Origin: a virus
Length of the DNA stretch: 64,000 bases
Strand: one strand, 5' to 3'
Virus record (IMG/VR): IMGVR_UViG_3300044620_001243
The notes beneath the pieces were generated by a model that searched no databases, was not told where the DNA came from, and was given only the letters and a program-made list of their open reading frames with translations. Shown one piece after another: positions 1 to 64,000 of this stretch. The position numbers were made by a program, and so were the translations under genes. Each line of letters starts with the position of its first letter. Within the stretch, counting starts at the first letter, position 1.

Positions 1-231
1 TCTTATCAATGATTTCATTGATTTGTTTGTCCATTACTGTTATTTCTTGAGGAGAACTATTTGTAGTTCCTTCTGTTAATTGTACAGTGATTGTTTGATT
101 GTTAACTGCTTGATTGTTTTTTTTACATCCGCATCCGGCCATAATTAGTGTTTTTTTATAAATATTTGGTTTATTGAAAATAATTTACTATATTTTTGAT
201 GAAAAAATATTAAAATACAAACAAAAAGTAA

Positions 232-885
232 ATGGAAAAAGATTTTAAAATCGTAAAAAGTGTCCAACATTCAAACTATGAGGCGATAAAAAACATCATG
301 GAACTCTATGGTATAGAGAGATTTGACTTAGATTGCACCTACTCAAAAGGTAATTTTTGGAAAAATTTACCTGAACCATTACATAAAACCGACTTGTATC
401 CACATTATGAACATGTTATTGAGGCGAATTCTGAAAATTTACCATTCGAAGATGGTTCAATGAAAAGTATTATGTACGACCCACCTTTTGTTATTGCGGG
501 AAAAACATTTAAAGAAAACAGACCCGGAAGTTCGATTATAGCAAAAAGATTTGAAGGTTATACCACATATAAGGAATTACAAGAAAATTACCACAATACA
601 TTAAAAGAATTATATAGAATTTGTCAAAAAGATGGATTTGTGGTTATGAAATGTCAAGATACCGTGTCAGGGGGTAAACAACACTTTAGTCACGTAATGA
701 TAATGAATATGGCGTTTAAGCTTGGATTTTATCCATTAGATATGTTTGTTTTAATAAATAATGTGAGACTTAATAGTTTTGGTACAAAATGGACAAAACA
801 AGAACATTGTCGAAAATACCACAGTTATTTTTGGGTATTCAAAAAAATTAAACCAAAAGTTAATTATGATTTTATTGGGTTTTGA
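232..885 (+). CDS. putative DNA N6-adenine methyltransferase (phage Dam-like; DPPF motif)
   Basis: 217-aa ORF with SIMYDPPF, the motif IV signature of N6/N4 DNA methyltransferases. No clear FxGxG motif was seen, so the call is tentative. Confidence 0.4.
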   Translation: MEKDFKIVKSVQHSNYEAIKNIMELYGIERFDLDCTYSKGNFWKNLPEPLHKTDLYPHYEHVIEANSENLPFEDGSMKSIMYDPPFVIAGKTFKENRPGSSIIAKRFEGYTTYKELQENYHNTLKELYRICQKDGFVVMKCQDTVSGGKQHFSHVMIMNMAFKLGFYPLDMFVLINNVRLNSFGTKWTKQEHCRKYHSYFWVFKKIKPKVNYDFIGF

Positions 886-1235
886 GGTGAACCCAAATAC
901 ATATTAACCTTGTCTCCAACTTTCATACCTGAACACGTTCCCGATGGAAATTCAATTACATGGTCACCAATACCCGAATATCTTTTTGGGTTCATTTCGT
1001 TTCGACCAGCGGGTTCACAATTTAGGTGAATTTTACTGATTCGACCATTTAATATAAAAACAATATCCAAATTAATAAGACAATTTTTCATCCAAAATGA
1101 ATGATGACCAATTTTACCCATATTAAAAACCATACACCCGTCTAAATGGTCTCTACCCATCATACCTCTTTGGATTTCTTCTGGAGTCGATAGATATTCC
1201 GCAGAATACTTTTGGTTATTAATTATTACTGACAT
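864..1235 (-). CDS. DUF192-family protein
   Basis: Minus-strand 123-aa ORF. STPEEIQRGMMGR...DGCMVF...FWMKNCLINLDIVF resembles the conserved DUF192/COG1430 fold. One of only three minus-strand genes. Confidence 0.5.
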   Translation of the reverse strand: MSVIINNQKYSAEYLSTPEEIQRGMMGRDHLDGCMVFNMGKIGHHSFWMKNCLINLDIVFILNGRISKIHLNCEPAGRNEMNPKRYSGIGDHVIEFPSGTCSGMKVGDKVNMYLGSPQNPIKS

Positions 1236-1806
1236 TTTTTTATAAATATTTGTTTATCTCATTATTTTTTTTTATATTTTAGATATGAGACCCATTTTTG
1301 ACGGAAACTTTAATTTTGAAAACCACATTGAGTTGGAATATGTTTTGGATAATTTAAATCCAAAAATAGCAATTAACATACTAGAATTAGGAATAGAACA
1401 GGGACTAAGGGAAGGTATATATGATTTGACCGAAGTTCATTGTTTATATAAATCACTTAGATTTTTAAAAAATTATGAAGATAAGAATAATAATTTATTC
1501 AATGATAATAATGATGGGGATAATAACTAAATTATTTGTTGATACAACATACATATTTAATCATTATTTTTTGAATGGAATGATTTTCATGTCTTTAGTG
1601 AATATTTTATTAGAATATTTAATTAATAGAAAAAATGGGTAAAATAGAAACTAAAAAATATTTATACGATTTTTTTATTCTTAAAAAGAAACATTTTTGG
1701 TTTTTAATACCAACCCCAATTTTTTATTATAATAAAGAAACGTTTTTTGAAACCGGTGTATATACACCATCATTTGGGTTTACATTTAGGTTTTTAAATA
1801 TTATGA

Positions 1807-2958
1807 TTGGAATACAAATTCAAAAAAACTTATATATTAAAAATGAAAACAAAAATTGAATACGTATGGTTAGATGGATATATATCTGAACCTAATTTAA
1901 GAAGTAAAATAAAAATAATCGATTACGCCAATCCATCAAGAATAACATTGGGGGATATACCTAATTGGGGGTTTGACGGTAGTTCAACAAAACAAGCCGA
2001 AGGTAATTTTTCTGACTGTTATCTTAAACCAATCAAATTATATCGTTCGGATAATAATGAATCAGATACGATTTACGTATTATGTGAAGTTTTGGATGGA
2101 GACAATAATACACATGACTCAAATACTCGAGCATTAATTGGTGATGAAGATATTGATTTTTGGGTGGGTTTCGAACAGGAGTACTTTATCAGAAAAGGTC
2201 ATAATCAAAACATTTTAGGATTTAACGGTACAATCATTGACCCACAAGGAAAATACTATTGTGGTGTTGGTGGACAAATGCATGGAAGACATCTAAGTGA
2301 TGAACATTTGGATATGTGTCTAAAGTATGGAATCAATATTGAAGGAACAAACGCAGAGGTTGCTATTGGTCAATGGGAATACCAAATATTTGGTAAGGGT
2401 AAAATATCAACATCAGATGACTTATGGATGTCTCGATATTTTCTTTATAAATTGGCCGAAAAATATGGATACCAAATTGATTTACATCCAAAACCTATTC
2501 AAATTGGTGAGTGGAATGGTTCAGGTTTACATACAAATTTTTCAAATAAAAAAATGAGAGAAGTTGGAGGAGAAGAATATTTTAACTCAATTTTTAAATC
2601 TTTTTCAAGTAGAACAAAAGAACACATTGATGCATATGGTTCCGATAACCATTTAAGATTAACCGGAAAGTATGAAACACAATCGATTGACAGGTTTAGT
2701 TGGGGATTTTCTGATAGGGGAGCGTCTATTAGGGTACCTAAAATGGTATCTGAAAATTGGACAGGGTATTTGGAAGACAGGAGACCGGCTTCACATGCTG
2801 ACCCATATAGAATTGTTAAAGTTATTTCAGATACGTTAAAATTTGCGGATGAATTATATAAAACGTTATATATGATGTATTACGAATCGGATGTTATTAA
2901 AAATGATTATGGTACATTAACAAAAGATGAACTTCTTAATGATTTCAAACAAGACTAA
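1807..2958 (+). CDS. glutamine synthetase type II-like (catalytic domain)
   Basis: GSII hallmarks are present: EQEYF, NGSGLHTNFS and RFSWGFSDRGASIRVP. The likely true start is the ATG at 1843 (MKTKIEYVWLDGY). Confidence 0.7.
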   Translation: MEYKFKKTYILKMKTKIEYVWLDGYISEPNLRSKIKIIDYANPSRITLGDIPNWGFDGSSTKQAEGNFSDCYLKPIKLYRSDNNESDTIYVLCEVLDGDNNTHDSNTRALIGDEDIDFWVGFEQEYFIRKGHNQNILGFNGTIIDPQGKYYCGVGGQMHGRHLSDEHLDMCLKYGINIEGTNAEVAIGQWEYQIFGKGKISTSDDLWMSRYFLYKLAEKYGYQIDLHPKPIQIGEWNGSGLHTNFSNKKMREVGGEEYFNSIFKSFSSRTKEHIDAYGSDNHLRLTGKYETQSIDRFSWGFSDRGASIRVPKMVSENWTGYLEDRRPASHADPYRIVKVISDTLKFADELYKTLYMMYYESDVIKNDYGTLTKDELLNDFKQD

Positions 2959-3353
2959 TGTTTATACATATAACACCCGACGAACTCGAGGATGAATTTA
3001 AAAATTCTTGGAAAAGTGGATTGTTAACAAACGCTCACATTGATTACGCCACCAATGCGATTCATTGTTTATTTATGAATAGACAAGAAGTTATTGTTTT
3101 TAAATTCGATAAATATGGATTTATAAACGATAATCGATGTAACAAATATTCACTCTCTTCAGGTTCCGCTGGAATAACCATTAAAATAGAAAAAACATGA
3201 TACATCAAGAAATTTTAGACACATTTGTATTTGAAACAATAAATGGTCAGTTCGGTGTTTGCGACCCAACAGAATTCGACCAAATTATTGGTTATTACAG
3301 TACAAAAATTGAAGCTGAAAACGCTTTAAAAGAATATGTAACTCGAGAACAGA

Positions 3354-3734
3354 TTGTTTTTGAATAATATGAGTAGAATATTCTTAATCGATATTGATGG
3401 TACCATTTGTGATGATATCAGTAATGAAAATAGTCACCTTTATCCAAATGCAAAACCTATGGTTGGTGCTCAAAACATCATCAATAAATGGTACGATGAA
3501 GGAAATATCATTACTTTCTTTACCGCTCGTGAATCCAAAGACAGGACAATCACCGAAAATTGGTTAGATACACACGGATTCAAATATCATGGTTTGATTA
3601 TGGATAAACCGCGTATTCAAGATGGTCAAGAATACGTGTGGATTGATAATAGAAAAGTTAGAGCCATAACTTATCTTGGTACTTGGTCTGAGTTAACAGA
3701 AGTAGACGCTAAAATTCAAATGTTTAAAAAATGA
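3354..3734 (+). CDS. HAD-superfamily phosphatase
   Basis: The N-terminal LIDIDGTICDD sequence is the DxDGT motif I of HAD hydrolases. 126 aa. Confidence 0.55.
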   Translation: MFLNNMSRIFLIDIDGTICDDISNENSHLYPNAKPMVGAQNIINKWYDEGNIITFFTARESKDRTITENWLDTHGFKYHGLIMDKPRIQDGQEYVWIDNRKVRAITYLGTWSELTEVDAKIQMFKK

Positions 3735-3919
3735 ATATACGTTTAATAACAAAAATGAAAGAGATACAGACTTTTTATAGAGAAATAGGAAGTTTTTGTT
3801 ACGAATTGTATACGTTGATGTACGCATTCGCATTAAAAGAAAATATACCTTACGGCTTAGATATTCATCTGAAACTCATGGATGTAGTAGAAGAAGAATA
3901 TGCGGGAATTTGATTTTTT

Positions 3920-4567
3920 TTGAATTTTTGTTATATTTGTATTAAACCGAAAATTATTAAAAAAGTTATGAACAACGAGATGAATAACAAAGGAGGAAAA
4001 ACAATTATTATTGATGATGCTAAAGCATTTTTCGAACATCTATCATTTTGGCATAACAAATCAGATGATGAGTGTATTGAATTAGCAACAAATGAATATG
4101 GTTTAGACGCCGAACAAGCATTGAGGAACATGTTCGAAAGAGATTTTGTTACTGGTATGAATAATAATTTAATTGAAGAACTTAAAAATTTAAGAGACAA
4201 TGAGGATGAAGAAAGATACAATCGGATTATTGATGATGCTTATAAGAATTTCAAGAATAATTTCCCGATGAAAAAATCTAACCCACCGAAAGACTATATT
4301 AATAGTAAAGGACAATTACTAACAAAAGAAGAATTCATCAACAAATGTAAAACCGATACAGAATTCTCCCAAAGGTGGGGATTGAAGATTGAACAACGAG
4401 AGTTGAGTTTGGAAGAAAGAGCAAAATGGTTACAAGATAATAAAGGATACGACTTATTGGTTGGTAATTTAGACCACGACCATATAAGAGAAGTTGTTGA
4501 AGAAGAAGCACCAACCAAACTAATCACAATAACATATAACGATAAAACAATAGAAAGCTATGAGTAA
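3920..4567 (+). CDS. hypothetical protein (junction-motif family; contains thyA-derived segment)
   Basis: 215-aa ORF. Its C-terminus TKLITITYNDKTIESYE is shared with downstream ORFs. An internal EEFINKCKTDTEFSQRWG...RELSLEER segment resembles two separated segments of the thyA at 6871. Confidence 0.45.
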   Translation: MNFCYICIKPKIIKKVMNNEMNNKGGKTIIIDDAKAFFEHLSFWHNKSDDECIELATNEYGLDAEQALRNMFERDFVTGMNNNLIEELKNLRDNEDEERYNRIIDDAYKNFKNNFPMKKSNPPKDYINSKGQLLTKEEFINKCKTDTEFSQRWGLKIEQRELSLEERAKWLQDNKGYDLLVGNLDHDHIREVVEEEAPTKLITITYNDKTIESYE

Positions 4568-4868
4568 AGAAATTAGCCCTGTTATTATAGTAGCAGTAGA
4601 TTTAATGAAACGTGTTAATGAGGGTTTGGAAGTGGAATTCATAGGTGAAATGAAAAGAACAGAACCATCGGAATACTATCCAATTGGTCAGTTGGGGATT
4701 TCCACTAAAATGACCTTGTTAGGTCTTGAAGAAAATGTTTTTTTAGGAGCACAACAATGTGAAGACATGATAAACCCTCTCGGACATCTCTTAGCTGAGG
4801 ATTTAGTGATGACAGTTTTTAGAGACAAGCTAAAAGTATTATTTGAGCAGATAAGCCAAAATAATTGA
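4560..4868 (+). CDS. hypothetical protein
   Basis: 102-aa ORF whose start overlaps the upstream stop (ATGAGTAAA). Confidence 0.35.
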   Translation: MSKEISPVIIVAVDLMKRVNEGLEVEFIGEMKRTEPSEYYPIGQLGISTKMTLLGLEENVFLGAQQCEDMINPLGHLLAEDLVMTVFRDKLKVLFEQISQNN

Positions 4869-5311
4869 AAATTATGAATAAAGAACAACAAGAATTATTG
4901 GATGATGTTTATGAGACATACACAAATTATCCATTAGCAACAATACAAGACCATCATACAAACATACTTTATCAAAATTTATACAAAGGTTGGTGTATTC
5001 TCATTGGTCTTTCTATCGTATCCCCGCACCCAACTAGACATCTAACAAAAGAAGAATTCATCAACAAATGTAAAACCGATACAGAATTCTCTGAAAGGTG
5101 GGGATTAAAAATTGAAGAACGAGAGTTGAGTTTGGAAGAGAGGAGTATTATAGCAAAATCAAACCACTATGAAGTATCTCAGAACATAAAGAGGTCTGTT
5201 CGTGTTGATGAAGACCGCACATTACATAAAAATTTGGATGAAATTAACATCCCAACAAAACTAATCACAATAACATACAACGATAAAACAATAGAAAGTT
5301 ATGAAAGTTAA
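4865..5311 (+). CDS. hypothetical protein (paralog of 3920..4567)
   Basis: Shares the EEFINKCKTDTEFSERWGLKIEERELSLEER segment and the C-terminal TKLITITYNDKTIESYE with 3920..4567. Confidence 0.45.
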   Translation: MKIMNKEQQELLDDVYETYTNYPLATIQDHHTNILYQNLYKGWCILIGLSIVSPHPTRHLTKEEFINKCKTDTEFSERWGLKIEERELSLEERSIIAKSNHYEVSQNIKRSVRVDEDRTLHKNLDEINIPTKLITITYNDKTIESYES

Positions 5312-5591
5312 AATTAATGAAAAATGGTTTGAGGGTAGATATGATGATGAAAGAAAATTTATTATACCTCTATCTGAAGAACAAGATGTGATTTTTTTTT
5401 ATAAATGGCAAAAAAAATGTAATCTTGGATTGAATGGACAAATACCTAAATCAGATTATGTGAAAGATGTTGAATATAAAAGAATTTGCGAGTCTGGTAT
5501 TTTAAATAATTGTTACCCAACACTAAACCTAAATGAAGATGCGGTATGGTTAAAATTTGATAGTTATAAAACAATAGAAAGTTATGAATAA
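5301..5591 (+). CDS. hypothetical protein (junction-motif family)
   Basis: 96 aa, ending in KTIESYE, with an overlapping start and stop. Confidence 0.4.
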   Translation: MKVKINEKWFEGRYDDERKFIIPLSEEQDVIFFYKWQKKCNLGLNGQIPKSDYVKDVEYKRICESGILNNCYPTLNLNEDAVWLKFDSYKTIESYE

Positions 5592-5862
5592 AGAAATCAA
5601 AAAAGGAAATCTGAATTACGACGGGTCAGGTAGAGCATACCCTGATAATCCACAAATAAAAGAAAATTGGGATTGTATTTGGGAAAATAATGGTAAACAT
5701 TATATGCTAGTTGGTAGTGATGAACACAAGAAGTGGGAAATTTACTTGGGTGAAATGATTAATGTTTGGATTGAACGTCGTGGGTATCTTGATTTTGATA
5801 CTGATGAACAGGAGATTATTGATTTTTACAATAAGACACAACAAAACAATAGAAAGTTATGA
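5584..5862 (+). CDS. hypothetical protein (junction-motif family)
   Basis: 92 aa. The 3' end carries the same AAAACAATAGAAAGTTATGAA junction. Confidence 0.4.
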   Translation: MNKEIKKGNLNYDGSGRAYPDNPQIKENWDCIWENNGKHYMLVGSDEHKKWEIYLGEMINVWIERRGYLDFDTDEQEIIDFYNKTQQNNRKL

Positions 5863-6434
5863 AAGGAATATTAACAAGGAATGAAGATGGTATTTGGATG
5901 GTAAAATGGTCTGATTTACATTCATTCGGTCACGGAACGCATTGGTCTTATACAGAACTATCTAATGATAGTAATTCAATCAAGTACATTAAAGATGGTG
6001 AAATTAAATATAACGTACTTAAAGAAGGTTTGGAAGTTGATTTCGAAATTATAACATCAGGATACGATAGGGTAAACTTTACACCAAATAATTCAGCTAA
6101 ACTTATATTCCCAGAAGTTGATATTTTTGAAAAAGAAGGTTATATTAAAGAGTATGTTAAAGAAGGTGGTGACCTATGGTCAATATACAATATATCAACT
6201 ATTAGGGATGGTGGTACAATTATGTTAATAAGACCACCACAAAGTAAATTAAACCCAATTTATATTCATAAAGATTATTGGACATTACATGATGGTTATC
6301 CAACAACGGATGAAAATCTAATAACTAATACAAATGAACAATATTACATAATAGATAGGTTACAAAAATATAAAAGAGATTGTGAATTTAATTTACGACA
6401 AATTAAAGATATTATAGAAAAAATAAAGCTATGA
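5859..6434 (+). CDS. hypothetical protein
   Basis: 191-aa ORF coupled to its neighbours by overlapping ATGA. Confidence 0.4.
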   Translation: MKGILTRNEDGIWMVKWSDLHSFGHGTHWSYTELSNDSNSIKYIKDGEIKYNVLKEGLEVDFEIITSGYDRVNFTPNNSAKLIFPEVDIFEKEGYIKEYVKEGGDLWSIYNISTIRDGGTIMLIRPPQSKLNPIYIHKDYWTLHDGYPTTDENLITNTNEQYYIIDRLQKYKRDCEFNLRQIKDIIEKIKL

Positions 6435-6868
6435 ATAAAGAAATAATAAAAAATAAATTTGGTGATGAATCCGTGTGGAATCAACCAGAATTAAATGAAG
6501 GATTTGATAAATTTATTAAGGAAAAAACATCTCCCATAGGTGAGGGAAATGACCCGTGGAACTACAATATTCCATTAAATGAATTAAACATTAATATAAC
6601 AAAAGTAGAAGGACCTACATTTGAATACAATGGACGAGCATTCATTTGTCAAATTAGAAAAGCACCTCTGTTAAGAATCCATAATTTAGATGAAAACTTT
6701 TCAAATCTTACAGATAACTCTAGAATAAAAAAAGAGTTGGAGGATTTTATAAATGATAACTTCACCCATATCTACCAAGTTTTTGAGGAGAGATTATTGT
6801 CCTTTGTTGGTGATAATAGAGTGATGAACGAAATCAAATATGTCGTTAGAGGAACTAAAATAATTTAA
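6431..6868 (+). CDS. hypothetical protein
   Basis: 145-aa ORF. Confidence 0.4.
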   Translation: MNKEIIKNKFGDESVWNQPELNEGFDKFIKEKTSPIGEGNDPWNYNIPLNELNINITKVEGPTFEYNGRAFICQIRKAPLLRIHNLDENFSNLTDNSRIKKELEDFINDNFTHIYQVFEERLLSFVGDNRVMNEIKYVVRGTKII

Positions 6869-6870
6869 TT

Positions 6871-8016
6871 ATGAACAATTTAGATAAAAAATACATAGCA
6901 CTCCTACAAGACATACTTGATAATGGAGTAGAAAAGAAAGACAGGACAGGTACGGGGACTCTATCAGTATTCGGTAGACAAATCCGTCATTCTATGAAAG
7001 ATGGTTTCCCACTATTAACTACAAAGAAGATGTATTTCAAAGGAATTGTAACTGAATTGTTATGGTTCTTGCGTGGCGACACAAACATCAAATTCCTTGT
7101 TGATAATGATTGTCATATTTGGGATGGGGACGCATACAAAAACTATACCAAAAAAATGACATACCACCCAGAAGAAAATTGGTTAGATGATGGAATAGGT
7201 GGGAAAACTTATCGTCAACTCACACAAGAAGAATTCATTAACAAAATCAAGACAGATGATGAGTTTGCTAAGAAGTGGGGGTCGCTCGGGCCCGTGTATG
7301 GTAAGCAATGGAGAAGTTGGAGTAAATTAGAACTTACTGAGGTTGGTAAAGAATTATCTGAAATTTGGGATGGTAGAACACATACTAAACTTGATTTTCC
7401 GATAGACCAAATCGCAAACCTAATCAACGACCTTAAAACAAACCCAGACTCAAGACGATTGATGGTTAGTGCTTGGAATGTTGGAGAATTAGACCAAATG
7501 GTTCTTCCTCCTTGTCACTACAGCTTTCAAGTTTATACAAGAGAGTTGAGTTTACTAGAAAGATATGAACTGATGAAAAAATTAGATAATTGGGTGTCGG
7601 TTCACTACAAAGAGCCTAAGACAATGGAGTATATGGATAAACATAATATCCCAACCAGAGCAATCTCATTAATGTATAACGCCAGAAGCCAGGACGTACC
7701 ATTAGGAACGCCCTTCAACATAGCCTCCTATGCACTACTCTTGGAAATAATTGCAAAGATGGTTAATATGGTTCCTGATGAATTGATTACTAATATGGGG
7801 GATTGTCATATCTACCTCAATCAAATTGAAGGTATTAAAGAACAATTGACAAGAGAACCTTACACACTGCCAAAATTATTGGGAAAGGATGAATATTATT
7901 ACTTAATGGATTTGGATATTCCTTTCTCTGAAAAAATTGATGCATTCAAACCCGATTTTTGGAAATTGGAAAACTACCAATCTCACCCAGCAATTAAATT
8001 ACCATTATCAAATTAA
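6871..8016 (+). CDS. thyA: thymidylate synthase (ThyA, phage td-like with insertions)
   Basis: Carries DRTGTGT, LGPVYGKQWRSW, NPDSRRLMVSAWNVGELD, the catalytic PCH and LGTPFNIASYALL. It is 381 aa because of a T4-td-like insert (…DDEFAKKWGSLG). Confidence 0.85.
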   Translation: MNNLDKKYIALLQDILDNGVEKKDRTGTGTLSVFGRQIRHSMKDGFPLLTTKKMYFKGIVTELLWFLRGDTNIKFLVDNDCHIWDGDAYKNYTKKMTYHPEENWLDDGIGGKTYRQLTQEEFINKIKTDDEFAKKWGSLGPVYGKQWRSWSKLELTEVGKELSEIWDGRTHTKLDFPIDQIANLINDLKTNPDSRRLMVSAWNVGELDQMVLPPCHYSFQVYTRELSLLERYELMKKLDNWVSVHYKEPKTMEYMDKHNIPTRAISLMYNARSQDVPLGTPFNIASYALLLEIIAKMVNMVPDELITNMGDCHIYLNQIEGIKEQLTREPYTLPKLLGKDEYYYLMDLDIPFSEKIDAFKPDFWKLENYQSHPAIKLPLSN

Positions 8017-8031
8017 CACACAAATAAACAC

Positions 8032-8206
8032 TATGAAAAATCTACAAATTGAAATAACCATCACCGATGGCGAAAAAGAGGCAAAGGCATCAATCAATGT
8101 TGGAGAATATCAAATGATGAAAGAACTACACAATGTTAGTTTAATAGATATGCAAGTTGATGTTTTACTCAATGAAATCAAAAAATCAATCACACCCATC
8201 AATTAA
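8032..8206 (+). CDS. small hypothetical protein
   Basis: 58-aa ORF. Its 3' end duplicates the 3' end of thyA (…ATTAAATTACC..TCAAATTAA). Confidence 0.3.
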
Positions 8207-8228
8207 ATTACCGCTTTCAAATTAAAAA

Positions 8229-8498
8229 ATGGAAAAATATTACATCAATGTTAAAATTTCTGGCGGAAAATCAGAAATTAGTGAAATTCTAAATCTTTTT
8301 GCTAAGATACAATATCTTGGAAATGTCGGTGCCACCCGCACAATTCCGGTCGTTGTTGATGGGGATGGGTCAGGTCAGTTACGATTTGAAACTATTGAAA
8401 CGGACAACAATATAATTGACAACTTTGAATTAGAAAATTTCAAAAGTCAAGTTGACTCAGGCATAGATAAACTAGATGACCATTGGATAGGGGAGTAA
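8229..8498 (+). CDS. hypothetical protein
   Basis: 89-aa ORF. Confidence 0.35.
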   Translation: MEKYYINVKISGGKSEISEILNLFAKIQYLGNVGATRTIPVVVDGDGSGQLRFETIETDNNIIDNFELENFKSQVDSGIDKLDDHWIGE

Positions 8499-8526
8499 TA
8501 CATTTAAAAATTAAAATTAAAAAATT

Positions 8527-9099
8527 ATGAGTTTAACAAATTACGCAAAAAAAGAATTACAGACCGCCGGTTTCTTTGATGAAGATTCCGATTACGGGGG
8601 TTTAATTGGAGAGGCTGTAATGGAACTTATTGAAGTGTTCGATAAACAAGGACACTCGGGTATGTCTGCTCCTTATGTTGCTTCAATCTTTAACAAACTT
8701 GCCAACTTTGAACCTTTACTACCTATTACAGGTAAAGATGAAGAATGGGGAGATGTTAAGGATTTGGAAAGTGGAAAACCTTGGTATCAAAACAGGAGAT
8801 GTTCTGCTTTATTTAAAGATGGGAAGGATGGAAAACCCTACTTCATACACGCAATTATTAAAAGAGACCAAAATGGGAGTTGTTGGAGTGGAATGGCGTG
8901 GTTAAATGAAGAAGATTACAAATCAGGCGATAGAAGTAAAATGGTTGGAAAGAAGGGGTATGTTAAATCATTTCCTTTTGTTCCTAAAACATTTTACATT
9001 GATGTTAAGGATGTTGAGGTAGGAAAAGATGATTGGGAATCATTTGTTGTCGACCCATCACAATTGGAAGAGGTGTGGGAGTATTATGATAAGGATTAA
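8527..9099 (+). CDS. hypothetical protein
   Basis: 190-aa ORF. Confidence 0.4.
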   Translation: MSLTNYAKKELQTAGFFDEDSDYGGLIGEAVMELIEVFDKQGHSGMSAPYVASIFNKLANFEPLLPITGKDEEWGDVKDLESGKPWYQNRRCSALFKDGKDGKPYFIHAIIKRDQNGSCWSGMAWLNEEDYKSGDRSKMVGKKGYVKSFPFVPKTFYIDVKDVEVGKDDWESFVVDPSQLEEVWEYYDKD

Positions 9100-9356
9100 T
9101 AGATATGGTTACTAAGATACACGTCAATCAACACCACATTCGTTCCAACAAAACCAAAGGAACTGATTTACCTGTTATCACCGTTAAACAGGGTAGAAAA
9201 AACACCTATTGTAATGAAGTGGAGATATTGGGACCAAGTAAAATAACTTACTGTGGAGCTGGGGATGATGTAAAACCTTTAATTTCTTGTGGAGCAAGAG
9301 TGGTTATTGAGACTGAATCTGATGTACGGATTTTGAATTGATTTATATTTATTGAT

Positions 9357-9788
9357 ATGATAAAACTTATAAATGTATTGAAAGAAATCGATGAACCACA
9401 AGAAATTGACCAAAAAGATTTGTTTAGATTTTTTGAAAAAGTATTTTATGAAATAAAAGATAAAAGACATGGTTTACCAACGTCAGACCAATTGGCCCAA
9501 TTAACACCTGAAGCAAAATCTTATTTGCTGACTGTGTTAGATACAGTTAAGATGTATGACAGCAAATATCAAAGACTAGGAAAATTCCTACACCCAGACA
9601 ACAACAAAGAACTTACATCAGAAGACGAGTTAATATCGTATCTTTCTTCTATGTACTTTGCTGGTTTTGATAGACCTTCAATATTGGGTAAACCAAATAA
9701 ACCTATTCAAGGGTTGAAATTACCCCAACCACCATCTCAAGAAGTGGTGAACAGTATAATCAATTTCGCTAAGGCTAGAAAAACTTAA
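9357..9788 (+). CDS. hypothetical protein
   Basis: 143-aa ORF. Confidence 0.35.
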   Translation: MIKLINVLKEIDEPQEIDQKDLFRFFEKVFYEIKDKRHGLPTSDQLAQLTPEAKSYLLTVLDTVKMYDSKYQRLGKFLHPDNNKELTSEDELISYLSSMYFAGFDRPSILGKPNKPIQGLKLPQPPSQEVVNSIINFAKARKT

Positions 9789-10139
9789 ATAAATTTGGAT
9801 ATGATACTTTTTTTTATTATATTATCAATGACAATACCTCTTTCCATTCTTTGGGTGCGAGGTATTGATTACATGAAAGAAAATCATCCTGACTATTGGG
9901 GTGAGAATTTATTTGATGAAGAAGATAAAATACACATAAGTTAATTTTTATGAAAGAAACTAATTATAAATTCAAAGTAGGCGATAAGGCTTACAAACCA
10001 AAAGGATATAAATTTCCTTGTACAATTGTATCCGTTTTTGAAACAACTTCCTCTCAAGTAAGGGTGGTAGCGGAAATGGATGAATACGGATTGTTACATA
10101 TTTTTAACGAAGAACAGTTAGAACATTACACTCAATAAA

Positions 10140-10787
10140 ATGGCATATTTAAATCACAATTTACCTTTAACATCCTGTCTAATTAGAAATGAATTTTTAT
10201 ACAACCACGAAAAGGGACATGGAGAATATACCGTCGCAAATATGCATTCTGTGGCATCAGTGGAGGGTATGGTACCATTATTCGAAGCCTTTTTAGAAAA
10301 TGGTGTAAATTGGACTCGAAGACCGATTCATGCTTTTTGTTGGAAAAAAGATGCAGAAGTATTACCACTAACCGAACATGTATATTGGGATTCTTTTAGT
10401 CCGTACATTGATGTTCAAGTTAGGGCAAGGTTGTATCCACTCAGTGCTGAGTTAATTTCAATCACGGGAGTGAAAAGAAGAGGTGTTTATATGTTCACAC
10501 TTGACTGGTCTCATGAAAATAAAACCATGTTAGATACAAATTTTTCAGAAACAACTGAACACAAATGTGGACATATGTTCAAGATGGATAATGGCAATTA
10601 TTTTATTTACCCAAATAATCGAATTTTGTGGATAGATAAGGCATTTACATTTAAAAGAATAGACAAAAATCCTGGATTTAAAATAGATAGGACAATATAC
10701 ACGGTTGATTCCAATTCAGATTATTTCACGGATGAGAATTATATCACAAATTTTGAAAAAAATCCAAACACCAATGATAAAAGTTAA
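10140..10787 (+). CDS. hypothetical protein
   Basis: 215-aa ORF. Confidence 0.35.
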   Translation: MAYLNHNLPLTSCLIRNEFLYNHEKGHGEYTVANMHSVASVEGMVPLFEAFLENGVNWTRRPIHAFCWKKDAEVLPLTEHVYWDSFSPYIDVQVRARLYPLSAELISITGVKRRGVYMFTLDWSHENKTMLDTNFSETTEHKCGHMFKMDNGNYFIYPNNRILWIDKAFTFKRIDKNPGFKIDRTIYTVDSNSDYFTDENYITNFEKNPNTNDKS

Positions 10788-11139
10788 AACTATAATTAAA
10801 CTATCACCAGGTAAAGGAGTTGGATTATTTGCTTTAGAAAATATTATGAAAGGTCAATTAATTTACGATGAGGGAAGTTATGAAAAAATATTTCATAAAG
10901 ATAATCTGTCAAATTTAAACCAACATGAAATAGATTATTATGAAAATTATTCTTGGCGTGTTGGTGATTATATTTACCTTTCTACTGACAATACTATGTA
11001 CATAAATCATTCAAATGAACCAAATATAGATGGTATGAGTGGACGAGCGTTGAAAAATATTAAAATTGGAGAAGAATTAACTGAAGATTATTCAACATTT
11101 GATGCGGATTTTAATGATTACATCGAAACTTACATTTAA
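10774..11139 (+). CDS. SET-domain protein (putative protein-lysine methyltransferase)
   Basis: GKGVGLFA, NHSNEPN (compare the SET motif NHSCxPN) and GEELTEDY (compare ELTxDY). Start moved to the in-frame ATG at 10774. Confidence 0.6.
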   Translation: MIKVKTIIKLSPGKGVGLFALENIMKGQLIYDEGSYEKIFHKDNLSNLNQHEIDYYENYSWRVGDYIYLSTDNTMYINHSNEPNIDGMSGRALKNIKIGEELTEDYSTFDADFNDYIETYI

Positions 11140-11403
11140 AAAAAACAATTAAAAAAAAATGAAAACACTTGGATTAATAAATTACGAAGGTGATAACCTA
11201 AGTCTAAAAAAAGTCGCACCCAATAAATTTATTGTGGTCGACCAATTTGATGTCAAGGTAAGTGAGTTAACTTTGGAAGAATTGTGTGATTGGATTGAAG
11301 GTAGAACCTCAATTAAAGATTCTCAAGGTATGGATTGGTATTACACATATCAACCTCAAGATGCGAGAGTCTCATTGTTTAAAATTATAAATTACATAAT
11401 GCG

Positions 11404-12246
11404 ATGATAAAATGGGTCACCTCCATTATAGAAAAATATAAAAAATCATTATTATTAATTTATTTTTACATTTTTATCTCCCAAATTATTTTTTTACTTG
11501 AACCATATGTTTTGGGTAAATCAATAGACGGATTGATAAATAAAGACTATTCGTGGATAATCGTTTTTTTACTTATAGATTTACTTGGATGTTTTTTTAT
11601 ATATAAAAGAATGGTATTTGATACAAAAATTTATACATCAATATACAACGATATTGTTTTTAATTATTTAGACAACACGAAAGATGGTGATGTTTCTACC
11701 AAATTGGGTAGAACAGACTTAGCACACAATATCATTGATTTTCTCGAACACCATATTCACTATTACATTGTTTCAATATTAACGGTTGTTGGTACACTTA
11801 TTTTTATAATGTATTCACATTTATTGACGGGATTAATTGCATTATCTACAACACCTTTTATTTGTTTTATTGTTTGGAAGTTTTATAGGAAAATTGCTCA
11901 ATCAACACAAGTAAGCCATAATCATCATGAAAAAAAAATGAACATTTTCAACACCAATAATGATGGATTTATAAAATCATTTTTTGAGAGAAGAAAAAAA
12001 TTGTGGATTTTTGGTTCAACAATTCAGGGAAAAAATTGGACAGCATTAAACACTACAAAAACATTTTTTTTGGTTTTATGTTTGGTGATATTTACAAATA
12101 AAAATATTAATTTATCACAAGGGGAGGCGATAGCAATGTATTCTTACATTAATCAATTTTTAAATTCTTTATTGTCTATACCTGTTGGTATGGAAATGTT
12201 TACAAGAATGAAAGATGTTATTCAAAGATTAAACACAACAATATGA
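11404..12246 (+). CDS. integral membrane protein
   Basis: 280 aa with multiple hydrophobic segments. Confidence 0.4.
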   Translation: MIKWVTSIIEKYKKSLLLIYFYIFISQIIFLLEPYVLGKSIDGLINKDYSWIIVFLLIDLLGCFFIYKRMVFDTKIYTSIYNDIVFNYLDNTKDGDVSTKLGRTDLAHNIIDFLEHHIHYYIVSILTVVGTLIFIMYSHLLTGLIALSTTPFICFIVWKFYRKIAQSTQVSHNHHEKKMNIFNTNNDGFIKSFFERRKKLWIFGSTIQGKNWTALNTTKTFFLVLCLVIFTNKNINLSQGEAIAMYSYINQFLNSLLSIPVGMEMFTRMKDVIQRLNTTI

Positions 12247-12463
12247 TAAAAAAAATAATAGTTTCAATTAGAAAATTATTCTCACCTGAAATAAAAAAAG
12301 AATTGTCATGGACGGTTAACGATTTTAATATTGCAAAAAAATGGGCAAGTTGTCGTTTTCATCCAAATCATGAAAATAAAACAATATGGGAAATTGTTTA
12401 TTCACCAAGACAAGATTCTGTTGATGTAATATACGAAATAAATAAACTAACAAAAAAAATAAA

Positions 12464-13846
12464 ATGAAAGCAATAAAAGTACTAATAATAATTTTCGGTG
12501 TAATTTTTACAATTTACTCCTGTACAAAAGAAGAAACAATAACACCTGTTGATTTCCCTAAAGATTTGGGGATTGATAATTTTAAATTTCCTGAAGATTC
12601 TCTTGAGATAATGAAATGGGTCGAAAATCAAGATACACATAAAATAGTTTCACATGCTTGGGGTATTTGGGCGGGGTTAACCGAACCAACAAATCAAAAA
12701 TACAACGGTCAGACCTTATTGGTTTTTGAAACATGGATGGGAGTTCAAGAACTTGCGGCAATGTCCGCAAATGGACAAATCGCAAACAATAATATGGTTC
12801 GAAAAAATAGAACAAATTTAAATGTACCAAAACAATTTGTTCACGGTTTTTTATTAACTGGCGAAAAACACATCGTTGACACCAATTTTTCGGTGTTGGA
12901 AACGGTTTCTTATGACCCATCCGCATCAAAATTTGTAACAGAAAACTCACTTTTTAACCAATCAAAATTAAATTCATATAAAAAAGATGGACAAATAAGT
13001 AGTATTCCTGAGTTTCCAAATACATCAATCACAATAAAACCAACGTATTACGCTGGTGTTCCAAATAAAGATGGTTATATAAGAGTCCCTGTTTGGACAG
13101 AACCATACGGACCGGGTGCTTACAAATATACTGAATGGAAAGAATGGGTCTTTGTCGATATAAAAAATAGACAAGAAGAAGGTAAAGTTATATATCCAAC
13201 AACAGACCCATCTCCATCAAATAATGATATGTATTGGTCAACATGCAACTTAAAGGACTTTATTCATTATAAAATTGATAGAGTTGGTGCTGATTATTTA
13301 AATAATCATCAAGATGTTGGAACATCACCGAGTAGACAATTTATTGATGGTGATTACGTATTGTTAGTGGCAATGCACGTTACAACTAAGGAATTTAAAA
13401 ATTGGACTTGGCAAACATTTTTTTGGGTTCCTAATATTGAAAGTCCACCATATCCAAGTTCGTGGTTTGAATCAAATTTAATGCCCGTTGAATTAAAAGG
13501 AGCTGCTTCACATTATGCCGTTAGTGTGGCATATGCCATGGTTTGGCCAAATCAACCTGTTACTGGTGGTACGGATAAAGACGCCAGACCTATAATTGCC
13601 TTTAACCCATATTTGGAAGGTGGATTTGGACCAAAAGTTTTCAAATTACCAAATAAATTTAGAACTGATTTTGTTTACGGCATGCAAACCAATTGCATGT
13701 CCTGTCACGCGTTATCAACAATGTCTGGTAAAAATGGATATACAACAAACCAATACATTGATATGATGGATACTACACTTTTTAAAAACGACGTAAAATT
13801 AGATTTTACGTGGTCTATTCAAGGAAATATTAATTTGGATAAATAA
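12464..13846 (+). CDS. secreted lipoprotein with CxxCH motif
   Basis: Signal peptide with a lipobox (…FTIYSC). The C-terminal TNCMSCH is a heme-binding-type CxxCH motif. 460 aa. Confidence 0.45.
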   Translation: MKAIKVLIIIFGVIFTIYSCTKEETITPVDFPKDLGIDNFKFPEDSLEIMKWVENQDTHKIVSHAWGIWAGLTEPTNQKYNGQTLLVFETWMGVQELAAMSANGQIANNNMVRKNRTNLNVPKQFVHGFLLTGEKHIVDTNFSVLETVSYDPSASKFVTENSLFNQSKLNSYKKDGQISSIPEFPNTSITIKPTYYAGVPNKDGYIRVPVWTEPYGPGAYKYTEWKEWVFVDIKNRQEEGKVIYPTTDPSPSNNDMYWSTCNLKDFIHYKIDRVGADYLNNHQDVGTSPSRQFIDGDYVLLVAMHVTTKEFKNWTWQTFFWVPNIESPPYPSSWFESNLMPVELKGAASHYAVSVAYAMVWPNQPVTGGTDKDARPIIAFNPYLEGGFGPKVFKLPNKFRTDFVYGMQTNCMSCHALSTMSGKNGYTTNQYIDMMDTTLFKNDVKLDFTWSIQGNINLDK

Positions 13847-13893
13847 AATAATTTTATTAATTTTGTGATATTTATAAATAAAAAAATATCACT

Positions 13894-15225
13894 ATGAAAA
13901 TGAACTTTTTCAACAGATTTCTAAGTTTTGTAAATAAAAAAAACCATAACAAAGAAAGGGCAAAAAAAATAGAAGAACTAAGTAAAAAAATTACATTACT
14001 TGAGCCCGTAGTTGCGGTGGTACCTGTCGTGGAAGAAACACCTGTTGTAGAAGAAATACCGGTAATTGAAGAAACACCTGTCGTGGAGGAACCCGTTGTA
14101 GAAGAGGTACCAGTAATTGAAGAGACACCTGTAGTTGAAGAAACACCTGTTGTAGAAGAACCTGTCGTGGAGGAAACACCTGTTGTAGAAGAAACACCTG
14201 TTGTAGAAGAGGTACCAGTAGTTGAAGAAGTACCTGTTGTAGAAGAGGTACCAGTAATTGAAGAAACACCTGTCGTGGAGGAACCTGTTGTAGAAGAGGT
14301 ACCGGTAATTGAAGAAACACCTGTTGTAGAAGAACCTGTCGTGGAGGAAACACCTGTTGTAGAAGAACCTGTCGTGGAGGAAACACCTGTTGTAGAAGAA
14401 ACACCTGTTGTAGAAGAGGTACCAGTAGTTGAAGAAGTACCTGTTGTAGAAGAGGTACCAGTAATTGAAGAAACACCTGTTGTAGAAGAACCTGTCGTGG
14501 AGGAAACACCTGTTGTAGAAGAACCTGTCGTGGAGGAAACACCTGTTGTAGAAGAAACACCTGTTGTAGAAGAGGTACCAGTAGTTGAAGAAGTACCTGT
14601 TGTAGAAGAGGTACCAGTAATTGAAGAGACACCTGTAGTTGAAGAAACACCTGTTGTAGAAGAACCTGTCGTGGAGGAAACACCTGTTGTAGAAGAAACA
14701 CCTGTTGTAGAAGAGGTACCAGTAGTTGAAGAAGTACCTGTTGTAGAAGAGGTACCAGTAATTGAAGAAACACCTGTCGTGGAGGAACCTGTTGTAGAAG
14801 AGGTACCGGTAATTGAAGAAACACCTGTTGTAGAAGAACCTGTCGTGGAGGAAACACCTGTTGTAGAAGAACCTGTCGTGGAGGAAACACCTGTTGTAGA
14901 AGAAACACCTGTTGTAGAAGAGGTACCAGTAGTTGAAGAAGTACCTGTTGTAGAAGAGGTACCAGTAATTGAAGAAACACCTGTTGTAGAAGAACCTGTC
15001 GTGGAGGAAACACCTGTTGTAGAAGAACCTGTCGTGGAGGAAACACCTGTTGTAGAAGAAACACCTGTTGTAGAAGAGGTACCAGTAGTTGAAGAAGTAC
15101 CTGTTGTAGAAGAGGTACCAGTAATTGAAGAGACACCTGTAGTTGAAGAAACACCTGTTGTAGAAGAACCTGTCGTGGAGGAAACACCTGTTGTAGAAGA
15201 ACCTGTGGTAGAGGAGACACCATAA
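13894..15225 (+). CDS. acidic tandem-repeat protein (PVVEE/PVIEE hexapeptide repeats)
   Basis: About 70 copies of (E/T/V)PV(V/I)EE, organised into a higher-order repeat of roughly 240 nt. The minus-strand ORF over the same span is a repeat artefact. Confidence 0.55.
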   Translation: MKMNFFNRFLSFVNKKNHNKERAKKIEELSKKITLLEPVVAVVPVVEETPVVEEIPVIEETPVVEEPVVEEVPVIEETPVVEETPVVEEPVVEETPVVEETPVVEEVPVVEEVPVVEEVPVIEETPVVEEPVVEEVPVIEETPVVEEPVVEETPVVEEPVVEETPVVEETPVVEEVPVVEEVPVVEEVPVIEETPVVEEPVVEETPVVEEPVVEETPVVEETPVVEEVPVVEEVPVVEEVPVIEETPVVEETPVVEEPVVEETPVVEETPVVEEVPVVEEVPVVEEVPVIEETPVVEEPVVEEVPVIEETPVVEEPVVEETPVVEEPVVEETPVVEETPVVEEVPVVEEVPVVEEVPVIEETPVVEEPVVEETPVVEEPVVEETPVVEETPVVEEVPVVEEVPVVEEVPVIEETPVVEETPVVEEPVVEETPVVEEPVVEETP

Positions 15226-15300
15226 AGATTTTTTTATTTTACAGTAAAAACTTTTTTTGTTGATTTAAGTTTTTTCCGTATCTTTACAAAAAAAACGGAT

Positions 15301-17031
15301 ATGGAGATTTTAAACCAAAGATTTCAGTATTTCACAATAGACTTGTGCCAAAATTATTCAAACATAAATGGCTCGGATTGTTCCGATTCATATGATTTTG
15401 AAAAGTACAGGTACATGTCATTGACCCCAAAAGAAAAAAATCCAAAAAGAACAAAATACTATTACACAAATGACGCGCGTGGTGAAAGAATAATATTAAA
15501 ATCTTGTTTCCCAAAACCAATTGAGACACAAAAAGAAAAACAATTAAAAAGACATTATGGTAATCCTTTTGCTCAAGTAGAGACACATTTTAAACAAAGG
15601 AGTGTTAAAATTATTGATAATAAAATTTCTTTTAGAATTTTTAGTCATTCAAAATATAGGGGTATCAATGATAAATTTTTTATAAAAACCTCAAATGTCA
15701 AAATCATAAAAATGGATTTAAATACTGGAGATTTTACCTTATGCGATATTAATTCTAAATTGAAAAGGAAACAATTTAGAAAAAATAATTTTGAAACTTT
15801 AAAAAATTTTATAACTGAACATGATTTTTTTACAAAAAAATATCATTTATCTAATGAATCTTTAATGAAAGAACAAAACATATCATTAAATGATGATATG
15901 TTTATTGATGTTTTATTGAAAAAAATTTCTTCAAATTTGGAAAGTAAAGAGGTTTCCAATATGGATATTTACAATGCATTTATTGATTTTTTCGTTATGA
16001 AGAAAAAAATCAAAACACCAAACAACTACCACTCTCTTATTTCAAATTTATACCCAACAGAAAAATTTCTCAAGAAAAACGATAGAAAATTAATACTATC
16101 CGTTTTAGATAGTTTTGGGATGAAATCAAAATTTTTCATAAAATATTTTCATGAAAATTCAGACAAATCAATAGTGGTGCACTCATTTTTTGTTAAGTTT
16201 TTTGGTGACGATTATCCAAAATACATGACAGCATTGTCTCCGATGTACTATCACCAATCAAAAATTGAGAATTCCAAAGTTTCAGTTCCTACCGTTAAAG
16301 ATAGAAAAATAAAATTTATTACTTTTTTAGAAAAGAAAGAAAAAGAGAATCTTGTTAAAATAATTAATTCATTTATTAATTGTCAAGATTTTTTAAAACA
16401 TGAATCGACACCACTTAGAACTCTTTGTTTACTTATAGATGACCATATTGAAATGTACAAAAAAATAAAAGATTATGAAATCGATGTCAAAATTAATGCA
16501 ACTAATAAGGAATCATTTATGTTAGAACACCAAGAATTTACTAGACTATCTTCTTTGATAAAAAAAGGTTGGACGATAGAATATCAATATGACAATAGAA
16601 TGGTTAGATACGTGGAATCACCAATTACAGTAAATTATGTGAATAAAGAATATACGTTTTTCCCAATCATACTAAAAAGAGAAGAAGAATATGAAACCGA
16701 AGGTGATTTTATGCACCACTGTGTTGCGTCTTATTCATCAAAAGAAAATTCGTTAATTGTTTCACTGAGGACAAATAATGGGATGGATAGGGTGACCTGT
16801 GAGTTCAATAAAAAAACAGGTGAATGTGTGCAATCGAGACATTTTTGTAATGCCAATCCCCCAAAACATTTTGAAAGGGCACTAGATATTTTAGATTCAA
16901 GAGTTAAAAGATTCAAAAACCAAAGATTACTTAACCATGTGGATGTTAAAAAAGTTAGGGTATGTATAAATGGAATAGAAATAAAAAATAATACGGTTAA
17001 CAATGAAGTGTTACATCATTTACCATTTTAA
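15301..17031 (+). CDS. hypothetical protein
   Basis: 576-aa lysine-rich ORF. Confidence 0.45.
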   Translation: MEILNQRFQYFTIDLCQNYSNINGSDCSDSYDFEKYRYMSLTPKEKNPKRTKYYYTNDARGERIILKSCFPKPIETQKEKQLKRHYGNPFAQVETHFKQRSVKIIDNKISFRIFSHSKYRGINDKFFIKTSNVKIIKMDLNTGDFTLCDINSKLKRKQFRKNNFETLKNFITEHDFFTKKYHLSNESLMKEQNISLNDDMFIDVLLKKISSNLESKEVSNMDIYNAFIDFFVMKKKIKTPNNYHSLISNLYPTEKFLKKNDRKLILSVLDSFGMKSKFFIKYFHENSDKSIVVHSFFVKFFGDDYPKYMTALSPMYYHQSKIENSKVSVPTVKDRKIKFITFLEKKEKENLVKIINSFINCQDFLKHESTPLRTLCLLIDDHIEMYKKIKDYEIDVKINATNKESFMLEHQEFTRLSSLIKKGWTIEYQYDNRMVRYVESPITVNYVNKEYTFFPIILKREEEYETEGDFMHHCVASYSSKENSLIVSLRTNNGMDRVTCEFNKKTGECVQSRHFCNANPPKHFERALDILDSRVKRFKNQRLLNHVDVKKVRVCINGIEIKNNTVNNEVLHHLPF

Positions 17032-17360
17032 TTAACTTAAAATCACAATTATGACAAAAATAAACCCGCACAACCCAAATGAAAAAGATGTAACATTTGA
17101 ATATGGTTACATCAATATAAAAACATCAACAATCGTAAAATTAAATGAAACATTTATTGTTGATACCGAAGACGGACCTGTTTATTTAAATGTTGAAATT
17201 TCCTCAGATTTCAAATTAATAGATGAGAAATATCATGAATTGTTTCTTAATATCTTATCATCAAAATATCTCAATAGAGTTTCATTTGGTAAAAATCCAT
17301 TTTCAGAATGTAAACCAATGAAAAAAAGAAAATGGTATGAATTTTGGAAATCAGAATACT

Positions 17361-17822
17361 TCACTTAAACCAATACGGTATCTCTCTGTTTTTCCATTTC
17401 GCAAATTTTGATTTATCACCAATATAGTACTTTCTATACGATTCGACTACCGAATCTGTTTTATATTGGTCAGGCATTGCCATTGGTGGTATAGTAAAAC
17501 CTTTGTCACAAATATTGATTTTATTTGTGACACACCATTCAATTATGTATTTAGATTTGTGTTGGTTATTGTATCTATGATTATACTCTTTACATAATTC
17601 TAAACCTAATTCACATAGGTATAGATAATTTGACAAAGACTCTCTAACCCATTTAGAACATGGGTGATTTTTGTGTACCATTTTGTATGGGGCCTCTGAA
17701 CCTGAAACCCAATGGGAGGTGCATAATAATTGAGCACTTTCTAATATCATTTTAACAACATGTTTGTCACAATGATATTGGGCACATTTTCTGACATCTT
17801 CGTCTAAAAAGAATATATTCAT
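17361..17822 (-). CDS. conserved Cys/His-rich hypothetical protein
   Basis: Minus-strand 153-aa ORF, MNIFFLDEDVRKCAQYHCDKHVVKMILESAQLL… I recall this pattern from large DNA viruses and phages. Function unknown. Confidence 0.45.
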   Translation of the reverse strand: MNIFFLDEDVRKCAQYHCDKHVVKMILESAQLLCTSHWVSGSEAPYKMVHKNHPCSKWVRESLSNYLYLCELGLELCKEYNHRYNNQHKSKYIIEWCVTNKINICDKGFTIPPMAMPDQYKTDSVVESYRKYYIGDKSKFAKWKNREIPYWFK

Positions 17823-17872
17823 GGTGTAAATATACTTATTATACCTTATATTTAAAAAAAAATTAAAAAAAG

Positions 17873-18541
17873 ATGAAAATTAATCATCCATTATTAAAGT
17901 GTGAAGTGGTTGAAATTAAACCGAGAATTTTTGTTGTGACCGTTAAAAATGATTATGATAGGTCAATGTTGTTTTGTAGATACCAAGAATACTACGAGTC
18001 ACCACATTCAATGTTTTATCGTAAATTTTTTACATTAGAAGAATTTATGAAAATCTATTCCAAAAAAAGAAAAACATCATTTTTTTCATATCCTCTTGAT
18101 TGGATTGGATTTAATATTCCATCAGAAGTTTTAATCGAATCCCACAATTTATTTAAAAACTCTGGCAGTTTTTATGATGATATCATGGGTCAGATTATTT
18201 CTTTCTGTAAAAAAGAAATAAATGATGATAGTAAAAATTGGTATTTAATTGGTACGGATAAATTAAATTCTAAAATTTTAAAACATGAAATTTCACATGG
18301 TTTTTATTATACAAATGTAGACTATAAGAAAAATATGGATAAAATTATTAAAAAAATAGATAATGAAGACTTTCTTTTAATGAAAAAAAAATTGATTTTG
18401 ATGGGGTATCGAAATGAAAAGAAAATAATTTATGATGAAATACAAGCATACATGTCAAGTTATAAACTACCATCATGGAGTGATAATATTTATATGAAAT
18501 ATAGGTATGAATTTATTGAAGTTTTTGATATTTATAAATAA
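17873..18541 (+). CDS. hypothetical protein
   Basis: 222-aa ORF. Confidence 0.4.
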   Translation: MKINHPLLKCEVVEIKPRIFVVTVKNDYDRSMLFCRYQEYYESPHSMFYRKFFTLEEFMKIYSKKRKTSFFSYPLDWIGFNIPSEVLIESHNLFKNSGSFYDDIMGQIISFCKKEINDDSKNWYLIGTDKLNSKILKHEISHGFYYTNVDYKKNMDKIIKKIDNEDFLLMKKKLILMGYRNEKKIIYDEIQAYMSSYKLPSWSDNIYMKYRYEFIEVFDIYK

Positions 18542-18551
18542 ATATATTATT

Positions 18552-18722
18552 ATGAAACCTACAAAAGAACAAATTTTTGGAATGATAAGACACGGATTAA
18601 CATTTATTGGTGGTGTTTTAGTTATGAACGGATTAATAAATGAAGGAATGTCTCAAGAACTAATTGGCGGTTTAATGACATTTATTGGAACCGTTTGGTC
18701 GGTTTTTGATAAAAAAAAGTAA
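18552..18722 (+). CDS. putative holin (two TM helices, charged C-terminus)
   Basis: 56 aa (MKPTKEQ…LTFIGGVLVMNGLI…LIGGLMTFIGTVWSVFDKKK), immediately upstream of the M23 lysin. Confidence 0.4.
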   Translation: MKPTKEQIFGMIRHGLTFIGGVLVMNGLINEGMSQELIGGLMTFIGTVWSVFDKKK

Positions 18723-18731
18723 TTTTATTTA

Positions 18732-20066
18732 ATGAAAAAACTCACGATTGAAGAGGAAATCAAAAGATTTCATGAGATAACTTTTGGAAAAACATTTCTA
18801 CCAGAAGAAGATAGGGGTTTTTTAAGTAGACTTTTTGGGAAGAAAAAAATTGATGACCCCAAGAAAGCAGATTTCGTAACTGATGATGTTACTCAATTTT
18901 TTAAAACCATAGAAGATGCTTCGAATTCAGGGGGACTGAAACAGAGTGAAAAGGGTAGTATGAATTTTCAAAAAGAAGTTGAGTCAATGCAAATTGGTTT
19001 AAAATTATTAGACCCAACAGTTTTACCAAAATATGGGGTTGACGGTTTATATGGACCCGAAACGGCGGCGGCGGTTAAGAGTTTTGTTGAGAAAAATTTA
19101 AGTCAACAAAAAACAGTTAATGAAGTTGCACTATCTTCTCCGATTGGTGACACTGTTATTACATCACCATATGGACCAAGAAATGGAAAGACTCACCATG
19201 GTATCGATTTAAAAGCTGATTCAGGTACACCAATTAAGGCCCCATTGGATGGTCAAATCATTGACGCAGAAATAAGGGCAGATGCATGTGGAGGAACGAT
19301 TAGAATACAACACGCTGATGGATTAACAAGTAGATATTGTCATTGTAAACAAATTAATGTGAAAAATGGTCAATCAGTAAAAAAAGGAGAGATAATTGGT
19401 TTAACAGGTGGAGGTCAAGGTGATTCGGGAAAAGGTCGTTCTACTGGTCCACATTTACATTTTGAACTTTATAAAAATGGACAGATTGTAAACCCCGTAC
19501 AGTATTTAGGTTCAGAAGTTGGGGAGTTTACAGGGGTAAATAGTGGTGGTTTTATGTATAATGCGTCTCCTGAAATGTTGAGAAAACTATTGGAGATGTT
19601 GAAAGAAAGAGGAGTTAAATCTGAAGAATTAAAATCGTTTATTGATGTTGGTGTTACATTTGTTGGTGAAGTTACCGATAAAGCAGTTTATGAAAAAATA
19701 TTACAAGAATTGGGGGCACCAATTACAGATGAAAATATGAAATTTATGTTTGCTTGGAGACAAGCGGAAGGAAAAGGAGGAAAAAATAACCCATTTAATA
19801 CCACTCAAAATATGGCAGGTGCAACCAATTTTAATAGTGTTGGTGTTAAAAATTATTTAACAATATCGGACGGAGTTAATGCAACATTAAAAACCTTAAA
19901 AAATGGTCGATATAATTGTATCATAAATGGTTTACAACAAAATATTGGAGCAAGTGAAATTGCGAAATGTCAATCATTAAAAACTTGGGGAACGGGTGAT
20001 TTGGTTGCAACAGTATTGAACGGATATGATAGTGGGGCTAAACCAAAAATCTCAAGTCTTGCATAA
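18732..20066 (+). CDS. peptidase M23 with peptidoglycan-binding domain (putative endolysin/lysin)
   Basis: PG_binding_1-like segment (GVDGLYGPETAAAVKSF) plus the M23 motifs HHGIDL…D and GPHLHFE. Confidence 0.8.
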   Translation: MKKLTIEEEIKRFHEITFGKTFLPEEDRGFLSRLFGKKKIDDPKKADFVTDDVTQFFKTIEDASNSGGLKQSEKGSMNFQKEVESMQIGLKLLDPTVLPKYGVDGLYGPETAAAVKSFVEKNLSQQKTVNEVALSSPIGDTVITSPYGPRNGKTHHGIDLKADSGTPIKAPLDGQIIDAEIRADACGGTIRIQHADGLTSRYCHCKQINVKNGQSVKKGEIIGLTGGGQGDSGKGRSTGPHLHFELYKNGQIVNPVQYLGSEVGEFTGVNSGGFMYNASPEMLRKLLEMLKERGVKSEELKSFIDVGVTFVGEVTDKAVYEKILQELGAPITDENMKFMFAWRQAEGKGGKNNPFNTTQNMAGATNFNSVGVKNYLTISDGVNATLKTLKNGRYNCIINGLQQNIGASEIAKCQSLKTWGTGDLVATVLNGYDSGAKPKISSLA

Positions 20067-20373
20067 CATTTACTTTTTATAGTTATTATTTTATAATATA
20101 ATTAAAAAGTAAAAATATGAAAGATAAATGTGTTATATGTGGAAAAGAATCACCTTATGATATTACAACCAATGTAGATTATAGAATCGGTTACATTGAT
20201 GGAGGTGGTCAGGGTTGTTTTCAATCCGAAATTTGTAAAAAAACAATTTCAATTAATGAAGAATTAATTAAAGATACCCCAAATGATTTTGAATTGGGTG
20301 GTAAAGTTAGAGAATTATTTAATAAAATTAAATAATATCTAATTTTTAGATATTTATAATAAAAAAATATTTT

Positions 20374-21570
20374 ATGGATAAATTAACTGAAAGTTATCTC
20401 AAAAAAATCATAATAGAATCACTATCTAGAGAAGTTGAAGAATTAGCTTATGTTCGTAAAGACAAACAAAGTACCTCACTAAAATCTGGCGAAAAAAGAT
20501 TAAGACAATATGTCCCAATGAATGACGATGGTTCGCCTTTTCCAGAAGAAGATAGAAAAAAAAGTATACCCGATTATGTTATTGCAAATCCAAATTTAAT
20601 AGATGGTGGGGAAATTATTGTCGTTCCATTAGGATGTAATGAACTTGAAATGTTTAAAGACCAAAACAAAGAATGGTTAGAAAGTCTTGGAGTTAAACAT
20701 GGTAATCTTGAAGTACAATTAATACAATGTGGTAGAACTAAATATCCACATAAGTCTCTTGAAAAATTTTATCCCAAAGAAAAAACGGGAGAAAAAATGG
20801 GAGAACAAGAAAAAATTAAGAGAAAATTTTTTAGAATTGTATACAATGAATTAGATAATTCTGAGTTTCAAGGAATATTGAATAAGGCTAGCATTCCCGC
20901 TTTAAATATGAAAGATAATTCGGAATTTGGTAAAGCTCAAACAAAGAAAACAAATATAAGTCAATATGATATGTACGGTAACGATAAAATTGAATTTAAT
21001 TTACACAGTTACAATGGATATGATAGTTTAAAAAATTTCTTAGATTCAGTAATTGGTCGAATAAAAGGTACAGAAAATATCCCTAATACGTTTTTTATGT
21101 CAAGACAATATAACACAGGAGGATATGGTAATTACGATGCTGCTAGAAAAATGGAAAAAAAATATAAAGGTAAAACACCAGTACAGAAAAAAGATTCAAG
21201 AGATTACTACGAACAAAATTTAGATGCGACAGTTAGACTTGAAATTAATATTACAGGTGAGTTAATGGATAATAGTTATTTGTGGAATTTTGGATTAAAA
21301 ACACTTATCGGAAGAAAACTTGAAGATGAAAGTGGATTGAAAGGTGGTTATTTGGACAATAATTTAATACAGTCTTCAGAGACCGTACAATTGGAACCTA
21401 ATATCGAATTCAATGAAGAAAATACAGTTATGGATAATAAAGACATTGTTAATGGATTGATAAATGTATTAGATGATGTGAAATCACAAATTGAACAAAT
21501 TAGTCCTAAAACCATGTTAAAATGGGCAACAGTGAGAAGGAACGAAGTAGTAAGAAACGAATTAGCATAA
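20374..21570 (+). CDS. hypothetical protein
   Basis: 398-aa ORF. Confidence 0.4.
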   Translation: MDKLTESYLKKIIIESLSREVEELAYVRKDKQSTSLKSGEKRLRQYVPMNDDGSPFPEEDRKKSIPDYVIANPNLIDGGEIIVVPLGCNELEMFKDQNKEWLESLGVKHGNLEVQLIQCGRTKYPHKSLEKFYPKEKTGEKMGEQEKIKRKFFRIVYNELDNSEFQGILNKASIPALNMKDNSEFGKAQTKKTNISQYDMYGNDKIEFNLHSYNGYDSLKNFLDSVIGRIKGTENIPNTFFMSRQYNTGGYGNYDAARKMEKKYKGKTPVQKKDSRDYYEQNLDATVRLEINITGELMDNSYLWNFGLKTLIGRKLEDESGLKGGYLDNNLIQSSETVQLEPNIEFNEENTVMDNKDIVNGLINVLDDVKSQIEQISPKTMLKWATVRRNEVVRNELA

Positions 21571-21784
21571 ATTTAAAAAAATAAGAAAAATGAAAAAAAA
21601 TATTGTAAAGTTGTCACTTAAGGACATTGAAAACATCGTAGAGAGAACAATTAATGAATCAATGAATGAAGACGATTCTTTAGAGGGTGTTTCTTCGGAC
21701 AGAAATATAATGATTGGTAAAGACGAGGATGGTAAAATATATGTTATGGATGTTGAGACGGGTGATATTTTAGGTACAAAATAA

Positions 21785-22264
21785 TTAATTACTTTTTTTA
21801 CAATTTGTTTTTAATTTTTGCACCATCCGTATAAGTTTCTCATCTTTTTCTAATTGAATTTCTGTTTCCATCATTTTACCATTCACTACTCCACCATATA
21901 TGGTGTCACCATGGTAGATTTCACTAACCCTGTAAGTCGTTGATTTTTTAGGTTTTTTAACATAGTTTTCAATCTCATTAACAATTAATAAAATTTCATT
22001 TTCTCTTTCTATAATACGATTGGTACATTCTATCTGATTTTTTATAACTTTTTGATTTAAATCATTTACATTTTCATTTAATTCAGTTATTAATTTTTTT
22101 TGTAATTCAATCTTTGTTTCCAATTCTTCGTTGTTATATGTTGTTAATTCAACAATTTTTGGACCAATTGAGATAGATACAATTGAAAATAAAATAATAA
22201 TAAGTGCAACTACCCTTTGTGTTTGAGTGAATTTTGATAAAATCTCAGATATATATTTAAACAT
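21785..22264 (-). CDS. membrane-anchored coiled-coil protein
   Basis: Minus-strand 159-aa ORF with an N-terminal TM segment followed by a coiled-coil region. Confidence 0.4.
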   Translation of the reverse strand: MFKYISEILSKFTQTQRVVALIIILFSIVSISIGPKIVELTTYNNEELETKIELQKKLITELNENVNDLNQKVIKNQIECTNRIIERENEILLIVNEIENYVKKPKKSTTYRVSEIYHGDTIYGGVVNGKMMETEIQLEKDEKLIRMVQKLKTNCKKSN

Positions 22265-22710
22265 AATAATAAATATTATACATTAAAAAAATGGCAAAAA
22301 AAGATATTGAAGCAAAACTAGTGAATGTTTTCAATCCTGAAAACGGTGATGAATTTGAAGTTTTTGTTACTTATGAATTCATAAACGATAATTTGTTGGA
22401 AGAAGATGAAGAAATCTACATGTACAATTATGGTTTCGACATAAAAAGTTATGTTTCATCCAACAATGAAGACGTACCCGAGTGGATGACCGAAGAAATG
22501 GTGTACCACTCATTAAGTGAGATTATTAATGATTCAATGATTGAAGATATGTTTTATGATGATGGAGACATTGACGATGCCGATGAAATTGAAGATTATG
22601 ATGACGATTTAAATTTCTCCGAATCTGATGATGAGGATGATTGGTAAAAATTTGTTATCCATTTTGATTTTTAATGTTTTTTTTATATATTTGTTTTATA
22701 ATCGACAAAT

Positions 22711-23811
22711 ATGAAAATAAACATATCTAATGCAACCTTTTCTTCTATTGTGGGTATTGGGCAGAAAGTAAAAAGAGCAGCTAAAGAAACTGGACACGAG
22801 TATTTGGAGTTAAATAGGGGGGTCAATGCTGTTGTTGAAATCGATTTAGAAAATATTATTAAAACTATTGATTTTAATTCAAAAGAATTTCAAGTATATG
22901 CGCCAAATTTAGGTATAGAATCTTTTAGAAAATCGATTCTTAAAGAATATTTTCCATCAATAGATGTTAACGAAGAATCATTAAATTATGTGTCGGTAAC
23001 ACCGGGGGGAATGCCCGCACTTGATTTAGTAATTCAAATATTGAACGTTGAAAATGTTTTATTTCCCAAATTTTATTGGGGGTCTTATTCTAAAATGGCA
23101 ACAATAAGAAAACGTTCATTCTCCTTTTATGAATCAATAGAATCTTTAGATGTTGATAAACTCAACGAATCCTCTTGTGTTTTCATATGTGACCCAAATA
23201 ACCCAACGGGAATAAAAATTAACGATGGGAAGTTATTAAACAAAATAGAGGAATTAACAAAAAAAGGAGTAATTGTCGTATTTGATTCACCATACAGAAA
23301 ACTTTTTTTTGACAATGATGATTTTTTTAATACGATATCCAAATTCGATAATTTAATTATTACAGAGTCGTTTTCTAAATGGATTGGACTATCTGGACTT
23401 AGAATGGGATTTATCTTCTGTAAAAATAAGGATTTCAATTCCGAATTAAATATACGTTTATTATACGAATTTAATGCTGTATCCTCACCATCACAAATGA
23501 TTGTCGAAAGAGTAATATCAACACCAGAAGGTAAAGAGGCTCACACAAAATTTAGAAATATTACGGTAGATAACATTCGTAAAAATATTGAACTATTAAA
23601 AAATTTAGAACTCTTACCTTATGAAATATATGGTGATAAATCACCAATAGGTATTTTTTCTGTAATAAAAAAATCTGAAGATTTTCTATTTCAAAACAGA
23701 ATAGGTGCGGTAGGAATGGATAAATTTGTTTATCACGATAAAGATTACTGGTCATCATATTCCAGAATATGTGTGTCAGTTAAACATGAATTATTTTATA
23801 AATTTTTTTAA
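22711..23811 (+). CDS. PLP-dependent aminotransferase (class I/II)
   Basis: SFSKWIGLSGLRMGF matches the SxSKxxxxxGxRxG pyridoxal-lysine motif. Confidence 0.6.
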   Translation: MKINISNATFSSIVGIGQKVKRAAKETGHEYLELNRGVNAVVEIDLENIIKTIDFNSKEFQVYAPNLGIESFRKSILKEYFPSIDVNEESLNYVSVTPGGMPALDLVIQILNVENVLFPKFYWGSYSKMATIRKRSFSFYESIESLDVDKLNESSCVFICDPNNPTGIKINDGKLLNKIEELTKKGVIVVFDSPYRKLFFDNDDFFNTISKFDNLIITESFSKWIGLSGLRMGFIFCKNKDFNSELNIRLLYEFNAVSSPSQMIVERVISTPEGKEAHTKFRNITVDNIRKNIELLKNLELLPYEIYGDKSPIGIFSVIKKSEDFLFQNRIGAVGMDKFVYHDKDYWSSYSRICVSVKHELFYKFF

Positions 23812-24056
23812 AAAAAACAAAAATGCAAACACTATTATTTAACACAACAAATAAAGAAGTAAAATTATTTAGTTCTTCTTTACATGAATCAAAACTATTA
23901 TTGATGTTTACCGATATTCCAACTGTTAGAATGTCCTCCGATGGGTATTATGAAGTTATGAAAAGAGATGAACTAAACGATAGGAACATTCCGGTTCTTA
24001 GAGTTCCTATTGCAAATACAAACATGTTAATTGAGCGATAATTCTTTAAAAGAAAT

Positions 24057-25970
24057 ATGACAAATTTTGTTCCAAGTAAGTATCAAAAAGAAATTTTTAA
24101 CTTTATTTCAAAAGACACCAAAAATGCGGTAGTATCTGCCGTTGCTGGTAGTGGTAAGACCACAACTTTGATAAATGCGTTGGATAAAGTACCTGACACA
24201 AAAAGTGTTTTATTTTTGGCATTTAATGTTAGTATTGTTGAGGAACTACAAAAAAGATTGGTTGGTAAAAACAACATTCGAATTAGTACTGTTCACAAAT
24301 TCGGATTCGATATTTTAAGGAACAATTTTTCTTGTGAAAAAAATAATCAAAAATATCGAGACATCTTTAAACAAATATTGTGCGAATATTTTGATGTAAA
24401 AAAATACATCACAAATATTACATTTGATGAAATTCATTATCCATATGTTGAAAAAATATATCAATTTCTTTCGGCTGATGGATTAGATAGGACAAAATTT
24501 ATTTCCAATTGTATTTCTTTATGTGATTTGGCTCGTTCAAATTATGTTGATTTTGAAATAAAAGCAATTGGAATTGGTGAAATAAATAGTTTGGCCGAAA
24601 ATCATGGTATTAGTAATGAAGATGGGGAATCAACAGTTACATGGTATTTGGGTAAATTAGGTTCTATGTTTACTAATGTGATTGATTTTACCGATATGAT
24701 TTTTTTACCAAATATCTTAAATGTAAAATCTGAAGAATTTGACTTTGTGTTTATTGATGAGTGTCAAGATTTAAATAGTTGTCAGAGATTAATAATGCAA
24801 AAAGCGGTTAAACTAGAAACAGGTAGATTTATTGCCGTTGGAGACCCAAAACAAGCAATATATGGTTTTGCCGGTGCCGATTATCAATCGTACAATAAAT
24901 TAAAATCTTTACCAAATACTGTTGAACTACCGTTATCATTCACATATCGAGTGGCCCCTGAAATTTTAAATTTGGTTAAACACATAAACCCTTCAATATC
25001 TGCACACAGTAAAAATAAAAAGGGAAGAATAGATAACAATTCATCATACAAAGACATTATGGATGGTGACATGGTCTTATGTAGAAATACTTTTCCCTTG
25101 GTTGTTTTATGTATCAGGTTATTACAAGAAAATAAAAAATCATATATTATTGGTTCAGATATTGGCGCATCCTTAAAATTTTTAATTTCAAACCATATAA
25201 ATCACAATGAACCACATACAATGGAAAACGTGATTATTAGTTTAATAAAAGAAAAGGAGAGAATGATTGAGAAAATTATGTCAACACACAATGTTGATAG
25301 GTCAGTTGCATGTGAAGAAAATTCAGTAATATTATTTAGTGAAAATATAAAAGTTATTGAAGCGTTATCTGAAAATATTGAGAATCCCGATAAGGTAATT
25401 GAAAAAATAGATAGTATTTTTTCAAAAGATACTAAAATAGGTATTTGTTTGAGTACAATACATAAAGCAAAAGGATTGGAATCCGATAGAGTATTCATTT
25501 TACACCCTGAACTAATACCTTCAAAATATGCTAAATTAAGTTGGCAATTAGAACAAGAAAAAAACTTAGAATATGTGGCCTATACTAGAGCAAAAACGTT
25601 TTTAGGTTTCATAACCGATTTCGATGCGTTTAAAGAACATAAATCAAAAAATTATGATTCAAATAAACTTAAAGTAAGTAAACATATTGGTAAACCAAAT
25701 GATAAACTTTGGTTAAGTTTAACAGTTACAAATATTAGACAAGTTGATTCTAAATTTGGTGGGGGAAAAACGCTAGTGTATGATATGGTTGATGATGAAG
25801 GAAATGTTTTTTGTAAATTTGATAAAATTGATAATTCTTTTTTAGATGATGACAATGATACCGATAGAATTGAAATAAATTCCAAAGTATCTTTTTATGC
25901 AAAAGTAAAAAACCACGGAGAATTTAAAGGTATAAGATATACCAATTTATCCACAATTTCACATTATTAA
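24057..25970 (+). CDS. UvrD/PcrA-like SF1 DNA helicase
   Basis: Walker A (AVAGSGKTT), DExx (FIDECQD) and motif VI (TIHKAKGLESDRVFI). Confidence 0.8.
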   Translation: MTNFVPSKYQKEIFNFISKDTKNAVVSAVAGSGKTTTLINALDKVPDTKSVLFLAFNVSIVEELQKRLVGKNNIRISTVHKFGFDILRNNFSCEKNNQKYRDIFKQILCEYFDVKKYITNITFDEIHYPYVEKIYQFLSADGLDRTKFISNCISLCDLARSNYVDFEIKAIGIGEINSLAENHGISNEDGESTVTWYLGKLGSMFTNVIDFTDMIFLPNILNVKSEEFDFVFIDECQDLNSCQRLIMQKAVKLETGRFIAVGDPKQAIYGFAGADYQSYNKLKSLPNTVELPLSFTYRVAPEILNLVKHINPSISAHSKNKKGRIDNNSSYKDIMDGDMVLCRNTFPLVVLCIRLLQENKKSYIIGSDIGASLKFLISNHINHNEPHTMENVIISLIKEKERMIEKIMSTHNVDRSVACEENSVILFSENIKVIEALSENIENPDKVIEKIDSIFSKDTKIGICLSTIHKAKGLESDRVFILHPELIPSKYAKLSWQLEQEKNLEYVAYTRAKTFLGFITDFDAFKEHKSKNYDSNKLKVSKHIGKPNDKLWLSLTVTNIRQVDSKFGGGKTLVYDMVDDEGNVFCKFDKIDNSFLDDDNDTDRIEINSKVSFYAKVKNHGEFKGIRYTNLSTISHY

Positions 25971-26226
25971 TTATGAAATTCTTAGAATTACTTGCGATTT
26001 TAATATCTACAATTTTGGGATTTGTACCAATGTATTTAATTATTTTTTTTCTAACAAAAAACCCATATCTGTTGGAATGGGATTTGTGGGAAAAAATTCT
26101 TTTTCTTTTCATTTCATACGGATTATCCGGTATCTTATACGATAAGATAAAAAAAAATGTAGATGAAGATGATGAAGTTGTTTGATTTTTGAACTTTTTT
26201 TCTTATATTTTTTATAAAAAAACATT

Positions 26227-27081
26227 ATGATAATAAAAACTTTTACACCCGAATGGAAACTGTGGATATGGTCGAATATTGTAAACGGATTTAATAAAGA
26301 ATCTGTTTTTAATATTTTGTTAAATAACGGATTTGATTATTCACTAATAAGAAATGAGCTTGGAATTGAACCAACAAACTCTTTAATATGGAGAAGACAA
26401 TACAACCAAGAAAGTTTAAATACACCATATGAAGTTGAACTATATCCATATAATAAATTCATATGTGATAATCCGAGAGCGTATCGTATAGAAAATAATC
26501 AAATGGAAATATATCATTTTCCTGAATTGTTAACATATGAAGAGTGTGATGAATTACTTTCAATAACAAATAAAAAATTAAATAAGAAAAATCAAGTAGC
26601 ACATAAATTGGACATGTCGTTAGATATATCCAAAACAATTAATAAGAGACTATGTGATGTTATTGGTCTTTCAGAAGATTTTGGTGAGGACATCTTTATT
26701 CAAAAATATTCATCAAATGTTGAATATGGTGAAAATGTTGATTATATGTTACCAGAATTAACAGACAATTTGTTTCAGACAAAAGGTCAACGAGTTTGGA
26801 GTGTGCACATTTGGTTAAATAATGTTAATGAAGGTGGACATTTAACTCTAAAATCGATAGATAAAAGTATTAAACCAGTTAAAGGGGAGGCGACCATATG
26901 GAAAAACATTCATCACGATGGTAGTATTAACGAAAACACTAGTTATGTTCACAACTCATTTACCGATGGCGATAAATACGTTTTAGTAAAATATTTTAGG
27001 GAAAGAGGCGATGTTAGTGTTGAGGTTTTAGAAAGTAAGGGTCCTACTGAAATTGAGTTCGAAATTACAGAAATTAAATAA
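26227..27081 (+). CDS. 2OG-Fe(II) oxygenase (prolyl 4-hydroxylase-like)
   Basis: A P4Hc-like C-terminal half (…HIWLNNVNEGGHLTL…GEATIWKN…) with candidate His/Asp residues. Confidence 0.5.
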   Translation: MIIKTFTPEWKLWIWSNIVNGFNKESVFNILLNNGFDYSLIRNELGIEPTNSLIWRRQYNQESLNTPYEVELYPYNKFICDNPRAYRIENNQMEIYHFPELLTYEECDELLSITNKKLNKKNQVAHKLDMSLDISKTINKRLCDVIGLSEDFGEDIFIQKYSSNVEYGENVDYMLPELTDNLFQTKGQRVWSVHIWLNNVNEGGHLTLKSIDKSIKPVKGEATIWKNIHHDGSINENTSYVHNSFTDGDKYVLVKYFRERGDVSVEVLESKGPTEIEFEITEIK

Positions 27082-27634
27082 AATGGGAAATTACAATTTC
27101 TCTGAAGATTTAAAATTTGGTAATATTGGTGAGGAAATTGTTGCAAAATATCTAACCAAAAATTATGGCGCGAAATTAATCGGTAAAAGTGATGTAAAAG
27201 AAAAAAACCATAAACATTTTGATTTATCTTTTGAATTTCCACATTCCAAAAATGTAACTTACGAAGTTAAGTCTGAAGACATTTATATTGTACCAAAAAA
27301 AGTTTTACCTAATGGTGCAATTTTTCCAGGAAAAGATACGGGTAATCTTTTTATCGAATATATGTGTTATCAAAAAGATAGTGGTATTATGGTGACGATG
27401 GCAGATTGGTGGGCACATGTTTTGGTACACATTGGTGAAATATGGTTTATTAAATGTGAAGAACTAAAATCGTTATTAGACAAAAACAATTTTCCAAAAA
27501 CTATTGGTGGGGATTCTAAAGATAGAAGTGGTAATATAATAAAAGAAGAAGATAGGTCACATGGTTATTTGATTCCAAGAAAAGAAGTTGAAGAACATTT
27601 TATCATAAAAAAATTTAACATCAAAAACTTGTAA
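27053..27634 (+). CDS. hypothetical protein
   Basis: 193-aa ORF. Confidence 0.35.
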   Translation: MSSKLQKLNKMGNYNFSEDLKFGNIGEEIVAKYLTKNYGAKLIGKSDVKEKNHKHFDLSFEFPHSKNVTYEVKSEDIYIVPKKVLPNGAIFPGKDTGNLFIEYMCYQKDSGIMVTMADWWAHVLVHIGEIWFIKCEELKSLLDKNNFPKTIGGDSKDRSGNIIKEEDRSHGYLIPRKEVEEHFIIKKFNIKNL

Positions 27635-27872
27635 TTTATTTAACAAAAAGATAAATATTTATCTTAATAAAGAATTTAATACCTATGACATCAGAAGAAA
27701 TGTATGAATATTACGGTTGGATGGCGTATCGCCATGGTTTTTTTAATGAATGGAGAAATGAAGTAACCAAAGAAATTAAACAAAACATAAAAGAACATGA
27801 ATTTTCCACAAAAAAAGCGGAAATTTCTGAAATCGTTTTTAGTAAAATATTATCAATTAAAAACATAAACGA

Positions 27873-28574
27873 ATGAAAGTAGAATCGTTGTTTTTATCTG
27901 ACATTCATTTGGGTTCAAAAGGTTCCAATTCAGATTTAGTTCTTAAAATATTAAAAAAATATGAACCCGAATATCTTTTTTTAGTTGGGGATATTATAGA
28001 CGGTTGGTTATTGAAAAGAAGATTTAGGTGGAAACAATCTGATACAAATGTTATAAGAAAAATTCTTTCATATTCAAAAAATGGAACAAAGGTAATTTAC
28101 ATAACTGGTAATCATGATGATTTTTTAAGAGAATATGGTGATTTAAATTTTGGTAATATTGAAATTTGTTTAGAATATAAATATAAAAATATTTTTATAA
28201 CCCATGGTGATTTATATGATGGAGTTATAAAATTAAAATGGTTGGGCGTGTTAGGTTCTTTTGGATACGATTTAGCAATTTCAATCGATAGATTTTTAAA
28301 AAAAATTGGATATAAACGTTCATTGTCTAAATTCTTAAAAGATAAAGTAAAAGAGGCGGTAAAATTTATAACCAGTTTTGAAAATGAATTAGTTAGACAA
28401 GCGAAAAAAAGAGAGTGTGATGTGGTGATTTGTGGACACATTCACAACCCCGAAGATAAAACAATTAATAATGTTCGTTATTTAAATTGTGGGGATTGGA
28501 TTGAAAACAACACATACATTACTTTTGATAAAAATATATTCAAAATTAATTATATTAAAAATGAAATACCTTAA
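27873..28574 (+). CDS. calcineurin-like metallophosphoesterase (LpxH-like)
   Basis: FLSDIHLG, LVGDIIDG, GNHDDF and THGD motifs. Confidence 0.7.
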   Translation: MKVESLFLSDIHLGSKGSNSDLVLKILKKYEPEYLFLVGDIIDGWLLKRRFRWKQSDTNVIRKILSYSKNGTKVIYITGNHDDFLREYGDLNFGNIEICLEYKYKNIFITHGDLYDGVIKLKWLGVLGSFGYDLAISIDRFLKKIGYKRSLSKFLKDKVKEAVKFITSFENELVRQAKKRECDVVICGHIHNPEDKTINNVRYLNCGDWIENNTYITFDKNIFKINYIKNEIP

Positions 28575-29289
28575 TATAAAAGAAAAATTGACCATTGTCA
28601 TTCCTTGTTATAATGAAGAAAATTATTTGAAAAAAACTGTTGAATCTATATATAAACAAATTTATATAGAAGGAACTAGAGTAATTATATCAGATAATCA
28701 TTCGACAGACAGAACAAGACAGATTATTCATAATTTATCTAAAATGTATGCCGATAAGTTGAGAATTGAGTTAATTGATGGTGGGCCCGTTGCTGTATCG
28801 AGAAACTTGGGTAGTGATTTAGTGGATACCGAATATGTTTTATTTATGGATGCGGATACTCATTTATTTACGATTACAACAATATATGAAACATTGAATA
28901 ACATGATTGATTATGAATTAGATTTATTAACTTGTAAAATAAAATCTATTTCAAATGACATAAAAAGCAAAATAATATTTTCATTGTTTAATATTTTAAA
29001 TAACTTCATAAGTCTTACAAGTCCATTTGCTGTTGGTACTTATTTTTTAACACGAATTGATATTTTTAGAAAACTCGGTAAATTTGATGAAACATATAGA
29101 CATAGTGAAGATTATGGGTTAAGTAGAAAATACAACCCAACTAATTTCATGATATCTAAAAATTTTGTTGGTCAAGACAATCGTAGATTCAAAAAGTTTG
29201 GTTATATTAATATGTTAAAGTTGGTAATAAACTCATATAAAAATAGAAACAACCCTAATTTTTTTAAAAAAGATGTTGGGTATTGGTAA
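28561..29289 (+). CDS. family 2 glycosyltransferase
   Basis: LTIVIPCYNEENYL, DNHSTD and the DAD motif. Start moved to the ATG at 28561. Confidence 0.7.
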   Translation: MKYLNIKEKLTIVIPCYNEENYLKKTVESIYKQIYIEGTRVIISDNHSTDRTRQIIHNLSKMYADKLRIELIDGGPVAVSRNLGSDLVDTEYVLFMDADTHLFTITTIYETLNNMIDYELDLLTCKIKSISNDIKSKIIFSLFNILNNFISLTSPFAVGTYFLTRIDIFRKLGKFDETYRHSEDYGLSRKYNPTNFMISKNFVGQDNRRFKKFGYINMLKLVINSYKNRNNPNFFKKDVGYW

Positions 29290-29299
29290 AAAATAAGAT

Positions 29300-29737
29300 A
29301 TGACAAAAAAAATTTATATCGCATCGGACCACGCGGGTCTTGAATTAAAAAAAATTTTAATAAATAGAATAGTAAAATCGAACATAGATTTTGAAGATAT
29401 GGGTCCATTCACATATGAACCTGTTGATTATCCAGAATTTGCCCATAAGGTGTCCGATTGTGTATCGAAAAATGGGGGCACAATGGGAGTGTTAATTTGT
29501 GGTAGTGGTAATGGTGTTGCAATGACCTCAAATAAATGGGAAAATATAAGAGCATCTCTTTGTTGGAGTAGAGAAATTGCGAGTTTAGCTAGGTCACATA
29601 ACGATTCGAATGTCTTATGTATACCTGGAAGATTTTTATCAGTTGAAGACGCTATCGATATTTTGGATTATTTTATACACACACCCTTTGAAGGTGGAAG
29701 ACACGAAAATAGAGTCAAAAAAATAAACAAAACATGA
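29300..29737 (+). CDS. rpiB: ribose-5-phosphate isomerase B / sugar-phosphate isomerase RpiB-LacAB family
   Basis: KIYIASDHAGLELK…GVLICGSGNGVAMTSNK. Confidence 0.8.
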   Translation: MTKKIYIASDHAGLELKKILINRIVKSNIDFEDMGPFTYEPVDYPEFAHKVSDCVSKNGGTMGVLICGSGNGVAMTSNKWENIRASLCWSREIASLARSHNDSNVLCIPGRFLSVEDAIDILDYFIHTPFEGGRHENRVKKINKT

Positions 29738-30498
29738 ACGTAACAATTCTTCAAACCGACATCAAGTGGAATGATGTTATTTATAATAGAAATAGAATAG
29801 AAAATAATTTAATTGATTTAAAAGACAGTGATTTAGTTATTCTTCCTGAAATGTTCACAACGGGGTTTAACATGAACCCATCTGAATCATTCGAAACAAT
29901 GGAAGGGGATACAGTTAACTGGATGAAAAAAATATCAAACGATAACGGTTTTGCGATTTGTGGGTCGATTATAATTAAAGAAAACAATAAATTTTACAAT
30001 AGATTTTTGTGGGTTGAACCAAATGGCACAGTTAAGTCTTATGATAAAAGACATTTATTTTCTTATTTGGGTGAAAATGTTAATTATGTTAAAGGTAACA
30101 AAAAAGTTATTATAGAATATAAAGGTTTTAAATTTTTACCTTTAATTTGTTATGATTTGAGATTTCCTGTTTTTTCAAGAAACAGTGAAAATTATGATGT
30201 TTTAATTTATATTGCAAATTGGCCATCAAAAAGAATAGATTCATGGGGAAACTTATTAACCGCTAGGGCGATTGAAAACCAATCTTACGTATTTGGGGTA
30301 AACAGGGTGGGTGAAGATGAGAATGGATTAACATACAGTGGTATGTCTCAAATCATTGACCCAAATGGAAACAAAATAATAATTATGTTACACATTGAGG
30401 GTAAATACACCTATACAATTGAAAAAGACCACATATCACAGATAAGGTCTGAATTTCCCTTTTTAAAAGACAAAGATTATTATCAACTATATATGTGA
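29734..30498 (+). CDS. carbon-nitrogen hydrolase (nitrilase superfamily)
   Basis: Candidate E-K-C triad contexts ILPEMFTTGF, …K… and ICYDLRFPV. Confidence 0.75.
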   Translation: MNVTILQTDIKWNDVIYNRNRIENNLIDLKDSDLVILPEMFTTGFNMNPSESFETMEGDTVNWMKKISNDNGFAICGSIIIKENNKFYNRFLWVEPNGTVKSYDKRHLFSYLGENVNYVKGNKKVIIEYKGFKFLPLICYDLRFPVFSRNSENYDVLIYIANWPSKRIDSWGNLLTARAIENQSYVFGVNRVGEDENGLTYSGMSQIIDPNGNKIIIMLHIEGKYTYTIEKDHISQIRSEFPFLKDKDYYQLYM

Positions 30499-30542
30499 TT
30501 CAATTGAACATGGTTGCATAATATAAATTTTATTTTTAATTC

Positions 30543-30568
30543 ATCGGTAAAATTTTACCGATTTTTTG
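30543..30568 (+). terminator. rho-independent terminator
   Basis: ATCGGTAAAA/TTTTACCGAT palindrome followed by T6, after the nitrilase-family gene. Confidence 0.7.
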
Positions 30569-30623
30569 GTTTTTACGAAAAAAACCACTATATTTGACTG
30601 TAATTTGAAAATTAAAAAACGTT

Positions 30624-31046
30624 ATGAAGATAACTCAATCAATGAAGTTAAATGATTGGACCTACAATCAAAAAAGAAATGTCGTTTCAAGGGCAATTAA
30701 ATGGTGTAAAGAAAATATTAAATCAAATAAGAAAAGTAAAATTCCATTAACATATGTTGTAAAAAAATACGAAAAAGATAAAATAACCTACGGAGGTTAT
30801 AGTCATGATTATAATAGAATATTTATTTACTTTAAAAATATAAATAATTTAAAATTATTATTGTGTACAGTAATTCATGAATACCAACATTCAACTCAAC
30901 CAATGATAGTAAAATATAATTTGTATTCAAAAAAATATGGTTATTGGAAAAATCCATTAGAAATTGAAGCGAGAGACGCAGAAAAGAAGTATTTTCGCGA
31001 ATTGTATAAACACATTAAAAAAACACAAAATGAAAACCAAAATTGA
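30624..31046 (+). CDS. hypothetical protein with HExxH motif
   Basis: VIHEYQHS. 140 aa. Confidence 0.35.
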   Translation: MKITQSMKLNDWTYNQKRNVVSRAIKWCKENIKSNKKSKIPLTYVVKKYEKDKITYGGYSHDYNRIFIYFKNINNLKLLLCTVIHEYQHSTQPMIVKYNLYSKKYGYWKNPLEIEARDAEKKYFRELYKHIKKTQNENQN

Positions 31047-31145
31047 GTTTATTATAAATCTAATCATTAGTTCAACTTCGATTATTGCTTTTTCAATTCT
31101 TGTTTATGGGGTATACACCTTAATAAATGATATGTTTAATAGAGG

Positions 31146-31817
31146 ATGATTTTAATATCTAAATTAAAAAAAACCATGAAAAGTAAATTCGAATTCAAAG
31201 ACAATCGTTCTTTTAGTGTAAAGATGAAAGATTTTGCTCAATCTCTACTTTTTTGGAAAGGTAGAAAAAAAGGAATGATTTACACTCGTGATATTGTGTG
31301 GGGTGATATTCGTGAAATATTCTTTCCTAAAAACTTTGAGGAAAAATATGGTTATTTAGGTTCGGTTCCTTATGACCCGAGGACAAATACTTTTAAGGCA
31401 CTTTTACCCTTAGTTCTTGCTATGGATTACGAAGCAAAACCTAAATGGTGTCCTCGTTGGGTATTGAGATTTCTTTATGTATTTGGTGATGATAAATCTA
31501 TGGTAAGGGTTCGTAATAGGTTTTTATCTAATTTATCTAAAAAACTAACCAAAGGAATTACATTATACGATTACAAGACTAAATGGTCGTACTATGATTT
31601 AAGGATTAGTATTGGTGCTCCCCAATATCTACAAGATTTGGCCGATGACATTGAGCATGGTTATTACCAAAGAGGTAGGAGAGAAGAACTATTGAGTAAT
31701 ATCAAAAAGTATGAACCAGATTTTAATAAATGGATGACCATAAAAGAATTAGGTGAATATTTGGATGGTTTATCAGAAAAAAAAATAGTTAGAAAAAATG
31801 ATGAGGAGGGCGATTAA
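31146..31817 (+). CDS. hypothetical protein
   Basis: 223-aa ORF. Confidence 0.4.
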   Translation: MILISKLKKTMKSKFEFKDNRSFSVKMKDFAQSLLFWKGRKKGMIYTRDIVWGDIREIFFPKNFEEKYGYLGSVPYDPRTNTFKALLPLVLAMDYEAKPKWCPRWVLRFLYVFGDDKSMVRVRNRFLSNLSKKLTKGITLYDYKTKWSYYDLRISIGAPQYLQDLADDIEHGYYQRGRREELLSNIKKYEPDFNKWMTIKELGEYLDGLSEKKIVRKNDEEGD

Positions 31818-32067
31818 ATTAGAGATGAAGCAGATAAAATACTGAGCGAAGGTAGAAACAAACTCCTACAAGAAGATTTGGGTAAAAATGGAAGTTATAG
31901 TATTTATAACCCCAATGAAGTAGATGAAAGTTGTAGGGTTGCTTTTGACTTGATACAGGTTATTAGACATGAATTTTGGAAAAACGAACCAAACAGAAGT
32001 AGCATAACTGTCGATTCATCAGTACATTTGAGAACAAAGGAATCAGGTAAAATTAAATGTAAAATAG

Positions 32068-33363
32068 ATGTCTAAATACAAACCCATAGGGATTACACCC
32101 AAAGAAAAAGCAGACCAGTTGTTAGAATCTGTTATGTTTAGTCTAAATAAACAATTTGACCCAAACACAGGTGAATATCAACCAATCCCAACCAACCCGC
32201 ATTATAAAGAATGCGCATTAGCAATTGTAAACGAAATCTTTGAGTTTATTAAAAAAGATGATTTAGATTCCGAAACGGCGTATTGGGCAAATCATCCTAT
32301 TTCTAATTTTTGGGTTGAAGTTGAACGTGAAATTAAAAAACAAATGAATTTGATTCAAATTTTAGAGAATTATTTTCAAAAAGGTTGGTTGATTAAACAA
32401 ACTCACCCAACTTTACCTCTGACAATTTGGAATTATTCCCAAACAACCCAATACGAGGGTAGGTGGGATGAAATAACCCTCATGTGTAGAGGTTTGGTTA
32501 CAGATGATGATGGAAATATTGTTGCCAGACCTTTCAAGAAGTTTTTCAATTTAGAAGAGGGAAAACACACACCAACCTCAGAATTCGAAGTATATGAAAA
32601 GATGGATGGTTCTTTGGGTATTTTCTTTTATTATCAGGAGCAACCCGTTTTTGCATCCAGAGGTTCTTTCACTTCCGACCAAGCCATCAAAGGAAGAACT
32701 CTTTTAGATAAGTATAATTGGCAAGGTGGAACTTACCCTGGCTACACTTACCTATTTGAGATTCTTTACCCGGAAAATCGGATAGTAGTAAATTACGGTG
32801 ATTTAGAAGAACTGGTTGTTTTGGGTGTGCTCAATACCCAAACTGGAGAAGAGTGTGATTTTTCAGAAATGAAAAACGAAGGATTCGTTCTAGTTAAAAA
32901 ATACGATGGAGTTAAAGACTATACCAAATTAAAGAGTATGATTTTTAACAATCAAGAAGGGTTTGTTGTAAAGTTTTCAAACGGAAATAGGGTAAAAATC
33001 AAAGGAGAAGAATACTTGCGTCTTCATAAGATTATGACTGAAGTTTCGACTAAATCTGTTTGGGAGATTTTATCCAATGGTGATAATATGGAAGAGATAC
33101 TCAGAGATGTTCCTGATGAATTTTTTGATAAGGTCAAGGAATATGAAACAGAACTTGTTTCTAAATTTGATGATATAAAGAATGAATACACTTGGATTTA
33201 TAAAGTTTTAGAAAGAAACGAGGAAATTTCAGAAAATAGAGCTATCTTTGCCCAATACGCTAAAAGATACAAACACCCATCCATTTTATTTGGTCTATTG
33301 GACGGTAAAAATATAGACCCTATGATTTGGAAAATAATACAACCCGAATATAAAAAACTATGA
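32068..33363 (+). CDS. ATP-dependent RNA ligase (nucleotidyltransferase motif I KxDGS)
   Basis: EVYEKMDGSLGIFF is the ligase adenylation motif I. Its size and its position next to the phosphatase and kinase genes suggest a T4 RnlA-like tRNA repair ligase. Confidence 0.55.
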   Translation: MSKYKPIGITPKEKADQLLESVMFSLNKQFDPNTGEYQPIPTNPHYKECALAIVNEIFEFIKKDDLDSETAYWANHPISNFWVEVEREIKKQMNLIQILENYFQKGWLIKQTHPTLPLTIWNYSQTTQYEGRWDEITLMCRGLVTDDDGNIVARPFKKFFNLEEGKHTPTSEFEVYEKMDGSLGIFFYYQEQPVFASRGSFTSDQAIKGRTLLDKYNWQGGTYPGYTYLFEILYPENRIVVNYGDLEELVVLGVLNTQTGEECDFSEMKNEGFVLVKKYDGVKDYTKLKSMIFNNQEGFVVKFSNGNRVKIKGEEYLRLHKIMTEVSTKSVWEILSNGDNMEEILRDVPDEFFDKVKEYETELVSKFDDIKNEYTWIYKVLERNEEISENRAIFAQYAKRYKHPSILFGLLDGKNIDPMIWKIIQPEYKKL

Positions 33364-33773
33364 AATACTCAATTTACTTAGATGATGTGAGGACACCCAT
33401 TCCGGGTAATATAGACTGGATTGTTGTCAGAAGCTACGACGAGTTTGTGAGTAAAGTCACCCAAATCGGTCTTGACAACATAGACCTTATTTCCCTCGAC
33501 CATGACCTTGGCGACTCTGCTATGAAGGAGTGGCACACAAATGTCTATCACAACTACACGCTGGATTACAACAACATTACAGAAAAAACAGGTATGGACT
33601 GTGCAAAATGGTTGGTTAATCAGTGGCTGGACGGTGCTCCCGTGGTGAAAGTTATGGTTCATTCTGCAAACGCTATCGGCTCGGCTAATATGATGGGTTA
33701 CATCAACAATTACAAGCATGTGCATAGAATGATACAAGATTGCCAAAGGTGGGTAGTTCCACACACGGTTTGA
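33360..33773 (+). CDS. hypothetical protein (GC-richer, possibly receiver-like fold)
   Basis: 137-aa ORF whose GC content is noticeably higher than the surrounding sequence. Confidence 0.35.
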   Translation: MKYSIYLDDVRTPIPGNIDWIVVRSYDEFVSKVTQIGLDNIDLISLDHDLGDSAMKEWHTNVYHNYTLDYNNITEKTGMDCAKWLVNQWLDGAPVVKVMVHSANAIGSANMMGYINNYKHVHRMIQDCQRWVVPHTV

Positions 33774-33972
33774 TTTTTTGGGAATTTTTTTGTATGTTTG
33801 TGTAAAATGAAATGATGAAAAAATTGTTGTTCCTGATATGTTTTTTCACAATCTCCTGCAATAATGAACGTCCGTGGCGAGTCATTGAGGTGAGACAAAA
33901 AAGTGAAATGTGTGAGTACGTTCTGAGCCGCAGTAACGGACTAGGTCCACAGTTAAAAGAAGTAATCGACAC

Positions 33973-34452
33973 TTGTGGAAAATACCAATGGAATCAAGTA
34001 ATTCAAAACAAAGACCTATGAAACAATACTTAGAGTGGCTTGAAAAACAAATTGACTTTTATTTAGAGGATAAAACGATGCAAAGAGAACATTGGGCTTT
34101 TTGTAAGGCATACGAGAAGTTCAAAAGCCTTGAAACGACCGCTGAATCAGAAGAACTCACACCCTACATTGAATACTACTCCAACGGAAATGTATCTATT
34201 AAAGGACAATTGAACTCCAAAGGACAAGAAGAAGGTCTTTGGGAGTGGTTCTATCCAAACGGAAACATCGAATGGAGAACCCCATACAAGGAGGGTAAGA
34301 TGGATGGAATTGAGGAGCGGTTTGATAAACAAGGAAACATCAAATGGAGAATCCCATACAAAGAGGGAAGGAGGATGGGATTGAGGAGGAATTTGATGAA
34401 CGAGGAAACATCACCGAAACCCATATTTGGAAAGATGGAGAACTAATTGAAT
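33973..34452 (+). CDS. YwqK/MORN-variant repeat protein (3' frameshift)
   Basis: Repeats YxNGNIEWRTPYKEGKxDGIEE. The reading frame breaks near 34367 relative to the paralogs (gagggaagg versus gagggtaagg). The other frame continues …KEGKEDGIEEEFDERGNITETHIWKDGELIE*. Confidence 0.45.
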
Positions 34453-34719
34453 AAACTAAACACTAAACCTATGAAAGACGGACAAACAATCGGCCAATGG
34501 CTGAACTGGGACTTTGAGGACAATGGTAACCTTAATGTTAAAGACAAGAATGGCAATCTCATCTACCAAGAATCTCCAAGTGGCTTTTGGGATAGGCGCG
34601 AATTTAATTCGAATGGCTTTGTCATCTACTATGAAAATTCAGATGGTGTCATTACTGACAACCGCACTCCCGAAATCATCGAACACAACGGACGCAAATA
34701 CCAATTAATTCCTAACTAA
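34447..34719 (+). CDS. hypothetical protein
   Basis: 90-aa ORF. Confidence 0.3.
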   Translation: MNKLNTKPMKDGQTIGQWLNWDFEDNGNLNVKDKNGNLIYQESPSGFWDRREFNSNGFVIYYENSDGVITDNRTPEIIEHNGRKYQLIPN

Positions 34720-34725
34720 AACAAA

Positions 34726-35382
34726 ATGAAACTAATTTTAGAAAAAGACCAAAGATTATTTTTTACTAGTGATACCCACTACAATCACTCTAATATTTGT
34801 AGGGCAACTACAAAATGGGAGGACAGTTATGATGCCACTCGTGATTTTAAATCTTTAAGTCACATGAACGACAGTATTGTTCAGAATATTAATGATTTGG
34901 TAAAAGAAAATGATGTTTTAATCCACATGGGAGATTGGTCATGGGGTGGATTTGAATATATTGAAGAATTTCGAAAAAGGATTGTTTGTAAAAACGTTCA
35001 CTTAGTTTTTGGAAACCATGATGAACATATTAAAAAAAATACAGAAAACATTCAAGATATATTCACATCAACTCATGATTATTTACATTTGGATGTTAGA
35101 CAACCTTCCTCAACCAACAAAGGGTCAGTAAATAAGTTTGAATTTATTTGTATGCACTATCCTATTGCTAGTTGGGATGGTTTGTACCACGGTACAATTC
35201 ATTTACATGGTCACACACATCTAACTCCTAACTCTAGAATTTCACAAGGAAAAGCAATGGATGTTGGTGTAGATGGTAACGAGTATAAACCTTTACTTAT
35301 GCAAGAGATTATTGTTATCATGGGAAATAGAGAAATAAATCACCTTTGTTTACCAAAAGACCGTAACGAAAAAAGAATTTGA
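34726..35382 (+). CDS. metallophosphatase (polynucleotide 3'-phosphatase-like)
   Basis: Calcineurin-like motifs (DTHYNH, GDWSWGG, GNHDEH, GHTH). It is adjacent to and overlaps the kinase gene. Confidence 0.55.
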   Translation: MKLILEKDQRLFFTSDTHYNHSNICRATTKWEDSYDATRDFKSLSHMNDSIVQNINDLVKENDVLIHMGDWSWGGFEYIEEFRKRIVCKNVHLVFGNHDEHIKKNTENIQDIFTSTHDYLHLDVRQPSSTNKGSVNKFEFICMHYPIASWDGLYHGTIHLHGHTHLTPNSRISQGKAMDVGVDGNEYKPLLMQEIIVIMGNREINHLCLPKDRNEKRI

Positions 35383-35783
35383 AAATTATGAAAAATCTAA
35401 TATTATTAAGGGGTTTACCTGGTTCGGGAAAATCGACAGTCGCAAAAATGTTGGTCAACAAAGACTACTGTCATAAAGAAGCAGATATGTTTTTCGTCGA
35501 CAGAGAAGGCAACTATAAGTTCGAGCCGTCGAAAATCAAAGACGCACACGCTTGGTGCCAAGAAGAAGTTGAGTTCTTGTTGAGACTCGAACACACGCCG
35601 GTGGTTGTTTCCAACACATTCACACAAGAATGGGAGATGGAAGCTTATTATAAGTTGGCCAAAGATTACGGTTACACAGTTTTCTCATTGATTGTTGAAA
35701 ACCGACACGGCGGAAGGAATATTCACGGTGTTCCTGATGATAAGTTAGAAATTATGAAAAACAGATTTGAAATAAAATTATGA
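35379..35783 (+). CDS. P-loop polynucleotide kinase-like protein
   Basis: Walker A LRGLPGSGKST. 134 aa. ATGA overlap with the phosphatase gene. Confidence 0.55.
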   Translation: MKIMKNLILLRGLPGSGKSTVAKMLVNKDYCHKEADMFFVDREGNYKFEPSKIKDAHAWCQEEVEFLLRLEHTPVVVSNTFTQEWEMEAYYKLAKDYGYTVFSLIVENRHGGRNIHGVPDDKLEIMKNRFEIKL

Positions 35784-37006
35784 AAGAAAAACAAATTGAT
35801 AAGTTATACCTAGACAGATTCATCGATTCGATGGAGAATGATTATGAAAATTGGAAAATGGACCATTACGCCGGACCAGGGATGTCATGGGCAGAATTTC
35901 ATAGTCCAACTTATGAAAAAGAAAATGGAGGAAGGTTATCTTTTGGTTGGAGTTCAAATCATATTGGTGCCTGGGTGAACGGTCATTTTTCTTGGAAAAT
36001 ACCGTTTGCTGTTTTGAATCCATTCAATCCTATTTTTTGGAAATTCAGAAGGGCCGAAAAAAGAATGAAAAATTATTTGAGAAGTAAAGAAAAAGAGTTA
36101 TATTTGGATAATTTAAAAAACGTATTGTAATGATTAAACTATATTATATAATACTCAAAGATAAAATCCGGTCTTGGAAAAACTTTATCAAAAATATTTG
36201 GTTATTTAGAAAGGAGCTTACTGATTTTCATTGGTGGGATTATAGTGGTCTAATTCAATTTATGAACACAGGCATTAATGAAATGGTTAATGGGATTGAG
36301 AATAAAGGTAGTGAGATTAAGTCCACTAAAATGAAAAAAGTGGACAAAATGAGGCGTGCTTGTGAGATTTTACAAAACCATATAGATGATAACTACACCA
36401 CAATGGCTGAAAACATTTTGGGTAAACTTTACGATTCTGAAATTAAATTTGTTCCTTTGGAAGATAGACCTGATTTATTTAGATATGAAGATGGTTTAAC
36501 TGAAGAACAAAGTGAACACAACTTAAAAGTTTTTTTAAAATCTCGTGAACTTGAAGTTAAGGAATGGGAAGAATTTTGTGAAATAATTAAAGGACAGGGA
36601 GATTTTTTCGAACAAGATAGTTGGGAGGAAGAGTTTGATGGTTCGGGACTTAAAAATTGGTGGAATTAAAATTTTCAAAGCATAAAAAATTATGAAAATA
36701 GAAATAAACAAAACATATTTAACAAAGCACGGTCGATTTGTGAAAATGGTATGTGAGCCTTGGTCCGGAGTATTTAACGGTGAATATGAAGAAGATGGAA
36801 GAGGGGGGGATATGGTTCCCAGATATAAAGAAGATGGAAAAGCGTGGAATGTTTTTTTTACCATGGGGGGTGTTTATTTTCCCGAACACGACATCATAAT
36901 GGAAGATAGTGCTGAAGCAAGAAAACTTGCTCAAGAAATGAAGTTAGAAAGAAAGAGGAAAGCATACGAAGAAACTAATTAAGTATTAATTTTTAATCGA
37001 AAAAAT

Positions 37007-38032
37007 ATGAAAAAACTAGAATTAACAAAAGACGAATTGGAAAAACTTTATTATCTCCCCCCAAAGGATGTTGAGAAAGAAACAGAATTCCAAATAACCT
37101 ATCGAATGGGTAGAAACTCATTAGTGTTGGAGTTGATAAAAAAGATAGATGAGGAACTCACACCCTACATTGAATACCACGACAACGGAAATGTGTGGAT
37201 TAAAGGACAAGAGAACTCCGTAGGACAACGAGAAGGCATTTGGGAGTATTTCTGGGTGAACGGAAACATCGAAAGGAGAATCCCTTTTAAAGAGGGTAAG
37301 GTGGACGGTATTCAGGAGGTTTTCTATCCAAACGGGAACATCGATTTTAGAACCCCATTCAAAGATGGTAATATGGATGGAATTCAGGAGTGGTTTGATG
37401 AACAAGGAAACATCACCAAAACCACTCTATGGAAAAATGGTGAAGTAATTGAAGAAACTGAACCCGAACTCACACCATACGTTGAATACCACGACAACGG
37501 AAATGTAGCGGTAAAAGGACAAAAGAACTCCGTAGGACAGGAAGAAGGTATTTGGGAGTTCTTCTATTCAAACGGAAATATCCAATATTCAAACGGAAAT
37601 ATCCAATGTAGAACCCCATACAAAGAGGGTAAGGCGGATGGTATTCAGGAGGTTTTCTATGAAAGCGGAAACATCCATTGGAGAACCCCATACAAAGAGG
37701 GTAAGAGGGATGGAATTGAGGAGTGGTTCTATGAAAACGGAAACATCGAATGGAGAACCCCATACAAGGAGGGTAAGATGGATGGAATTGAGGAGCGGTT
37801 TGATAAACAAGGAAACATCAAATGGAGAATCCCATACAAAGAGGGAAAACTGATTGAAGAAACTAAACCCAAACCACAACCTGACCCACAACTAATTGAT
37901 TTTATGGCAATGAGATACAGACATGACTTTGGGTTTTTGGATGAAAAACACAAAGAATCCATCAGAATAACAATGAAACAACTTTGGGAAGAAGTTGTTG
38001 GTCTTGGATTTTATAAACCAAAATCAAAATAA
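37007..38032 (+). CDS. YwqK/MORN-variant repeat protein
   Basis: At least eight repeats of NGNI(E/H)WRTPYKEGKxDGIxE. A 3' block is nucleotide-identical to 34141-34360. Confidence 0.6.
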   Translation: MKKLELTKDELEKLYYLPPKDVEKETEFQITYRMGRNSLVLELIKKIDEELTPYIEYHDNGNVWIKGQENSVGQREGIWEYFWVNGNIERRIPFKEGKVDGIQEVFYPNGNIDFRTPFKDGNMDGIQEWFDEQGNITKTTLWKNGEVIEETEPELTPYVEYHDNGNVAVKGQKNSVGQEEGIWEFFYSNGNIQYSNGNIQCRTPYKEGKADGIQEVFYESGNIHWRTPYKEGKRDGIEEWFYENGNIEWRTPYKEGKMDGIEERFDKQGNIKWRIPYKEGKLIEETKPKPQPDPQLIDFMAMRYRHDFGFLDEKHKESIRITMKQLWEEVVGLGFYKPKSK

Positions 38033-38380
38033 TGAAATATGAATAAAATTAAATTTTACAGGGATTCTCATAGCATTTCCCGAGATATGTATGAACATAT
38101 TAATGACCCATCTTTGGTAGATGAATTAGATAAATGGGAATCGGTTCGATATAGAATGAGTGATGAAGGAATTGAATATTGTTTTAAACATTATTCTACT
38201 TTTAGTGAAATTGAAGATGAACAATTCCATTCAAAACGTGAAAAACTAATTGAACTGATGGTAGACATAGAAGAATATGTCCAAAATAAAATCACAGAAA
38301 TAAAAGACGAAATAACCAAACTAACAGAAGATGAATAAAATCGAAAAAGCAATTTACGACACAAAACTCCATATTGAAAA

Positions 38381-38418
38381 GTTGGAAAATCAAAATTTAC
38401 TTCGTATATTTACACCAT
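38381..38418 (+). promoter_or_regulatory. Bacteroidetes-type promoter (TTGG-N20-TATATTTA; extended TTCGTATATTTACACCAT)
   Basis: The -7 box TAnnTTTG-like at 38405-38412, 19-25 nt upstream of ATG 38431. Confidence 0.5.
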
Positions 38419-38670
38419 AATTAAATCTCTATGAAATACATTCTCCACAAAACACTCATACTTGTCATGTTTGCATTATTTTGCTCCGAAGTATTGAAAA
38501 TATGCTTCGGATTAATGAACCAACCATCCACACTTCAATTCCTAACGGGCGTTGCAGTACTGATGACAGGAATTTATGGTTCTTTTTACTTTGTAAAATG
38601 GCTTATCAATTACCCAACTTCAAAAACCAAAAATAACTCTCAAAATCAAAACAATTAAAAAACAAAAAAA

Positions 38671-39525
38671 ATGAATCAGAAAAACTTAATTATTCTCGGA
38701 GTTGCCGCCTTTATCTTAGGCCTCTTCTCTATGACCAGCTGTGAAATAATCGACGCTGGTCACGTTGGTGTTAAAGTCAATCTTTACGGCGACGGAAAAG
38801 GTATTGACGATGTGACCGAAGTCAATGGCAGGGTATTCTACAACCCCTTTACCACAAAAATTGTTGAATTTCCAACTTTTATCCAGCACAAAGAATACAA
38901 ACACAACGGAGAAGACAATCCCGATGAATCTTTTGTGGTCAACTCAAAAGATGGGTCAGAGTTTCATGTATCTCCATTATTGAACTATTCAGTCAAGAGG
39001 GAAAGAGTTCCTTATATTTTCGGTAAGTACCGAGTTACTCTGGATGAAATCGAATCTGGTTTCTTAAAAACAGCAGTCTATGATGCCTTTCGTGTTGTCG
39101 CAAATTCATACACCGCAGATGAATTGATTTCAAATCGTGAACAGTTCGAAGTAAAGGTTCGTAAGGTTTTGGTAACCCATCTCTTACCCGAAGGATTCAT
39201 ACTAGCACAATTTACATCTAATCTTGTCTATCCCGAAACATTCAAGAAAGCCATTGAAGCTAAGAACAATGCGGTTCAATCAGCACTCACCGCAGAGAAC
39301 AGAGTAAAACAAGCGGAGGCCGAGGCAAAAATCAAAATTGCACAAGCCGAAGGTAATGCTCAAGCAATGCTGACTTCGGCCAAGGCAGAAGCGGAGTCAA
39401 ACAGGATGAAACAACAAACCATTACACCTATGCTTCTACAACTTGAGTACATCAAGAAATGGAACGGAGTTGAACCCACAACACAATTGTGTTCAGGGTC
39501 AAATATGATGTATAACATAAAATAG
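38671..39525 (+). CDS. SPFH/band-7 (prohibitin-like) lipoprotein
   Basis: Lipoprotein signal (…FSMTSC), a band-7 core and an Ala/Glu-rich coiled-coil C-terminus. Confidence 0.7.
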   Translation: MNQKNLIILGVAAFILGLFSMTSCEIIDAGHVGVKVNLYGDGKGIDDVTEVNGRVFYNPFTTKIVEFPTFIQHKEYKHNGEDNPDESFVVNSKDGSEFHVSPLLNYSVKRERVPYIFGKYRVTLDEIESGFLKTAVYDAFRVVANSYTADELISNREQFEVKVRKVLVTHLLPEGFILAQFTSNLVYPETFKKAIEAKNNAVQSALTAENRVKQAEAEAKIKIAQAEGNAQAMLTSAKAEAESNRMKQQTITPMLLQLEYIKKWNGVEPTTQLCSGSNMMYNIK

Positions 39526-39550
39526 AAATTAAAAGAGAAATGTTTAAAGA

Positions 39551-39577
39551 GGGAAGAATTGTCTTCCCTTTTTTTTG
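39551..39577 (+). terminator. rho-independent terminator
   Basis: GGGAAGA-ATTG-TCTTCCC hairpin followed by T9. Confidence 0.8.
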
Positions 39578-39613
39578 TTTGGTATTTTAAAATTTATTTC
39601 GTATATTTACACT
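39578..39613 (+). promoter_or_regulatory. Bacteroidetes-type promoter (TTTG-N20-TATATTTA; extended TTCGTATATTTACACTAT)
   Basis: Sits just after the terminator and just before ATG 39614. Confidence 0.5.
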
Positions 39614-40333
39614 ATGAAAACCGTATTCATCGGCGATATTCACGGACGTTCCATTTGGAAAGAAATTGTAGAACAGGAAAAACCTGATAGGGTTATTTTT
39701 GTCGGAGACTATTTCGACTCACTTGATATTCCAGGTATTGACCAAATTCATAATTTTAAAGAAATCATTCACCACAAAAAAACAAGTGGAATTGAGGTTG
39801 TACTGTTGGTAGGTAATCACGATTATCATTATATGGATATGGGTGAAACTTACAGTGGATTTCAACCTGCTCTAAAATTTGATATTGGGCAGTTACTCAA
39901 AGAAAATATGGAACATTTACAAATGGCACATTCATTTGATAATTTCCTTTGCACCCACGCTGGTGTATCTTCGGTGTTTATGAATGATAATTTTAGAGAT
40001 AGTTGGGATTGCGATAATTTAGTTGAAAAACTGAATGAAACATTTAAATATTCTCCATTCATTTTTAAGTTCAATGGTTTTAATCCATATGGGGATAATG
40101 AAACACAATCACCTATTTGGATTAGGTTGAATTCATTGAGAAGTTCAAATAACAAACGAGGTAAAGATGGAATTAAAAAGCAATTTATTCAAGTGTTTGG
40201 ACACACCCAAGTTAAAGAAATTGATTTGGTTGGAATGGCGAAATTTTTAGGTGGTAGATATATTATGATTGATGCTTTACCATCCCGTCAATACCTAATT
40301 TACAATGGAGAAATTAAAGTAGGAAAAGTGTAA
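39614..40333 (+). CDS. Ser/Thr protein phosphatase-family metallophosphoesterase
   Basis: VFIGDIHGR, FVGDYFD and GNHD. Start moved to the ATG at 39614, downstream of the promoter box. Confidence 0.7.
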   Translation: MKTVFIGDIHGRSIWKEIVEQEKPDRVIFVGDYFDSLDIPGIDQIHNFKEIIHHKKTSGIEVVLLVGNHDYHYMDMGETYSGFQPALKFDIGQLLKENMEHLQMAHSFDNFLCTHAGVSSVFMNDNFRDSWDCDNLVEKLNETFKYSPFIFKFNGFNPYGDNETQSPIWIRLNSLRSSNNKRGKDGIKKQFIQVFGHTQVKEIDLVGMAKFLGGRYIMIDALPSRQYLIYNGEIKVGKV

Positions 40334-41393
40334 GAAAATGAAAGATTTGATATACGTTAAAGACCCAAAACTAAGTGCCATACCGATTACAAAATTAATG
40401 AAATTAGTTTACGAGTTTATCCCAATAGAACAAAGAGAAGAATTTTTATCTGAATATAAAAAATTATATATGGAATCGTTACAAGACTTACAAAAATCAT
40501 ATGAATATGGACTTAATGAAAAAATACATAACGAATAAAAAAATAGTTATTATTGTTTCAGTAATAATTCTTCAAATACTCTTCGGTTTTGACCCCAAAT
40601 TCACATTTATAAATCTCATCTGGTTACTTTTTTAATATGAACAACAAATTAATATCCACATCAAATTATCTCTATTTGGTAGACGATTCAATAATAAACA
40701 ATGGTGATTATGTTTTTAACATTGAGGCTAAAATTGTGTGTGATTATAATTCTGATTTTAATGTAAACAAATCTTCTCTAAAAAAGATAATCGCCCATTT
40801 ACCATTGAAAGAAGATTCGTTTTATTTAAAAAAATTAAAATTACTTCCAAAATTAGATATGAACCTAATGCCAAATAAATTTATCTGTGAAACAGATTCA
40901 TCAGGTAAACCAGTAATTAAGGTTGACGAAAAAAATAGACCTATTTTGGTTGGAAAATACGAATATTGATGAAAAATTTATTATACGGCATTTTCTTAAT
41001 GGTTATTGCACAAATTTTAACTTTTTATCAAATACAAGGTCCACTTAAAATTGCGTTTTTTAAAAACAATTATTGGTTTGCCATTTTGATGGGTATTCCT
41101 TTATCGATTTTATATGTGGAGTCAGTTAAACAAATTGTAACATATTATGATGGTTTAGTGTGGCCAGGTAGATTAATTGGTTTTGGTGTTGGTGTGATTG
41201 TCTTTGGGATTTTTTCCTATTATGTGTTTAATGAAACATTAACCACAAAAACATTATTGTGTCTTTTACTGTCTTTAGGGATTATAGCTATTCAACTTTT
41301 TTGGAAATGATAGAATATTCAGATGTGATTGTCGATTTACATATGATATATAATTTATTTAATGAAAAATTTGGTTTTTTGAATTTTATTGCG

Positions 41394-41401
41394 TATATTT
41401 G
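41394..41401 (+). promoter_or_regulatory. -7 box TATATTTG
   Basis: 19 nt upstream of the lipoprotein minigene ATG. Confidence 0.4.
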
Positions 41402-41420
41402 AATCATAAAAAAAACACTT

Positions 41421-41579
41421 ATGAAAAACCTATTTATGTTTTTGGTTCTTTGTGGTCTAACAATGACCTCATGTTCCAATGGTGGTGAAAACTCGAGCGA
41501 GACTCCTGTTGAGGTACCACAAGATTCAGTATCCGTCGATACCGTCCCAGCGTATACGGATACTGTTCGTCCACTTTAA
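41421..41579 (+). CDS. small lipoprotein minigene (52 aa)
   Basis: MKNLFMFLVLCGLTMTSC… lipobox. Not in the ORF track because it is shorter than 60 aa. Preceded by a TATATTTG box. Confidence 0.35.
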   Translation: MKNLFMFLVLCGLTMTSCSNGGENSSETPVEVPQDSVSVDTVPAYTDTVRPL

Positions 41580-41587
41580 GTGGAATA

Positions 41588-41725
41588 GTCAGATGGCGAA
41601 ATGTAGCCGCTATTTGGGTAAAACAGTTTAACACGAGACGCGAACCTCACACAAAGCCTGATAATAACCAAATGAAAGTGCGAAGTACAGTAACACTTAT
41701 ACGGGTTCGACTCCCGTTCTGACTG
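41588..41725 (+). tRNA. diverged tRNA-like unit (acceptor AGTCAGA/TCTGACT, T-arm ACGGGTTCGACTCCCGT; non-canonical core)
   Basis: Same architecture as the 44.8-48.2 kb family but diverged in sequence. No canonical anticodon arm was found. Confidence 0.4.
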
Positions 41726-42300
41726 CGAGCCAGAGATATGGTAGTAATCGCACTGGTATATGAAGTAATTCAAATGTTGAATCCTAAGAATCTCAATCTT
41801 ACAACTATGGGTGGCTTAATTGTTGGTTCTACTCCTGAAATTACAGAGGAAATTGTCCTGAGAAAACAAGAGTACTCTGTAATCAGGTTAAATTTAAAAC
41901 AAAAATCATGATACAAATAATTTCAGTTTTATTGATTTACGTTCTTATCTACTTAATAGTTTCCGCTTGGATTAAGTTCTCAAATGAAAACACAATTAAA
42001 AACCTTTACAAAAAATAAAAATATGAAACAAAACAGTCACCTAATTCTTGCAATTAGTTTATTTTTACTTGGAATTTTAATTCAATGTGTATTACCACAG
42101 TTTACCGTTTTAGCGCATTTATCCTGTTTTATTTCGGGATGGTTTTTTGGTAACTATTTTTTCAATAAACAATATTCAGAATAAATTTAACAACAGGGAT
42201 GTATCCCCTCATGCTTATACCATGTAGAAAGGGTAATTGGTGACATATGAGTTCGAGTCTCATCTTCCCTACAATTCAAAAATCAAATTAAAAAAAAACC

Positions 42301-42711
42301 ATGAAAAAACTGTTCACATTTTTATTCTTAATGATTATTTCCATTGTTTCATATGGTCAAAAACCAATGGTTGGTTTTACGGAAGACGATATTAAAACAT
42401 ATAATAGAATTCAAAATGAAACGTTTTTTTGGGATAAAATTTATGAATCAAATATATGGTGTCTTTGGACAAAACACCAAACTCTTGATTTAATGAGCTT
42501 TTATGTTTTTGAATATGGTAAAAATAAAAACACCATGTTTGTAAACGCCACAAAAGATGATGAACTTGCTTTAATTATTTTAGATAAAATAAGAGAAGAT
42601 TGTGTTTTTTTAGGTAATGATAGGTACTTTAACAAAGACAATGGTTTGACAGTAAAATGTGAGTACAACCAAAGTGAGAAATCATTCATGTTTAAGTGGT
42701 GTTTTGAATAG
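42301..42711 (+). CDS. secreted hypothetical protein
   Basis: N-terminal signal peptide. 136 aa. Confidence 0.4.
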   Translation: MKKLFTFLFLMIISIVSYGQKPMVGFTEDDIKTYNRIQNETFFWDKIYESNIWCLWTKHQTLDLMSFYVFEYGKNKNTMFVNATKDDELALIILDKIREDCVFLGNDRYFNKDNGLTVKCEYNQSEKSFMFKWCFE

Positions 42712-42727
42712 TTTAAAAAAACATAAC

Positions 42728-43375
42728 ATGATTAATAATATTGAACTTATTAAACCCCTATTGAATTATGAAGAACACGGGGATTTTTACATGCTCTATG
42801 TTTTTAAAAGAAAAAAAGACCAACCCGAAGGAGAAAAAGATAACCATCAATCTGTTAGGACAATAAAAACATATTGTGTAGAAAGTATTGAATACTTAGA
42901 AAAAAGATTTGATGAGATAAAAGAATTGTGTGAATATTTTAAAGCGAGAGCATACATCCATGTTCAAAAACAAAACCATAAGGATGTCTCATTAGATATG
43001 ATGATTAGTTTGGCGGAAAAAATTAAAAATGGGCAACTGAATCAAAAGAATCTATTTGATTCGGTTGTTGGTCAAATAAAAACACACGAGAAAAGATGGG
43101 TCATTGACATTGATGGGTCTGAAACCCCATCTCCATTAATGATGGCAAATATTGAATATCATTGTAAACCAATAACCACACTTAAATATGATAAATCGGG
43201 GGTGATGAACGGTTATACTTCTGGCCCAAAAATTGAGGCCATTATCCCAACAAAAAACGGTCACCATATCATCACGAAAAAATTTGATGTGATGGAGTTT
43301 AAAAAATATTATCCCGATGTCGATATTCAAAAAAAGAATCCAACATTATTATATTATCCAAAAAGTTTAGGATAA
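42728..43375 (+). CDS. hypothetical protein
   Basis: ORF in the frame of the 42659..43375 track entry, with the start moved to ATG 42728 to avoid overlap. Confidence 0.35.
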   Translation: MINNIELIKPLLNYEEHGDFYMLYVFKRKKDQPEGEKDNHQSVRTIKTYCVESIEYLEKRFDEIKELCEYFKARAYIHVQKQNHKDVSLDMMISLAEKIKNGQLNQKNLFDSVVGQIKTHEKRWVIDIDGSETPSPLMMANIEYHCKPITTLKYDKSGVMNGYTSGPKIEAIIPTKNGHHIITKKFDVMEFKKYYPDVDIQKKNPTLLYYPKSLG

Positions 43376-43399
43376 TTTTTTATTTTCAATTTTTTTTCT

Positions 43400-43407
43400 T
43401 ACATTTG
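43400..43407 (+). promoter_or_regulatory. -7 box TACATTTG
   Basis: Upstream of ATG 43431. Confidence 0.4.
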
Positions 43408-43430
43408 TACTAACAAAAAAAAATACCAAC

Positions 43431-44411
43431 ATGAAAACAAAAAAAACTCAATTTGTAAATCTTTATGACGTATACAAAATAATTTTTAGTGATGATAAAA
43501 CTAAATATATTGATATGTTGTCAAGAATTTCAACTAAAAGTATTGAAAACGTTGAATTAATCAACTTACGAGAACATTTACTATCGTATGGTATTGGCGT
43601 TGATGTTTTAGATAAAATGTCAAATGTTGATTTATTGTTTCTTCATTCTGTTATGGATGGGATATTTCGTTATCACATGAAACTTGATAAGCAAGAAATT
43701 CAAACCGTAAGGAAGTTTATTGAATACAATGAGAGAGGTTTAATTGCAAATAATGATGTGTCCACATATAAAGATTTTAAAGAATTAGAAGATTCTGTTA
43801 GAATTGCAAATCTCAAAAGTCTTGATAAAGAAATGAGTAAAGAAATAAAAGAAATTTATTCTGACGATGAATGGTTTGTTTTAAGACCACTCACCACTTT
43901 ATCTGGTGAAAAATATGGATACGGTACTAAATGGTGCACAACCATGAATTCTGAATATTTTTTAAGATATTCACGAAATGGTATTTTGATTTACATAATC
44001 AATACAAAGACAGGAAAAAAAGTTGCATGTCATTCCTCTTTGGTAGAAGAAAATTCTACTTCTTTTTGGAATGAAGCAGATAATAGGGTGGACTCGATTG
44101 ACACAAATTTACCCGATTTTATTCTTGAAAAATTAAGAGTTGAACTTAAAAGTGGGGTAGACAATTTCAGTTTTCTTTCTGAAGAAAAACAAAAAATTGA
44201 ATTAGATAAAATTCATATAACCCTTAAAGAAAGTCATGAAATTGTAGAAAATATGGCAATGGATGAAATAATGGGGGAGGATGAGATGATTCCGACTCCA
44301 ATAAATCTGCATGAAAATATACGAAGGATGATAAATGGTGGTGGGGTGACGGGATTAAGAGGAAATGAATACGAACCCACGGAACAGAGGGAAGAAATTA
44401 GTGAAGAATAA
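43431..44411 (+). CDS. hypothetical protein
   Basis: 326-aa ORF preceded by a TACATTTG box. Confidence 0.4.
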   Translation: MKTKKTQFVNLYDVYKIIFSDDKTKYIDMLSRISTKSIENVELINLREHLLSYGIGVDVLDKMSNVDLLFLHSVMDGIFRYHMKLDKQEIQTVRKFIEYNERGLIANNDVSTYKDFKELEDSVRIANLKSLDKEMSKEIKEIYSDDEWFVLRPLTTLSGEKYGYGTKWCTTMNSEYFLRYSRNGILIYIINTKTGKKVACHSSLVEENSTSFWNEADNRVDSIDTNLPDFILEKLRVELKSGVDNFSFLSEEKQKIELDKIHITLKESHEIVENMAMDEIMGEDEMIPTPINLHENIRRMINGGGVTGLRGNEYEPTEQREEISEE

Positions 44412-44603
44412 GAAATACCACGGTTTATTGGATAAAATTATGCAACCAAAAGAATCAAAAACAAATACCCATTTTCAATTAAGTTTGATAAAATCTCTTT
44501 TAAGGATATTAGGATGTATTTATCTATTCTTTGGGTGTACAAGTATGTTTGTAATTATTTTCATATTTGCAGAAATTCTTGGAATTTTAGAAGAAATTTT
44601 GTA

Positions 44604-44627
44604 GTTTGAATTTTTTTTCGTATATTT
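44604..44627 (+). promoter_or_regulatory. promoter box TTTG…CGTATATTTG upstream of tRNA-Met
   Basis: An exact TAnnTTTG -7 consensus. Confidence 0.45.
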
Positions 44628-44653
44628 GTATTCTGAATATGAAAATAAACAAT

Positions 44654-44727
44654 AGCGGGGTGGTGGCAGATGGTAGCCCGCCAGGCTCATAACCTGGAGG
44701 TCGTAGGTTCGAGTCCTACCCCCGCAA
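44654..44727 (+). tRNA. tRNA-Met (CAT); 1:72 A:A mismatch, could be an initiator or a tRNA-Ile2-type
   Basis: Anticodon stem CCAGG/CCTGG with loop CTCATAA. T-arm GTAGG-TTCGAGT-CCTAC. Acceptor AGCGGGG/CCCCGCA. Promoter box TATATTTG at 44620. Confidence 0.8.
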
Positions 44728-44791
44728 CCGTATAGTTTTTGTTCTTTGACATCTTGGGAATTAAAAGTAAAAGTCGAGAGACTTAAAAATT

Positions 44792-44901
44792 AGTCAGGTG
44801 GCGGAATTGGTAGACGCAAGTGAGAATAGTAATTGCGCTGATGTAGCGGCAGATGCAGTAAGTTATTATTCATACAGGTTCGAGTCCTGTCCTGACTACC
44901 A
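44792..44901 (+). tRNA. tRNA-like unit 1 (Leu-type scaffold, 56-nt variable core, CCA encoded)
   Basis: 5' AGTCAGGTGGCGGAATTGGTAGACGC … ACAGGTTCGAGTCCTGTCCTGACTACCA 3'. Acceptor strands are complementary. No canonical anticodon arm was found. Confidence 0.5.
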
Positions 44902-44992
44902 AAGAAACAAGTAAAACGCAAACGCACAGTCCCTTGATGCATCAGGTGAGGCGCACACTGTATACTGGATGACCTCTGTTTCTTTTTTAATC
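44902..44992 (+). repeat. 91-nt spacer, identical copy at 45370-45460
   Basis: Exact duplicate following the two CCA-encoding units 1 and 3. It contains an AGAAACA…TGTTTCT helix followed by a T-run (terminator-like). Confidence 0.7.
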
Positions 44993-45101
44993 AGTCAGGT
45001 GGCGGAATTGGATAGACGCATTGAGGAATCTAAACTTGGTAGCATTTGTTAGATTTAATAGTAATCCTCCTTCCTTACAGGTTCGACTCCTGTCCTGACT
45101 A
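44993..45101 (+). tRNA. tRNA-like unit 2 (variable core 57 nt)
   Basis: Same conserved flanks. The core has a GAGGA…TCCTC stem enclosing 37 nt. Confidence 0.5.
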
Positions 45102-45267
45102 CGACAGTTAGCAGATAATACTTGGTAGTTCTTGTAACGTCTGACTATGCGTGAGGTGGTTTTATAACTTTCCACCAGCTGGTCCAAAACTAAAAGTTAA
45201 TACAGGTTTAATAACGGGGTGAAGGAAAGTCTAACTAACAAGTACTTCACTACCTACTGTAAAAATT

Positions 45268-45369
45268 AGTCAGGTGACGAAATTGGTAGACGTGCCACGA
45301 ATAAAACTAAGTGGTGGAGAAACAGCTTTCAGGCACTCCATACAGGTTCGAGTCCTGTCCTGACTACCA
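45268..45369 (+). tRNA. tRNA-like unit 3 (CCA encoded; compensatory D-stem A10:T25)
   Basis: D-stem ACG/CGT versus GCG/CGC in the other units. Followed by the same 91-nt spacer as unit 1. Confidence 0.5.
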
Positions 45370-45460
45370 AAGAAACAAGTAAAACGCAAACGCACAGTCC
45401 CTTGATGCATCAGGTGAGGCGCACACTGTATACTGGATGACCTCTGTTTCTTTTTTAATC

Positions 45461-45558
45461 AGTCAGGTGGCGGAATGGTAGACGCACTGGACAGGCGATG
45501 CATTTAAAACAGAAATAAGCCCAGTCGGTACTTACAGGTTCGAATCCTGTCCTGACTA
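45461..45558 (+). tRNA. tRNA-like unit 4
   Basis: Conserved flanks. The core has an ACTGG…CCAGT stem with a 30-nt loop. Confidence 0.5.
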
Positions 45559-45926
45559 CAAATCTTAGGAGTAATTAACCTAAGACTGAGAGGTTCGAAA
45601 CTCTCGATTGGCTATGGTGTAATGGGCACAGAGAAACGGAGTACGAAAGGGGTTACGGGAATTTTCCCGCAAACATCAGAAACGGGACTCAGGATTATGG
45701 TTCGAATCCATATTAGTCAACAAGCCGTCTTTTTTTCTTGTCCGCCGTGGACGTGGATTGTTGAGACGTAAAAGTAACAATCGATTGATTAGAGAACGGT
45801 AGGATACAGGTTCACTAGACGAAGGTAGAAGTTTTTTTTTGATAGATGGGTTTGAGTTCTTTATAACAACAAACCAACTATAATTCAGTAGGGACAAATG
45901 GGAGCGGCTTACTCCAGTCCCGAAAT

Positions 45927-46085
45927 AGTCAGGTGGCGGAATTGGTAGACGCTATGAAATCATGTTTTAAGATTGAACGGGTAGGCAGACGTAACATATA
46001 GGTAAAAGAGTGTTATCGCCGAATACACTTATAAGGGTCCTATGAAAAAACTTCAATCATACAGGTTCAAGTCCTGTCCTGACTA
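45927..46085 (+). tRNA. tRNA-like unit 5 (110-nt core)
   Basis: Conserved flanks with T-arm ACAGGTTCAAGTCCTGT. The very long core suggests an insertion or intron. Confidence 0.45.
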
Positions 46086-46328
46086 CACGTTCCGAAACAG
46101 ACAACGGATAGTTCCACTATGAACGATGAGAAACAGGGTGATGTCCTGTATTAGTTATCGCCTCCCGAATGCGGTCGGGATAGGTTGACCACCTAAACAT
46201 CAGCAATGTGAACGGTCTATTTCTAACTCACCTACGTTTGTAAGACAACATAGAAGTGACGAGACGGGAAACTCGTCGTGAGGACATCCAAGACACCTGT
46301 AAGTTGGATAAATTAGGGTGTTATTTTT

Positions 46329-46451
46329 AGTCAGGTGTGGGTAAAAATGCGCTAACTGGAAACCCACTGAAAGCGAAAGCAAAGTCGAGGTCTAAATGCG
46401 CACTATGGCCGAGGTAATGGCGAGATACAGGTTCAAGTCCTGTCCTGACTA
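46329..46451 (+). tRNA. tRNA-like unit 6 (altered D region)
   Basis: Acceptor AGTCAGG/CCTGACT and T-arm conserved. The D region is replaced by TGGG…CCCA. Confidence 0.4.
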
Positions 46452-46596
46452 CAAAGACAATGGTTTTCCCCATTCAACGGATGTCGACAATCCAGAATGG
46501 AATCGGAATTCAGCACCCTCAGCCGAGGCGCCTCGTAAAACTACGATTAAGCTGTTAAGATTGGAGCGAGACGGGTACTCCATCATTGTCTTATTT

Positions 46597-46668
46597 GGTC
46601 GGTTCATCTAGAGGTTAGGATACAAGATTTTCATTCTTGTCACATGGGTTCGATTCCCATACCGACTA
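46597..46668 (+). tRNA. tRNA-Glu (TTC)
   Basis: Clean cloverleaf. Acceptor GGTCGGT/ACCGACT, D GGAT-loop-ATCT, anticodon stem CAAGA/TCTTG with loop TTTTCAT, T-arm ATGGG-TTCGATT-CCCAT. 72 nt. Confidence 0.8.
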
Positions 46669-46833
46669 CCTTGGAGGTATAGGGGTAAACCCTTGAGGCG
46701 AAGTACAAGCCATAGTCACTGAACTTAAACTGACCTCCAACCAAATTAGAAGTGTCGCAATACGCGTTTCAATCTAATTGATAGACGTATCAATGAAGAT
46801 GTTCGAGGGTGAAAATCCCAAGCTTCTAATCCT

Positions 46834-46938
46834 CCATTCTTAGTGTTATGTGGTTAAAACACGTTAACTCTTACATCGCCTGATTAGCGCTAATCCGAAT
46901 GTAAGACGAGTAAGTTGGTTCGAATCCAACAGAATGGA
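46834..46938 (+). tRNA. tRNA-like gene with distinct acceptor (CCATTCT/AGAATGG), canonical D and T arms, and a 26-nt insertion inside a TCTTAC/GTAAGA helix (possible intron-containing tRNA)
   Basis: D-arm GTGT-loop-ACAC and T-arm GTTGG-TTCGAAT-CCAAC. The core is too long for a type I tRNA and the anticodon is unresolved. Confidence 0.45.
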
Positions 46939-47216
46939 CAATGAGTAAGAGATACTCAGAGTCTTTGGTCTAAGACTTAAACAATAGACTCGCAGAATGT
47001 CTACGGCGTGAGTGGGACATCATGGGAACAAAGAAGAGTCACACACCTTCTCCCAGTAGTGTTGACAGGTTTTTATGTGGTAAGACACTAATGAAAAAGA
47101 CTCGTTCTATGGGGTACTTATCTGGAGTATCAAACAAGTGTGAGTGATATGGTTCTCGAACAGACAGAGAAACCCGTTAAAATCTACCCGTCTGGAATCT
47201 CAGGATGGGGAAACAT

Positions 47217-47319
47217 AGTCAGGTGGCGGAGTGGGCTAACGCTAACTTGGAAGAGTCTGAGGAGTGGTAACCAAGTACCTATACTCTGATGACCGCAGGT
47301 TCGAATCCTGTCCTGACTA
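47217..47319 (+). tRNA. tRNA-like unit 7
   Basis: Conserved flanks (D-loop variant AGTGGGCTAA, T-stem GCAGG). The core has a CTTGG…CCAAG stem. Confidence 0.45.
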
Positions 47320-47337
47320 CAAAAATAAATTAAAATT

Positions 47338-47598
47338 ATGTTTATAGAAAGATTTTTTAACCCCTATGTGTCATCTCACGAAAGGGTATTATATGAGAAT
47401 AAAGAAGCAATTGAACATTGTTTGAAATATCATACATGGATTAGACATTATTCATTTGAAGGTGATGAATATATCAAAAATGTTAATGGTAAATTAGTTT
47501 GGAATGATGGTAGTAAAGTTGATAAAAGAAAATTACCTAAAAAAGGAAAAGGATGGGGCAGATATTCAAGTGAACTTTATAATTTGTGTTCTTTTTAA
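47338..47598 (+). CDS. small hypothetical protein embedded in tRNA island
   Basis: 86-aa ORF that exactly fills the gap between units 7 and 8. Confidence 0.35.
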   Translation: MFIERFFNPYVSSHERVLYENKEAIEHCLKYHTWIRHYSFEGDEYIKNVNGKLVWNDGSKVDKRKLPKKGKGWGRYSSELYNLCSF

Positions 47599-47605
47599 AT
47601 TAAAT

Positions 47606-47751
47606 AGTCAGGTGGCGGAATTGGTTAGACGCTGTAAAAGTAAGATATGGGAATTGTGCACTCGGTAAACCTACGCACAAGGCTTAGATAGTTGTGCAAC
47701 AGCGGAAAGTCTTACAAAACTATCTTACAGGTTCGAATCCTGTCCTGACTG
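47606..47751 (+). tRNA. tRNA-like unit 8 (95-nt core closed by 8-bp GTAAGATA/TATCTTAC helix; discriminator G)
   Basis: Conserved flanks. The self-contained closing helix suggests an inserted element or intron. Confidence 0.45.
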
Positions 47752-47906
47752 CAAAATTAAAGATATGTTTAGAACATTAAATTATATTTGGAAATTGTTT
47801 TGGAAAAGACCTAGTAGAAGAGTATTTTTTATATTTTTTAGAATGCTAAAAACGGAAATTAAGTGTTTAATGTTGACTGGATACTCAACAGATGAATTAC
47901 TAAATT

Positions 47907-48033
47907 AGTCAGGTGGCGGAATTGGTAGACGCACGATTTATTGTTTAACGATGTGGCTCAATGTCCTAATGGATGAGAGAAAATAAACAGAGAAATATAC
48001 CACATACAGGTTCGAATCCTGTCCTGACTACCA
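47907..48033 (+). tRNA. tRNA-like unit 9 (CCA encoded)
   Basis: Conserved flanks with a 73-nt core. Confidence 0.45.
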
Positions 48034-48085
48034 AGTTAACCCACTAAGACTAGAAACGGGTGACACCTCGGAAAGACGAGGACAT

Positions 48086-48170
48086 AGTCAGGTGGCGGAA
48101 TGGATAGACGCGGCCCTATCAGGGGTAGAGGCGAAAGAAACTCATACAGGTTCGAATCCTGTCCTGACTA
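48086..48170 (+). tRNA. tRNA-like unit 10 (85 nt, type-II length)
   Basis: Conserved flanks. The 34-nt core forms CCCT-ATC-AGGG and GAG…CTC minihairpins but no 7-nt anticodon loop. Confidence 0.45.
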
Positions 48171-48278
48171 CACAGTGTTGGCTTCAAGGACCTATTAGGG
48201 AAGTACACTTAAATAAAACAAGAACGGGGAAAACACCGAATCTGCAGATAACGGCGAAGTACCAACGAAAGGTGAAAC

Positions 48279-48352
48279 GACCTCATAGCTTAATTGGTAA
48301 AGCACCTGGCTTTTAACCAGGGGAGTCCAGAGTTCGAGTCTCGGTGGGGTCA
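48279..48352 (+). tRNA. tRNA-Lys (TTT)
   Basis: Acceptor GACCTCA/TGGGGTC, D GCTT-AATTGGTA-AAGC, anticodon stem CCTGG/CCAGG with loop CTTTTAA, T-loop TTCGAGT. Confidence 0.85.
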
Positions 48353-48553
48353 CAAAGGTTGATTGGGGAATGATGGTGACAAAGACTTGAGAGTTTATGC
48401 CGGTCGTTACCATCGGAGTTGGGAGGTATAAACCTAAGCAATGCCAATCGTAAAAGGAGTTGTCCACTCGACCATCTTCTCCTTTCCTTTTTTTTAAAAA
48501 AATTCTTAAAGACACATTTTGGTTTTATCATTTTACTTTTGTATATTTTACAT

Positions 48554-48820
48554 ATGAAAAACATAATAAACATAAGAAAAGTTGTATCTCAACTAACTCA
48601 AGAATATCTCTTTTTTAAAGAGGCATTTGAATCAGACGTGGATTCTGAAACTATGGAAAACACCAAAACGATTATGGATGATTTTGAAGATTTCGTTGAT
48701 GCATATTTGGATGAAAACGATGTTGATGATACGATAACAGACGATGAGATTTTAGATGATTGGATTGAAAAAAATGAGAGGTCAATGTATAAAAAGTTGA
48801 ATCGAAACGATATCAATTAA
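48554..48820 (+). CDS. small acidic hypothetical protein
   Basis: 88-aa ORF starting at ATG 48554, directly after a TATATTTT box. Confidence 0.35.
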   Translation: MKNIINIRKVVSQLTQEYLFFKEAFESDVDSETMENTKTIMDDFEDFVDAYLDENDVDDTITDDEILDDWIEKNERSMYKKLNRNDIN

Positions 48821-49001
48821 TCAATGGAAAAGAAGTGACCAAGTTTACTTTAATAAAATTTTTGAATTTTTTTGGAATTCTCATTTCTTTTAGTTATATT
48901 TGTATCATATTCGTTCTTTGAAATATTAAAAATGTAATTAATACCATTAACACTTATAAATACCCTTTCTATAACGATATAAATAATTTATAGATATTTA
49001 T

Positions 49002-50435
49002 ATGTGTGAATTTTTACCAAAAAGAATGGGTTATAAGTTAGAATTACTTAAAAGTGCGTTAAGTATTGATGGGGTTGAATCAATAGATAATGTGATAAAT
49101 TGGATTTTACTTCAAAATAAATCAACACATATTTCTGTAAATCGTGTTGATTTAATGTCACTTAAAAATTGGTTTTTTTCAAATGACATTCAAAACATAT
49201 ATCATAAAACTGGTAAATTTTTTTCTATTGATGGAATAACAGTTAAAACTAATTGGGGAACTATTAATGAATGGGACCAACCCATTATTAACCAACCTGA
49301 AATAGGGTTTTTAGGGTTTATCACACAAGAAATAAATGGGGTTTTACATTTCTTATTACAAGCTAAGATTGAACCAGGAAACGTAAATTATGTGCAATTA
49401 TCCCCAACTTTACAAGCCACACGTAGTAATTACACTCAAATTCATAGAGGAAATAAACCTTTTTTTCTTGAATATTTTTTAAATGTTAAATCAGAAAACA
49501 TTCTTTTTGACCAGTTACAATCTGAACAAGGTGCTCGTTTTTTGCGAAAACGAAACAGAAACATTATTATTAAAGTTGACGAACCAATAAAGCCACCTTC
49601 TAATTTTATGTGGTTAACTTTAGGTCAACTCAAACTATTAATGAAGATGTCTAATATCGTAAATATGGATACAAGAACAGTAATTTCTGGTATTTTATTT
49701 GACGGTCTTTCTCAATTTAATTATGAACAAATCATGAATGAAAAAGGAATAGTTCCTTCTGATTTGGGTGTTTCATTTTTTAAATCTGCAATTCTTAATG
49801 AAGGGTCTCTTCATAGTATTGAAGAGATAATTACATTTTTAACTAAACACAAAAGTTTTTTTGAAATTTTTATTGAACGAATACCACTTACTCATTTACG
49901 TAAATGGGAAGTCAAATCAGACGAGATTGTACGTCCTGATAATAAATATTTTAAAATTATTGGTGTAAATGTTGAAATTGATAATCGAGAAGTATCTAAT
50001 TGGGACCAACCGATGTTAATGCCATTGCAAGAAGGTATTTGTGCCATGATTGTTAAAAACATAAATGGTGTAATGCATTTTTTAATGTTAGCAAAATTAG
50101 AGTGTGGTAATCATGATATTATTGAATTTGCACCAACTATTCAACACACATCAACTGGCAATGATTTGTCATCTAATTGTCCACCATTTTTAAATTATGT
50201 GCTTGAATCCAATGAAAAACAAATAATTTACGACACTTATCAATCAGAAGAAGGTGGTAGATTTTATCGAGAACAAAATAGGTATCTAATTGTCCTCGCA
50301 GATGAAGATTTTAAAAACGAAGTGCCTGAAAATTATATTTGGATGACATTGTATCAAATTCAAGTTTTTTTAAAATTTAACAATTATATTAATATACAGG
50401 CACGTAGTCTTATCGCGGCTATTTCTTATTTATGA
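49002..50435 (+). CDS. NDP-hexose 2,3-dehydratase-like (two-domain) protein
   Basis: Internal duplication (…EIGFLGFITQEINGVLHFLLQAKIEPGN… and …EGICAMIVKNINGVMHFLMLAKLECGN…), typical of EvaA/TylX3-type 2,3-dehydratases. Confidence 0.55.
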   Translation: MCEFLPKRMGYKLELLKSALSIDGVESIDNVINWILLQNKSTHISVNRVDLMSLKNWFFSNDIQNIYHKTGKFFSIDGITVKTNWGTINEWDQPIINQPEIGFLGFITQEINGVLHFLLQAKIEPGNVNYVQLSPTLQATRSNYTQIHRGNKPFFLEYFLNVKSENILFDQLQSEQGARFLRKRNRNIIIKVDEPIKPPSNFMWLTLGQLKLLMKMSNIVNMDTRTVISGILFDGLSQFNYEQIMNEKGIVPSDLGVSFFKSAILNEGSLHSIEEIITFLTKHKSFFEIFIERIPLTHLRKWEVKSDEIVRPDNKYFKIIGVNVEIDNREVSNWDQPMLMPLQEGICAMIVKNINGVMHFLMLAKLECGNHDIIEFAPTIQHTSTGNDLSSNCPPFLNYVLESNEKQIIYDTYQSEEGGRFYREQNRYLIVLADEDFKNEVPENYIWMTLYQIQVFLKFNNYINIQARSLIAAISYL

Positions 50436-51418
50436 AAAAACGTTTTGTTGTTGGTATCATGGGTTGTGCAAGTATTGCTGAGAGAATGATGATTCCGGCA
50501 ATACAAAATAGTTTGTATTTTGATTTAAAATTAATAGCGAGTAGGTCTCAATCAAAAGCAAAACAATTTGCTCAAAAGTTTAATATTGAGGCGGTAGTTG
50601 GTTATGAGAATTTATTAAACAATCCAAATATAGAAGTCATATATATGCCTCTCCCAACTGGTCTTCATTTAGAATGGGCAATAAAAACATTAAATGCGGG
50701 AAAACATTTACTTATAGAAAAATCATTAGCAAATAATTACGAAGAAACTAAAACGATAGTATCTTTAGCAAAAAAGAAAGGACTTCTTGTTATGGAAAAT
50801 TTTATGTTTCAGTATCACAGTCAGATGGGTGAATTAAGTAAATTATTAGATTCACATGTAATAGGTGATATTCGTTCTGTACATATTAGTTTTGGATTCC
50901 CACCATTCAAAGATTCCTCTAATATTCGTTACTCTCATGAGCTTGGGGGTGGGTCGTTACTTGATGCGGGGTCATATACATTGAAAATCGCTCAATTATT
51001 ACCTGTAGGTAAATTAAAAATTCAAGGAGCCAGTTTAGTTCAATCAAGAACCCATGGTGTTGATATTTCAGGAGAATGTTTTCTAACTACTAATCAAGGT
51101 ATAGGAATACACACTTCTTTTGGATTTCAACACTATTATCAGTGTAAATTAGAAATATGGGGTAGTCAAGGTAAAATCATCGCTCATCGTATTTTTACCG
51201 CTGGTCCGAATGTGATTCCTAAAATTGAAGTTGAAACAGAAAAAAAAACCATTCAAATATCTACTTCCGCAGATAATCACTTTATAAATCTATTGTCTCA
51301 TTTTGGAAATTGCTTACAACAAATGGATTTTATTGAGTCTGAATATCAATTACTTTTACAACAATCGTATTTATTGGAGGAATTAAGGTTAAAAGCCGAA
51401 ATTTTTTATCAAAATTGA
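50432..51418 (+). CDS. Gfo/Idh/MocA-family NAD(P)-dependent oxidoreductase
   Basis: N-terminal Rossmann fold (VVGIMGCASIAERM) and EKP-like (LIEKSLA). ATGA overlap with the dehydratase. Fits a 3-ketoreductase partner. Confidence 0.7.
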   Translation: MKKRFVVGIMGCASIAERMMIPAIQNSLYFDLKLIASRSQSKAKQFAQKFNIEAVVGYENLLNNPNIEVIYMPLPTGLHLEWAIKTLNAGKHLLIEKSLANNYEETKTIVSLAKKKGLLVMENFMFQYHSQMGELSKLLDSHVIGDIRSVHISFGFPPFKDSSNIRYSHELGGGSLLDAGSYTLKIAQLLPVGKLKIQGASLVQSRTHGVDISGECFLTTNQGIGIHTSFGFQHYYQCKLEIWGSQGKIIAHRIFTAGPNVIPKIEVETEKKTIQISTSADNHFINLLSHFGNCLQQMDFIESEYQLLLQQSYLLEELRLKAEIFYQN

Positions 51419-51469
51419 TAAAAAAAACACAAATACAATCTTAAAATTTACGTAAGATATTTATATCAT

Positions 51470-52702
51470 ATGAGAGAATTAATTAGAAAAATTTTATATG
51501 AGACGGTTGGTGTGCCTTCAGGTATCACCACAGTCGGAAAAAACATTTATAATAAATTAATGGAGTATTTGAGACAAAATCCGGATTTTGCTATAAATGG
51601 TCAAGAAATAAGATTTTACAATGAAGATGGACCCAACGGTCGTATATTTGACTTTGCAGATGTTGGACCAGAATATATCAATATATATATAAATTTAAGA
51701 GAAGTAGATAGTGATGAACTTAATAGATACGTTATGATAGGACTTGGTCTAAGAGAACATATCAAGTTTAACGTAGATACATTAAAAGTTGACATACCAC
51801 CAAGAAATTTCATTAGTTTAAATTTTAATATTGCATATCCGTCCAACGACACTCCAAAACCTGAAAGTGTTATTGATTTATTAAAAAAAGATACGGAAAC
51901 AGAAAAATATGATAATGGAATTGATATAATATCCTCAATCGTTCACGAAATTATGCATGATTACGATTCATTTAAAAAGAAAAGAGAGGGGGTAAGAGAA
52001 AGGACAAAATACTCAAACGCGGCGAATAAACGATTTGGTATTAAAGTTATTGATAAATTTATTTATAATACCTATTTTGTCACCAATATTGAATCGACTG
52101 TTAGACCAAGTGAGATTTTTTCTAAATTTGAATTAATGAATGTAACCCAAGAAACTTTTTTGGAAGAATTAAGAAAGACCAAAACATACGAGAAATTAAA
52201 AGAAATCGAAAGCTTTACGTATGATAAATTTATAGAAAGATTAAAAAATGAAGTTGATTTAGATAGCCCACCCAAGACAGATAATATGACCGAGGAAGAA
52301 AAAGTTAAATTATTTTTAAAGAGAGTATATGTTGCATTTCACCAAAGTTTTGTTGATTTGTTGCCAAGATTTTTAGGAATGGAAACTTTCACATCAATTT
52401 TAGATAGTGATGACACCAAAGAGAAGAAAAGAAATATGTACGATAAACTTTCCAATGAAGTTGTTAGAAACGTTGATAACCCAATAGATTATTTTCAAAA
52501 GACAATAAAAAGAAATTCATTTCTTGCTCAAAACGCAATAAAAAGGATTTCAAAAATTTATTCACTATTACCATCATCAAAAAATCAAAATAATTCAATA
52601 AATCCAAATATTGCATTAAAAGAATATGATTATTTTCCAGAAAAAAGGGTAAAGTTGGGTGGAGTAAAAATTAAACGTCTTAATTTTAAAAAAGATAACT
52701 GA
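51470..52702 (+). CDS. hypothetical protein
   Basis: 410-aa ORF. Confidence 0.4.
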   Translation: MRELIRKILYETVGVPSGITTVGKNIYNKLMEYLRQNPDFAINGQEIRFYNEDGPNGRIFDFADVGPEYINIYINLREVDSDELNRYVMIGLGLREHIKFNVDTLKVDIPPRNFISLNFNIAYPSNDTPKPESVIDLLKKDTETEKYDNGIDIISSIVHEIMHDYDSFKKKREGVRERTKYSNAANKRFGIKVIDKFIYNTYFVTNIESTVRPSEIFSKFELMNVTQETFLEELRKTKTYEKLKEIESFTYDKFIERLKNEVDLDSPPKTDNMTEEEKVKLFLKRVYVAFHQSFVDLLPRFLGMETFTSILDSDDTKEKKRNMYDKLSNEVVRNVDNPIDYFQKTIKRNSFLAQNAIKRISKIYSLLPSSKNQNNSINPNIALKEYDYFPEKRVKLGGVKIKRLNFKKDN

Positions 52703-52746
52703 AATGGTTTTTTACACATCTTGTTAATTTTATATATTTATTATAT

Positions 52747-53517
52747 ATGAAAATAATAAGATTAGTTGAAGAAATTGTTATTGATAAATATAGGTTAAAA
52801 CTATTGACCGAAAACCTTGAGGTTTTTTTATCAAAAAATGTTGGAAATGAGGGTCAGGTAACACAAGAAGAGTACGATAAAATTGATAAAACATTTAGTA
52901 AATACGGCCAGGGTTACGTTCAATGGATGGTAAGGAGAATAAATGAAAAGAAAATAAAACTTGAAGATTTAATTCAATGGGATATCATTATTGATACTTA
53001 TATTAAACCAATATACAAAAATGAATGGGCTCAAAGTGGGGTTCCAAGGGATATCAATCAAATTAAAACGTTGGATGATATTGTAATGTTATCTAAAGCA
53101 TCCCAAGATGTTAGAAGTAAACATAGAGAATCTATGGGTATTACTTCCGATGTTGATGTTCTTGATACAAATAATTATCTAAGTCCGAAAGACATTCAGA
53201 GATTAAAAAATGTGGGAATTATTTTTCATGGCATTGTTGAGGGATATCAATTATTTCAAGTACCACCTTCCGCTGCAAATTTTAATGAGGACCAATGGAA
53301 AGTTTATAAAGGAATACTCGGCCAATGTGCGAACCGTGAAAGTGAAAAAGTTGCATTATGTACGGTGGCCACATTAGAACATTTTCATCATTACCTTAAT
53401 CTACATCCAGATTCCTCTTATTGGGTTTTGTTTAATTTGGGTGACCCGTTGTCCCCATATCAGTTTCATTATGAAAGTGGTCAATTTATGCATAAAAATA
53501 ATCTTACCATCTTATAA
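52747..53517 (+). CDS. hypothetical protein
   Basis: 256-aa ORF. Confidence 0.4.
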   Translation: MKIIRLVEEIVIDKYRLKLLTENLEVFLSKNVGNEGQVTQEEYDKIDKTFSKYGQGYVQWMVRRINEKKIKLEDLIQWDIIIDTYIKPIYKNEWAQSGVPRDINQIKTLDDIVMLSKASQDVRSKHRESMGITSDVDVLDTNNYLSPKDIQRLKNVGIIFHGIVEGYQLFQVPPSAANFNEDQWKVYKGILGQCANRESEKVALCTVATLEHFHHYLNLHPDSSYWVLFNLGDPLSPYQFHYESGQFMHKNNLTIL

Positions 53518-53524
53518 TTAGAAA

Positions 53525-54256
53525 ATGGATAAAGATAAATTAAAAAATATCATTACCAGAATTGGTCAAATAAATCCAAAATATGAATTGGAAAATATTC
53601 TGCCTCAATCGCCAAAATTAATTAAATTAATGCCTAAATTAATTCAACTCATGGGTGACCCATTAGAAGATGCTCAATTGGCTGCAGTTAAAAAAGATGG
53701 TTTAACAATCGAATATATCGTTAAAGGTGGAATCACCCCATCAGAAGATGTTCAATTGGCTGCAGTTAACGAAAATGGTTATGCAATCCAATATATCATT
53801 AATGGTGGAATCGTCCCATCAGAAGGTGTTCAATTGGCTGCAGTTAACAAAAAGGGTTATGCAATCTCAAATATCATTAAAGGTGGAATCGTCCCATCAG
53901 AAGATGTTCAATTGGCCGCAGTTAACGAAGAGGGTTATGCAATAGGATATATCATTGATGGTGGAATCGTCCCATCAGAAGGTGTTCAATTGGCCGCAGT
54001 TAATAATAATGGTTATGCAATCCAACATATCATTAATGGTGGAATCGTTCCATCAGAAGGTGTTCAATTGGCCGCAGTTAACAAAAAGGGTTTATCAATC
54101 GAATATATCATTGATGCCGGAATCATTCCATCAGAAGATGTTCAATTTGGAGCAGTTAATTATAATGGTTTATCAATCCAATATATCATTGATGCTGGAA
54201 TCACCCCATCAGAACGTGTAAAAGAACTTGCTCGTTCCAAGGGTGTTCAAATATAA
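53525..54256 (+). CDS. DUF4116-like repeat protein (paralog 1 of 3)
   Basis: N-terminus MDKDKLKNIITRIGQINPKYELENI, then about eight 24-aa repeats (GI(T/V)PSEDVQLAAVNxNGYAIQYII). C-terminus SERVKELARSKGV. Confidence 0.5.
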   Translation: MDKDKLKNIITRIGQINPKYELENILPQSPKLIKLMPKLIQLMGDPLEDAQLAAVKKDGLTIEYIVKGGITPSEDVQLAAVNENGYAIQYIINGGIVPSEGVQLAAVNKKGYAISNIIKGGIVPSEDVQLAAVNEEGYAIGYIIDGGIVPSEGVQLAAVNNNGYAIQHIINGGIVPSEGVQLAAVNKKGLSIEYIIDAGIIPSEDVQFGAVNYNGLSIQYIIDAGITPSERVKELARSKGVQI

Positions 54257-54261
54257 ATAAC

Positions 54262-54897
54262 ATGGATAAAGATAAATTAAAAAATATCATTACCAGAATT
54301 GGTCAAATAAATCCAAAATATGAATTGGAAAATATTCTGCCCCAATCACCAAAATTAATTCAATTCATGGATAATCCATCAGAAGATGTTCAATTGGCCG
54401 CAGTTAAAAAAGATGGTTTAACAATCTATTATATCATTGAAGCCGGAATCGTCCCATCTGAAGATGTTCAATTGGCTGCAGTTAATAATAATGGTTCATC
54501 AATCTATCAAATCATATATGATGCTGGAATCACCCCATCAGAAGATGTTCAATTGGTTGCAGTTAAAAAAGTGGGCGACTTAATCTATGATATCATTAAA
54601 GTCGGAATAACCCCATCAGAAGATGTTCAATTGGCTGCGGTTAATAATAATGGTTCATCAATAGGATATATCATTAACGGTGGAATCACCCCATCAGAAG
54701 ATGTTCAATTGGCCGCTGCTAATCAAAATGGTAGGGTAATCCAATATATCATTAAAGCTGGAATCACCCCATCAGAAGATGTTCAATTGGCCGCAGTTAA
54801 TAATAATGGTTATGCAATCCAACATATCATTAACGCCCGAATCACCCCATCAGAACGTGTAAAAGAACTTGCTCGTTCCAAGGGTGTTAATATATAA
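54262..54897 (+). CDS. DUF4116-like repeat protein (paralog 2)
   Basis: The first 100 or so nt are nearly identical to paralog 1. Same repeat and C-terminal block. Confidence 0.5.
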   Translation: MDKDKLKNIITRIGQINPKYELENILPQSPKLIQFMDNPSEDVQLAAVKKDGLTIYYIIEAGIVPSEDVQLAAVNNNGSSIYQIIYDAGITPSEDVQLVAVKKVGDLIYDIIKVGITPSEDVQLAAVNNNGSSIGYIINGGITPSEDVQLAAANQNGRVIQYIIKAGITPSEDVQLAAVNNNGYAIQHIINARITPSERVKELARSKGVNI

Positions 54898-54902
54898 GTT
54901 AT

Positions 54903-55616
54903 ATGGATAAAGATAAATTAAAAAATATCATTACCAGAATTGGTCAAATAAATCCAAAATATGAATTGGAAAATATTGTGCAGCAAGCGCCACAATTAAT
55001 TCAATTCATGGATAATCCATCTGAAGAAATTCAATTGGCCGCGGTTGAAAAAGATGGTAAATATATAAAAAATATTATTGAAAGTGGAATCAAACCATCA
55101 GAAGATGTTCAATGGACAGCTGTTAATCAAGGTGGTCAGTCACTTTATTTTATCCTTGAAGCCGGAATCGTCCCATCTGAAGATGTTCAGTTGGCAGCGG
55201 TTAGAAGTAGAGGTTCGGCAATCCAATTTATCATTGAAGCTGGAATCATTCCATCAGAAGATGTTCAATGGTTTGCGGTTAACGAAAATGGTTATGTAAT
55301 CCAAGATATCATTGATGCCGGAATCACCCCATCAGAACGTGTTCAATTGGCCACAGTTAATTATAATGGTTTGTTAATCAAATATATCATTGATGTCGGA
55401 ATCACCCCATCAGAACGTGTTCAATTGGCTGCTGTTAATCAAAATGGTTTGTCAATCAAAGATATCATTGAAGCCGGAATCGTCCCATCTGAAGATGTTC
55501 AGTTGACTGCAGTTAGAAGTAGAGGTTCGGCAATCCAATTTATCATTTATAATGGTGGAATCAAACCATCAGAACGTGTAAAAGAACTTGCTCGTTCCAA
55601 GGGTATTAATATATAA
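54903..55616 (+). CDS. DUF4116-like repeat protein (paralog 3)
   Basis: Same N- and C-terminal blocks, with the repeats more diverged. Confidence 0.5.
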   Translation: MDKDKLKNIITRIGQINPKYELENIVQQAPQLIQFMDNPSEEIQLAAVEKDGKYIKNIIESGIKPSEDVQWTAVNQGGQSLYFILEAGIVPSEDVQLAAVRSRGSAIQFIIEAGIIPSEDVQWFAVNENGYVIQDIIDAGITPSERVQLATVNYNGLLIKYIIDVGITPSERVQLAAVNQNGLSIKDIIEAGIVPSEDVQLTAVRSRGSAIQFIIYNGGIKPSERVKELARSKGINI

Positions 55617-55621
55617 ATAAC

Positions 55622-56194
55622 ATGGAAAAAAATCTAAATGAAGAGATTTCAAGAATAAAATCAATAATCAATTTTATGAATGAAAATGAATTGCCCAAAA
55701 ATTCTGGAGACTTAATAAGGATGTTACCTGAAAAGTTAAAAGAATTATTTTTCAATCAATGGAAAGCAAAACAAAACCCAAAATGGCACCCCGAAGGTAA
55801 CACATTGAAACATATTCTTGTTGTAATTAAAAGGGCTTATCATTATTATCCTGATGACCCCAATATGATTATGGCGGCGTTGTTTCATGATTTGGGGAAA
55901 ATTGATACATACAACATTAACCCAAAAACGGGGGAACCAACTGCGTATGGTCATGAGAACAAGTCAGTGCAATATGTGGAAGAATTCAAAGATTGGATTC
56001 AGAGTTTTGAGGGAACGAACGTGGAAGAGATTAAATATTTGGTTAAAAACCATATGAAGGTAAAACCATCCACATGGGACTCAATGAGGGATATTAAGAA
56101 AGAACCGATACAATCACACCCCGCATTTGATAAATTAATGGGTTTTACAAGTAAATTGGATGGTGGGGGGATTAATTTGGAAAAAAATATTTAA
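55622..56194 (+). CDS. HD-domain phosphohydrolase (CCA-enzyme C-terminal-domain-like 2',3'-cyclic phosphodiesterase)
   Basis: KWHPEGNTLKH…LFHDLGK matches the KWHPE…H…HDxGK pattern of the bacterial CCA-adding enzyme HD domain. Confidence 0.5.
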   Translation: MEKNLNEEISRIKSIINFMNENELPKNSGDLIRMLPEKLKELFFNQWKAKQNPKWHPEGNTLKHILVVIKRAYHYYPDDPNMIMAALFHDLGKIDTYNINPKTGEPTAYGHENKSVQYVEEFKDWIQSFEGTNVEEIKYLVKNHMKVKPSTWDSMRDIKKEPIQSHPAFDKLMGFTSKLDGGGINLEKNI

Positions 56195-56830
56195 ACAAAA
56201 AAGTTAATTTTTTTGGAAGTATGGTATCTTTTACTTATCTTTGTAGAAGATGAAAACAAATCTATTCATGGAAATATTAATTTATATTGGGTTTATCTTG
56301 TGGTTTTTTGCGGGATATAATATGGGTGTGTGTGACCAAAGAATGAAAAATTTATTTAAAAATAAATAAATCCAAAATGGGAACCGAAGTAAAATTGTTT
56401 GTCAAATACAATGAAATTGACGGTAGGTCATATTTTGATTTAAGTGTTGGTGATGGTAATAAAGACATATCTTTACGTGATATTCGTGCAATATTAACTG
56501 GTGCCGTTGCTATGACCATTAGATTATCTGAAAATGATGTCGAGGCAATGACAGAGGTTATAAACTTATTGAATGAACAATTTGTGAGTCCTCATGCATT
56601 CGAAGATGGTAAATTAAAAAAAATAATATGATATTACTTAGACAACAAAAAGTATTGGTGACTGGTGATGAATACGCCGGCGATATTCAGAACAAGATTG
56701 ACAAAATCTTGGAAGATGGTTGGTTCATTGTATCTGTAACAGCACAACACATATCAACAGGTAGTAGTAGTTATCTAAGAGGAGGTTATCTCATCGTGTT
56801 TGAAAGAACCATTAGTTAAATCCAAAACCG

Positions 56831-57448
56831 ATGCAAAAAGTTATTTTCTTGGATATTGATGGGGTAATGAACTCACATATTTTCTATGAACAAAGGCATA
56901 GAAAAAGATGGTTGAAATGGAGAACTTATTATTTTTTGATTAGAAGATTTTTGGGGATTAAATCCAAATCCGTGAGTCTTGCTAACCACAAAACACCCAA
57001 ATCCCATTGCACATACCAACACCAATTTAAAAGATTAAAAGAAGAGACTTGTCAGCAAAAATGGAAATGGCTTGCTAATTTCTGCAACGAGACTGGAACT
57101 AAAATTTGTGTATCATCTGTGTGGAGATTTCATTTTGGAAATGAAGAATCGGTTATACCCCTGTGGTGGGAACGAGCACTGATTGATTTGGGTTTCAACG
57201 AAGGAACATTTGTTGGTATCACCGACAGATTGGGAATGAGAGGAGAAGAAATCAAGGATTGGCTTCAAAAAAATCAGGAAGTTCAGGAATATGCAATTTT
57301 AGATGATGACTCTGATATGCTACCTGAACAGATGGATAAATTTTATCATTGTGATGGATATTTTGGTCTTTCTCCCAATCACTTATATCGTATCCAAAGA
57401 GCCTTCTCGGGTAAAAGTAAATATGGACATTTGAATAAAACCGTATAA
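56831..57448 (+). CDS. HAD-like hydrolase
   Basis: VIFLDIDGVMN (motif I) and ILDDDSD (motif IV-like). Confidence 0.45.
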   Translation: MQKVIFLDIDGVMNSHIFYEQRHRKRWLKWRTYYFLIRRFLGIKSKSVSLANHKTPKSHCTYQHQFKRLKEETCQQKWKWLANFCNETGTKICVSSVWRFHFGNEESVIPLWWERALIDLGFNEGTFVGITDRLGMRGEEIKDWLQKNQEVQEYAILDDDSDMLPEQMDKFYHCDGYFGLSPNHLYRIQRAFSGKSKYGHLNKTV

Positions 57449-57467
57449 ATTTATAATTCAAAATCGA

Positions 57468-58595
57468 ATGAGACACGAAAAATTGATTGAAAAACATTTA
57501 GGTATTAACACACCTGATTGGGTTAAAGAAAAAGTAAATAATGCCATAGATGAAGCACTTGGTTATAATTTGAAAAAATCTGAAGAACTCACACCATACA
57601 TTGAATACTACTCCAACGGAAATGTACTTGTCAAAGGACAAAAGAACTCCAAAGGACAAGAAGAAGGTCTTTGGGAGTGGTTCTATAAAAACGGAAACAT
57701 CCGTATGAGAATCCCATACAAAGAGGGTAAGGAAGATGGAATTGAGGAGGTTTTCTATGAAAACGGAAACATCAGTATGAGAATCCCATACAAGGAGGGT
57801 AAGATGGATGGAATTCGGGAGTGGTTTGATAAACAATGGAACATCAAAGCAAGAATCCCATTCAAAGAGGGTAAGGAGGATGGAATTGCGGAGTGGTTTG
57901 ATGAACAGGGAAACATCACCGAAACCCGTGTATGTAAAAATGGTGAAGTAATTGAAATAACTAAACCCGAACTCACACCCCACATCGAATACTACTCCAA
58001 CGGGAACGTAAGGGTCAAAGGACAAAGGAATTCCAAAGGACAACGAGAAGGTATTTGGGAGTGGTTTTTTGAGAACGGAAACATCCTATGTAGAACCCCG
58101 TACAAAGAGGGTAATATGGATGGTATTGAGGAGTTGTTCTATGAAAACGGAAACACCAAATGGAGAATCCCATACAAAAATGGCGTGGAGGATGGAGTTC
58201 AGGAGTGTTTTGATGAACAGGGAAACATCACCGCGACCAGTCATTGGAAAGATGGTGAAGTAATTGAAGAAACTAAACCCGAACTCACACCCCACATTGA
58301 ATACTACCCCAACGGAAATGTATGGTTCAAAGGTCAAAAGAACTCCAAAGGACAACGAGAGGGGATTTGGGAGATTTTTTGGATGAACGGAAACATCGAA
58401 TGGAGAACTTCTTACAAAGAGGGTAAGGAGGATGGTATTGATGAGGGGTTCTATTCAGACGGAAACATCCGTTGTAGAACCCCATACAAAGAGGGTAAGG
58501 AGGATGGAATTGAGGAGCGGTTTGATGAACAAGGAAACATCACCGAAACCCGTCATTGGAAAGACGGGGAAATAATTGAAGAAACTAAACACTAA
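57468..58595 (+). CDS. YwqK/MORN-variant repeat protein
   Basis: 375 aa with at least 12 repeats. Paralog of 37007..38032 and 33973..34452. Confidence 0.6.
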   Translation: MRHEKLIEKHLGINTPDWVKEKVNNAIDEALGYNLKKSEELTPYIEYYSNGNVLVKGQKNSKGQEEGLWEWFYKNGNIRMRIPYKEGKEDGIEEVFYENGNISMRIPYKEGKMDGIREWFDKQWNIKARIPFKEGKEDGIAEWFDEQGNITETRVCKNGEVIEITKPELTPHIEYYSNGNVRVKGQRNSKGQREGIWEWFFENGNILCRTPYKEGNMDGIEELFYENGNTKWRIPYKNGVEDGVQECFDEQGNITATSHWKDGEVIEETKPELTPHIEYYPNGNVWFKGQKNSKGQREGIWEIFWMNGNIEWRTSYKEGKEDGIDEGFYSDGNIRCRTPYKEGKEDGIEERFDEQGNITETRHWKDGEIIEETKH

Positions 58596-58598
58596 ACT

Positions 58599-59222
58599 AT
58601 GACACACAACATCATTAAAACAGACAACTATCTTTTTATTGGTTCTGATGATGACATTAGAAGAGGATTGTTTTATTGTGTAAGAAGGAAAAATATTTTC
58701 CAAGATGAGGGTGAAGATATTCATTGTTGTATGGGAGATATCAGAATTATGGCCCACTTACCACTCAACAACTCACCTGTTCTTGAAGGTATAGACTTAT
58801 TACCCGCTTTAGAGGATGGTGTTGAGAAGTTGGCTGAGGAATTTAAAAGTTCATATAAAAAAGTTGGAGTTACTGATTATGAGGTTTCATCATTTATTGT
58901 AGGCTACAACAAAGCCAAAGAGAAGTACAAGTACACAGAAGAAGATTTGAGAGAAGCTTTATTTGAAGTATTAAATACATCAAAAGAAGAATGTTGTGCA
59001 ACTCATACGAAAGATAGTATTGTTCGTAGAGTAATCAAATCCCTCCAACAACCAAAGATACCTGATGCTTTTGAGTGTGAGATGGTAACTATGAACAAAG
59101 GTTATACTGAAGAATCTGACTATCCGTATCAACAGTGTGATATACCAAAAATCACAACCAACTCACAAGGTCTCACGCAGTGGGTTGGTAGCTATATCTT
59201 TAAAACCAAAAATCAAAACTAA
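58599..59222 (+). CDS. hypothetical protein
   Basis: 207-aa ORF. Confidence 0.4.
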   Translation: MTHNIIKTDNYLFIGSDDDIRRGLFYCVRRKNIFQDEGEDIHCCMGDIRIMAHLPLNNSPVLEGIDLLPALEDGVEKLAEEFKSSYKKVGVTDYEVSSFIVGYNKAKEKYKYTEEDLREALFEVLNTSKEECCATHTKDSIVRRVIKSLQQPKIPDAFECEMVTMNKGYTEESDYPYQQCDIPKITTNSQGLTQWVGSYIFKTKNQN

Positions 59223-59570
59223 ATTAAAAATTATGCAAAATTTAATCTCAACCGAATTATACGAAGTAACCGAAAAACTTTACAGAGATATGAACCCAAA
59301 TGGCAGGATGTCAGAACCACCGAGTAGTGTCTATGTTACTGTTATTGAAAAGTGGTATCCCGAATACCGGCAATCAAATTCCGAATTGAGTTTCTACGAA
59401 TGGTGTAAAAAAAATAAAAGTAATTAAATATGATAGGACTTATTATTTTCGGATTGTTGATTTTTTGGATTATTATAACGGAAGGAAATATTTTTCTTCG
59501 CGATAATGACGATGATTGGGACGGAACAAATCAAAGTATAGATTTGTGATTATTTTCAAAAATAATTTTT

Positions 59571-59608
59571 TTTTTTGAACTTGTAGTTAGTATATTTACA
59601 CCATCAAA
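59571..59608 (+). promoter_or_regulatory. promoter box (AGTATATTTACACCAT)
   Basis: Third copy of the extended motif, upstream of ATG 59621. Confidence 0.45.
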
Positions 59609-60239
59609 TCAAGATTAAAAATGTACGAAGCAAAATACGTAATCGTTGAAGGGAGTGGAATCATCTTTTCCGCAGCAATCCAACACAAAGACATGGTTGG
59701 TTATAATGAAAAATGCGAAGGTGCTGGGTTCGTAAGGTTTGCCGTTGAAAAAGATAGCTACGGCGATGACATCATCGTTGCCCAATGCTACGGCGAGTCC
59801 ATTTCATTGGGTATCGAATCTCGACCAGAAAAAGATTCAAAAATTCTAACGCGTCAAATCACCAATCCTTTTTGAATGTAAAACTAAAAAATATTAAAAC
59901 GATGATAACAATTTCAACTCTATTCATTTTGCTGTACTCATACAGTCTGTATAAAATTAGAAAAGACTCTGGGTCTTGGAAAGAATTCGACCCATTTGGG
60001 AGTAGTCTATTTGTCTCGTTGGTATTCATATTCGGTACATCAGCAATCATAGTATGTGTGTTAGGAATTCTAGGTTATGTGGTACAAAATAATTTAATAC
60101 CCTAAATAATACAAAACATGAAAAAAGAAAAAACATATTTTGATGGAATTATAGTAGGGTTTGGTATAACTTTTATACTTTATTCAATCTTGTTAGGTTA
60201 TATCATTTCAATCTTAACACCATAAAACTCTTCAACCAC

Positions 60240-60947
60240 ATGTACGTAGTATACGCAAAGAATGATTTCACTCTTTTAGGAAAAGAGTATTTCGGTACTG
60301 ACGAAAAAAGTATCATCGGCTTTCATGACCCAGTTAGAGCTTCTCACTTTGAATCTGTTGAAGCGGCAGAAGAGTTCTGTAAACTTTTTGACTATCCAGA
60401 TAGAAAGATAGAACCTCTGTCAAAACACATAAAGCTTTTTCAAAAGTGCACTTATGTTTACAGAAAGATTGATAAGCTAGATGACTGTATAAACATCAAG
60501 TATGATGAGAAAAAGCACGATGCTCTCGCAGTTCTTGATTGGAGAATGAAACATGCTAAAGAACCAGAAAGAGCGGTTGCTTATGAGAACTATCGAACTT
60601 GGCCAGATTTGTATTCTGTATTTACATACTTATTCAAACTCACTAGATACTACTCAAGAGATTACAAATCCCTGTTCTATTCGGTTCAGTTAAAGACTCC
60701 AAAGAACGGAAACTACGAGGCTTTTTACAAGGAATTCGCACTCGTTCTTGACTATTGTACTTTTGTAGATGAGGATGGCAGAAAGGTATTTGACATTATA
60801 GACCTCGAACTTTGTGAATATGAAAGAAGAAGATTATGTTTCGGTGGAGAAGATGATTGCACCATTTCAAATGGTAGGCGCGACATCTTCAAGGGAACTC
60901 TGAAAGAGTGTTTTGAGGAAATGAGAAAAGACTTTTGGTATAACTGA
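60240..60947 (+). CDS. hypothetical protein
   Basis: 235-aa ORF. Confidence 0.4.
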   Translation: MYVVYAKNDFTLLGKEYFGTDEKSIIGFHDPVRASHFESVEAAEEFCKLFDYPDRKIEPLSKHIKLFQKCTYVYRKIDKLDDCINIKYDEKKHDALAVLDWRMKHAKEPERAVAYENYRTWPDLYSVFTYLFKLTRYYSRDYKSLFYSVQLKTPKNGNYEAFYKEFALVLDYCTFVDEDGRKVFDIIDLELCEYERRRLCFGGEDDCTISNGRRDIFKGTLKECFEEMRKDFWYN

Positions 60948-61015
60948 TATTCCAAGAAATCTTTACCCAGATTTGAATCCTATCTTGACAACAAAAAAAA
61001 CAAAAAACAAAACAA

Positions 61016-61222
61016 ATGAAAAACAAAGTTTGGAACAAAACAGTTATTGCAACTGAAGAACAAAACGTAAGCATTTATCCGACAGATGAGTTTGATGGCA
61101 TTATAGTTGAAACAAAAGAGTTGGACGATAAAACATTAAATGGTAAGTTGTATCTTAACAAAGATGAAATGGAACTGTTGATTCAGAAAATGGTGGAAAT
61201 GATGAATTACGTAAAAAGTTAA
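61016..61222 (+). CDS. small hypothetical protein (leader AAAACAAAACAAATG)
   Basis: 68 aa. Preceded by a degenerate tRNA 3'-half remnant (60978-61003) and the conserved leader. Confidence 0.35.
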   Translation: MKNKVWNKTVIATEEQNVSIYPTDEFDGIIVETKELDDKTLNGKLYLNKDEMELLIQKMVEMMNYVKS

Positions 61223-61412
61223 TCGAATCCTGACTGCAAATCAAATCAACTAAAAACAAAACAAATGAAAAATAAGTTAAAAACAATTTGGCATGATTTT
61301 TGGACTGACCCCCTATACTACATTGTAATTATGTCGTATATTGGTTTGCTTTTAATTATGTTAATAGTTAGTGTGGCTTGGTTTATCCAACCTTTAATAA
61401 AATAACAAAACA

Positions 61413-61501
61413 GTCAGGTGGTGGAATTGGTTAGACCGTCCCCTCCCTTAAGTGGAAGGGGGAGACCGAAAGGTATACAGGTTCGAATCCTGTCCTGACT
61501 A
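61413..61501 (+). tRNA. tRNA-like unit a (89 nt; D-stem shifted with compensatory changes)
   Basis: GGTGG/CCGT D-arm variant. The core folds best as a CTCCCTT/AAGGGGG helix with an AAGTGG loop rather than as an anticodon arm. An alternative reading as tRNA-Leu (CUUAAGU loop) would need a mismatch. Confidence 0.45.
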
Positions 61502-61685
61502 CTAAAAATTAAAGAATTATGAAAATAAAAGTACACTTATTAAGTCAATCTAAACCGATTGAATATGAGGATGTGAAAAACGCATACACAAAAAGCGGTT
61601 TGTATTGTGTCTATCTAAAAAACAATCAAGTACACAAATACCCTTTGTGTAATGTATTTAGAATTGAAGAAGATTATTAAAACAT

Positions 61686-61768
61686 AGTCAGGTGGCGAAA
61701 TTGGATAGACGCTAGGGAAACCTTCCCGAGAATGAAAGTTCATATAGGTTCGAGTCCTGTCCTGACAA
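61686..61768 (+). tRNA. tRNA-like unit b (83 nt; A1:A72 mismatch)
   Basis: 3' acceptor CCTGACA. The core has a GGGAA-ACC-TTCCC minihairpin. Confidence 0.4.
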
Positions 61769-61784
61769 CTAAAAATTAAAGAAT

Positions 61785-61967
61785 ATGGAATGGGTTGAAA
61801 TTAAAAATGGAAAACCAAAAGATGGTAGTTGGGTACTAATTCAAAGTTCTTTGAAGAACGTACCGAAATATGAGGTTTGCTATTATGAAAATGATGAATG
61901 GTACATACCTTCGTATAATGATGTATGTGAAGAGAAACATATTATTAAATGGTCGTACATTGAATAA
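61785..61967 (+). CDS. small hypothetical protein
   Basis: 60 aa, lying between units b and c. Confidence 0.35.
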   Translation: MEWVEIKNGKPKDGSWVLIQSSLKNVPKYEVCYYENDEWYIPSYNDVCEEKHIIKWSYIE

Positions 61968-61973
61968 TCAAAC

Positions 61974-62096
61974 AGTCAGGTGGCGGAATTGGTAGACGTA
62001 TAGAGTAGGGAGTAGCACTCCATTTATGGTAAGGCAAGCAAATAAGACCTAACCCTCTAAGGTAGCACCATACAGGTTCGAATCCTGTCCTGACTA
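61974..62096 (+). tRNA. tRNA-like unit c (123 nt)
   Basis: Conserved flanks (D 3' strand CGT). The core contains GGAGT-AGC-ACTCC. Confidence 0.4.
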
Positions 62097-62115
62097 CAAA
62101 CAAACAAAAAAAAAT

Positions 62116-62322
62116 ATGAGTCAATTTATCAACACAAATCACGCAAACGAAGCGGCAAGAGAAGCCTTTCAGGGTTATAGGAAAGACACAGAAAGAATCA
62201 AACAAATCAGACAGATGTTACAGAATGGTGAATCTGTTAGCAATGAAGATATTCTTTGGTTGTGTCAAAGAGCTCAATCAGGCATACTACAAGAAGAATC
62301 AAGTTGGTATGACCACGGATAA
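62116..62322 (+). CDS. small hypothetical protein
   Basis: 68 aa, after an AAACAAACAAAAAAAAATATG leader. Confidence 0.35.
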   Translation: MSQFINTNHANEAAREAFQGYRKDTERIKQIRQMLQNGESVSNEDILWLCQRAQSGILQEESSWYDHG

Positions 62323-62328
62323 AAATAT

Positions 62329-62435
62329 AGTCAGGTGGCGGAATTGGTAGACGCAATAAGGCATGGAAACATGCGCATCATGACGGATTGGTGATATTAG
62401 CCAAAGTTATACAGGTTCGAATCCTGTCCTGACTA
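62329..62435 (+). tRNA. tRNA-like unit d (107 nt)
   Basis: Conserved flanks. The core contains GCATG-GAAAC-ATGC. Confidence 0.4.
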
Positions 62436-62454
62436 CAATAAAAAAACAAAACAA

Positions 62455-62943
62455 ATGAAACTAAATCAAAACTCACTCTCGGCAAAACTCTATCGTTGGT
62501 TCTATAAAACCGACACAATGCCAACCAACCTATGTCCTTACTTTTGGAAACTGGTCACTGCGGTGATTCTTTCACCTTTGCTTGCAATTCACACCCTACC
62601 CTATGAAATCATCAACTACAAACGTCAGCGTTGGGATACATACAGTGATATGCTCGGAATATCGCTTGTTTGTTGGTGCCTTATCGCTGTTGTTATTTGC
62701 ATGATTTCATCATTGGGTCTTTTCTTTTACATCCCTGATAAGGGTTCATCACTTTGGACAATGATGTCAATCGGTCTTATTTGTTGGGGTACCCTTATCC
62801 TAGTTGGCATTACTTGGGCTATTACTAAAACAGTAGTATACTTAAAATCAAAGAAGAGTGATAATGAAAAGACAGACAACATCATCGTTGAAATGGTGAA
62901 AGCAAAGTATCACAAATACTGCCCTAAAATTGATTGGAAGTAA
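62455..62943 (+). CDS. small integral membrane protein
   Basis: 162 aa with 3-4 TM segments. Leader AAAAACAAAACAAATG. Confidence 0.4.
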   Translation: MKLNQNSLSAKLYRWFYKTDTMPTNLCPYFWKLVTAVILSPLLAIHTLPYEIINYKRQRWDTYSDMLGISLVCWCLIAVVICMISSLGLFFYIPDKGSSLWTMMSIGLICWGTLILVGITWAITKTVVYLKSKKSDNEKTDNIIVEMVKAKYHKYCPKIDWK

Positions 62944-62950
62944 AACAAAT

Positions 62951-63028
62951 AGTCAGGTGGCGGAATGGTAACGCAGCTCGCGGTGTACACAAAGGGGTGA
63001 ATTGCAGGTTCGAATCCTGTCCTGACTA
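62951..63028 (+). tRNA. tRNA-like unit e (78 nt)
   Basis: Conserved flanks (D-loop AATGGTAA, T-stem GCAGG) with a 29-nt core. Confidence 0.4.
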
Positions 63029-63047
63029 CAATAAAAAAACAAAACAA

Positions 63048-63320
63048 ATGAAAAGACTATTTTTATTTCTTCTCAGAAGATACAGCAACACTGAATCACA
63101 ACGAATGGAAATTTACCGTGAGTTGTGGGAAAAAACCAAAGAGGAATATTGGGCACAAACCGCATTTGGAAATGTCTACAATATGAATATTGAGGTTCTA
63201 ATGGCAAATCCATTTTTCGAAAGTAGAGTTAAGTTAGGAGAGGATGAACATTTAAGAATGTTAAAAGCTGGACTATCAGATTCATTTGACGATAGTGTTG
63301 AATATATCCTGAATGGTTGA
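63048..63320 (+). CDS. small hypothetical protein
   Basis: 90 aa starting at ATG 63048 behind the conserved leader. The longer track ORF (62934) would read through the tRNA-like unit. Confidence 0.35.
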   Translation: MKRLFLFLLRRYSNTESQRMEIYRELWEKTKEEYWAQTAFGNVYNMNIEVLMANPFFESRVKLGEDEHLRMLKAGLSDSFDDSVEYILNG

Positions 63321-64000
63321 AAAAATTAATTTACTGTTTCTCTAAATTTAAAAATATGTCAGATTTCAAAGGTAGTAAATTTTTCTTTGGAGATTCGGAA
63401 AATCAAAATTTATTACTTATATTTAGGCCATAATTAAACAAAAAATAAGATGGAAAAACAATTGAATATATCTGATGATAGAAGTAGTAAAATTATATAC
63501 ACAGTTGTACCTTACTTTTCAAATGGATATGAAGTAAATCAAAATGATGTAAAATCTTTCACTGATTTTAAAAAAGCGGAAGAATATACATGGACATTAA
63601 ACTGTCATTTTGATGTGATTGAAAATGAACTTATATAATTTTATTTCATATAACGTCCGCACTTGATTTGAAATTAATTTTAAAACTATGAACGGAAGAA
63701 AATTATACAGAGAGTATGCTCAAAGTAAAGGTAAAGAAGCAAAGGAATTTGTAAAAATAGAAGAAGATTGGTACAACCAAGACACATTAATTACGAAAGA
63801 TAACAAAGGTAATGAAGAACGAACAAGTATTAATTACAAAGACCTTGTGAACTGGATTATACGTACCGTACCCAATGGTGCGTAACGTCCACAAATATGA
63901 GTGGTAAATTTTTCTTTGGAGATTCGGAAAATCAAAATTTATTACTTATATTTGCTGTTAGAAATAGTTAGACATAATTGTTTCTAACGGTTGGGTATAT

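Follow-up and report, generated by a model that had tools for sequence, protein, structure and literature searches.

A small-ORF array spans positions 3968-6868 of the window, i.e., the entire stretch of 64,000 nucleotides analyzed here, and lies directly upstream of thyA, with copies of a short motif at its successive gene junctions (Table 1). Adjacent ORFs of the array either overlap, by 4-11 nt, or are separated by no more than 6 nt, and the motif is located within coding sequence. The promoter-like site found upstream of the array probably marks the start of a polycistronic unit; no internal promoter or terminator was predicted on the + strand of the array. Over the region, a scan restricted to sigma-70-type promoters returned 21 promoter-like sites vs 27.1 expected. 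The first array ORF (3968-4567) joins its two cassettes at a former ATGAATAA stop-start overlap located near 4205-4215, and its C-terminal half is a module of a protein family referred to here as family 0, with a variable segment at ~4421-4510 and the end TITYNDKTIESYE*.

Table 1. Features of the small-ORF array, its junction motifs and its surroundings in the window.
Feature	Coordinates	Strand	Remarks
Promoter-like site TTGATT-16-TATATT with TG	3910-3937	+	In the sole sizeable intergenic gap, 5' of the first array gene
Motif 3' core AAAGTTATGAA	3962-3972	+	Start of the first array gene (ATG 3968); no attached upstream ORF
ORF, 199 aa	3968-4567	+	In-frame fusion of two cassettes that are separate genes in relatives
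Diverged motif copy AAAACAATAGAAAGCTATGAG	4544-4564	+	2 mismatches; upstream ORF end KTIESYE*; following ATG 4560
Cassette ORF, 102 aa	4560-4868	+	No Pfam or PHROG match
Diverged motif copy AAAATAATTGAAAATTATGAA	4858-4878	+	3 mismatches; upstream TGA 4866-4868; following ATG 4874
Family-0 ORF, 145 aa	4874-5311	+	Conserved N-terminal region, hypervariable segment ~5144-5248, conserved tail IPTKLITITYNDKTIESYES*
Exact motif copy	5285-5305	+	Following ATG 5301; upstream protein end KTIESYES*
Cassette ORF, 96 aa	5301-5591	+	MKVKINEKWF...FDSYKTIESYE*; neighbours differ in L029, L049 and L066
Exact motif copy	5568-5588	+	Following ATG 5584
Cassette ORF, 92 aa	5584-5862	+	Next motif copy read in frame 3 (..QNNRKL*)
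Exact motif copy	5843-5863	+	ATGA stop-start overlap; following ATG 5859
Cassette ORF, 191 aa	5859-6434	+	MKGILTRNEDG...; different preceding cassettes in other phages, nearly always motif-joined
Degenerate junction relative TATAGAAAAAATAAAGCTATGAATAAAGAAAT	6413-6444	+	From a 32-nt repeat family; following ATG 6431
Final array cassette ORF, 145 aa	6431-6868	+	
thyA, 381 aa	6871-8016	+	Downstream anchor of the array; lineage-specific hypervariable insert

None of the seven array ORFs gave a match above threshold in Pfam and PHROGs, four marginal matches being far below it, and Rfam returned just one sub-threshold chance match on the opposite strand. Megablast of positions 3900-6900 against cultured and deposited phages yielded no match, and the sole tblastn match of the family-0 protein was weak and located in an uncultured megaphage; consequently, these searches reveal no cultured relative carrying the array. 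In the part of each genome that is visible, the genes flanking such arrays code for a glutamine-synthetase-like protein, a HAD phosphatase, ThyA and a GIY-YIG endonuclease, and in many relatives the array is separated from thyA by a GIY-YIG/NUMOD1 endonuclease gene. The content of the array varies among phages between conserved flanking genes and thyA.

Copies and coding context of the junction motif

The 21-nt motif AAAACAATAGAAAGTTATGAA occurs exactly at three junctions of the array. Altogether, 21-mer matches in the window amount to 5 vs 0.02 expected from shuffles, and the core AAAG[CT]TATGA is found 6 times in 64 kb, every one at consecutive gene starts (3962-6425). The presence of the 21-mer in the window is non-random and confined to the array. 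A genome-wide start context was considered and rejected, the core being found solely in the array and the other genes having poly-A leaders with A at -3.

The preliminary description had placed the motif at 4547, 5287, 5568 and 5846 with a relative at 6424; these sites are real, their coordinates being off by 0-3 nt, and the copy at 4858-4878, with its 3 mismatches, had been overlooked. It had also credited these junctions with a common KTIESYE* end borne by otherwise dissimilar proteins, which has to be revised on several points. The ORF upstream of the 5843 junction (5584-5862) runs through the motif in a different frame (..QNNRKL*), its stop being the TGA of ATGA. Only the products of 3968-4567 and 4874-5311 end in TITYNDKTIESYE and, far from being dissimilar, these two exhibit 59% identity across ~97 C-terminal residues. 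A third protein, encoded by 5301-5591, has KTIESYE alone in common with them.

The exact 21-mer is present in 99 copies in 76 IMG/VR phage stretches, whereas bacterial and archaeal genomes totalling 596 Gb yielded a single copy. Near-copies reach 10 per array, with a head-to-tail spacing of 200-900 bp. The carrier phages probably infect Flavobacterium-like or Flavobacteriia-type hosts. Among the unique junctions having at most 2 mismatches (n=141), 52 left families and 76 right families enter into 113 combinations, and 8461 of the 9870 junction pairs have nothing but the motif in common. Identity profiles reach background right at motif positions 1 and 21, the identity within the motif being inflated by the retrieval of loci L001-L076 via the exact 21-mer. 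Among the junctions compared, the 21-mer, with its core ATAGAAAGTTATGA, was demonstrated by these alignments to be the sole sequence common to dozens of unrelated gene ends and starts.

Upstream ORFs enter the motif in all three frames (frames 1/2/3: 82/16/4 at exact copies and 118/36/12 at the 166 near-copies), and 135 of these 166 near-copies contain stops in all three frames. Mismatches concentrate at positions 1, 5, 9/10 and 21; they are not of the wobble type and lack codon periodicity. The importance of the shared peptide end is weakened by the three-frame use and the lack of codon periodicity, as is, with the absence of wobble-type variation, the candidate role of KTIESYE as a functional C-terminal tag. 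Ordinary coding constraint accounts, according to structure prediction, for some of the conservation, since about half of the junctions exhibit one-sided similarity corresponding to the family-0 tail and KTIESYE is a predicted beta-strand there. Repeated gene conversion, rather than functional selection, could also be the source of the motif conservation. In a comparison of orthologous junctions comprising only 8 motif pairs, the motif was not separated from ordinary start regions, which are likewise more conserved than their own flanks.

Cassette exchange at the junction repeats

Phages L063 and L078 are 98.5-99.8% identical, yet they differ by two multi-cassette indels. One of the crossovers maps within the core ATAGAAAGTTATGAA; the second is located in the conserved family-0 tail, 30-45 nt upstream. 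Since crossovers map within the repeats in near-identical phages, the junction repeats act as recombination substrates. Outside the array, the window shares 97.8% and 96% identity with L031; within the array, the alignment blocks between them terminate at junction copies (4562, 5828 and 6444). In L049, cassette 5301-5591 directly adjoins cassette 6431-6868. The near-identical contigs L156-L158 have an identical gene order and reveal no recent events.

The cassette shuffling put forward in the preliminary description is thereby borne out, the 21-mer linking many unrelated left and right cassettes whose homology stops at the edges. Gain and loss of cassettes were likewise found upon comparison of related phages, near-identical phages differing by indels with crossovers in the junction repeat. 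At the level of genome alignments, these comparisons demonstrate homologous recombination between motif copies that adds, deletes, re-orders and sometimes fuses cassettes.

The remnant of a recent tandem duplication, in which every junction would exhibit continuous similarity on its two sides, had been envisaged as the explanation opposed to such exchange. Both-sided similarity was found in only 28 of the 9870 junction pairs and the edges are sharp; as judged from these pairs, the motif is not a local duplication scar. A broader version holds that the motif is nothing more than the conserved gene end (3') and gene start (5') of the tandemly duplicated family 0, picked up accidentally elsewhere and devoid of any role in recombination or expression. 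The family-0 tail PTKLITITYND indeed lies upstream in 66 of the 141 junctions and the family-0 start MNKEQQ downstream in many, KTIESYE is predicted to form a beta-strand paired with KLITITY, and the window copies at 4544 and 5285 have ~250 nt of upstream similarity in common. This explanation nevertheless seems unlikely in view of the existence of other families (51 left and 75 right), of the three upstream frames in use, of mismatches without codon periodicity, of similarity stopping at the motif edges and of crossovers located inside the repeats in near-identical phages.

Start context and candidate functions of the motif

The motif contains TAG at positions 8-10, TGA at positions 18-20 and usually TAA straight after ATGAA, resulting in a stop-to-AUG distance of 0-8 nt in all three frames of the same strand. 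Its leader is A-rich, unstructured and devoid of a Shine-Dalgarno sequence, the 5' 14 nt being ~0.75 unpaired and the motif overall 0.65-0.75 unpaired in folding predictions. The genes of the phage represented by the window have A-rich leaders without Shine-Dalgarno sequences. The motif carries A at -6, -11 and -13 to -16, positions at which F. johnsoniae favours A (PMC6847099). F. johnsoniae also favours A at -3, where an A-3G substitution cost 70% in a reporter (PMC6847099); the motif has G at this position, as do only 7 of the 66 other window genes, which counts against a restart role. As to a dependence of downstream on upstream translation, this sub-optimal G is only suggestive. The AGAAAG of the motif complements the last six nt of the F. 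johnsoniae 16S rRNA (ACCUCCUUUCU-3'; oligo in PMC7797042), and pairing through it was rejected because this rRNA tail is reportedly sequestered and AGAAAG is only 2 nt from the AUG.

With one stop per frame, a close AUG and an open A-rich leader, this layout fits a putative translational restart site. Termination-reinitiation is exemplified by the TURBS elements of caliciviruses. As in known stop-start coupling systems, a conserved sequence lies directly 5' of the candidate restart site, and the stop and AUG overlap or are a few nt apart as in the coupling overlaps reviewed in PMC12548453. Ordinary overlaps extend over only 4-8 nt (ATGA, TAATG) and are unconserved beyond, whereas the motif has 16 conserved upstream nt and serves all three frames, its coupling being putative.

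On balance, and with moderate confidence, we favour a view of the motif as a portable linker, of the stop-restart type, between the small accessory genes that make up a hypervariable array in a group of large uncultured phages. The motif would offer a stop to any incoming frame and the next AUG 0-8 nt away, allowing termination-reinitiation along a single polycistronic mRNA from an A-rich, unstructured leader lacking a Shine-Dalgarno sequence, the kind used by Bacteroidia ribosomes. It would persist because every recombination product stays expressible. It may have originated as the last beta-strand codons (KTIESYE) and gene start of the abundant, tandemly duplicated family 0, the other cassettes having gained it through recombination. 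More speculatively, the GIY-YIG homing endonuclease encoded beside thyA may raise local recombination.

A different function would be that of an operator co-regulating the array, recognized by a phage-encoded RNA-binding translational repressor such as T4 RegA or serving as an endoribonuclease site, with recombination being incidental. The T4 RegA SELEX site aaAAUUGUUAUGUAA and the natural operators, found on many early mRNAs, are A/U-rich and unstructured, include the AUG and carry a 5' poly(A) tract (PMC3014915). The motif (..AGAAAGUUAUGAAUAA) lies in a region predicted to be open, exhibits these traits and, like the SELEX consensus, contains the string GUUAUG. Its 16 upstream bases are also conserved more tightly than a generic start region needs, and other lineages own distinct repeated start contexts, as expected with a co-evolving trans-acting factor. 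Yet natural RegA operators are degenerate and not exact repeats (PMC3014915), and a phmmer search with an approximate T4 RegA query found no match in the window and ~1.8 Mb of related loci from partial genomes. We consider such an operator quite improbable.

The resemblance to integrons is also apparent, i.e., one-orientation arrays of short, mostly promoterless cassettes around a recurring site, preceded by an upstream promoter, here a candidate one. It would be consistent with a site-specific system, in which the motif is the attC-like site of a dedicated recombinase or, considering the position of the GIY-YIG/NUMOD1 gene in many relatives, the target of this neighbouring homing endonuclease. 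We regard this as very doubtful. Unlike attC, the motif has no inverted repeat and extends into the coding sequences of the two adjacent genes; being purine-rich, non-palindromic and predicted unpaired, it would form no attC hairpin. The crossover position differs between events (the core in one, 30-45 nt upstream in the other), which resembles homology-driven exchange, and no integrase-like gene was found near the arrays in the visible part of each genome. Contrary to what a homing target would imply, L063 and L078 encode a GIY-YIG/NUMOD1 protein and yet carry 5-7 motif copies. Finally, a transcriptional cassette combining an early promoter and a terminator, like the promoter-early stem-loops (PeSLs) of T4-type phages (Arbiol et al. 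2010, PMC2839356; Comeau et al. 2014, PMC4122927), is hardly credible despite the same setting of indels between repeats in a hyperplastic region of small genes without relatives (PMC2839356), and is rejected in view of overlapping genes that leave no intergenic space, of junctions lacking sigma-70-type promoter hexamers and stem-loops and of the lack of a predicted + strand terminator in the array.

Family 0, ThyA and phage mosaicism

Most commonly, the motif is carried by family 0, a huge, uncharacterised group of proteins derived in part from thyA. This unannotated family comprises about 6,500 clusters, and an AlphaFold2 model of it (pLDDT 72) gave no significant PDB fold match. Homology to ThyA (residues 115-137 and 219-273) was found in the C-terminal half of the protein encoded by 4874-5311. 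Family-0 proteins contain a hypervariable segment of 25-50 aa between the nucleotide-conserved flanks RELSLEER and IPTKLIT, and the same flanks bracket the hypervariable loop insert of the neighbouring essential ThyA (residues 228-267, nt 7552-7671), the conserved flanks of the thyA insert (7541-7563 and ~7655-7690) being also found in family-0 ORFs. ThyA backbones sharing just 55-70% identity can carry identical inserts, and one family-0 ORF matches over 117/117 nt the thyA insert of a phage ~99% identical to its carrier. From these alignments, family 0 apparently swaps its hypervariable insert with ThyA. The array might then be a gene-conversion archive in which the linker keeps donor modules expressed, the GIY-YIG endonuclease makes double-strand breaks, and the ThyA surface loop and its small mimics diversify, a scenario that we consider improbable. 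If true, it would be analogous to antigenic variation, presumably driven by a host defence sensing or binding the ThyA loop.

The origin of phage mosaicism is an old question, opposing homologous exchange at short linkers to random illegitimate joins followed by selection. In the modular theory, Susskind and Botstein reportedly proposed short conserved gene-border sequences of lambdoid phages as exchange sites. Such lambdoid boundary sequences are not numerous, their conservation is weak and their status is disputed. The junction motif resembles such linkers in being a short gene-border sequence that would allow homologous exchange of otherwise unrelated modules, and differs from them in that many junctions share one 21-mer with crossovers mappable inside.

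Nature provides few good examples of linkers, chiefly the PeSLs of T4-type phages. Both PeSLs and the motif are short repeats of hyperplastic regions located just 5' of small genes without known relatives, both cover the upstream stop and the downstream start, and in both cases the insertions, deletions and replacements that distinguish close phages are accounted for by recombination between copies. A PeSL lies between genes and combines a sigma-70 promoter with a stem-loop terminator and a Shine-Dalgarno sequence, whereas the motif, 21 nt long (~32 with ATGAATAAAGAA), lies in overlapping coding sequence and has none of these three parts. Unlike PeSLs, the motif would act, if at all, on translation, and it is conserved far more exactly across divergent phages.

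The system described here adds junctions by the hundreds built on one 21-mer, mappable crossovers and abundant environmental phages, and the linker hypothesis becomes directly testable in it. A linker that is translational rather than transcriptional would suit hosts without Shine-Dalgarno-based initiation, and suggests a natural blueprint for 'plug-and-play' polycistronic cassettes that work whatever the frame. The arrays also draw attention to an unannotated protein family of very large size, and to the presence in an essential enzyme of an unexplained hypervariable insert.

Repeated gene junctions in the array

The 21-mer AAAACAATAGAAAGTTATGAA occurs exactly at 5285, 5568 and 5843 of the window, with two mismatches at 4544 and with three at 4858; dinucleotide shuffles give an expectation of 0.02 for these five matches. 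The copies bear out the preliminary description of one roughly 21-nt sequence at successive ORF junctions. A further copy, at 6413-6444, is a member of a 32-nt repeat family, ATAAAACAATAGAAAGYTATGARTAAAGAAAT. Every copy falls on consecutive gene junctions of tightly packed small plus-strand ORFs, here called cassettes, which form an array directly upstream of thyA (table). The core AAAG[CT]TATGA has only six occurrences across the 64 kb, all within the array, while about 95 other window genes have plain A-rich leaders. Two details of that description require amendment. The KTIESYE ending ascribed to the upstream ORFs does not hold at 5843, where the upstream ORF runs through the motif in another frame (..QNNRKL, its stop being the TGA of ATGA), and the supposedly dissimilar proteins ending in TITYNDKTIESYE are two paralogues, 59% identical over ~97 residues.

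Upstream of the array lie a glutamine synthetase-like gene (Gln-synt N and C domains, 1807-2958) and a small HAD-family phosphatase gene (3354-3734), both probably auxiliary metabolic genes.

Coordinates of the array, thyA and related features in this and other phages
Feature	Sequence	Position	Strand	Remark
Array ORF	Window	3968-4567	+	
Array ORF	Window	4560-4868	+	
Array ORF	Window	4874-5311	+	
Array ORF	Window	5301-5591	+	
Array ORF	Window	5584-5862	+	
Array ORF	Window	5859-6434	+	
Array ORF	Window	6431-6868	+	
thyA	Window	6871-8016	+	Directly after the array
GIY-YIG/NUMOD1 homing endonuclease gene	L078	7268-8005	+	Family '1'
Own start-context repeats	L137	6604-7877		
Own start-context repeats	L133	13134-16341		
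Own start-context repeats	L131	202-2515		

Other repeats were observed elsewhere in the window. Fifteen copies of ACAGGTTCGAATCCTGTCCTGACTAC, corresponding to a tRNA T-arm and 3' acceptor strand, lie in 44650-48360 and 61400-63030, each with a matching 5' GTCAGGT 75-156 nt upstream. Of the 6 tRNAs that ARAGORN predicts in the window, only three fall on these copies. The Rfam tRNA model gives 10 matches, several of them 98-124 nt long; the set looks like a tRNA-like gene family whose acceptor and T arms are identical and whose long inserts vary. Four tandem paralogous genes (190-243 aa) occupy 53525-56194; ahead of genes two, three and four lies, in each case, a near-identical copy of the 3' end of the prior gene, ..GCTCGTTCCAAGGGTGTT.AATATATAA.. 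The sequence ATGGATAAAGATAAA begins three of the four genes.

Cassette exchange at the motif

An exact-match scan recovered 99 copies of the 21-mer in 76 IMG/VR stretches, with at most six exact copies per stretch, and a single match in 596 Gb of bacterial and archaeal genomes. When up to three mismatches are allowed, the number of junction copies in an array rises to as many as 9-10 over 3-4 kb (L011, L029 and L052), and the motif always follows gene direction. In a sample of 80 ThyA-anchored loci picked independently of the motif, 10 contain copies with two mismatches or fewer. No description of the motif was found in the literature searched.

The ATG opens the downstream ORF in all 102 exact copies, whereas the upstream ORF may end in any frame: frame 1 (KTIESYE, then stop) in 82, frame 2 (stop at the internal TAG) in 16 and frame 3 (stop at the TGA of ATGA) in 4. 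Among 166 unique near-copies the three frames account for 118, 36 and 12 cases, and 135 of these near-copies contain stops in all three frames. Variation occurs at positions 1, 5, 9/10 and 21 without a third-codon-position pattern, and the core AATAGAAAGTTATGA hardly changes at all. Because L001-L076 were retrieved through the exact sequence, the identity measured inside the motif is too high; the flank results are unaffected.

When the flanks of 141 unique junctions were clustered, 52 left and 76 right families emerged, which combine in 113 ways. The motif is all that is common to 8461 of the 9870 junction pairs, and only 28 pairs are alike on both sides. In pairs sharing just the right flank, mean identity is ~90% up to motif position 1 and there falls to background, and in those sharing just the left flank it drops just past position 21. 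Given these sharp edges and the scarcity of two-sided pairs, the motif is not the remnant of a tandem duplication with similarity continuing into both flanks.

The array site, between the HAD-phosphatase gene with a small ORF and thyA, is kept in many phages with differing cassette content. L063 and L078 share 98.5% identity upstream and 99.8% downstream, yet are two indels apart: the first gives L063 two additional cassettes, the second gives L078 three, elsewhere in the array. At the second indel, the single L063 junction equals the left L078 junction up to ..AATAAACAATAGAAAGTTATGAA and the right one from ATAGAAAGTTATGAAGGG.. on, which places the crossover inside the 15-nt core. At the first, the exchange took place 30-45 nt further upstream, within the conserved tail of a family 0 gene (see below). 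The window matches L031 at 97.8% identity across 3.8 kb upstream and at 96% downstream of thyA, and their alignment blocks inside the array end at 4562, 5828 and 6444, all junction copies. In L049, cassette 5301-5591 is joined directly to cassette 6431-6868. The first array ORF of the window (199 aa) is an in-frame fusion of two genes that are separate, with a ATGAATAA overlap, in L078 and L066; the fusion point is this former stop-start overlap (window GATGAAGAAAGATAC, L066 ATGAATAACGAAAGATAC). The cassette shuffling proposed in the preliminary description is thus supported by the L063/L078 indels, the L031 block ends and the L049 join and, judged from aligned genomes, this comparative evidence shows a role of the motif in recombination. 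Since crossover points vary and no recombinase gene was seen near the arrays in the genome stretches available, the exchange fits a homology-driven rather than a site-specific process. Integron attC sites and homing-endonuclease targets were considered as identities of the motif and rejected.

Family 0, thyA and the origin of the junction

The tail ..IPTKLITITYNDKTIESYE, present at about half of the junctions, belongs to an abundant protein family, family 0. In the metagenomic protein database this family accounts for 6461 clusters, each of them annotated as hypothetical and lacking a Pfam domain; it is absent from cultured phages. Its conserved N-terminal region of ~85 aa often starts with MNKEQQ, the common right flank of the motif, and is followed by a hypervariable segment of 25-50 aa and the conserved tail. 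In an AlphaFold2 model (pLDDT 72), for which no PDB fold match was found, KTIESYE forms the last beta-strand, paired with KLITITY. Based on this tail and the common MNKEQQ start, the junction is most simply explained as the end and start of a tandemly amplified family-0 gene, spread later by recombination to unrelated cassettes.

Two separate parts of the window ThyA (residues 115-137 and 219-273) show homology to the C-terminal half of family 0; at the DNA level they correspond to nucleotide repeats D2 and D5. In this phage group, ThyA has an insert of 30-50 aa at the hairpin after FQVYT, which in the window (residues 228-267, nt 7552-7671) takes the place of 3 residues of the E. faecalis thymidylate synthase. 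Across ThyA genes from L003-L159 (FQVYTRELS.ER ... IPTRAISLM), the insert is hypervariable, with 55 distinct versions between the invariant flanks RELS.ER and IPTRAISLM. Identical inserts are shared by ThyA backbones of just 55-70% identity, and also by the small family-0 proteins (P0013, P0018). A family-0 ORF of L063 and the thyA insert of L078 match at 117/117 nt, the tract limits being exactly the conserved flanks. In many relatives, the array is separated from thyA by a free-standing homing endonuclease gene of the GIY-YIG (SegE-like) plus NUMOD1 type; the window has no such gene between 6868 and 6871. This endonuclease could stimulate local recombination and gene conversion.

Probable function in expression and classification of the motif

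The sole sizeable intergenic gap precedes the array and holds a promoter-like site (3910-3937). As no plus-strand promoter or terminator is predicted within the array, its genes are likely transcribed as a single polycistronic mRNA. Whichever the upstream frame, the AUG lies 0-8 nt from the upstream stop, and termination-reinitiation requires stop-AUG geometry of this kind (PMC12548453). The first 14 nt of the motif are predicted to be ~0.75 unpaired; the starts of other window genes are less open. The motif bears A at -6, -11 and -13 to -16, measured as positive determinants in F. johnsoniae (PMC6847099). It bears G at -3, as do only 7/66 other window genes; in F. johnsoniae A is favoured there and A-3G is detrimental (PMC6847099). 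Such an open yet intrinsically sub-optimal start site would fit reliance on upstream translation, and these features suggest a translational role for the motif.

Motif positions 9-14, AGAAAG (e.g., window 5293-5298), are complementary to the last six nt of F. johnsoniae 16S rRNA, which ends in ACCUCCUUUCU-3' (oligonucleotide in PMC7797042). The meaning of this complementarity is doubtful because that rRNA end is reportedly sequestered and just 2 nt lie between AGAAAG and the AUG. By ThyA, the closest cultured relative is Flavobacterium phage vB_FspM_immuto (54.5% identity); together with absent Shine-Dalgarno sequences and A-rich leaders, this match points to a probable Bacteroidota host.

The promoter-early stem-loops (PeSLs) of T4-type phages resemble the motif in genomic setting and evolutionary effect, but the motif lacks all three of their defining features, namely intergenic position, promoter and stem-loop. 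An operator like those of RegA, the T4 translational repressor, is a minority possibility. We consider the motif a stop-restart linker that is embedded in coding sequence and works independently of the incoming frame. Comparative evidence shows that it mediates modular shuffling, and it would couple translation of adjacent cassettes. Some other ThyA-anchored lineages have their own repeated start contexts, common to otherwise unrelated genes (table), such as AAACCAAAACAAAGATGAGT with four copies in L137 and AAATTTAAAAAGAGAGATATGA with four copies in L133. Junction repeats specific to each lineage may characterise these phages in general.

Follow-up and report, generated by a model that had tools for sequence, protein, structure and literature searches.

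The gene considered here lies in a window of 64,000 nucleotides, the whole stretch of DNA that was analysed, from a large, widespread freshwater phage. It encodes a protein in which a short basic segment is followed by a long acidic repeat. The features of the locus are as follows.

13865..13892, + strand: inverted repeat, arms of 9 bp (GTGATATTT / AAATATCAC) around a loop of 10 nt, its end separated from the ATG by 1 nt
13894..15225, + strand: complete ORF of 443 aa plus stop, with a computed mass of ~49 kDa, pI of ~4.05 and net charge of −132, the copy number being as assembled
13894..14022, + strand: non-repeat N-terminal module, aa 1-43, MKMNFFNRFLSFVNKKNHNKERAKKIEELSKKITLLEPVVAVV, basic, net charge +6, pI 10.2
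14023..15222, + strand: acidic array covering aa 44-443, with 69 repeat units (15 or 18 nt each) before a final TP and a net charge of −138
14095..15201, + strand: 504-nt super-unit in 2.2 mismatch-free tandem copies, from an exact 603-nt run at lag 504 and unit-string parsing (copy 1, 14095-14598; copy 2, 14599-15102; partial copy 3, 15103-15201)
13991..15223, − strand: antisense ORF of 410 aa, L/Q/V/P-rich, a by-product of the repeat and not a gene

The initial annotation had placed a 443-residue ORF at exactly these coordinates and had described its product as made almost entirely of PVVEE/PVIEE repeats, strongly negative overall and lysine-rich at the N-terminus. All of this holds, as V, E, P, T and I (154, 142, 71, 33 and 13 residues) account for 93% of the product, and the charges of the whole protein and of its first 43 residues are those given above.

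The neighbouring genes encode a thymidylate synthase, a Tad3 Thoeris inhibitor (an anti-defence gene, 5 kb upstream of the repeat gene), a SET domain protein, an ABC membrane domain, PcfJ-like and denV-like proteins, a holin and an M23 protein, and nearly all predicted genes of the window are on the + strand. No structural gene (capsid, tail or portal) was found among the ~46 ORFs of the window scanned with Pfam, PHROGs or NCBIfam, and NCBIfam returned nothing relevant to the array. The acidic-repeat gene is restricted to one phage species; in relatives at 67-72% identity the slot is filled by a TM protein of 103/107 aa, a 2H-phosphoesterase-like gene or others. A megablast search with 8 kb gave a single match, an 80-nt denV-like stretch in Acinetobacter T4-like phages. 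The host is probably a member of the Bacteroidota, and a scan of GTDB genomes returned just four unrelated low-complexity matches (Clostridia, Bathyarchaeia), with no clue to the host. The gene, which occupies a variable accessory slot, is read as a young one whose product is most likely not a virion component.

Folded as RNA, the inverted repeat upstream of the gene reaches −8.6 kcal/mol (z = −2.19), with 7 of 200 shuffles equally good. It could be a weak terminator of the upstream operon or a hairpin that controls translation. A Bacteroidota-type −7 motif, TAATTTTG, at 13858-13865 fits the consensus. Matches to TANNTTTG number 115 in the window against 105 expected, and as the motif is not enriched no promoter is claimed there.

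Architecture of the repeat protein

The count of about 70 hexapeptide units in the initial annotation was right in number, at 69, but hexapeptides make up only 53 of them, the other 16 being pentapeptides: TPVVEE occurs 31 times, PVVEE 16, VPVVEE 12, VPVIEE 9 and IPVIEE once. The proposed periodicity of roughly 18 nt was recovered by Tandem Repeats Finder (period 18, 67.9 copies, score 883). The second proposed period, of roughly 240 nt, is absent; the autocorrelation maximum is at 504 nt (92.7% over the array), and further peaks follow, in order, at 660, 156, 678 and 363 nt. The 504 nt are the sum of three blocks, which are A with 141 nt (TTpTTVVI), B with 207 nt (TpITpTpTTVVI) and C with 156 nt (TpTpTTVVI). 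This layer represents either the newest layer of duplication or the stretch most exposed to assembly error.

In Pfam, the model LED_rpt (PF20854) matches four stretches of the protein at 80.8 bits, above its gathering cut-off of 59 (E = 1.3e-22), but since the same model also matches CHAP, M23, L17 and S1 proteins, this match reports composition and type of repeat, and neither function nor descent. A left-handed beta-helix was considered and rejected, as the match to LbH_EIF2B is sub-threshold (22.8 bits against a cut-off of 54), the 16 units of five residues break the register and AF2 gives no fold. The single-sequence AF2 model has a pLDDT of 33.8, with values below 50 for 442 of the 443 residues, which is compatible with disorder without proving it. 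The net charge per residue, 0.298, falls on the disordered side of the Uversky boundary of 0.271, with an FCR of 0.34. Highly charged, Pro-rich, of low complexity and with no predicted fold, the protein is predicted to be a disordered polyelectrolyte, whose array would have a contour length of ~125-145 nm if fully extended. A sequence search of the PDB gave no relative, and no signal peptide or TM segment is predicted in the 443 residues.

For the N-terminal module, AF2 proposes helices at aa 5-7 and 19-27 with low confidence. A short amphipathic helix at aa 5-15 followed by a charged helix at aa 19-27 is possible; the hydrophobic moment peaks at 0.71, a value that is not significant in a shuffle test (p ~0.1). 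There is no hydrophobic stretch of TM length within aa 1-43. A HMMER search with aa 1-46 of 1.84 billion representatives found no homologue other than a truncated or short self copy (P0121), and searches of a clustered set of 5.8 billion, IMG/VR and the JGI metagenomes likewise yielded either such a self copy or nothing.

Length variation and coding constraint

The window was compared with 14 independent assemblies of the same phage species, giving 15 sequences with flanks at 96.5-100% identity (97-100% in 12 of the 13 measured). All share the start, the N-terminus, the C-terminus and the stop, and aa 1-45 and the C-terminal end (..EETP before the stop) are identical throughout with the single exception of A23V in L022. 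Between these ends, the near-identical strains range from 2 to 69 units in at least six unit orders, and the complete alleles encode 56 aa (L141/L144), 120 aa (L146), 206 aa (L018), 266 aa, 269 aa (L147) and, in the window, 443 aa; the 443-aa and 206-aa products had no exact match in the protein collection. The suggestion that such a region would be prone to length variation is strongly supported by these six lengths and the differing unit orders between flanks that are 97-100% identical. Removing 711 nt (blocks B, C, A and B) from the array of the window gives the 206-aa allele, and the 56-aa allele, with two units, belongs to a separate haplotype with 51 SNPs relative to its nearest relative. 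The tail may be dispensable, since this last allele means that the phage exists nearly without an array.

Eight of the 14 compared assemblies are broken or gapped inside the array, and because of this and the perfect 504-nt copies, the unit numbers of the 443-aa and other long alleles are to be read as assembled. The locus itself is no artefact, since the array occurs in 15 independent assemblies. Over all alleles the units measure 12, 15 or 18 nt, with one frame and one stop throughout, and the frame is always retained because every unit length is divisible by three. The initial annotation had allowed that assembly collapse or expansion might conceal an artefactual ORF with stops in the true sequence; this does not apply, since miscounted units cannot bring in stops.

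The + frame is the coding frame of a genuine gene, and the array is constrained at the amino-acid level. The PV[V/I]EE core occurs in 13 DNA versions, and of the changes between them at least 10 fall on third positions and one on a first or second position (V to I); the binomial p of 1.3e-4 is based on just 11 inferred substitutions, and some of the versions may have been imported from the paralogous array of a 4-TM protein described below. No allele contains a stop, even though 138 of the 400 codons in the array are one step away from one, and the amino-acid variants in the array are few and confined to T/V/I/S. The 15- and 18-nt units have diverged at synonymous sites and just the 504-nt layer is perfect, which points to an older array under amino-acid constraint. 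The antisense ORF is made of 71 different 6-mers and the + frame of 29, as follows from the third positions of the + frame being the second positions of the antisense frame.

A second array of this kind is found in a 4-TM membrane protein that is conserved across the phage lineage at 80 loci and whose acidic C-terminal tail is hypervariable, at 219-520 aa. In the same species its tail is a PVVEE/PVIEE/PIVE array of variable length (variants of 280-354 aa), and the gene lies ~16 kb upstream of the window start; contigs with the PVVEE-tailed 4-TM gene also hold positions 1-4257 of the window at 98% identity. The two arrays have five core DNA versions in common and a longest exact shared run of 24 nt, both of which could arise without common origin, given the same amino acids and codon bias. 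The 4-TM protein (AF2 pLDDT 45, too low to compare by fold) has four TM helices as an anchor, a conserved ..EEKKN end and a lineage-wide distribution. The gene in the window is confined to the species, and its product lacks TM segments and starts with a different N-terminus.

Comparison with known repeat and acidic proteins

A homology search with the whole protein gave 574 matches, all compositional, and family membership on their basis was rejected because PVVEE-like arrays sit on unrelated domains. Linkers or tails of the PVVEE type occur on FtsY A-domains and on L17, S16, S2, HU, CHAP and M23 proteins. The literature searched did not mention PVVEE repeats in phages, and the term 'LED repeat' yielded nothing relevant.

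The A-domain of E. coli FtsY is disordered and contributes to association with the membrane and the translocon. The phage protein is like such A-domains in having a basic aromatic N-terminus (M..FF/WFKK..) and then a long, acidic, low-complexity, disordered region; for example, FtsY P0096 starts with MFDFFKKK.. and continues with a charged helix and TPVVEE repeats, and FtsY P0030 starts with MLGWFKKKF.. and continues with acidic repeats. It differs in having no NG GTPase domain (no match to PF02881/PF00448) and in an ORF that ends inside the repeat, and when its N-terminus was compared with that of P0096 by BLASTP the repeats alone aligned. The resemblance is one of architecture and composition only.

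The PEVK/poly-E segments of titin and the Pro-rich spacer of TonB are dominated by P, E and V, and are extended, polyproline-II-prone entropic springs or rigid spacers. The phage array differs from these in lacking lysine, so that it is a pure polyanion, and in lacking flanking folded domains, a TM anchor and the C-terminal domain of TonB; Pfam found no PPAK or TonB match in the protein. A TonB-like protein spanning the periplasm was rejected, there being neither an N-terminal TM anchor nor a C-terminal domain. Ocr, ArdA and the pentapeptide-repeat proteins MfpA/Qnr are strongly acidic products of early or accessory regions of phages and plasmids that act by electrostatic mimicry, with a fold in which the charges are arranged to resemble B-DNA. 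Membership in this group was rejected, as the phage protein has no Pfam, PHROG or NCBIfam match to it, no confident structure and a much lower linear charge density.

The Borgs, giant mobile elements of archaea with genes on one strand, encode aaTR proteins with in-frame repeats whose unit length is divisible by three (Schoelmerich et al. 2023, PMC9879509). These proteins are enriched in P, T and E, predicted to be disordered and fast-evolving, with unit numbers that vary between close genomes, and some of the ORFs are almost wholly repeats, which assemblers often break or collapse (PMC9879509). The phage protein shares these traits, with units of 12, 15 or 18 nt whose number varies from 2 to 69 between flanks that are 97-100% identical. 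Borg repeats are nearly always nucleotide-perfect, hence very recent (PMC9879509), whereas the phage core has 11-13 DNA versions and only the 504-nt super-unit is perfect. The setting also differs, a bacteriophage with a presumed Bacteroidota host in place of an archaeal element. With these differences noted, the phage protein is one of the in-frame tandem-repeat (aaTR/VNTR) proteins. Another is Arp (TP0433) of Treponema pallidum, with acidic repeats containing V, E and P, the commonest unit being REVEDVPKVVEPASEREGGE, and with in-frame DNA repeats that vary in number and order between strains and cultures (PMC10013896). Arp has 60-nt units within a larger bacterial protein that contains other regions, and there is no sequence relationship; the phage units have 5-6 aa and no basic residues.

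Possible role of the tail and competing explanations

The preferred reading, given a probability of roughly 45%, is that of a non-virion protein in which a disordered polyanionic tail sits on a small, conserved basic module and forms a slippage-driven series of tail lengths. The 43-aa module would be the docking or functional part, and its possible amphipathic helix suggests that it binds peripherally, the target being the cell membrane on its inner side, a protein or a nucleic acid. The PVVEE tail would owe its effect to charge and excluded volume, and not to a fold; it might be a bristle or spacer of electrostatic or entropic type, or might serve to decoy or soak up basic partners such as nucleic-acid-binding proteins, polyamines or divalent cations. 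Replication slippage and unequal recombination between identical units would lengthen and shorten the array, with a population-level series of tails of 2 to at least 69 units as the outcome. Such a protein would be cytoplasmic or membrane-peripheral, disordered and electrostatic in action, and the length of its tail would be important. The case for an important conserved role is weakened by the confinement of the gene to one phage species.

It is possible, though rather doubtful, that the array is a neutral runaway expansion, in which the functional part, if any, is a basic peptide of 45-56 aa and the rest is an in-frame, microsatellite-like expansion. The array would be tolerated because soluble sequence rich in Pro and acidic residues does no harm, and would drift in length without a function of its own. 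Units of 12, 15 and 18 nt retain the frame automatically, and this explanation is consistent with the two-unit allele on its distinct haplotype, an eight-fold range of lengths with several unrelated unit orders between flanks that are 97-100% identical, a mismatch-free newest layer and the lack of the gene in all relatives beyond the species. It is less easily reconciled with variation that is nearly all synonymous (10:1), with the missing stops and the narrow T/V/I/S range of the few amino-acid variants, or with the 4-TM acidic tails, whose retention across 80 divergent loci suggests selection on such tails in the lineage. If the array is neutral, the gene is merely a young ORFan inflated by repeat expansion. 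A non-coding origin, as a DNA-level repeat (origin iterons, or a site for packaging or recombination) or as an artefact of assembly open by chance, is very improbable. Origins and pac sites can be marked by repeats in tandem, both strands have open frames and eight assemblies are broken or gapped in the array, but the third-position pattern singles out the + frame, conservation extends to the ATG, the N-terminal module and the stop, and all unit lengths are multiples of three. Moreover, the cumulative GC skew climbs monotonically, without a turn at 14-15 kb, and Rfam gives no match.

A virion protein is unlikely, whether displayed on the capsid as a polyanionic brush or fibre with the N-terminal module as its anchor, or internal to the particle or ejected from it; the internal head protein and the cell-surface fibre suggested in the initial annotation find no support. 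Large phages have many unannotated virion proteins, and the chain length calculated above resembles a fibre, in dimension only; however, the genes around it serve metabolism, accessory functions and lysis, no structural gene was found among the ORFs scanned, AF2 shows no fold or oligomerisation domain, there is no signal peptide or TM segment, the PHROG matches are of unknown function and no homologue is annotated as structural. A tblastn search of isolated phages likewise gave no match, the query being masked by the low-complexity filter. A polyanion of −132 beside packed DNA would also be electrostatically unfavourable. There is similarly little to expect of a specific mimic, either of the FtsY membrane-targeting helix plus A-domain or of nucleic acid, acting as a competitor in host takeover or anti-defence. 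The host partners envisaged for it are SecYEG and the membrane, or DNA-binding defence or nucleoid proteins. The layout parallels that of FtsY P0096 and P0030, and a polyanionic decoy, or a polyanionic mimic as also proposed in the initial annotation, is possible and fits the variable accessory slot and the nearby Tad3 gene. Set against this, the N-terminus is not alignable with FtsY by BLASTP and has no relative by HMMER, the Ocr, ArdA and pentapeptide families are unmatched in Pfam, a two-unit allele would mimic poorly, and the linear charge density would be well below that of dsDNA (~1 per nm against ~6 per nm).

A more ambitious reading, a long shot, is that of a 'contingency' gene, whose length-tunable tail, docked through its conserved basic N-terminus (perhaps at the inner membrane beside the 4-TM tail), would decoy a host factor or shield against it, with unit number under diversifying selection from host to host. 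Candidates for its action are an FtsY A-domain-like competitor at the membrane or translocon, or the soaking up of basic DNA-binding defence proteins. If this were true, a virus would be using repeat slippage as a deliberate means of adaptation. Should the tail have any function, otherwise near-identical genomes would offer a clean natural series of 2, 13, 28, ~40 and 69 units, which could show how the length of a disordered polyanion tunes viral function and whether phages use slippage as a fast adaptive switch, as in bacterial contingency loci. The locus is, in addition, a documented place at which short-read assemblies break (8 of the 14 compared) and a candidate strain marker (VNTR).

Structure, coding and alleles of the repeat gene

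The object singled out in the initial annotation is a real and unusually pure acidic repeat protein, and its position had been given exactly (13894..15225, + strand, 443 aa). A non-repeat N-terminal module of 43 aa, MKMNFFNRFLSFVNKKNHNKERAKKIEELSKKITLLEPVVAVV, with a net charge of +6 and a pI of 10.2, is followed by 69 short units, after which the gene ends with a terminal TP and a TAA stop codon.

Units of the array (n = 69)
TPVVEE: 31
PVVEE: 16
VPVVEE: 12
VPVIEE: 9
IPVIEE: 1

Of all residues in the product, 93% are V, E, P, T or I, and its net charge is -132. Tandem Repeats Finder reports 67.9 copies of period 18 in the array. A second period of about 240 nt, also proposed earlier, is absent, and the dominant long autocorrelation period is 504 nt. 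Unit parsing yields three blocks, A (TTpTTVVI, 141 nt), B (TpITpTpTTVVI, 207 nt) and C (TpTpTTVVI, 156 nt), which together sum to 504 nt, and 14095-15201 holds 2.2 copies of this 504-nt unit with zero mismatches. The window copy number as assembled (69 units) rests on these perfect copies.

The array is open on both strands, as is expected of a repeat. The 69 PV[V/I]EE cores of the window occur in 11 DNA versions (13 with all alleles pooled), and their variable columns show at least 10 third-position substitutions in the + frame versus one elsewhere (binomial p = 1.3e-4), the exception being GTT to ATT, a change of V to I. The antisense ORF reads third positions of the + frame as its second codon positions, and its product has 71 distinct 6-mers versus 29 in the + frame. 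GAA and GAG account for 138 of the 400 array codons, each one step from a stop, and the alleles contain no stops. Nearly all predicted genes of the window are on the + strand, its cumulative GC skew has no inflection at the repeat gene, and an Rfam search at the array gave no match. We conclude that the repeat ORF is a protein-coding gene with an array under amino-acid-level constraint, although the test is limited to 11 inferred events; that it is a non-coding feature or an artefact is very improbable. Hidden stops in a collapsed or expanded assembly, which the initial annotation had raised, are impossible, as every unit length is divisible by three.

Exact look-ups of the 460-aa and 74-aa neighbour proteins, and of the short product P0121, which copies the N-terminal module, gave 14 other assemblies of the same species (ENA, JGI, Logan). 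The start, the 45 N-terminal residues (with one A23V) and the ..EETP* end are common to all of them, while the arrays vary in length and unit order. The predicted proneness to length variation was thus borne out, with alleles of 2 to 69 units between flanks that are 96.5-100% identical to the window in the 13 of 14 assemblies with DNA.

Complete alleles of the repeat gene
56 aa: 2 units, assemblies L141/L144
120 aa: assembly L146
206 aa: assembly L018
266 aa: known as protein only
269 aa: assembly L147
443 aa: window

The 206-aa allele equals that of the window minus 711 nt (blocks B, C, A, B), and at least six unit orders are found (pTJTpITT.., pTJTTTtTT.., pTTITTI.., pITpTITpITIT.., pIITITTTT.., pI). 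Five contigs stop within the array and three scaffolds are gapped there by 100 N. The 56-aa allele alone is immune to repeat collapse: its array is 33 nt, and array and both flanks fall within one 141-mer of a MEGAHIT contig, so that, given the behaviour of de Bruijn assemblers, this allele must exist in the reads. It has its own haplotype, 51 SNPs from the nearest relative, L147, whose array starts pI.. and finishes ..I-TP; it could have arisen by a deletion between two identical units.

A variable slot in a large phage genome

The window belongs to a large phage genome of about 30% GC with genes nearly all on one strand, and its relatives are IMG/VR contigs of 73-335 kb.

Features of the window
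1807-2958, +, glutamine-synthetase-like gene
6871-8016, +, thymidylate synthase, intact
8527-9099, +, Tad3 homologue, type I Thoeris inhibitor (Pfam PF25185, 129.6 bits)
10140-10787, +, ferredoxin-like gene (phrog_3704)
10705-11139, +, SET-domain protein
11404-12246, +, ABC membrane-domain-only protein
12464-13846, +, 460-aa lipoprotein-like protein (phrog_19967, unknown function), directly upstream of the repeat gene
13865-13892, +, hairpin with 9-bp arms, ending one base 5' of the repeat-gene start codon (-8.6 kcal/mol, z = -2.19)
15301-17031, +, PcfJ-like gene, downstream of the repeat gene
49002-50435, +, NDP-hexose 2,3-dehydratase

The hairpin is kept in all strains of the species, which are too alike for covariation. 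The 460-aa protein has a lipoprotein-type signal (..VIFTIYSC), a CxxCH haem-c-type motif (NCMSCH) and no Pfam domain; its gene, the ABC membrane-domain gene and a 74-aa ORF look like an overlapping operon. A known anti-defence gene (Tad3) sits 5 kb upstream of the repeat gene. The PcfJ-like protein is 42% identical to the relatives' copies, which come as two tandem paralogues (611 and 467 aa; L001 6001-9263) versus one in the window, and past its gene lie a denV-like glycosylase (opposite strand), a holin and an M23 peptidase. In relatives, where the lipoprotein is 67-72% conserved, other genes fill the slot that separates the lipoprotein gene from PcfJ: one for a 103/107-aa TM protein, alone or together with a 2H-phosphoesterase-like gene, or others. 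This accessory slot is thus variable, and the repeat gene that occupies it here is young and restricted to one species.

The glutamine-synthetase-like, ferredoxin-like, SET-domain and NDP-hexose 2,3-dehydratase genes are auxiliary and unusual for phages. Thymidylate synthase is cut in two by a NUMOD1 ORF in strain L017 (1087-2928), and a GIY-YIG/NUMOD3 ORF lies near it in strain L149 (15-779); comparison with the window suggests that a homing endonuclease or intron is present in some strains and absent from others.

Related arrays and a second array in the same phage

The whole-protein homology search gave 574 matches, which are PVVEE/PVIEE/PVAEE arrays on unrelated domains (ABC permeases, CHAP, M23 peptidases, L17, S16, S2, S1, HU and FtsY), and (TPVVEE)3-6 forms short linkers in 14 unrelated IMG/VR contigs. 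Treating these as one family was rejected in favour of convergence of a linker or tail motif, since the host domains are unrelated. The match to Pfam LED_rpt (PF20854, 80.8 bits) is compositional, as are the PHROG matches, which are to families of unknown function. Among 1.84 billion representative proteins the N-terminal module matched only its short self-copy; a peptide scan of IMG/VR and JGI contigs found no relative of it, syntenic regions of related phages hold no trace, and no solved structure is related to the repeat protein.

One family among the compositional matches comprises proteins of 280-354 aa that combine a membrane domain of four helices with a PVVEE/PVIEE/PIVE array and share the conserved ending ..NNEEEKKN; its gene adjoins a sigma factor and ClpP in a phage-like contig. 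This 4-TM protein belongs to no Pfam or PHROG family, and its AF2 model has a pLDDT of 45. Conservation of the membrane domain extends over 80 IMG/VR loci (69-100% identity), some of them on the contigs with PcfJ relatives, where the gene precedes PcfJ by about 31 kb. Every C-terminal tail is acidic and low-complexity, a property retained lineage-wide (copies L043-L120), and the tail ends in ..EEKKN, but its sequence (PVVEE-, PT- or E-rich) and its length (219-520 aa) are hypervariable. The positive-inside rule predicts a cytoplasmic tail. Two contigs with a 100%-identical membrane domain also hold window 1-4257 at 98% identity, so the phage has two PVVEE arrays; in this species (L041, L042, L020) the 4-TM gene is about 16 kb upstream of the window start and its tail is a PVVEE array. 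The two arrays share five core DNA versions, but exact sequence of only 24 nt, and judged from these a common origin is possible. What stands out is the documented series of 2 to 69 units together with this putatively paralogous array.

Possible action of the repeat protein

Disorder is suggested by a single-sequence AlphaFold2 model (pLDDT 33.8; sole element a short helix at aa 19-27) and by a charge/hydropathy ratio beyond the Uversky line, towards disorder (0.298 vs 0.271), with an FCR of 0.34. At full extension, the 400 residues of the array would reach about 125-145 nm. The protein has no signal peptide or TM segment; for aa 5-15 (FFNRFLSFVNK) the hydrophobic moment is 0.71, a value that shuffles often equal (p ~0.1).

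The reading we favour, at a probability of roughly 0.45, is a non-virion protein with a docking basic head and a disordered polyanionic tail that acts by charge and excluded volume and changes rapidly in length. The protein would be made in the infected cell, where its small conserved head would dock it, possibly at the inner membrane, and the tail might function either as a bristle or spacer or, towards basic partners, as a sponge or decoy. Slippage and unequal recombination would quickly alter tail length, which may itself matter for the action. Neutral runaway expansion of tolerated sequence inside a small ORFan, which would fit the 2-unit allele and the restriction of the gene to one species, is rather unlikely and at odds with the synonymous bias of core variation. 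The virion roles put forward in the initial annotation (internal protein or fibre), or a virion brush, are improbable; capsid, portal, terminase and tail families had no matches in a scan of about 46 ORFs spread over the 64 kb. Equally improbable is a specific mimic of nucleic acid or of the FtsY A-domain: the architecture is that of two FtsY proteins from the homology search (P0096, P0030), but the N-terminus fails to align with FtsY.

Conceptually, the aaTR proteins of Borg elements come closest, as they likewise have in-frame unit lengths, P/T/E-rich disorder, fast change between close relatives and assembly trouble; Borg units are perfect in DNA, whereas the basic units here are synonymously diverged (PMC9879509). 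Arp (acidic repeat protein) of Treponema pallidum, an acidic VNTR protein, is a bacterial analogue (PMC10013896). The resemblance to FtsY A-domains, titin PEVK/poly-E, TonB spacers and DNA-mimic proteins is one of functional analogy only, as the repeat protein lacks at least one defining feature of each.

Elsewhere in the window, tRNA clusters (6 tRNAs called by ARAGORN, 10 by Rfam) occupy stretches without long ORFs at 44650-48360 and 61400-63030 (+). Rfam matches of 98-124 nt without an ARAGORN call (45461-45558, 47217-47319, 47907-48030, 62329-62435) may be intron- or insert-containing tRNAs. The tRNA-Pro at 48086-48171 (+) has a predicted AGG anticodon, which is unusual for bacteria, and 73% of the repeat gene's Pro codons are CCT, versus 24% in other window ORFs; a tRNA-Glu(UUC) is encoded at 46597-46670, and the repeat gene has 142 Glu codons. 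This correspondence could be coincidence or codon supply. Three neighbouring paralogues (243, 211 and 237 aa) at 53525-55616 (+) all match phrog_5925 and phrog_17056, of unknown function, and the ORF at 43431-44411 also matches phrog_17056.

Follow-up and report, generated by a model that had tools for sequence, protein, structure and literature searches.

The genes described here, carried by an uncultured large phage, most likely rejoin cut RNAs, probably tRNAs, that bacterial defences have severed. We put at roughly 60% the probability that they form a phage heal-and-seal RNA repair pathway split across several genes (Table 1) in the window, the 64,000-nucleotide stretch of viral DNA analysed here. 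The healing-and-sealing reading of the biochemistry, proposed in an earlier note, is supported by an Rnl1-type ligase, a kinase model that matches polynucleotide kinases, a family in which the three activities are fused, and synteny across unrelated phages. The set is a new example of a strategy already familiar in phage T4 and in jumbo phages, not a new kind.

Table 1. Protein and RNA features of the repair set and its surroundings in the window.
Feature	Position	Strand	Basis
Trio: ligase, phosphatase, kinase	32068-33363, 34726-35382, 35388-35783	+	
92-aa N-terminal extension of 431-aa ligase ORF	32068..32343	+	Separate small gene in relatives
ATP-dependent RNA ligase, T4 RnlA (Rnl1) family, sealing step	32344..33363	+	PF09511, PDB, phrog_562, motifs
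cREC (cyclic-phosphate-processing receiver-like) protein	33360..33773	+	PF20274, phrog_1479
Binuclear metallophosphoesterase, Aquifex aq_1665 type	34726..35382	+	PF00149, phrog_547, PDB 1xm7
Stand-alone P-loop kinase, 131 aa; candidate 5'-OH polynucleotide kinase	35388..35783	+	Profiles, AF2 model, motifs
116-aa protein, function unknown	35780..36130	+	ATGA overlap with kinase (translational coupling)
Lambda-phosphatase/NinI-like metallophosphoesterase	39575..40333	+	GDIHG, GDxxD, GNHD; PF00149
Single further scaffold RNA copy	41587-41725		
215-aa uncharacterised protein, phrog_14949	42728..43375	+	Recurrent operon member in relatives
RNA gene array: canonical tRNAs with 10 tRNA-Leu-like scaffold RNAs interspersed	44654..48353	+	ARAGORN, Rfam, scaffold-half matching
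Met-CAT tRNA	44654-44729	+	ARAGORN/Rfam
Glu-TTC tRNA	46597-46670	+	ARAGORN/Rfam
Lys-TTT tRNA	48279-48353	+	ARAGORN/Rfam
HD-domain phosphohydrolase, like HD domain of class II CCA-adding enzymes	55622..56194	+	PF01966, PRK10885
HAD phosphatase, 'Swiss-army-knife' RNA-repair family	56831..57448	+	PF18143 HAD_SAK_2
Second array, 5 scaffold RNAs	61412..63028	+	

Family membership and intact catalytic motifs are direct observations for the trio, and the earlier note's three assignments, an RNA ligase with motif I KMDGS, a calcineurin-like phosphatase and a Walker-A kinase, are borne out by them. The full ligase reading frame matches Pfam RNA_lig_T4_1 (5.4e-17; 62.8 bits, cutoff 28.3), phrog_562 (4e-71) and the T4 Rnl1 structures 2c5u and 5tt6 (2e-17, in an alignment that covers motifs I, III, IV and V); its match to the NCBIfam T4 RnlA model TIGR02308 (1.1e-23) reaches 84 bits, below the equivalog cutoff of 242. 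The motif residues are K178 (KMDGS), E231 (FEIL), E297 (EGFVV) and K310/K312 (KIKG). The N-terminal extension is explained by one extra base: in three related loci (L001, L004, L019) the TGA of an upstream ORF overlaps the ligase ATG, and the additional base at this junction in the window produces in-frame read-through that fuses 92 aa to the ligase. Both the 431-aa and the 339-aa form occur in public assemblies within the same 90% cluster, and the extension weakly matches phrog_21441, of unknown function (6.5e-5).

The kinase matches Pfam AAA_33 (PF13671; 3.8e-13), phrog_2071 (7e-43) and phrog_505 'polynucleotide kinase' (2.6e-10), and carries the Walker A motif GLPGSGKST, D36 and R109/R113. 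By sequence alone, its matches to polynucleotide kinases of solved structure fall short of significance (E 0.16-0.5). Its AF2 model (pLDDT 78), compared with the PDB by Foldseek, has as top matches the C. thermocellum Pnkp kinase (4jt2/4gp7, 5e-5), T4 Pnkp (2ia5, TM 0.66), Pnkp1 (4xru) and mammalian PNKP, so that the predicted fold comes closest to 5'-OH polynucleotide kinases. Profile and Foldseek searches thus yielded neither of the identities on which the healing-and-sealing reading would founder: the 32068 protein is Rnl1-type and was rejected as a DNA ligase or capping enzyme, and dNMP kinase was rejected because the kinase model matches polynucleotide kinases first. Homologues of 131-134 aa argue for the kinase start at ATG 35388, 5 nt past the phosphatase stop; the kinase-phosphatase overlap described earlier arises only with a TTG start at 35379 and is lost with the likelier ATG. 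The 116-aa protein encoded downstream, placed in the repair set by position only, has no match in Pfam and PHROG searches and trails the kinase in L001-L004 and L006 at 95-97% identity.

Linkage of these genes across divergent phages is likewise observed directly. All three lie where the earlier note had placed them; the close spacing that it described holds for the kinase and phosphatase, which nearly abut, but not for the ligase, separated from the phosphatase by 1.36 kb in which the cREC protein and a MORN-repeat protein are encoded along with a 90-aa ORF. The trio is linked in some 25 contigs of related uncultured phages, with its members adjacent or a few kb apart in at least 10 gene orders and at 46-98% protein identity. 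In loci fetched via the ligase alone, the phosphatase (19/23) and the kinase (17/23) occur within 10 kb, often abutting, and this linkage is far above chance level. A CCA-adding nucleotidyltransferase head domain joins the trio in relatives, where tRNA arrays also precede it, and two cultured, unrelated phages also carry it as a cluster: Vibrio phage Athena (gp170, gp171, gp173) and Salmonella phage SSE121. PHROG searches place the kinase, phosphatase and ligase at positions 1-106, 193-252 and 405-682 of phrog_8238, a 737-aa kinase-phosphatase-ligase fusion family. The region of the window around the repair set is an accessory-gene mosaic.

Such clustering could instead reflect a shared 'anti-defence island' rather than one pathway, with the cREC protein, the metallophosphoesterases and the HD protein mainly destroying immune signals derived from cyclic nucleotides or ADP-ribose (CBASS, type III CRISPR, Thoeris-like). 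The mosaic character of the region fits this account, as do the NAD+ salvage genes that adjoin the Athena and SSE121 clusters and the SIR2 gene beside the latter. We nevertheless consider it unlikely: the 34726-type phosphatase adjoins the kinase in most related loci, with stop and start (nearly) coupled in many gene orders, and kinase, phosphatase and ligase also exist as a single fused polypeptide family. Abutting genes and a fused family together suggest that the enzymes act jointly on a single substrate.

In the RNA repair pathway that we favour, a metal-independent ribonuclease would cut RNA, most plausibly tRNA, leaving one end with a 2',3'-cyclic phosphate and the other with a 5'-OH. 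One or more phosphoesterases would open and then strip the cyclic phosphate to a 3'-OH, with the ligase-coupled cREC protein and the 34726 metallophosphoesterase as candidates and the lambda-phosphatase-like, HAD_SAK_2 and HD enzymes as possible backups. The 5'-OH would be phosphorylated by the 131-aa kinase, and the Rnl1 ligase would seal the ends by way of lysine-AMP (K178), AppRNA and finally the phosphodiester. The substrates, the steps given to each phosphoesterase and the biological purpose are what we infer from these families and their linkage. Phage T4 Rnl1 (RnlA, gp63) and Pnkp (PseT) reverse PrrC cleavage of tRNA-Lys; by analogy, the most likely purpose here would be to survive tRNA-cutting ribotoxins of the host or a competitor, and the set might, as had been suggested and in line with the usual reading of such genes, counter tRNA nucleases of the PrrC, RloC, VapC or PARIS type.

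With five different enzymes available to carry out one or two chemical steps, roles are not assignable to individual phosphoesterases. The 34726 enzyme, a candidate 3'-end healer acting as cyclic phosphodiesterase and/or phosphomonoesterase, matches Pfam Metallophos (1.3e-6), phrog_547 (6e-40), PDB 1xm7 (6.6e-6) and, weakly, the Pnkp-like phrog_8238 fusion family (3e-4). Its metal-ligand motifs DxH, GD, GNHD and GHxH are complete (D16/H18, D70, N97/H98, H144, H163/H165); we know of no characterised member of the aq_1665-type family. The 39575 enzyme (PF00149, 1.5e-11; NinI-like phrog_246, 1.4e-7) matches phrog_8238 positions 173-249 better (7.9e-7), belongs to the class nearest to the bacterial Pnkp phosphatase domain, remains in the neighbourhood of the set in L001-L004, L006 and L105, and is a candidate second 3'-end healing enzyme. 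Precedent comes from the C. thermocellum Pnkp system, whose metallophosphoesterase domain is a proven 2',3'-cyclic phosphodiesterase, and from lambda phosphatase, which also hydrolyses 2',3'-cyclic phosphates (PMC2190708). The cREC protein matches PF20274 at 1.8e-21, as well as phrog_1479; its start overlaps the ligase stop in an ATGA junction indicative of translational coupling, and in L015, L017, L018, L019, L027, L073 and L147 a cREC gene is close to the ligase or the phosphatase. It is a candidate for opening 2',3'-cyclic phosphate ends, a function assigned only by computational prediction (PMC7824862).

Two more distant genes complete this group. The 56831 HAD protein (HAD_SAK_2, 4.1e-19; DxD nucleophile motif at residues 8-10) is a candidate 3'- or 2'-phosphomonoesterase, and in L011, L020, L024-L026 and L105 homologues of the family are encoded 2-8 kb away from the ligase. 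The HD protein (PF01966, 3.4e-7), with HPEG and FHDLGK motifs, has its best matches, of moderate strength, in the CCA-enzyme HD region (NCBIfam PRK10885 positions 200-289, 1.3e-8; phrog_2244 tRNA nucleotidyltransferase, 1.7e-6; PDB 3wfo, 0.03). This agrees with its earlier assignment, but the gene is 20 kb from the trio, no homologue lies near the ligase in any fetched locus, and its domain family is its one tie to the set. It is possibly an extra 2',3'-phosphoesterase, weakly linked to the others. The cREC, HAD_SAK_2, lambda-phosphatase-like and phrog_14949 genes did not figure in the earlier note.

The repair set may have the RNAs of the array at 44654..48353 among its clients. Each half of the scaffold is found 16 times in the window against 0-0.13 expected, and the copies combine an invariant tRNA-Leu-like shell with hypervariable structured inserts. 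The interiors of these tRNA-shaped RNAs resemble an anticodon arm no more closely than shuffled sequence does. The family is widespread among uncultured phages, and we found no description of it. The earlier count of more than 20 tRNA or tRNA-like genes was roughly right (3-4 canonical plus 16 tRNA-like), but most are not decodable tRNAs, and a picture of tRNA provisioning plus repair is weaker for an inventory made mainly of these tRNA-shaped RNAs.

This excess of scaffold RNAs over ordinary tRNAs raises the question of whether the set serves the phage's own scaffold RNAs, through repair, maturation or cut-and-rejoin (insert removal or exchange, circularisation), rather than host tRNAs. Three scaffold copies lie directly 5' of the ligase in L021 and one just 5' of the CCA-NTase-ligase operon in L024-L026, and kinase, phosphoesterase and Rnl1-type ligase chemistry is also that of fungal and plant tRNA splicing by Trl1, with its Rnl1-like ligase, 5'-kinase and 2',3'-cyclic-phosphate healing (PMC10946426). 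We regard this account as quite unlikely. Of 134 loci that carry scaffolds (mean 8.8 kb), just 11 contain a repair gene, roughly as many as random placement in a genome of 100-300 kb would produce; intron models fit shuffled inserts as well as real ones; an Rfam search of the window found no known self-cleaving ribozymes; and a search of the phage collection gave no scaffold match for the trio-bearing Athena and SSE121. Trl1 is one polypeptide whose 2H phosphodiesterase leaves a 2'-phosphate that Tpt1 then removes, whereas no 2H, Tpt1 or splicing endonuclease genes were seen here. A Pfam match to Sen15 at 54262 was rejected, as the protein concerned consists of DUF4116 repeats and solved structures give no support.

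The repair reading is closest in its parts to T4 and to bacterial Pnkp/Hen1 systems. With T4 the set shares the ligase family and motifs, the Pnkp-type kinase fold and the three-step chemistry of kinase, 3'-phosphoesterase and ligase. The T4 kinase is, however, fused to a HAD (DxDxT) phosphatase, whereas here it stands alone, the linked phosphatase is a binuclear metallophosphoesterase, a HAD of another family lies 21 kb off, and cREC, HD and unknown proteins are added; the ligase, too, differs in falling below the RnlA equivalog cutoff and in its fused 92-aa ORF. That the ligase acts mainly in virion assembly, as a T4 gp63-like tail-fibre attachment catalyst, with the kinase and phosphatase acting on nucleotides or on DNA ends (also substrates of T4 Pnkp), is very improbable, for although phrog_562 and many GenBank records are labelled 'RNA ligase and tail fiber protein attachment catalyst', that role is to our knowledge confined to T4 gp63, which is also active in RNA ligation, and the gene here has tRNA-type genes and RNA-repair domains as neighbours rather than structural genes. 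The bacterial systems (C. thermocellum Pnkp; Pnkp1/Rnl/Hen1) likewise combine kinase, metallophosphoesterase and ligase, and the CthPnkp kinase is the best match of our kinase model. Here the polypeptides are separate, the ligase is Rnl1-type, the operon-linked phosphatase is of the aq_1665 type with the lambda-phosphatase-type enzyme encoded separately, and no Hen1-like methyltransferase was seen among 50 ORFs scanned.

The same repair logic has already been described for jumbo phages by Iyer, Anantharaman, Krishnan, Burroughs and Aravind (2021; PMC7824862), and their survey reports an inventory like that found here: Rnl1, Rnl2 and RtcB ligases with polynucleotide kinases, cREC, HAD 'Swiss-army-knife' and CCA-adding enzymes, many tRNAs, and occasional calcineurin-like and HD phosphatases. 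Their survey covered sequenced jumbo phages, whereas the present set belongs to an uncultured lineage related to Flavobacterium phages. The passages of the survey consulted here make no mention of the triad of phrog_2071 kinase, aq_1665-type phosphatase and Rnl1, of its phrog_14949 partner, or of the triad in non-jumbo cultured phages such as Athena and SSE121.

The phrog_14949 protein, for which a Pfam search gave no match, lies within the operon in L007/L008 (in the order phrog_14949-phosphatase-kinase-ligase), in L011/L020 and in L024-L026 (CCA-NTase-ligase-phrog_14949-phosphatase-kinase). Its 6821 homologues (1693 representatives at 50% identity) share the invariant residues R28, K30, R74, D127, D129, G178 and F186 and a nearly invariant H180.

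The RNA-end genes of the window are best accounted for by a multi-gene heal-and-seal pathway, a model to which we give a probability of about 0.6. Under this model at least one phosphoesterase would turn 2',3'-cyclic-phosphate ends into 3'-OH, a P-loop kinase would turn 5'-OH into 5'-phosphate, and an Rnl1-type RNA ligase would close the break. What was observed for this repair set is the family membership of its proteins, their motifs and the linkage of their genes. Its substrates, the division of labour among its five phosphoesterases and a counter-defence purpose are proposed on the basis of the T4 Rnl1/Pnkp-PrrC paradigm and of Iyer et al.'s comparative analyses. The earlier note had read these genes as RNA repair and had named a DNA ligase or capping enzyme, a dNMP kinase and LpxH as the competing identities; none of these emerged, the ligase falling in the Rnl1 family and the kinase model lying nearest to polynucleotide kinases.

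Positions of the repair genes, scaffold RNAs and neighbouring features (window positions unless a comparison locus is named)
Feature	Position	Matches and remarks
RNA ligase ORF	32068-33363	Pfam RNA_lig_T4_1 (PF09511) 5.4e-17; T4 Rnl1 crystal structures 2e-17; phrog_562 4e-71
cREC, receiver-like domain	33360-33773	PF20274 1.8e-21, 77 bits vs cutoff 27
Binuclear metallophosphoesterase (aq_1665-type phosphatase)	34726-35382	Nearest: uncharacterised Aquifex aq_1665 (1xm7), phrog_547; PF00149 above cutoff
P-loop kinase	35388-35783	AAA_33, phrog_2071; more weakly PHROG polynucleotide-kinase family
Lambda-phosphatase/NinI-like enzyme	39575-40333	GDIHG/GDxxD/GNHD signature
phrog_14949 protein, 215 aa	42728-43375 (ORF from 42659)	Inside ligase/phosphatase/kinase operon in several relatives
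HD protein	55622-56194	HPEG and FHDLGK motifs; best matches: HD region of CCA-adding/repair enzymes
HAD 'Swiss-army-knife' RNA-repair phosphatase	56831-57448	PF18143 HAD_SAK_2 about 4e-19, 69.8 bits vs cutoff 27.5
Scaffold RNAs, 16 copies	41587-41725 (1); 44792-48170 (10); 61412-63028 (5)	
Third metallophosphoesterase, YfcE/LpxH-like	27873-28574	PF00149 at 5e-14
MORN_2-repeat proteins, three	33973-34446; 37007-38032; 57468-58595	
SPFH/Band 7 protein	38671-39525; L163 202-1026	
Thymidylate-synthase homologue, NDP-hexose 2,3-dehydratase, GFO/IDH/MocA oxidoreductase, aminotransferase, glycosyltransferase	6871-8016; 49002-51418; 22711-23811; 28489-29289	Thymidylate-synthase homologue 381 aa, large insertion
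DUF4116-repeat proteins, three tandem paralogues	53525-55616	'GITPSEDVQLAAV' type
Ribosomal protein S21	L024-L026 18883-19071	Minus strand; 77-289-kb phage contigs
Annotated tRNA-Cys of Flavobacterium phage immuto	L027 7880-7965	86 nt

The ligase contains nucleotidyltransferase motifs I (KxDG), III, IV and V, and its residues K178 (KMDGS), E231, E297 and K310/K312 align with K99, E159, E227 and K240/K242 of the T4 enzyme. It scores 62.8 bits on PF09511 against a cutoff of 28.3 and 84 bits on NCBIfam TIGR02308 against an equivalog cutoff of 242, so that by sequence we classify it as a member of the T4 RnlA (Rnl1) family and not as a strict T4 RnlA orthologue or equivalog. Its predicted activity is ATP-dependent sealing of 3'-OH/5'-PO4 RNA ends. 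In T4 Rnl1 a C-terminal helical domain confers tRNA specificity. Alignments of the window ligase to this protein extend to T4 residue ~300-318 of 374 and leave the final ~50 residues unaligned. In close relatives the first 92 residues (32068-32343) are encoded by an ORF of their own that lies upstream and ends in a TGA overlapping the ligase ATG (32344); in the window a 1-nt difference joins them in frame to the ligase. Public assemblies hold both the 431-aa and the 339-aa forms.

For the kinase, the best start is the ATG at 35388, giving a protein of 131 aa that matches its stand-alone homologues in length (131-134 aa). This arrangement differs from that of T4 Pnkp, in which the kinase is fused to a DxDxT HAD 3'-phosphatase, and fused forms were absent from the best 120 homologues each of the phosphatase and the kinase, all of which stand alone. 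The Walker A motif GLPGSGKST, D36 (EADMF) and R109/R113 all occur in the kinase and are conserved across its family; the residue alignment to T4 Pnk is weak (E 0.16), and sequence matches to solved kinases were insignificant. A Foldseek search of the PDB with the AlphaFold model (pLDDT 78) returned as its first nine hits eight entries for polynucleotide kinases of bacteria or T4 (CthPnkp, T4 Pnkp, Pnkp1) followed by mammalian PNKP, with PSTK at rank 10 and polynucleotide kinases preceding any nucleotide kinase. The modelled fold is closest to the 5'-OH polynucleotide kinase clade (T4 Pnkp and CthPnkp kinases).

Five candidate phosphoesterases could supply the healing of 3' ends. The NinI-like, cREC and HAD_SAK_2 members, and likewise the phrog_14949 protein, go unmentioned in the earlier note. 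The aq_1665-type phosphatase carries the metal-ligand motifs DxH, GD, GNH(D/E), H and GHxH at D16/H18, D70, N97/H98, H144 and H163/H165, which place it among the predicted calcineurin-like binuclear metallophosphoesterases, and it has no GDxHG/GDxxDRG signature. The NinI-like enzyme is the closest analogue, by class, of the Pnkp phosphatase, an enzyme with proven 2',3'-cyclic phosphodiesterase activity (PMC2190708); on the phosphatase segment of the PHROG family phrog_8238 it scored 7.9e-7, compared with 3.3e-4 for the aq_1665-type phosphatase. In the cREC domain D8/D9 and D47/D49 are present, the family being marked by a conserved acidic pair and a central Asp; in PMC7824862 the family is predicted to process cyclic phosphates and is reported in operonic linkage with RNA ligases. 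The DxD nucleophile motif of the HAD_SAK_2 protein is D8-I-D10, and several relatives have a protein of this family 2-8 kb away from their ligase gene. The HD protein, 20 kb from the trio of ligase, aq_1665-type phosphatase and kinase, aligns to PRK10885 positions 200-289 with 34 bits (cutoff 451), and its best matches agree with the earlier suggestion that it resembles the HD domain of CCA enzymes. An E. coli Cca-type enzyme combines a Pol-beta nucleotidyltransferase head with an HD domain, whereas the window holds the HD part only: tblastn with a relative's protein detected no CCA nucleotidyltransferase head (PolyA_pol) in the window. Relatives encode a stand-alone 244-aa CCA head domain adjoining the ligase, and HD homologues were found near the ligase in none of the fetched loci.

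In the window the cREC start overlaps the ligase stop, 5 nt separate the phosphatase stop from the kinase start, and the ORF that follows the kinase overlaps its stop. Kinase, phosphatase and ligase match positions 1-106, 193-252 and 405-682 of the 737-aa phrog_8238, a kinase-phosphatase-ligase fusion family. The resemblance of the trio to bacterial Pnkp/Hen1 is limited to these matches. Pnkp/Hen1 combines kinase, lambda-phosphatase-like and ligase domains in one polypeptide with a Hen1 methyltransferase, whereas the window genes are separate, and a Hen1-like methyltransferase had no match among the 50 window ORFs scanned. Among 23 comparison loci fetched by the ligase only, the phosphatase occurs in 19 and the kinase in 17. 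The gene orders met in comparison loci (L numbers, mostly uncultured phage contigs) include ligase-phosphatase-kinase (L001-L006), phrog_14949-phosphatase-kinase-ligase (L007, L008), phosphatase-kinase-ligase-CCA head (L009), phosphatase-kinase-phrog_14949-ligase (L011, L020), CCA head-ligase-phrog_14949-phosphatase-kinase (L024-L026) and ligase-kinase-phosphatase-cREC (L073, L147). Vibrio phage Athena (Demerecviridae) has RNA ligase gp170, 'ATPase' gp171, gp172 and 'phosphoesterase' gp173 in this order, and Salmonella phage SSE121 (Vequintavirinae) encodes an unannotated Rnl1 homologue, a kinase and a phosphatase within 3.2 kb on the same strand, the three proteins being AFU63860, AFU63862 and AFU63865. 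That the trio stays linked in the uncultured relatives despite so much reshuffling, at 46-98% identity, points to selection for co-expression. A reading in which the phosphoesterases degrade signals and are merely co-located with the ligase seems to us unlikely.

The phrog_14949 protein found within this operon comes from a very large family without annotation, represented by 1693 sequences at 50% identity. Residues R28, K30, R74, D127, D129, G178 and F186 are invariant and H180 nearly so; among its motifs WIxDxD is invariant and NGxHLIT nearly invariant. These invariant residues suggest that the protein is an enzyme.

The window is AT-rich (GC 28-40%), with nearly all genes on the + strand, and near-identical DNA was absent from the phage record collection. 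Many metagenomic contigs encode window-type proteins; one of them, 69 kb long, contains the window sequence, and related contigs extend to 135-289 kb. Among cultured phages, Flavobacterium phage vB_FspM_immuto_3-5A comes nearest for two of the proteins, with 58% identity for the phosphatase and 71% for cREC. Given the metagenomic relatives and the Flavobacterium-phage affinity, the window most likely represents accessory genes of a large uncultured phage of Bacteroidota, the host assignment being weak. A Pfam scan of 50 ORFs described the surroundings of the trio as a mix of sugar-modification, nucleotide-metabolism, methylase, helicase and repeat-protein genes. The thymidylate-synthase homologue and the four enzymes tabulated with it could form a sugar or nucleotide pathway, perhaps for DNA hypermodification. 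One MORN_2 gene separates the ligase/cREC pair from the phosphatase, and related phages carry other insertions there (~4.7 kb in L019); the same locus has a homologue of the third metallophosphoesterase (62% identical) ~1.5 kb upstream of the ligase. The SPFH/Band 7 protein repeatedly adjoins the ligase or kinase in many relatives (L009, L012, L013, L016, L019), and a homologue lies ~4.6 kb from the kinase in phage SSE121. Ribosomal protein S21 is encoded near the repair cluster in related contigs.

In the window ARAGORN called 6 tRNAs and Rfam 10. Of the large tRNA inventory described in the earlier note, three members are canonical tRNAs, Met-CAT, Glu-TTC and Lys-TTT; the others are a family of 16 copies of a tRNA-Leu-like scaffold RNA that give no anticodon-arm signal above shuffled sequence. 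These copies weaken a picture of tRNA supply plus tRNA repair for the window. Their near-identical ends, AGTCAGGTGGCGGAAT(T)GGTAGACGC ... ACAGGTTCGAATCCTGTCCTGACTA, form tRNA-Leu-like acceptor, D and T arms, whereas the interiors all differ (20-110+ nt) and occupy the position of the anticodon and variable arms. Scaffold RNAs also occur in L004, L009, L019, L021, L024-L026 and L029-L162, and a 25-mer of the 3' half was found in at least 120 IMG/VR stretches. The exact 25-mer had 14 matches across 185,579 species genomes, every one of them a scaffold with an insert of its own on a phage-like MAG contig of low GC and never a normal host tRNA, and a host tRNA copy was rejected as an explanation. 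Among 50,697 phage records, mostly of cultured phages, the scaffold was absent, with only partial D- or T-arm matches to ordinary phage tRNAs.

The 209 distinct scaffold copies carry 179 unrelated insert types. The inserts apparently are structured, because variants of the D stem covary and, by eye, compensatory changes can be seen within small groups of orthologous inserts. An anticodon arm with a 5-bp stem and 7-nt loop was rejected for the interior: ARAGORN calls on the 209 members were no commoner than on shuffled interiors in every length class but the rare longest, and worked examples have 3-5-nt loops or 8-bp stems. With introns allowed, ARAGORN called 9-10 window copies intron-bearing tRNAs, and splicing was likewise rejected, call rates on the 209 members equalling those on shuffled interiors. 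Searches recovered no known ribozyme or intron family for these RNAs, and matches of the inserts to window genes as antisense guides were only self-matches. The DUF4116-repeat proteins yield spurious Pfam matches to Sen15, DRTGG and FeoA; the match to Sen15, a splicing endonuclease subunit, at 54262-54897 is a repeat-protein artefact unsupported by solved structures. The literature searched held no description of the scaffold family. We judge it about as likely as not, or slightly more so, that the family is real and undescribed, and it may represent a new class of phage RNA.

That the repair set serves these scaffold RNAs through maintenance, processing or rejoining, with scaffolds rather than host tRNAs among its true clients, is quite doubtful, as repair genes accompany 11 of 134 scaffold loci, about the chance level. 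A morphogenetic or DNA-end role for the set is very improbable.

RNA repair by phages is the textbook counter to tRNA-cutting bacterial immunity, and experimental tests of it are, to our knowledge, nearly confined to T4. The split version of the heal-and-seal pathway proposed here is conserved both in uncultured phages of freshwater type and in cultivable phages of Vibrio and Salmonella, and cultured phage records label the trio genes merely 'ATPase', 'phosphoesterase' or 'hypothetical'. Jumbo-phage RNA repair sets of such composition have already been described computationally, with calcineurin-like and HD enzymes sometimes supplying the phosphatase (PMC7824862). Our additions are the conserved stand-alone triad of kinase, aq_1665-type phosphatase and Rnl1 ligase that reaches cultivable phages, and its phrog_14949 partner. 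The system offers a tractable route to the function of two large enzyme families, phrog_547 and phrog_14949, to that of the cREC domain, and to the bacterial ribotoxins that such phages meet. The part likely to surprise specialists is the scaffold RNA family, a by-product that may outweigh the repair finding and that could serve as a natural 'tRNA scaffold' for small functional RNAs. The annotated tRNA-Cys of phage immuto is over-long and has a different shell sequence, and it may be another expanded-interior tRNA-shaped RNA, in a cultivable phage.

Follow-up and report, generated by a model that had tools for sequence, protein, structure and literature searches.

The repeated element around positions 38381-39613 probably represents a family of host Bacteroidota-type primary-sigma promoters, whose copies would be portable modules in the accessory region of a large uncultured phage. 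The window, by which we mean the whole 64,000-nucleotide stretch of viral DNA that was analysed, is 64 kb of a probably much larger genome, and its gene content is accessory only, with no structural genes. Gene calls within it are crude ORF picks. The features under discussion are collected in Table 1.

Table 1. Promoter-like elements and associated features in the window; +1 positions and leaders are predicted.
Feature	Position	Strand	Elements	Context
Promoter module	38381-38430	+	-33 GTTGG 38381-38385; -7 TATATTTA 38405-38412; +1 A38417; 13-nt leader ATAATTAAATCTCT (basis: sequence, relatives-trained model)	before ORF 38431-38658
ORF	38431-38658	+	75-aa membrane protein	followed by SPFH/Band-7 gene 38671-39525
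Remnant ORF, 29 aa	38331-38420	+		5' end of a 128-aa gene intact in relative L007
Intrinsic terminator-like stem-loop	39546-39573	+	GGGAAGAattgTCTTCCC + T-run; -12.7 to -15.3 kcal/mol	
Promoter	39578-39614	+	-33 TTTGG 39578-39582; -7 TATATTTA 39602-39609	before metallophosphatase gene 39614-40333
Promoter half-site	59590-59620	+	GTATATTTACACCAT; -7 box 59591-59598; +1 A59603	
Fourth exact copy	17821-17835	-	GTATATTTACACCATG; -7 box 17834-17827	
Pyrimidine-dimer glycosylase (endonuclease V-like) gene	17361-17822	-		
Degenerate family member	63375-63449	+	-33 TTCGG 63394-63398; -7 TATATTTA 63418-63425; then GGCCATAATTAAAC	
Second repeat arm	63904-63954	+	-7 TATATTTG 63947-63954	
Related promoter	41370-41420	+	TTTGG-N20-(GCG)TATATTTG-aatc-A; nhmmer E=0.0032	before ORF 41421
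Canonical promoter	44598-44628	+	TTTG-N19-(TCG)TATATTTG	25 nt upstream of tRNA-Met (44654)
Terminator/promoter composite	30545-30596	+	-14.8 kcal/mol	before ORF 30624
Canonical promoter	3909-3939	+	TTTG-N19-TATATTTG	before ORF 3968
Canonical promoter	22663-22693	+	TTTG-N19-TATATTTG	before aminotransferase gene 22711
Canonical promoter	48871-48902	+	TTTGG-N20-TATATTTG	upstream of sugar-modification operon starting at 49002

The core GTATATTTACAC occurs in four exact copies, at 38404, 39601 and 59590 on the plus strand and at 17835 on the minus strand, all sense-oriented and with an ORF start 4-30 nt downstream. The preliminary description had listed three copies with more than 16 identical nucleotides. 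All three are present (38401, 39598 and 59589), the fourth (17835-17821) had been missed, and the length given applies to the first pair alone, with one mismatch counted. Within this pair, 38401-38415 and 39598-39612 both read TTCGTATATTTACAC (15 nt identical), and the likeness extends to 17 of 18 positions through (C/T)AT and to 25 of 27 between 38392-38418 and 39589-39615. The third copy, (A)GTATATTTACACCAT at 59589-59604, is identical to 38404-38418 over 15 nt, and GTATATTTACAC followed by AT is common to all three. The minus-strand copy sits directly at the start of a gene, the one gene in the neighborhood that is on this strand. Looser family members are found at 63394-63430, 63923-63954 and 41370-41406. 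The repetition is hence confirmed, and is larger than first noted.

With up to one mismatch allowed, GTATATTTACAC was found 4 times against 0.73 expected from dinucleotide shuffles of the window, and a Markov-3 model predicts 0.017 occurrences of the exact 12-mer and 0.0008 of the 15-mer. Since AT-rich Markov sequence often holds some 12-mer four times (at least four times in 40 of 60 Markov-3 simulated windows), a generic k-mer multiplicity test was dropped as non-discriminating, and the motif-specific expectation was used instead, together with orientation.

Bacteroidota primary-sigma promoters (sigma-A, Bfr type) reportedly consist of a -33 TTTG and a -7 TAnnTTTG element, and it was this architecture that had been proposed for the repeats. 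Counts in the window agree with it. TTTG-N19-21-TATATTTR is found 9 times where 0.66 would be expected, with 8 of the 9 on the gene strand, and TTG-N18-21-TAnnTTTG occurs at 10 sense intergenic positions and at no antisense one (expected 0.5). Although intergenic DNA makes up 7% of the window, it holds 14 of the 20 plus-strand TATATTTR sites. Enrichment over both shuffled and Markov AT-rich backgrounds is strong and restricted to sense-strand intergenic DNA, so that the claim passes the refutation test named in the preliminary description, a comparison with shuffled AT-rich background. The shorter TAnnTTTG boxes reported there are likewise present before the tRNA-Met gene (44621), before 41421 (41394) and before 43431 (43400). 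Other readings of the repeats fare poorly: a scan for E. coli-type -35/-10 promoters returned 43 sites against 42 expected, and an ECF-sigma reading (..AAC-N16-CGT..) does not fit the spacing. Iterons, an origin, a packaging site and an attachment site were rejected because the copies are spread over 46 kb and the orientation and distance of each are tied to an ORF start. In Rfam, only tRNAs scored above threshold, none of them overlapping the promoters.

The originally proposed formula, TTTG-N20, was right in that 20 nt separate TTTG from the -7 box and imprecise as written; the corrected geometry is TT(T/G)GG, 19 nt, then TATATTTA. The -33 element reads TTTGG at 39578 (19 nt from its box) and 41370, and is degenerate at 38381 (GTTGG) and 63394 (TTCGG); at 59591 and 17834, T-runs take the place of a canonically spaced -33 TTG. 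Within the box, T-12, A-11, T-8, T-7 and T-6 are present in every copy. Position -5 is A in the four exact copies and at 63418, and G in the sister promoters at 41394, 44621, 3932, 22686, 30589, 48895 and 63947. Every copy has an A 4 nt beyond the box, and among phage loci fetched by protein homology, A falls exactly at +1 in 83% of TATATTTG sites. In Flavobacterium johnsoniae, the -7 box spans T-12 to G-5, with G-5 described as 'nearly invariant', and transcription begins 4-5 nt past the box (Baez et al. 2019, PMC6847099).

In the mechanism that we propose, the holoenzyme would contact two elements separated by 19 nt, TTTGG at -33 and an extended -7 box with the sequence T(C/T)G-TATATTTA, and transcription would start at the A 4 nt past the box, the A of CACC-A-T. 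The predicted leaders are 13-18 nt long at 38431 and 59621 (18 nt at the latter, ahead of ORF 59621-59875), while at 39614 and 17822 the predicted +1 (A39614 in the former case) is the A of the ATG itself, so that these two mRNAs are predicted to be leaderless. Such leaderless or short-leader messages would suit a host whose ribosomes start translation independently of Shine-Dalgarno pairing. The underlying box-N4-ATG geometry (39602/39614 and 17834/17822) recurs among relatives: it is kept in more than 25 different contexts of endonuclease V-like orthologues, box-N3/4-ATG is found in the 74% clade of metallophosphatase relatives, and the box-to-ATG offset peaks at 3-4 over 131 sites. This points to a leaderless design conserved among orthologues, with predicted 5' ends. 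Endonuclease V-like relatives that apparently have other hosts carry TTGACT..TATAAT instead. By analogy with cassettes of T4-type phages (see below), the genes served are probably early genes. What the sequence shows directly is the two-box architecture with its enrichment and orientation, its retention in relatives, and the modular behavior with its junctions; the sigma factor used, the start sites, leaderless translation, strength and timing we infer.

These features also bear on the host. Assignment to the phylum Bacteroidota, made in the preliminary description from sequence only, is supported by the sigma-A-type sites and, independently, by a Shine-Dalgarno core in just 1 of 98 genes. The best cultured homologues and the motif echoes belong to phages of Bacteroides, Chryseobacterium, Tenacibaculum and Flavobacterium, and the host class is probably Flavobacteriia.

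The individual sites differ in what surrounds the two boxes. An nhmmer model trained on relatives only recovered 38370-38416 (E=2.9e-8), 39577-39614 (E=1e-5) and the degenerate member at 63375-63449 (E=0.011), which precedes ORF 63450-63638. This last site forms part of an exact 50-nt repeat with arms at 63375-63424 and 63904-63953; the repeat stops inside the -7 box, and the copies diverge beyond it. A promoter orthologous to 63904-63954 was found in relatives L001 and L007. At 39546-39573, a stem-loop conserved in L005, L007 and L008 ends the SPFH transcription unit, and its T-run leads into the -33 element of the next promoter. In the composite at 30545-30596, a stem-loop (ATCGGTAAAATTTTACCGAT) with T-run precedes TTTGG and TATATTTG, and the spacer between these two boxes holds a further stem-loop. 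An AT hairpin with T-run (59549-59576) lies upstream of the half-site at 59590. The structures at 39546-39573 and 30545-30596 are strong, those at 59549 and 17883 are weak, and 38381 has none; the module thus includes a stem-loop at some copies and not at others. Over a broad sample, the surroundings of -33 fold more stably than their shuffled counterparts (-8.4 vs -5.6 kcal/mol, P=6e-7). Downstream of the promoter at 44598-44628, the tRNA-Met gene (44654) is joined by the first tRNA-like array.

Comparison with relatives indicates that the elements move independently of the genes they precede. The element upstream of the metallophosphatase gene is kept in relatives at 95, 77 and 74% amino acid identity, even where their upstream context differs. 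Positions 38382-38425 are identical to L007 3076-3119, where a different gene is driven, and the same 44-nt module precedes three genes, namely the window's 38431, the metallophosphatase gene of L001 and the MEKIIL gene of L007. Conversely, the module before 59621 is present in L259/L008 and absent before a 94-96% identical gene in L255-L258, and the promoter at 3909-3939 is absent before the orthologue of ORF 3968 in L001 and L007. A deletion junction lies exactly at TTGGAA, the -33 hexamer of the 38381 module, and truncates the remnant ORF 38331-38420 after codon 19. Gene order among the relatives is extensively shuffled. Sharing of portable promoter modules, located at recombination junctions, seems to account better for the long identities; this view draws on a handful of junctions rather than a genome-wide statistic. 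All copies would derive from one portable promoter or promoter-plus-leader module, some with an upstream terminator, which would account for their close likeness. The modules would mark the boundaries of small accessory-gene cassettes, and recombination in or beside them would insert, delete and re-partner genes. The 7.5-kb region around the repeats has no DNA match in INPHARED, and the closest cultured homologues range from 37% (helicase) to 45% (endonuclease V-like) protein identity.

Beyond the window, the class-defining part is TTTGG-N19-T(C/T)GTATATTTA, with A at -5; the pattern spanning the A-5 and G-5 forms is TTTGG-N19-TCGTATATTT[A/G]. The A-5 class is common in viral contigs. Its exact 19-base form gave 15 matches in 596 Gb of cellular genomes, one of them promoter-like, against ~13 expected by a hand estimate assuming uniform base composition. 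This is chance level, and a common host-genome promoter was rejected on these grounds. A viral collection much smaller than 596 Gb yielded 26 distinct sites, most of them promoter-like. The extended phage class of the preliminary description survives in that a phage-enriched consensus exists, and fails in its CAC(C/T)AT extension, which none of the 135 sites sampled from the wider class has after the box; the tail appears to be lineage-specific, and CACCAT as a general start-site optimum was dismissed. A single genome can hold multiple copies of the motif, as seen in the window, in its relatives and in many further viral contigs, with as many as 6 copies in 8 kb. The ORF downstream has a median length of 114 aa. 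Shared ancestry of the motif-bearing contigs was rejected: tblastn of window proteins matched only 2 of 35 loci, all searched with short flanks, and therefore the motif was not simply inherited with the window's phage lineage.

The A at -5 suggests the strongest alternative, namely that the A-5 class (TTTGG-N19-TCGTATATTTA) is a phage-specific temporal class read only by a phage-reprogrammed host polymerase, through either a sigma appropriator plus activator or a phage sigma, with the canonical TATATTTG sites as the true early promoters. T4 middle promoters use a sigma appropriator and an activator. The replacement of the nearly invariant host G-5 by A means that recognition by unmodified host sigma-A is not guaranteed. 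The coexistence of both classes within the same genomes, the very regular TTTGG with its extra G and the skew of the exact form toward viral sequence all favor such a class. Chryseobacterium phage MA9V-2, which has a partial motif echo, encodes a 'sigma-70 region 2' protein. Against this, spacing, box and A at +1 are exactly as in host promoters. Among orthologues of the endonuclease V-like gene, equivalently placed promoters freely have either G or A at -5, and TTCG-TATATTTG hybrids (41394, 44621) show that the classes intergrade. Moreover, in the sample fetched by protein homology A at -5 is not enriched (26% vs 28% background), whereas G is (46% vs 18%). No sigma factor, appropriator or RNA polymerase was found among the ~40 window ORFs scanned; a phage sigma factor or sigma appropriator may be encoded outside the window. 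On balance, we consider this alternative unlikely. A broader claim, that TTTGG-N19-T(C/T)GTATATTTA is almost virus-only, common to many otherwise unrelated Flavobacteriia phages and dependent on a reprogrammed host polymerase or phage sigma, and that its modules are also portable recombination cassettes shuffling accessory and counter-defence genes between phages, appears doubtful. The elements, most likely promoters, are real, mobile between genes and recurrent in many phages, and ordinary as a kind of feature.

The conservation downstream of the box, which exceeds what sigma contact needs, could alternatively mean that this part (CACCATAATTAAA...) is the functional core, serving as a DNA operator or as a translational operator in the 5' leader for a phage regulator, next to an ordinary promoter. 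T4 RegA, which acts on early mRNAs, offers a model. CA(C/T)CATAATTAAA(A)ACA reappears downstream of A-5 and G-5 boxes alike, and the tail is found in contigs with no detectable gene shared with the window in the stretches examined, as well as in Tenacibaculum phage PTm1 (TACATTTGCACCATAATTAAAAACAA). An operator is nevertheless hard to reconcile with the two of four window copies that are predicted to be leaderless (ATG at +1), or with the tail's absence from every one of the 135 sites sampled in the wider class. The sequence shows no palindrome and no structure, and no candidate regulator was identified. Bacteroidota translation, which proceeds without Shine-Dalgarno pairing, favors an AU-rich leader anyway (PMC6847099). 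We regard the operator reading as quite improbable. That the repeats are non-regulatory, through chance AT-rich recurrence or as inert duplications or mobile-element scars, is scarcely credible: AT-rich genomes do give recurrent k-mers and some copies lie within longer duplications, but the expectation for this particular 12-mer is minute, every copy including the lone minus-strand one is sense-oriented just before an ORF, the two-box pattern is confined to the intergenic sense strand, and diverged relatives retain the element but not its flanks.

Reading the repeats as host-type promoter modules provides a usable promoter model, with predicted starts and leaderless genes, for a sizeable, uncultured group of Bacteroidota phages, for which no promoter consensus was found in the open literature searched. 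No relevant paper came up in a full-text search with the motif string, and nothing specific in searches on Bacteroidetes or Cellulophaga phage promoters. The understanding of phage transcription is unchanged by these promoters.

With Bacteroidota sigma-A promoters, the window's copies have in common the T-A-n-n-T-T-T core, AT-rich spacer turns, a predicted +1 at the A 4 nt past the box, a sense intergenic position, A-rich translation start regions lacking a Shine-Dalgarno sequence and, at the copies with a -33 element, a distance of ~19-20 nt between the two elements. What sets them apart is A at -5 in the extended copies, a regular TTTGG in place of the weak -33, a conserved T(C/T)G just before the box, a copy-to-copy identity (15-44 nt) far above that of host promoters, and an exact long form that cellular genomes contain no more often than by chance.

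Extended-consensus early promoters of virulent phages, for example those of T4, use the host holoenzyme. They too occur in many near-identical copies per genome, with a likeness reaching well past the sigma-contact hexamers; they belong to another sigma family. Morons, the promoter-gene-terminator units by definition found in temperate phages, have their expression in the prophage. Two autonomous units inserted among other genes of the window resemble them: the gene at 17361-17822 (endonuclease V-like), on the opposite strand with its own promoter, and 38431-39573 (promoter, two genes, terminator). In contrast to morons, nothing in the window indicates lysogeny.

The closest analogues are the promoter-early stem-loops (PeSLs) of T4-type phages, early promoter/stem-loop cassettes where recombination adds and removes genes and joins them to new partners (Arbiol et al. 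2010, PMC2839356; Comeau et al. 2014, PMC4122927). Early expression, high promoter strength and mini-circle formation are further traits of PeSLs. Both systems comprise repeated host-sigma-type promoters in a hyperplastic accessory region, mostly before small genes of unknown function, with junctions of indels or replacements between close relatives at the motifs (here a few cases). They differ in that PeSLs have -35/-10 promoters and the window Bacteroidota -33/-7 ones, in that the window modules have no Shine-Dalgarno sequence at their 3' end and some units are predicted to be leaderless, and in that the terminator stem-loop, often combined with PeSL promoters, accompanies only some window copies. 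The parallel suggests that the mobile promoter-cassette mechanism known from T4-type phages of Proteobacteria may operate also in Bacteroidota phages, with another sigma architecture.

The window is AT-rich (GC ~31%) and phage-like, almost every ORF being on the plus strand. At the DNA level, the 7.5 kb around the 38401 and 39598 copies match no cultured phage in INPHARED. Its accessory genes include a DNA methylase, a glutamine-synthetase-like protein, thymidylate synthase, a UvrD-type helicase, a T4 Rnl1-like RNA ligase, an endonuclease V-like glycosylase, an SPFH protein, several metallophosphatases, sugar-modification enzymes and tRNA arrays. The Tad3 ORF is a counter-defence gene within the same accessory region as the promoters. 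Judged from the DNA, the extended motif copies are most likely genuine sigma-A promoters of the Bacteroidota type, arranged as portable modules that mark the limits of accessory-gene cassettes.

Coordinates of the promoter-related elements and the Tad3 homologue in the window
Feature	Position	Remark
Extended copy TTCGTATATTTACAC	38401	as placed by the preliminary description
Extended copy TTCGTATATTTACAC	39598	as placed by the preliminary description
Extended copy GTATATTTACACCAT	59590	
Fourth exact copy	17835-17821	minus strand; adjoins ATG of the sole nearby minus-strand gene
Looser member, upstream half GGAAAATCAAAATTTA	63397	
Looser member, upstream half GGAAAATCAAAATTTA	63926	
nhmmer match	38370-38416	E=3e-8
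nhmmer match	39577-39614	E=1e-5
nhmmer match	41362-41400	E=0.003
nhmmer match	63392-63429	E=0.011
Canonical-G promoters	3932, 22686, 30589, 33793, 41394, 44621, 48895, 56236	44621 lies before tRNA-Met
Terminator-like stem-loop	39546-39573	directly 5' of a promoter
Terminator-like stem-loop	30545-30596	directly 5' of a promoter
Tad3 anti-Thoeris homologue	8527-9099	Pfam Tad3, type I Thoeris inhibitor, E=6e-38

The surroundings of the first two copies (38392-38418 and 39589-39615) are identical at 25 of 27 positions. The two looser members form the arms of a perfect 50-nt repeat whose end falls within the -7 box. With at most one mismatch, GTATATTTACAC occurs four times in the window against 0.73 in dinucleotide shuffles, and the exact 12-mer has a Markov-3 expectation of 0.017; a generic test, for any 12-mer present four times, is uninformative in DNA this AT-rich. 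Position and orientation are a stronger argument against chance than k-mer counts: all copies are sense-oriented, with an ORF start 4-30 nt downstream. The pattern TTTG-N19-21-TATATTTR is found nine times (0.66 expected), eight of them on the gene strand, and TTG-N18-21-TAnnTTTG at ten sense intergenic sites and no antisense ones (0.5 predicted by a Markov model with intergenic composition). Plus-strand TATATTTR is intergenic in 14 of 20 cases, though intergenic DNA makes up 7% of the window. A scan for E. coli-type -35/-10 promoters displayed no enrichment. Since motif counts exceed the shuffle and Markov expectations and all copies are sense-oriented, enrichment over the AT-rich background is significant, and the -33/-7 architecture proposed in the preliminary description is largely borne out.

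In F. johnsoniae, the -7 element spans -12 to -5, with T-12, A-11, T-8, T-7, T-6 and G-5 nearly invariant, and transcription starts 4-5 nt downstream (PMC6847099). Applied to TATATTTA-CACC-A, this geometry predicts +1 at the A of CCAT, giving putative leaders of 13 nt for 38431, the 75-aa membrane protein, and 18 nt for ORF 59621. For the metallophosphatase 39614 and the endonuclease V-like 17822 no leader is predicted, because the +1 A would be the A of ATG; two of the four exact copies are thus expected to yield leaderless mRNAs. Across related phage loci retrieved through protein homology, 83% of TATATTTG sites carry A at the predicted +1 position. As -33 element, TTTGG stands at 39578 and the hybrid GTTGG at 38381; the copies at 59591 and 17834 lack one. 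Several of the canonical-G promoters have TCG or GCG immediately 5' of the box. In sequences sampled broadly, folding around -33 is stronger than after shuffling (-8.4 vs -5.6 kcal/mol, P=6e-7).

On the minus strand at 42449-42481, inside plus-strand ORF 42301-42711, a perfect TTTGG-N-TATATTTG match encloses the stem-loop GGTGTTTTGTCCAAAGACACC and may be an antisense promoter/terminator composite. The leader 3' of the 63947 promoter, whose gene extends past the window end, holds an inverted repeat GTTAGAAATAG...TTGTTTCTAAC (63955-63990). Four copies of ATAAAACAATAGAAAGTTATGA (4542, 5283, 5566, 5843) lie at junctions of consecutive small genes where the stop overlaps the next start; AAAGTTATG and AAAGGTTATG stand before many start codons of the other viral loci, and all three may reflect a preferred translation-start context.

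The metallophosphatase gene (39614-40333), used as query, retrieved 24 IMG/VR loci at 42-95% amino acid identity. The promoter is kept 5' of the gene at 95, 77 and 74% identity, with sequence farther upstream often unrelated, and in the 74% clade a leaderless TATATTTA-AGT-ATG persists. The nhmmer model behind the tabulated matches was trained on relatives only and then run on the window. Among 80 loci retrieved with the endonuclease V-like gene, the -7 box stands exactly 4 nt from the ATG in more than 25 different upstream contexts. Because this distance is fixed while the free positions of the box and the 4-nt spacer vary, the comparison argues well for a functional box and for selection on the leaderless geometry. 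The distant homologues L227, L228 and L230 carry TTGACT/TTGACA-N17-TATAAT in place of the -33/-7 promoter, as would be expected for phages of other phyla, with promoter type appearing to track the presumed host phylum. At this gene, the 15-nt identity seen in the window was not inherited together with the gene; it is shared with the window's other promoters, which points to homogenisation within the genome or module exchange. Two more distant relatives each have their own family, L022 (15651-20170) with four near-identical TTTGCGGAGAAGAAATAAAAAACTATATTTGCAGAACATTAAT and L023 (11286-14629) with several TATCTTTGACCTATTGTTAAAC sites. High identity between copies is therefore common practice in these phages.

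Relatives differ radically in gene order. A 44-nt module (38382-38425) precedes the membrane protein in the window, the metallophosphatase in L001-L004 and L006, and an unrelated MEKIIL gene in L007. A 128-aa ORF intact in L007 is truncated in the window: codon 19 is the last one kept, the break falls precisely at TTGGAA, and from there the sequence is that of the promoter module, leaving a 29-aa remnant (38331-38420); given this cut and switch, we read the odd GTTGG -33 element as a recombination junction. The window and L259/L008 have the module before 59621, and L255-L258 lack it before the gene, there 94-96% identical; L001 and L007 lack the promoter before 3968.

Beyond these relatives, the viral collection contains TTGG-N17-19-GTATATTTACACCAT at 26 distinct sites, most of them promoter-like (A-rich leader, ATG 0-35 nt downstream), with up to four on one 412-kb contig; most motif-bearing loci, in the stretches examined, have no protein recognisably in common with the window. 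The same pattern has 15 matches in 596 Gb of cellular genomes against ~13 estimated by hand for uniform base composition, and only one of the 15 is promoter-like (Flavobacterium cellulosilyticum); these viral and cellular counts are raw, not normalised for promoter number or taxon. The wider TTTGG-N17-19-GTATATTTA covers at least 120 loci and at least 135 distinct sites; most of these look like promoters, and several contigs have 3-6 copies. The phage-enriched consensus of the preliminary description holds in spirit, with 26 viral sites against chance-level cellular matches; its class-defining part does not, as CACCAT follows the box at none of the 135 sites among the matches listed, making the tail lineage-specific. 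Among the matches listed, 131 of 185 class sites overall have an ORF start within 60 nt downstream, box-to-ORF offsets peak at 3-4 nt (leaderless) and 14-30 nt, and the downstream ORF has a median of 114 aa. Intergenic DNA of Tenacibaculum phage PTm1 contains an echo, TACATTTGCACCATAATTAAAAACAA, and that of Chryseobacterium MA9V phages contains further ones. The 412-kb contigs L033, L042 and L173 carry several exact extended copies, followed, unlike in the window, by Shine-Dalgarno-like AAGGAG.

The extended copies have A at -5, unlike the host consensus, and the exact long motif is scarce in cellular genomes; both suggest the main, though less likely, alternative: a promoter class dependent on a polymerase reprogrammed by the phage. 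In a sample fetched by protein homology, G-5 sites are enriched over background and A-5 sites as such are not. Window start regions are A-rich and G-poor, with GGAG or GAGG at -20 to -4 in 1 of 98 genes, resembling the Shine-Dalgarno-less starts of Bacteroidota (PMC6847099), and the helicase has its best cultured matches in phages of Bacteroides and Chryseobacterium. Combined with the type of promoter, these features support a Bacteroidota host, largely as first proposed, probably within Flavobacteriia.

The accessory DNA holds other repeats. On the plus strand (44792-48171 and 61412-63029), ~15 copies of a tRNA-like scaffold share an acceptor stem GTCAGGT...CCTGAC followed by TAC, a D arm GGCGGAATTGGTAGACGC and a T arm ACAGGTTCGAATCCTGT, in units of 75-121 nt with a hypervariable central region. 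In the window ARAGORN calls only six tRNAs, of which some have odd anticodons; the Rfam tRNA model matches ten sites, several 98-124 nt long. The copies could be a diversified paralogous tRNA array or a tRNA-scaffolded RNA family, and may be more unusual than the promoters. A 443-aa ORF (13894-15225) consists mostly of ~68 tandem 18-nt units (14022-15221, consensus ACCTGTTGTAGAAGAAAC) encoding an acidic Pro-Val-Val-Glu-Glu-type repeat protein. Two further repeat-protein families have 72-nt (24-aa) repeats in three ORFs (33973-34446, 37007-38032, 57468-58595) and 78-nt (26-aa) repeats in ORFs at 53525-55616.

Host-type phage promoter families and PeSL-like cassettes are both known kinds already, and the present elements add to both. 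In their re-partnering, gain and loss, and stem-loops, the window's modules parallel the PeSL (promoter-early stem-loop) cassettes of T4-type phages (PMC2839356, PMC4122927).
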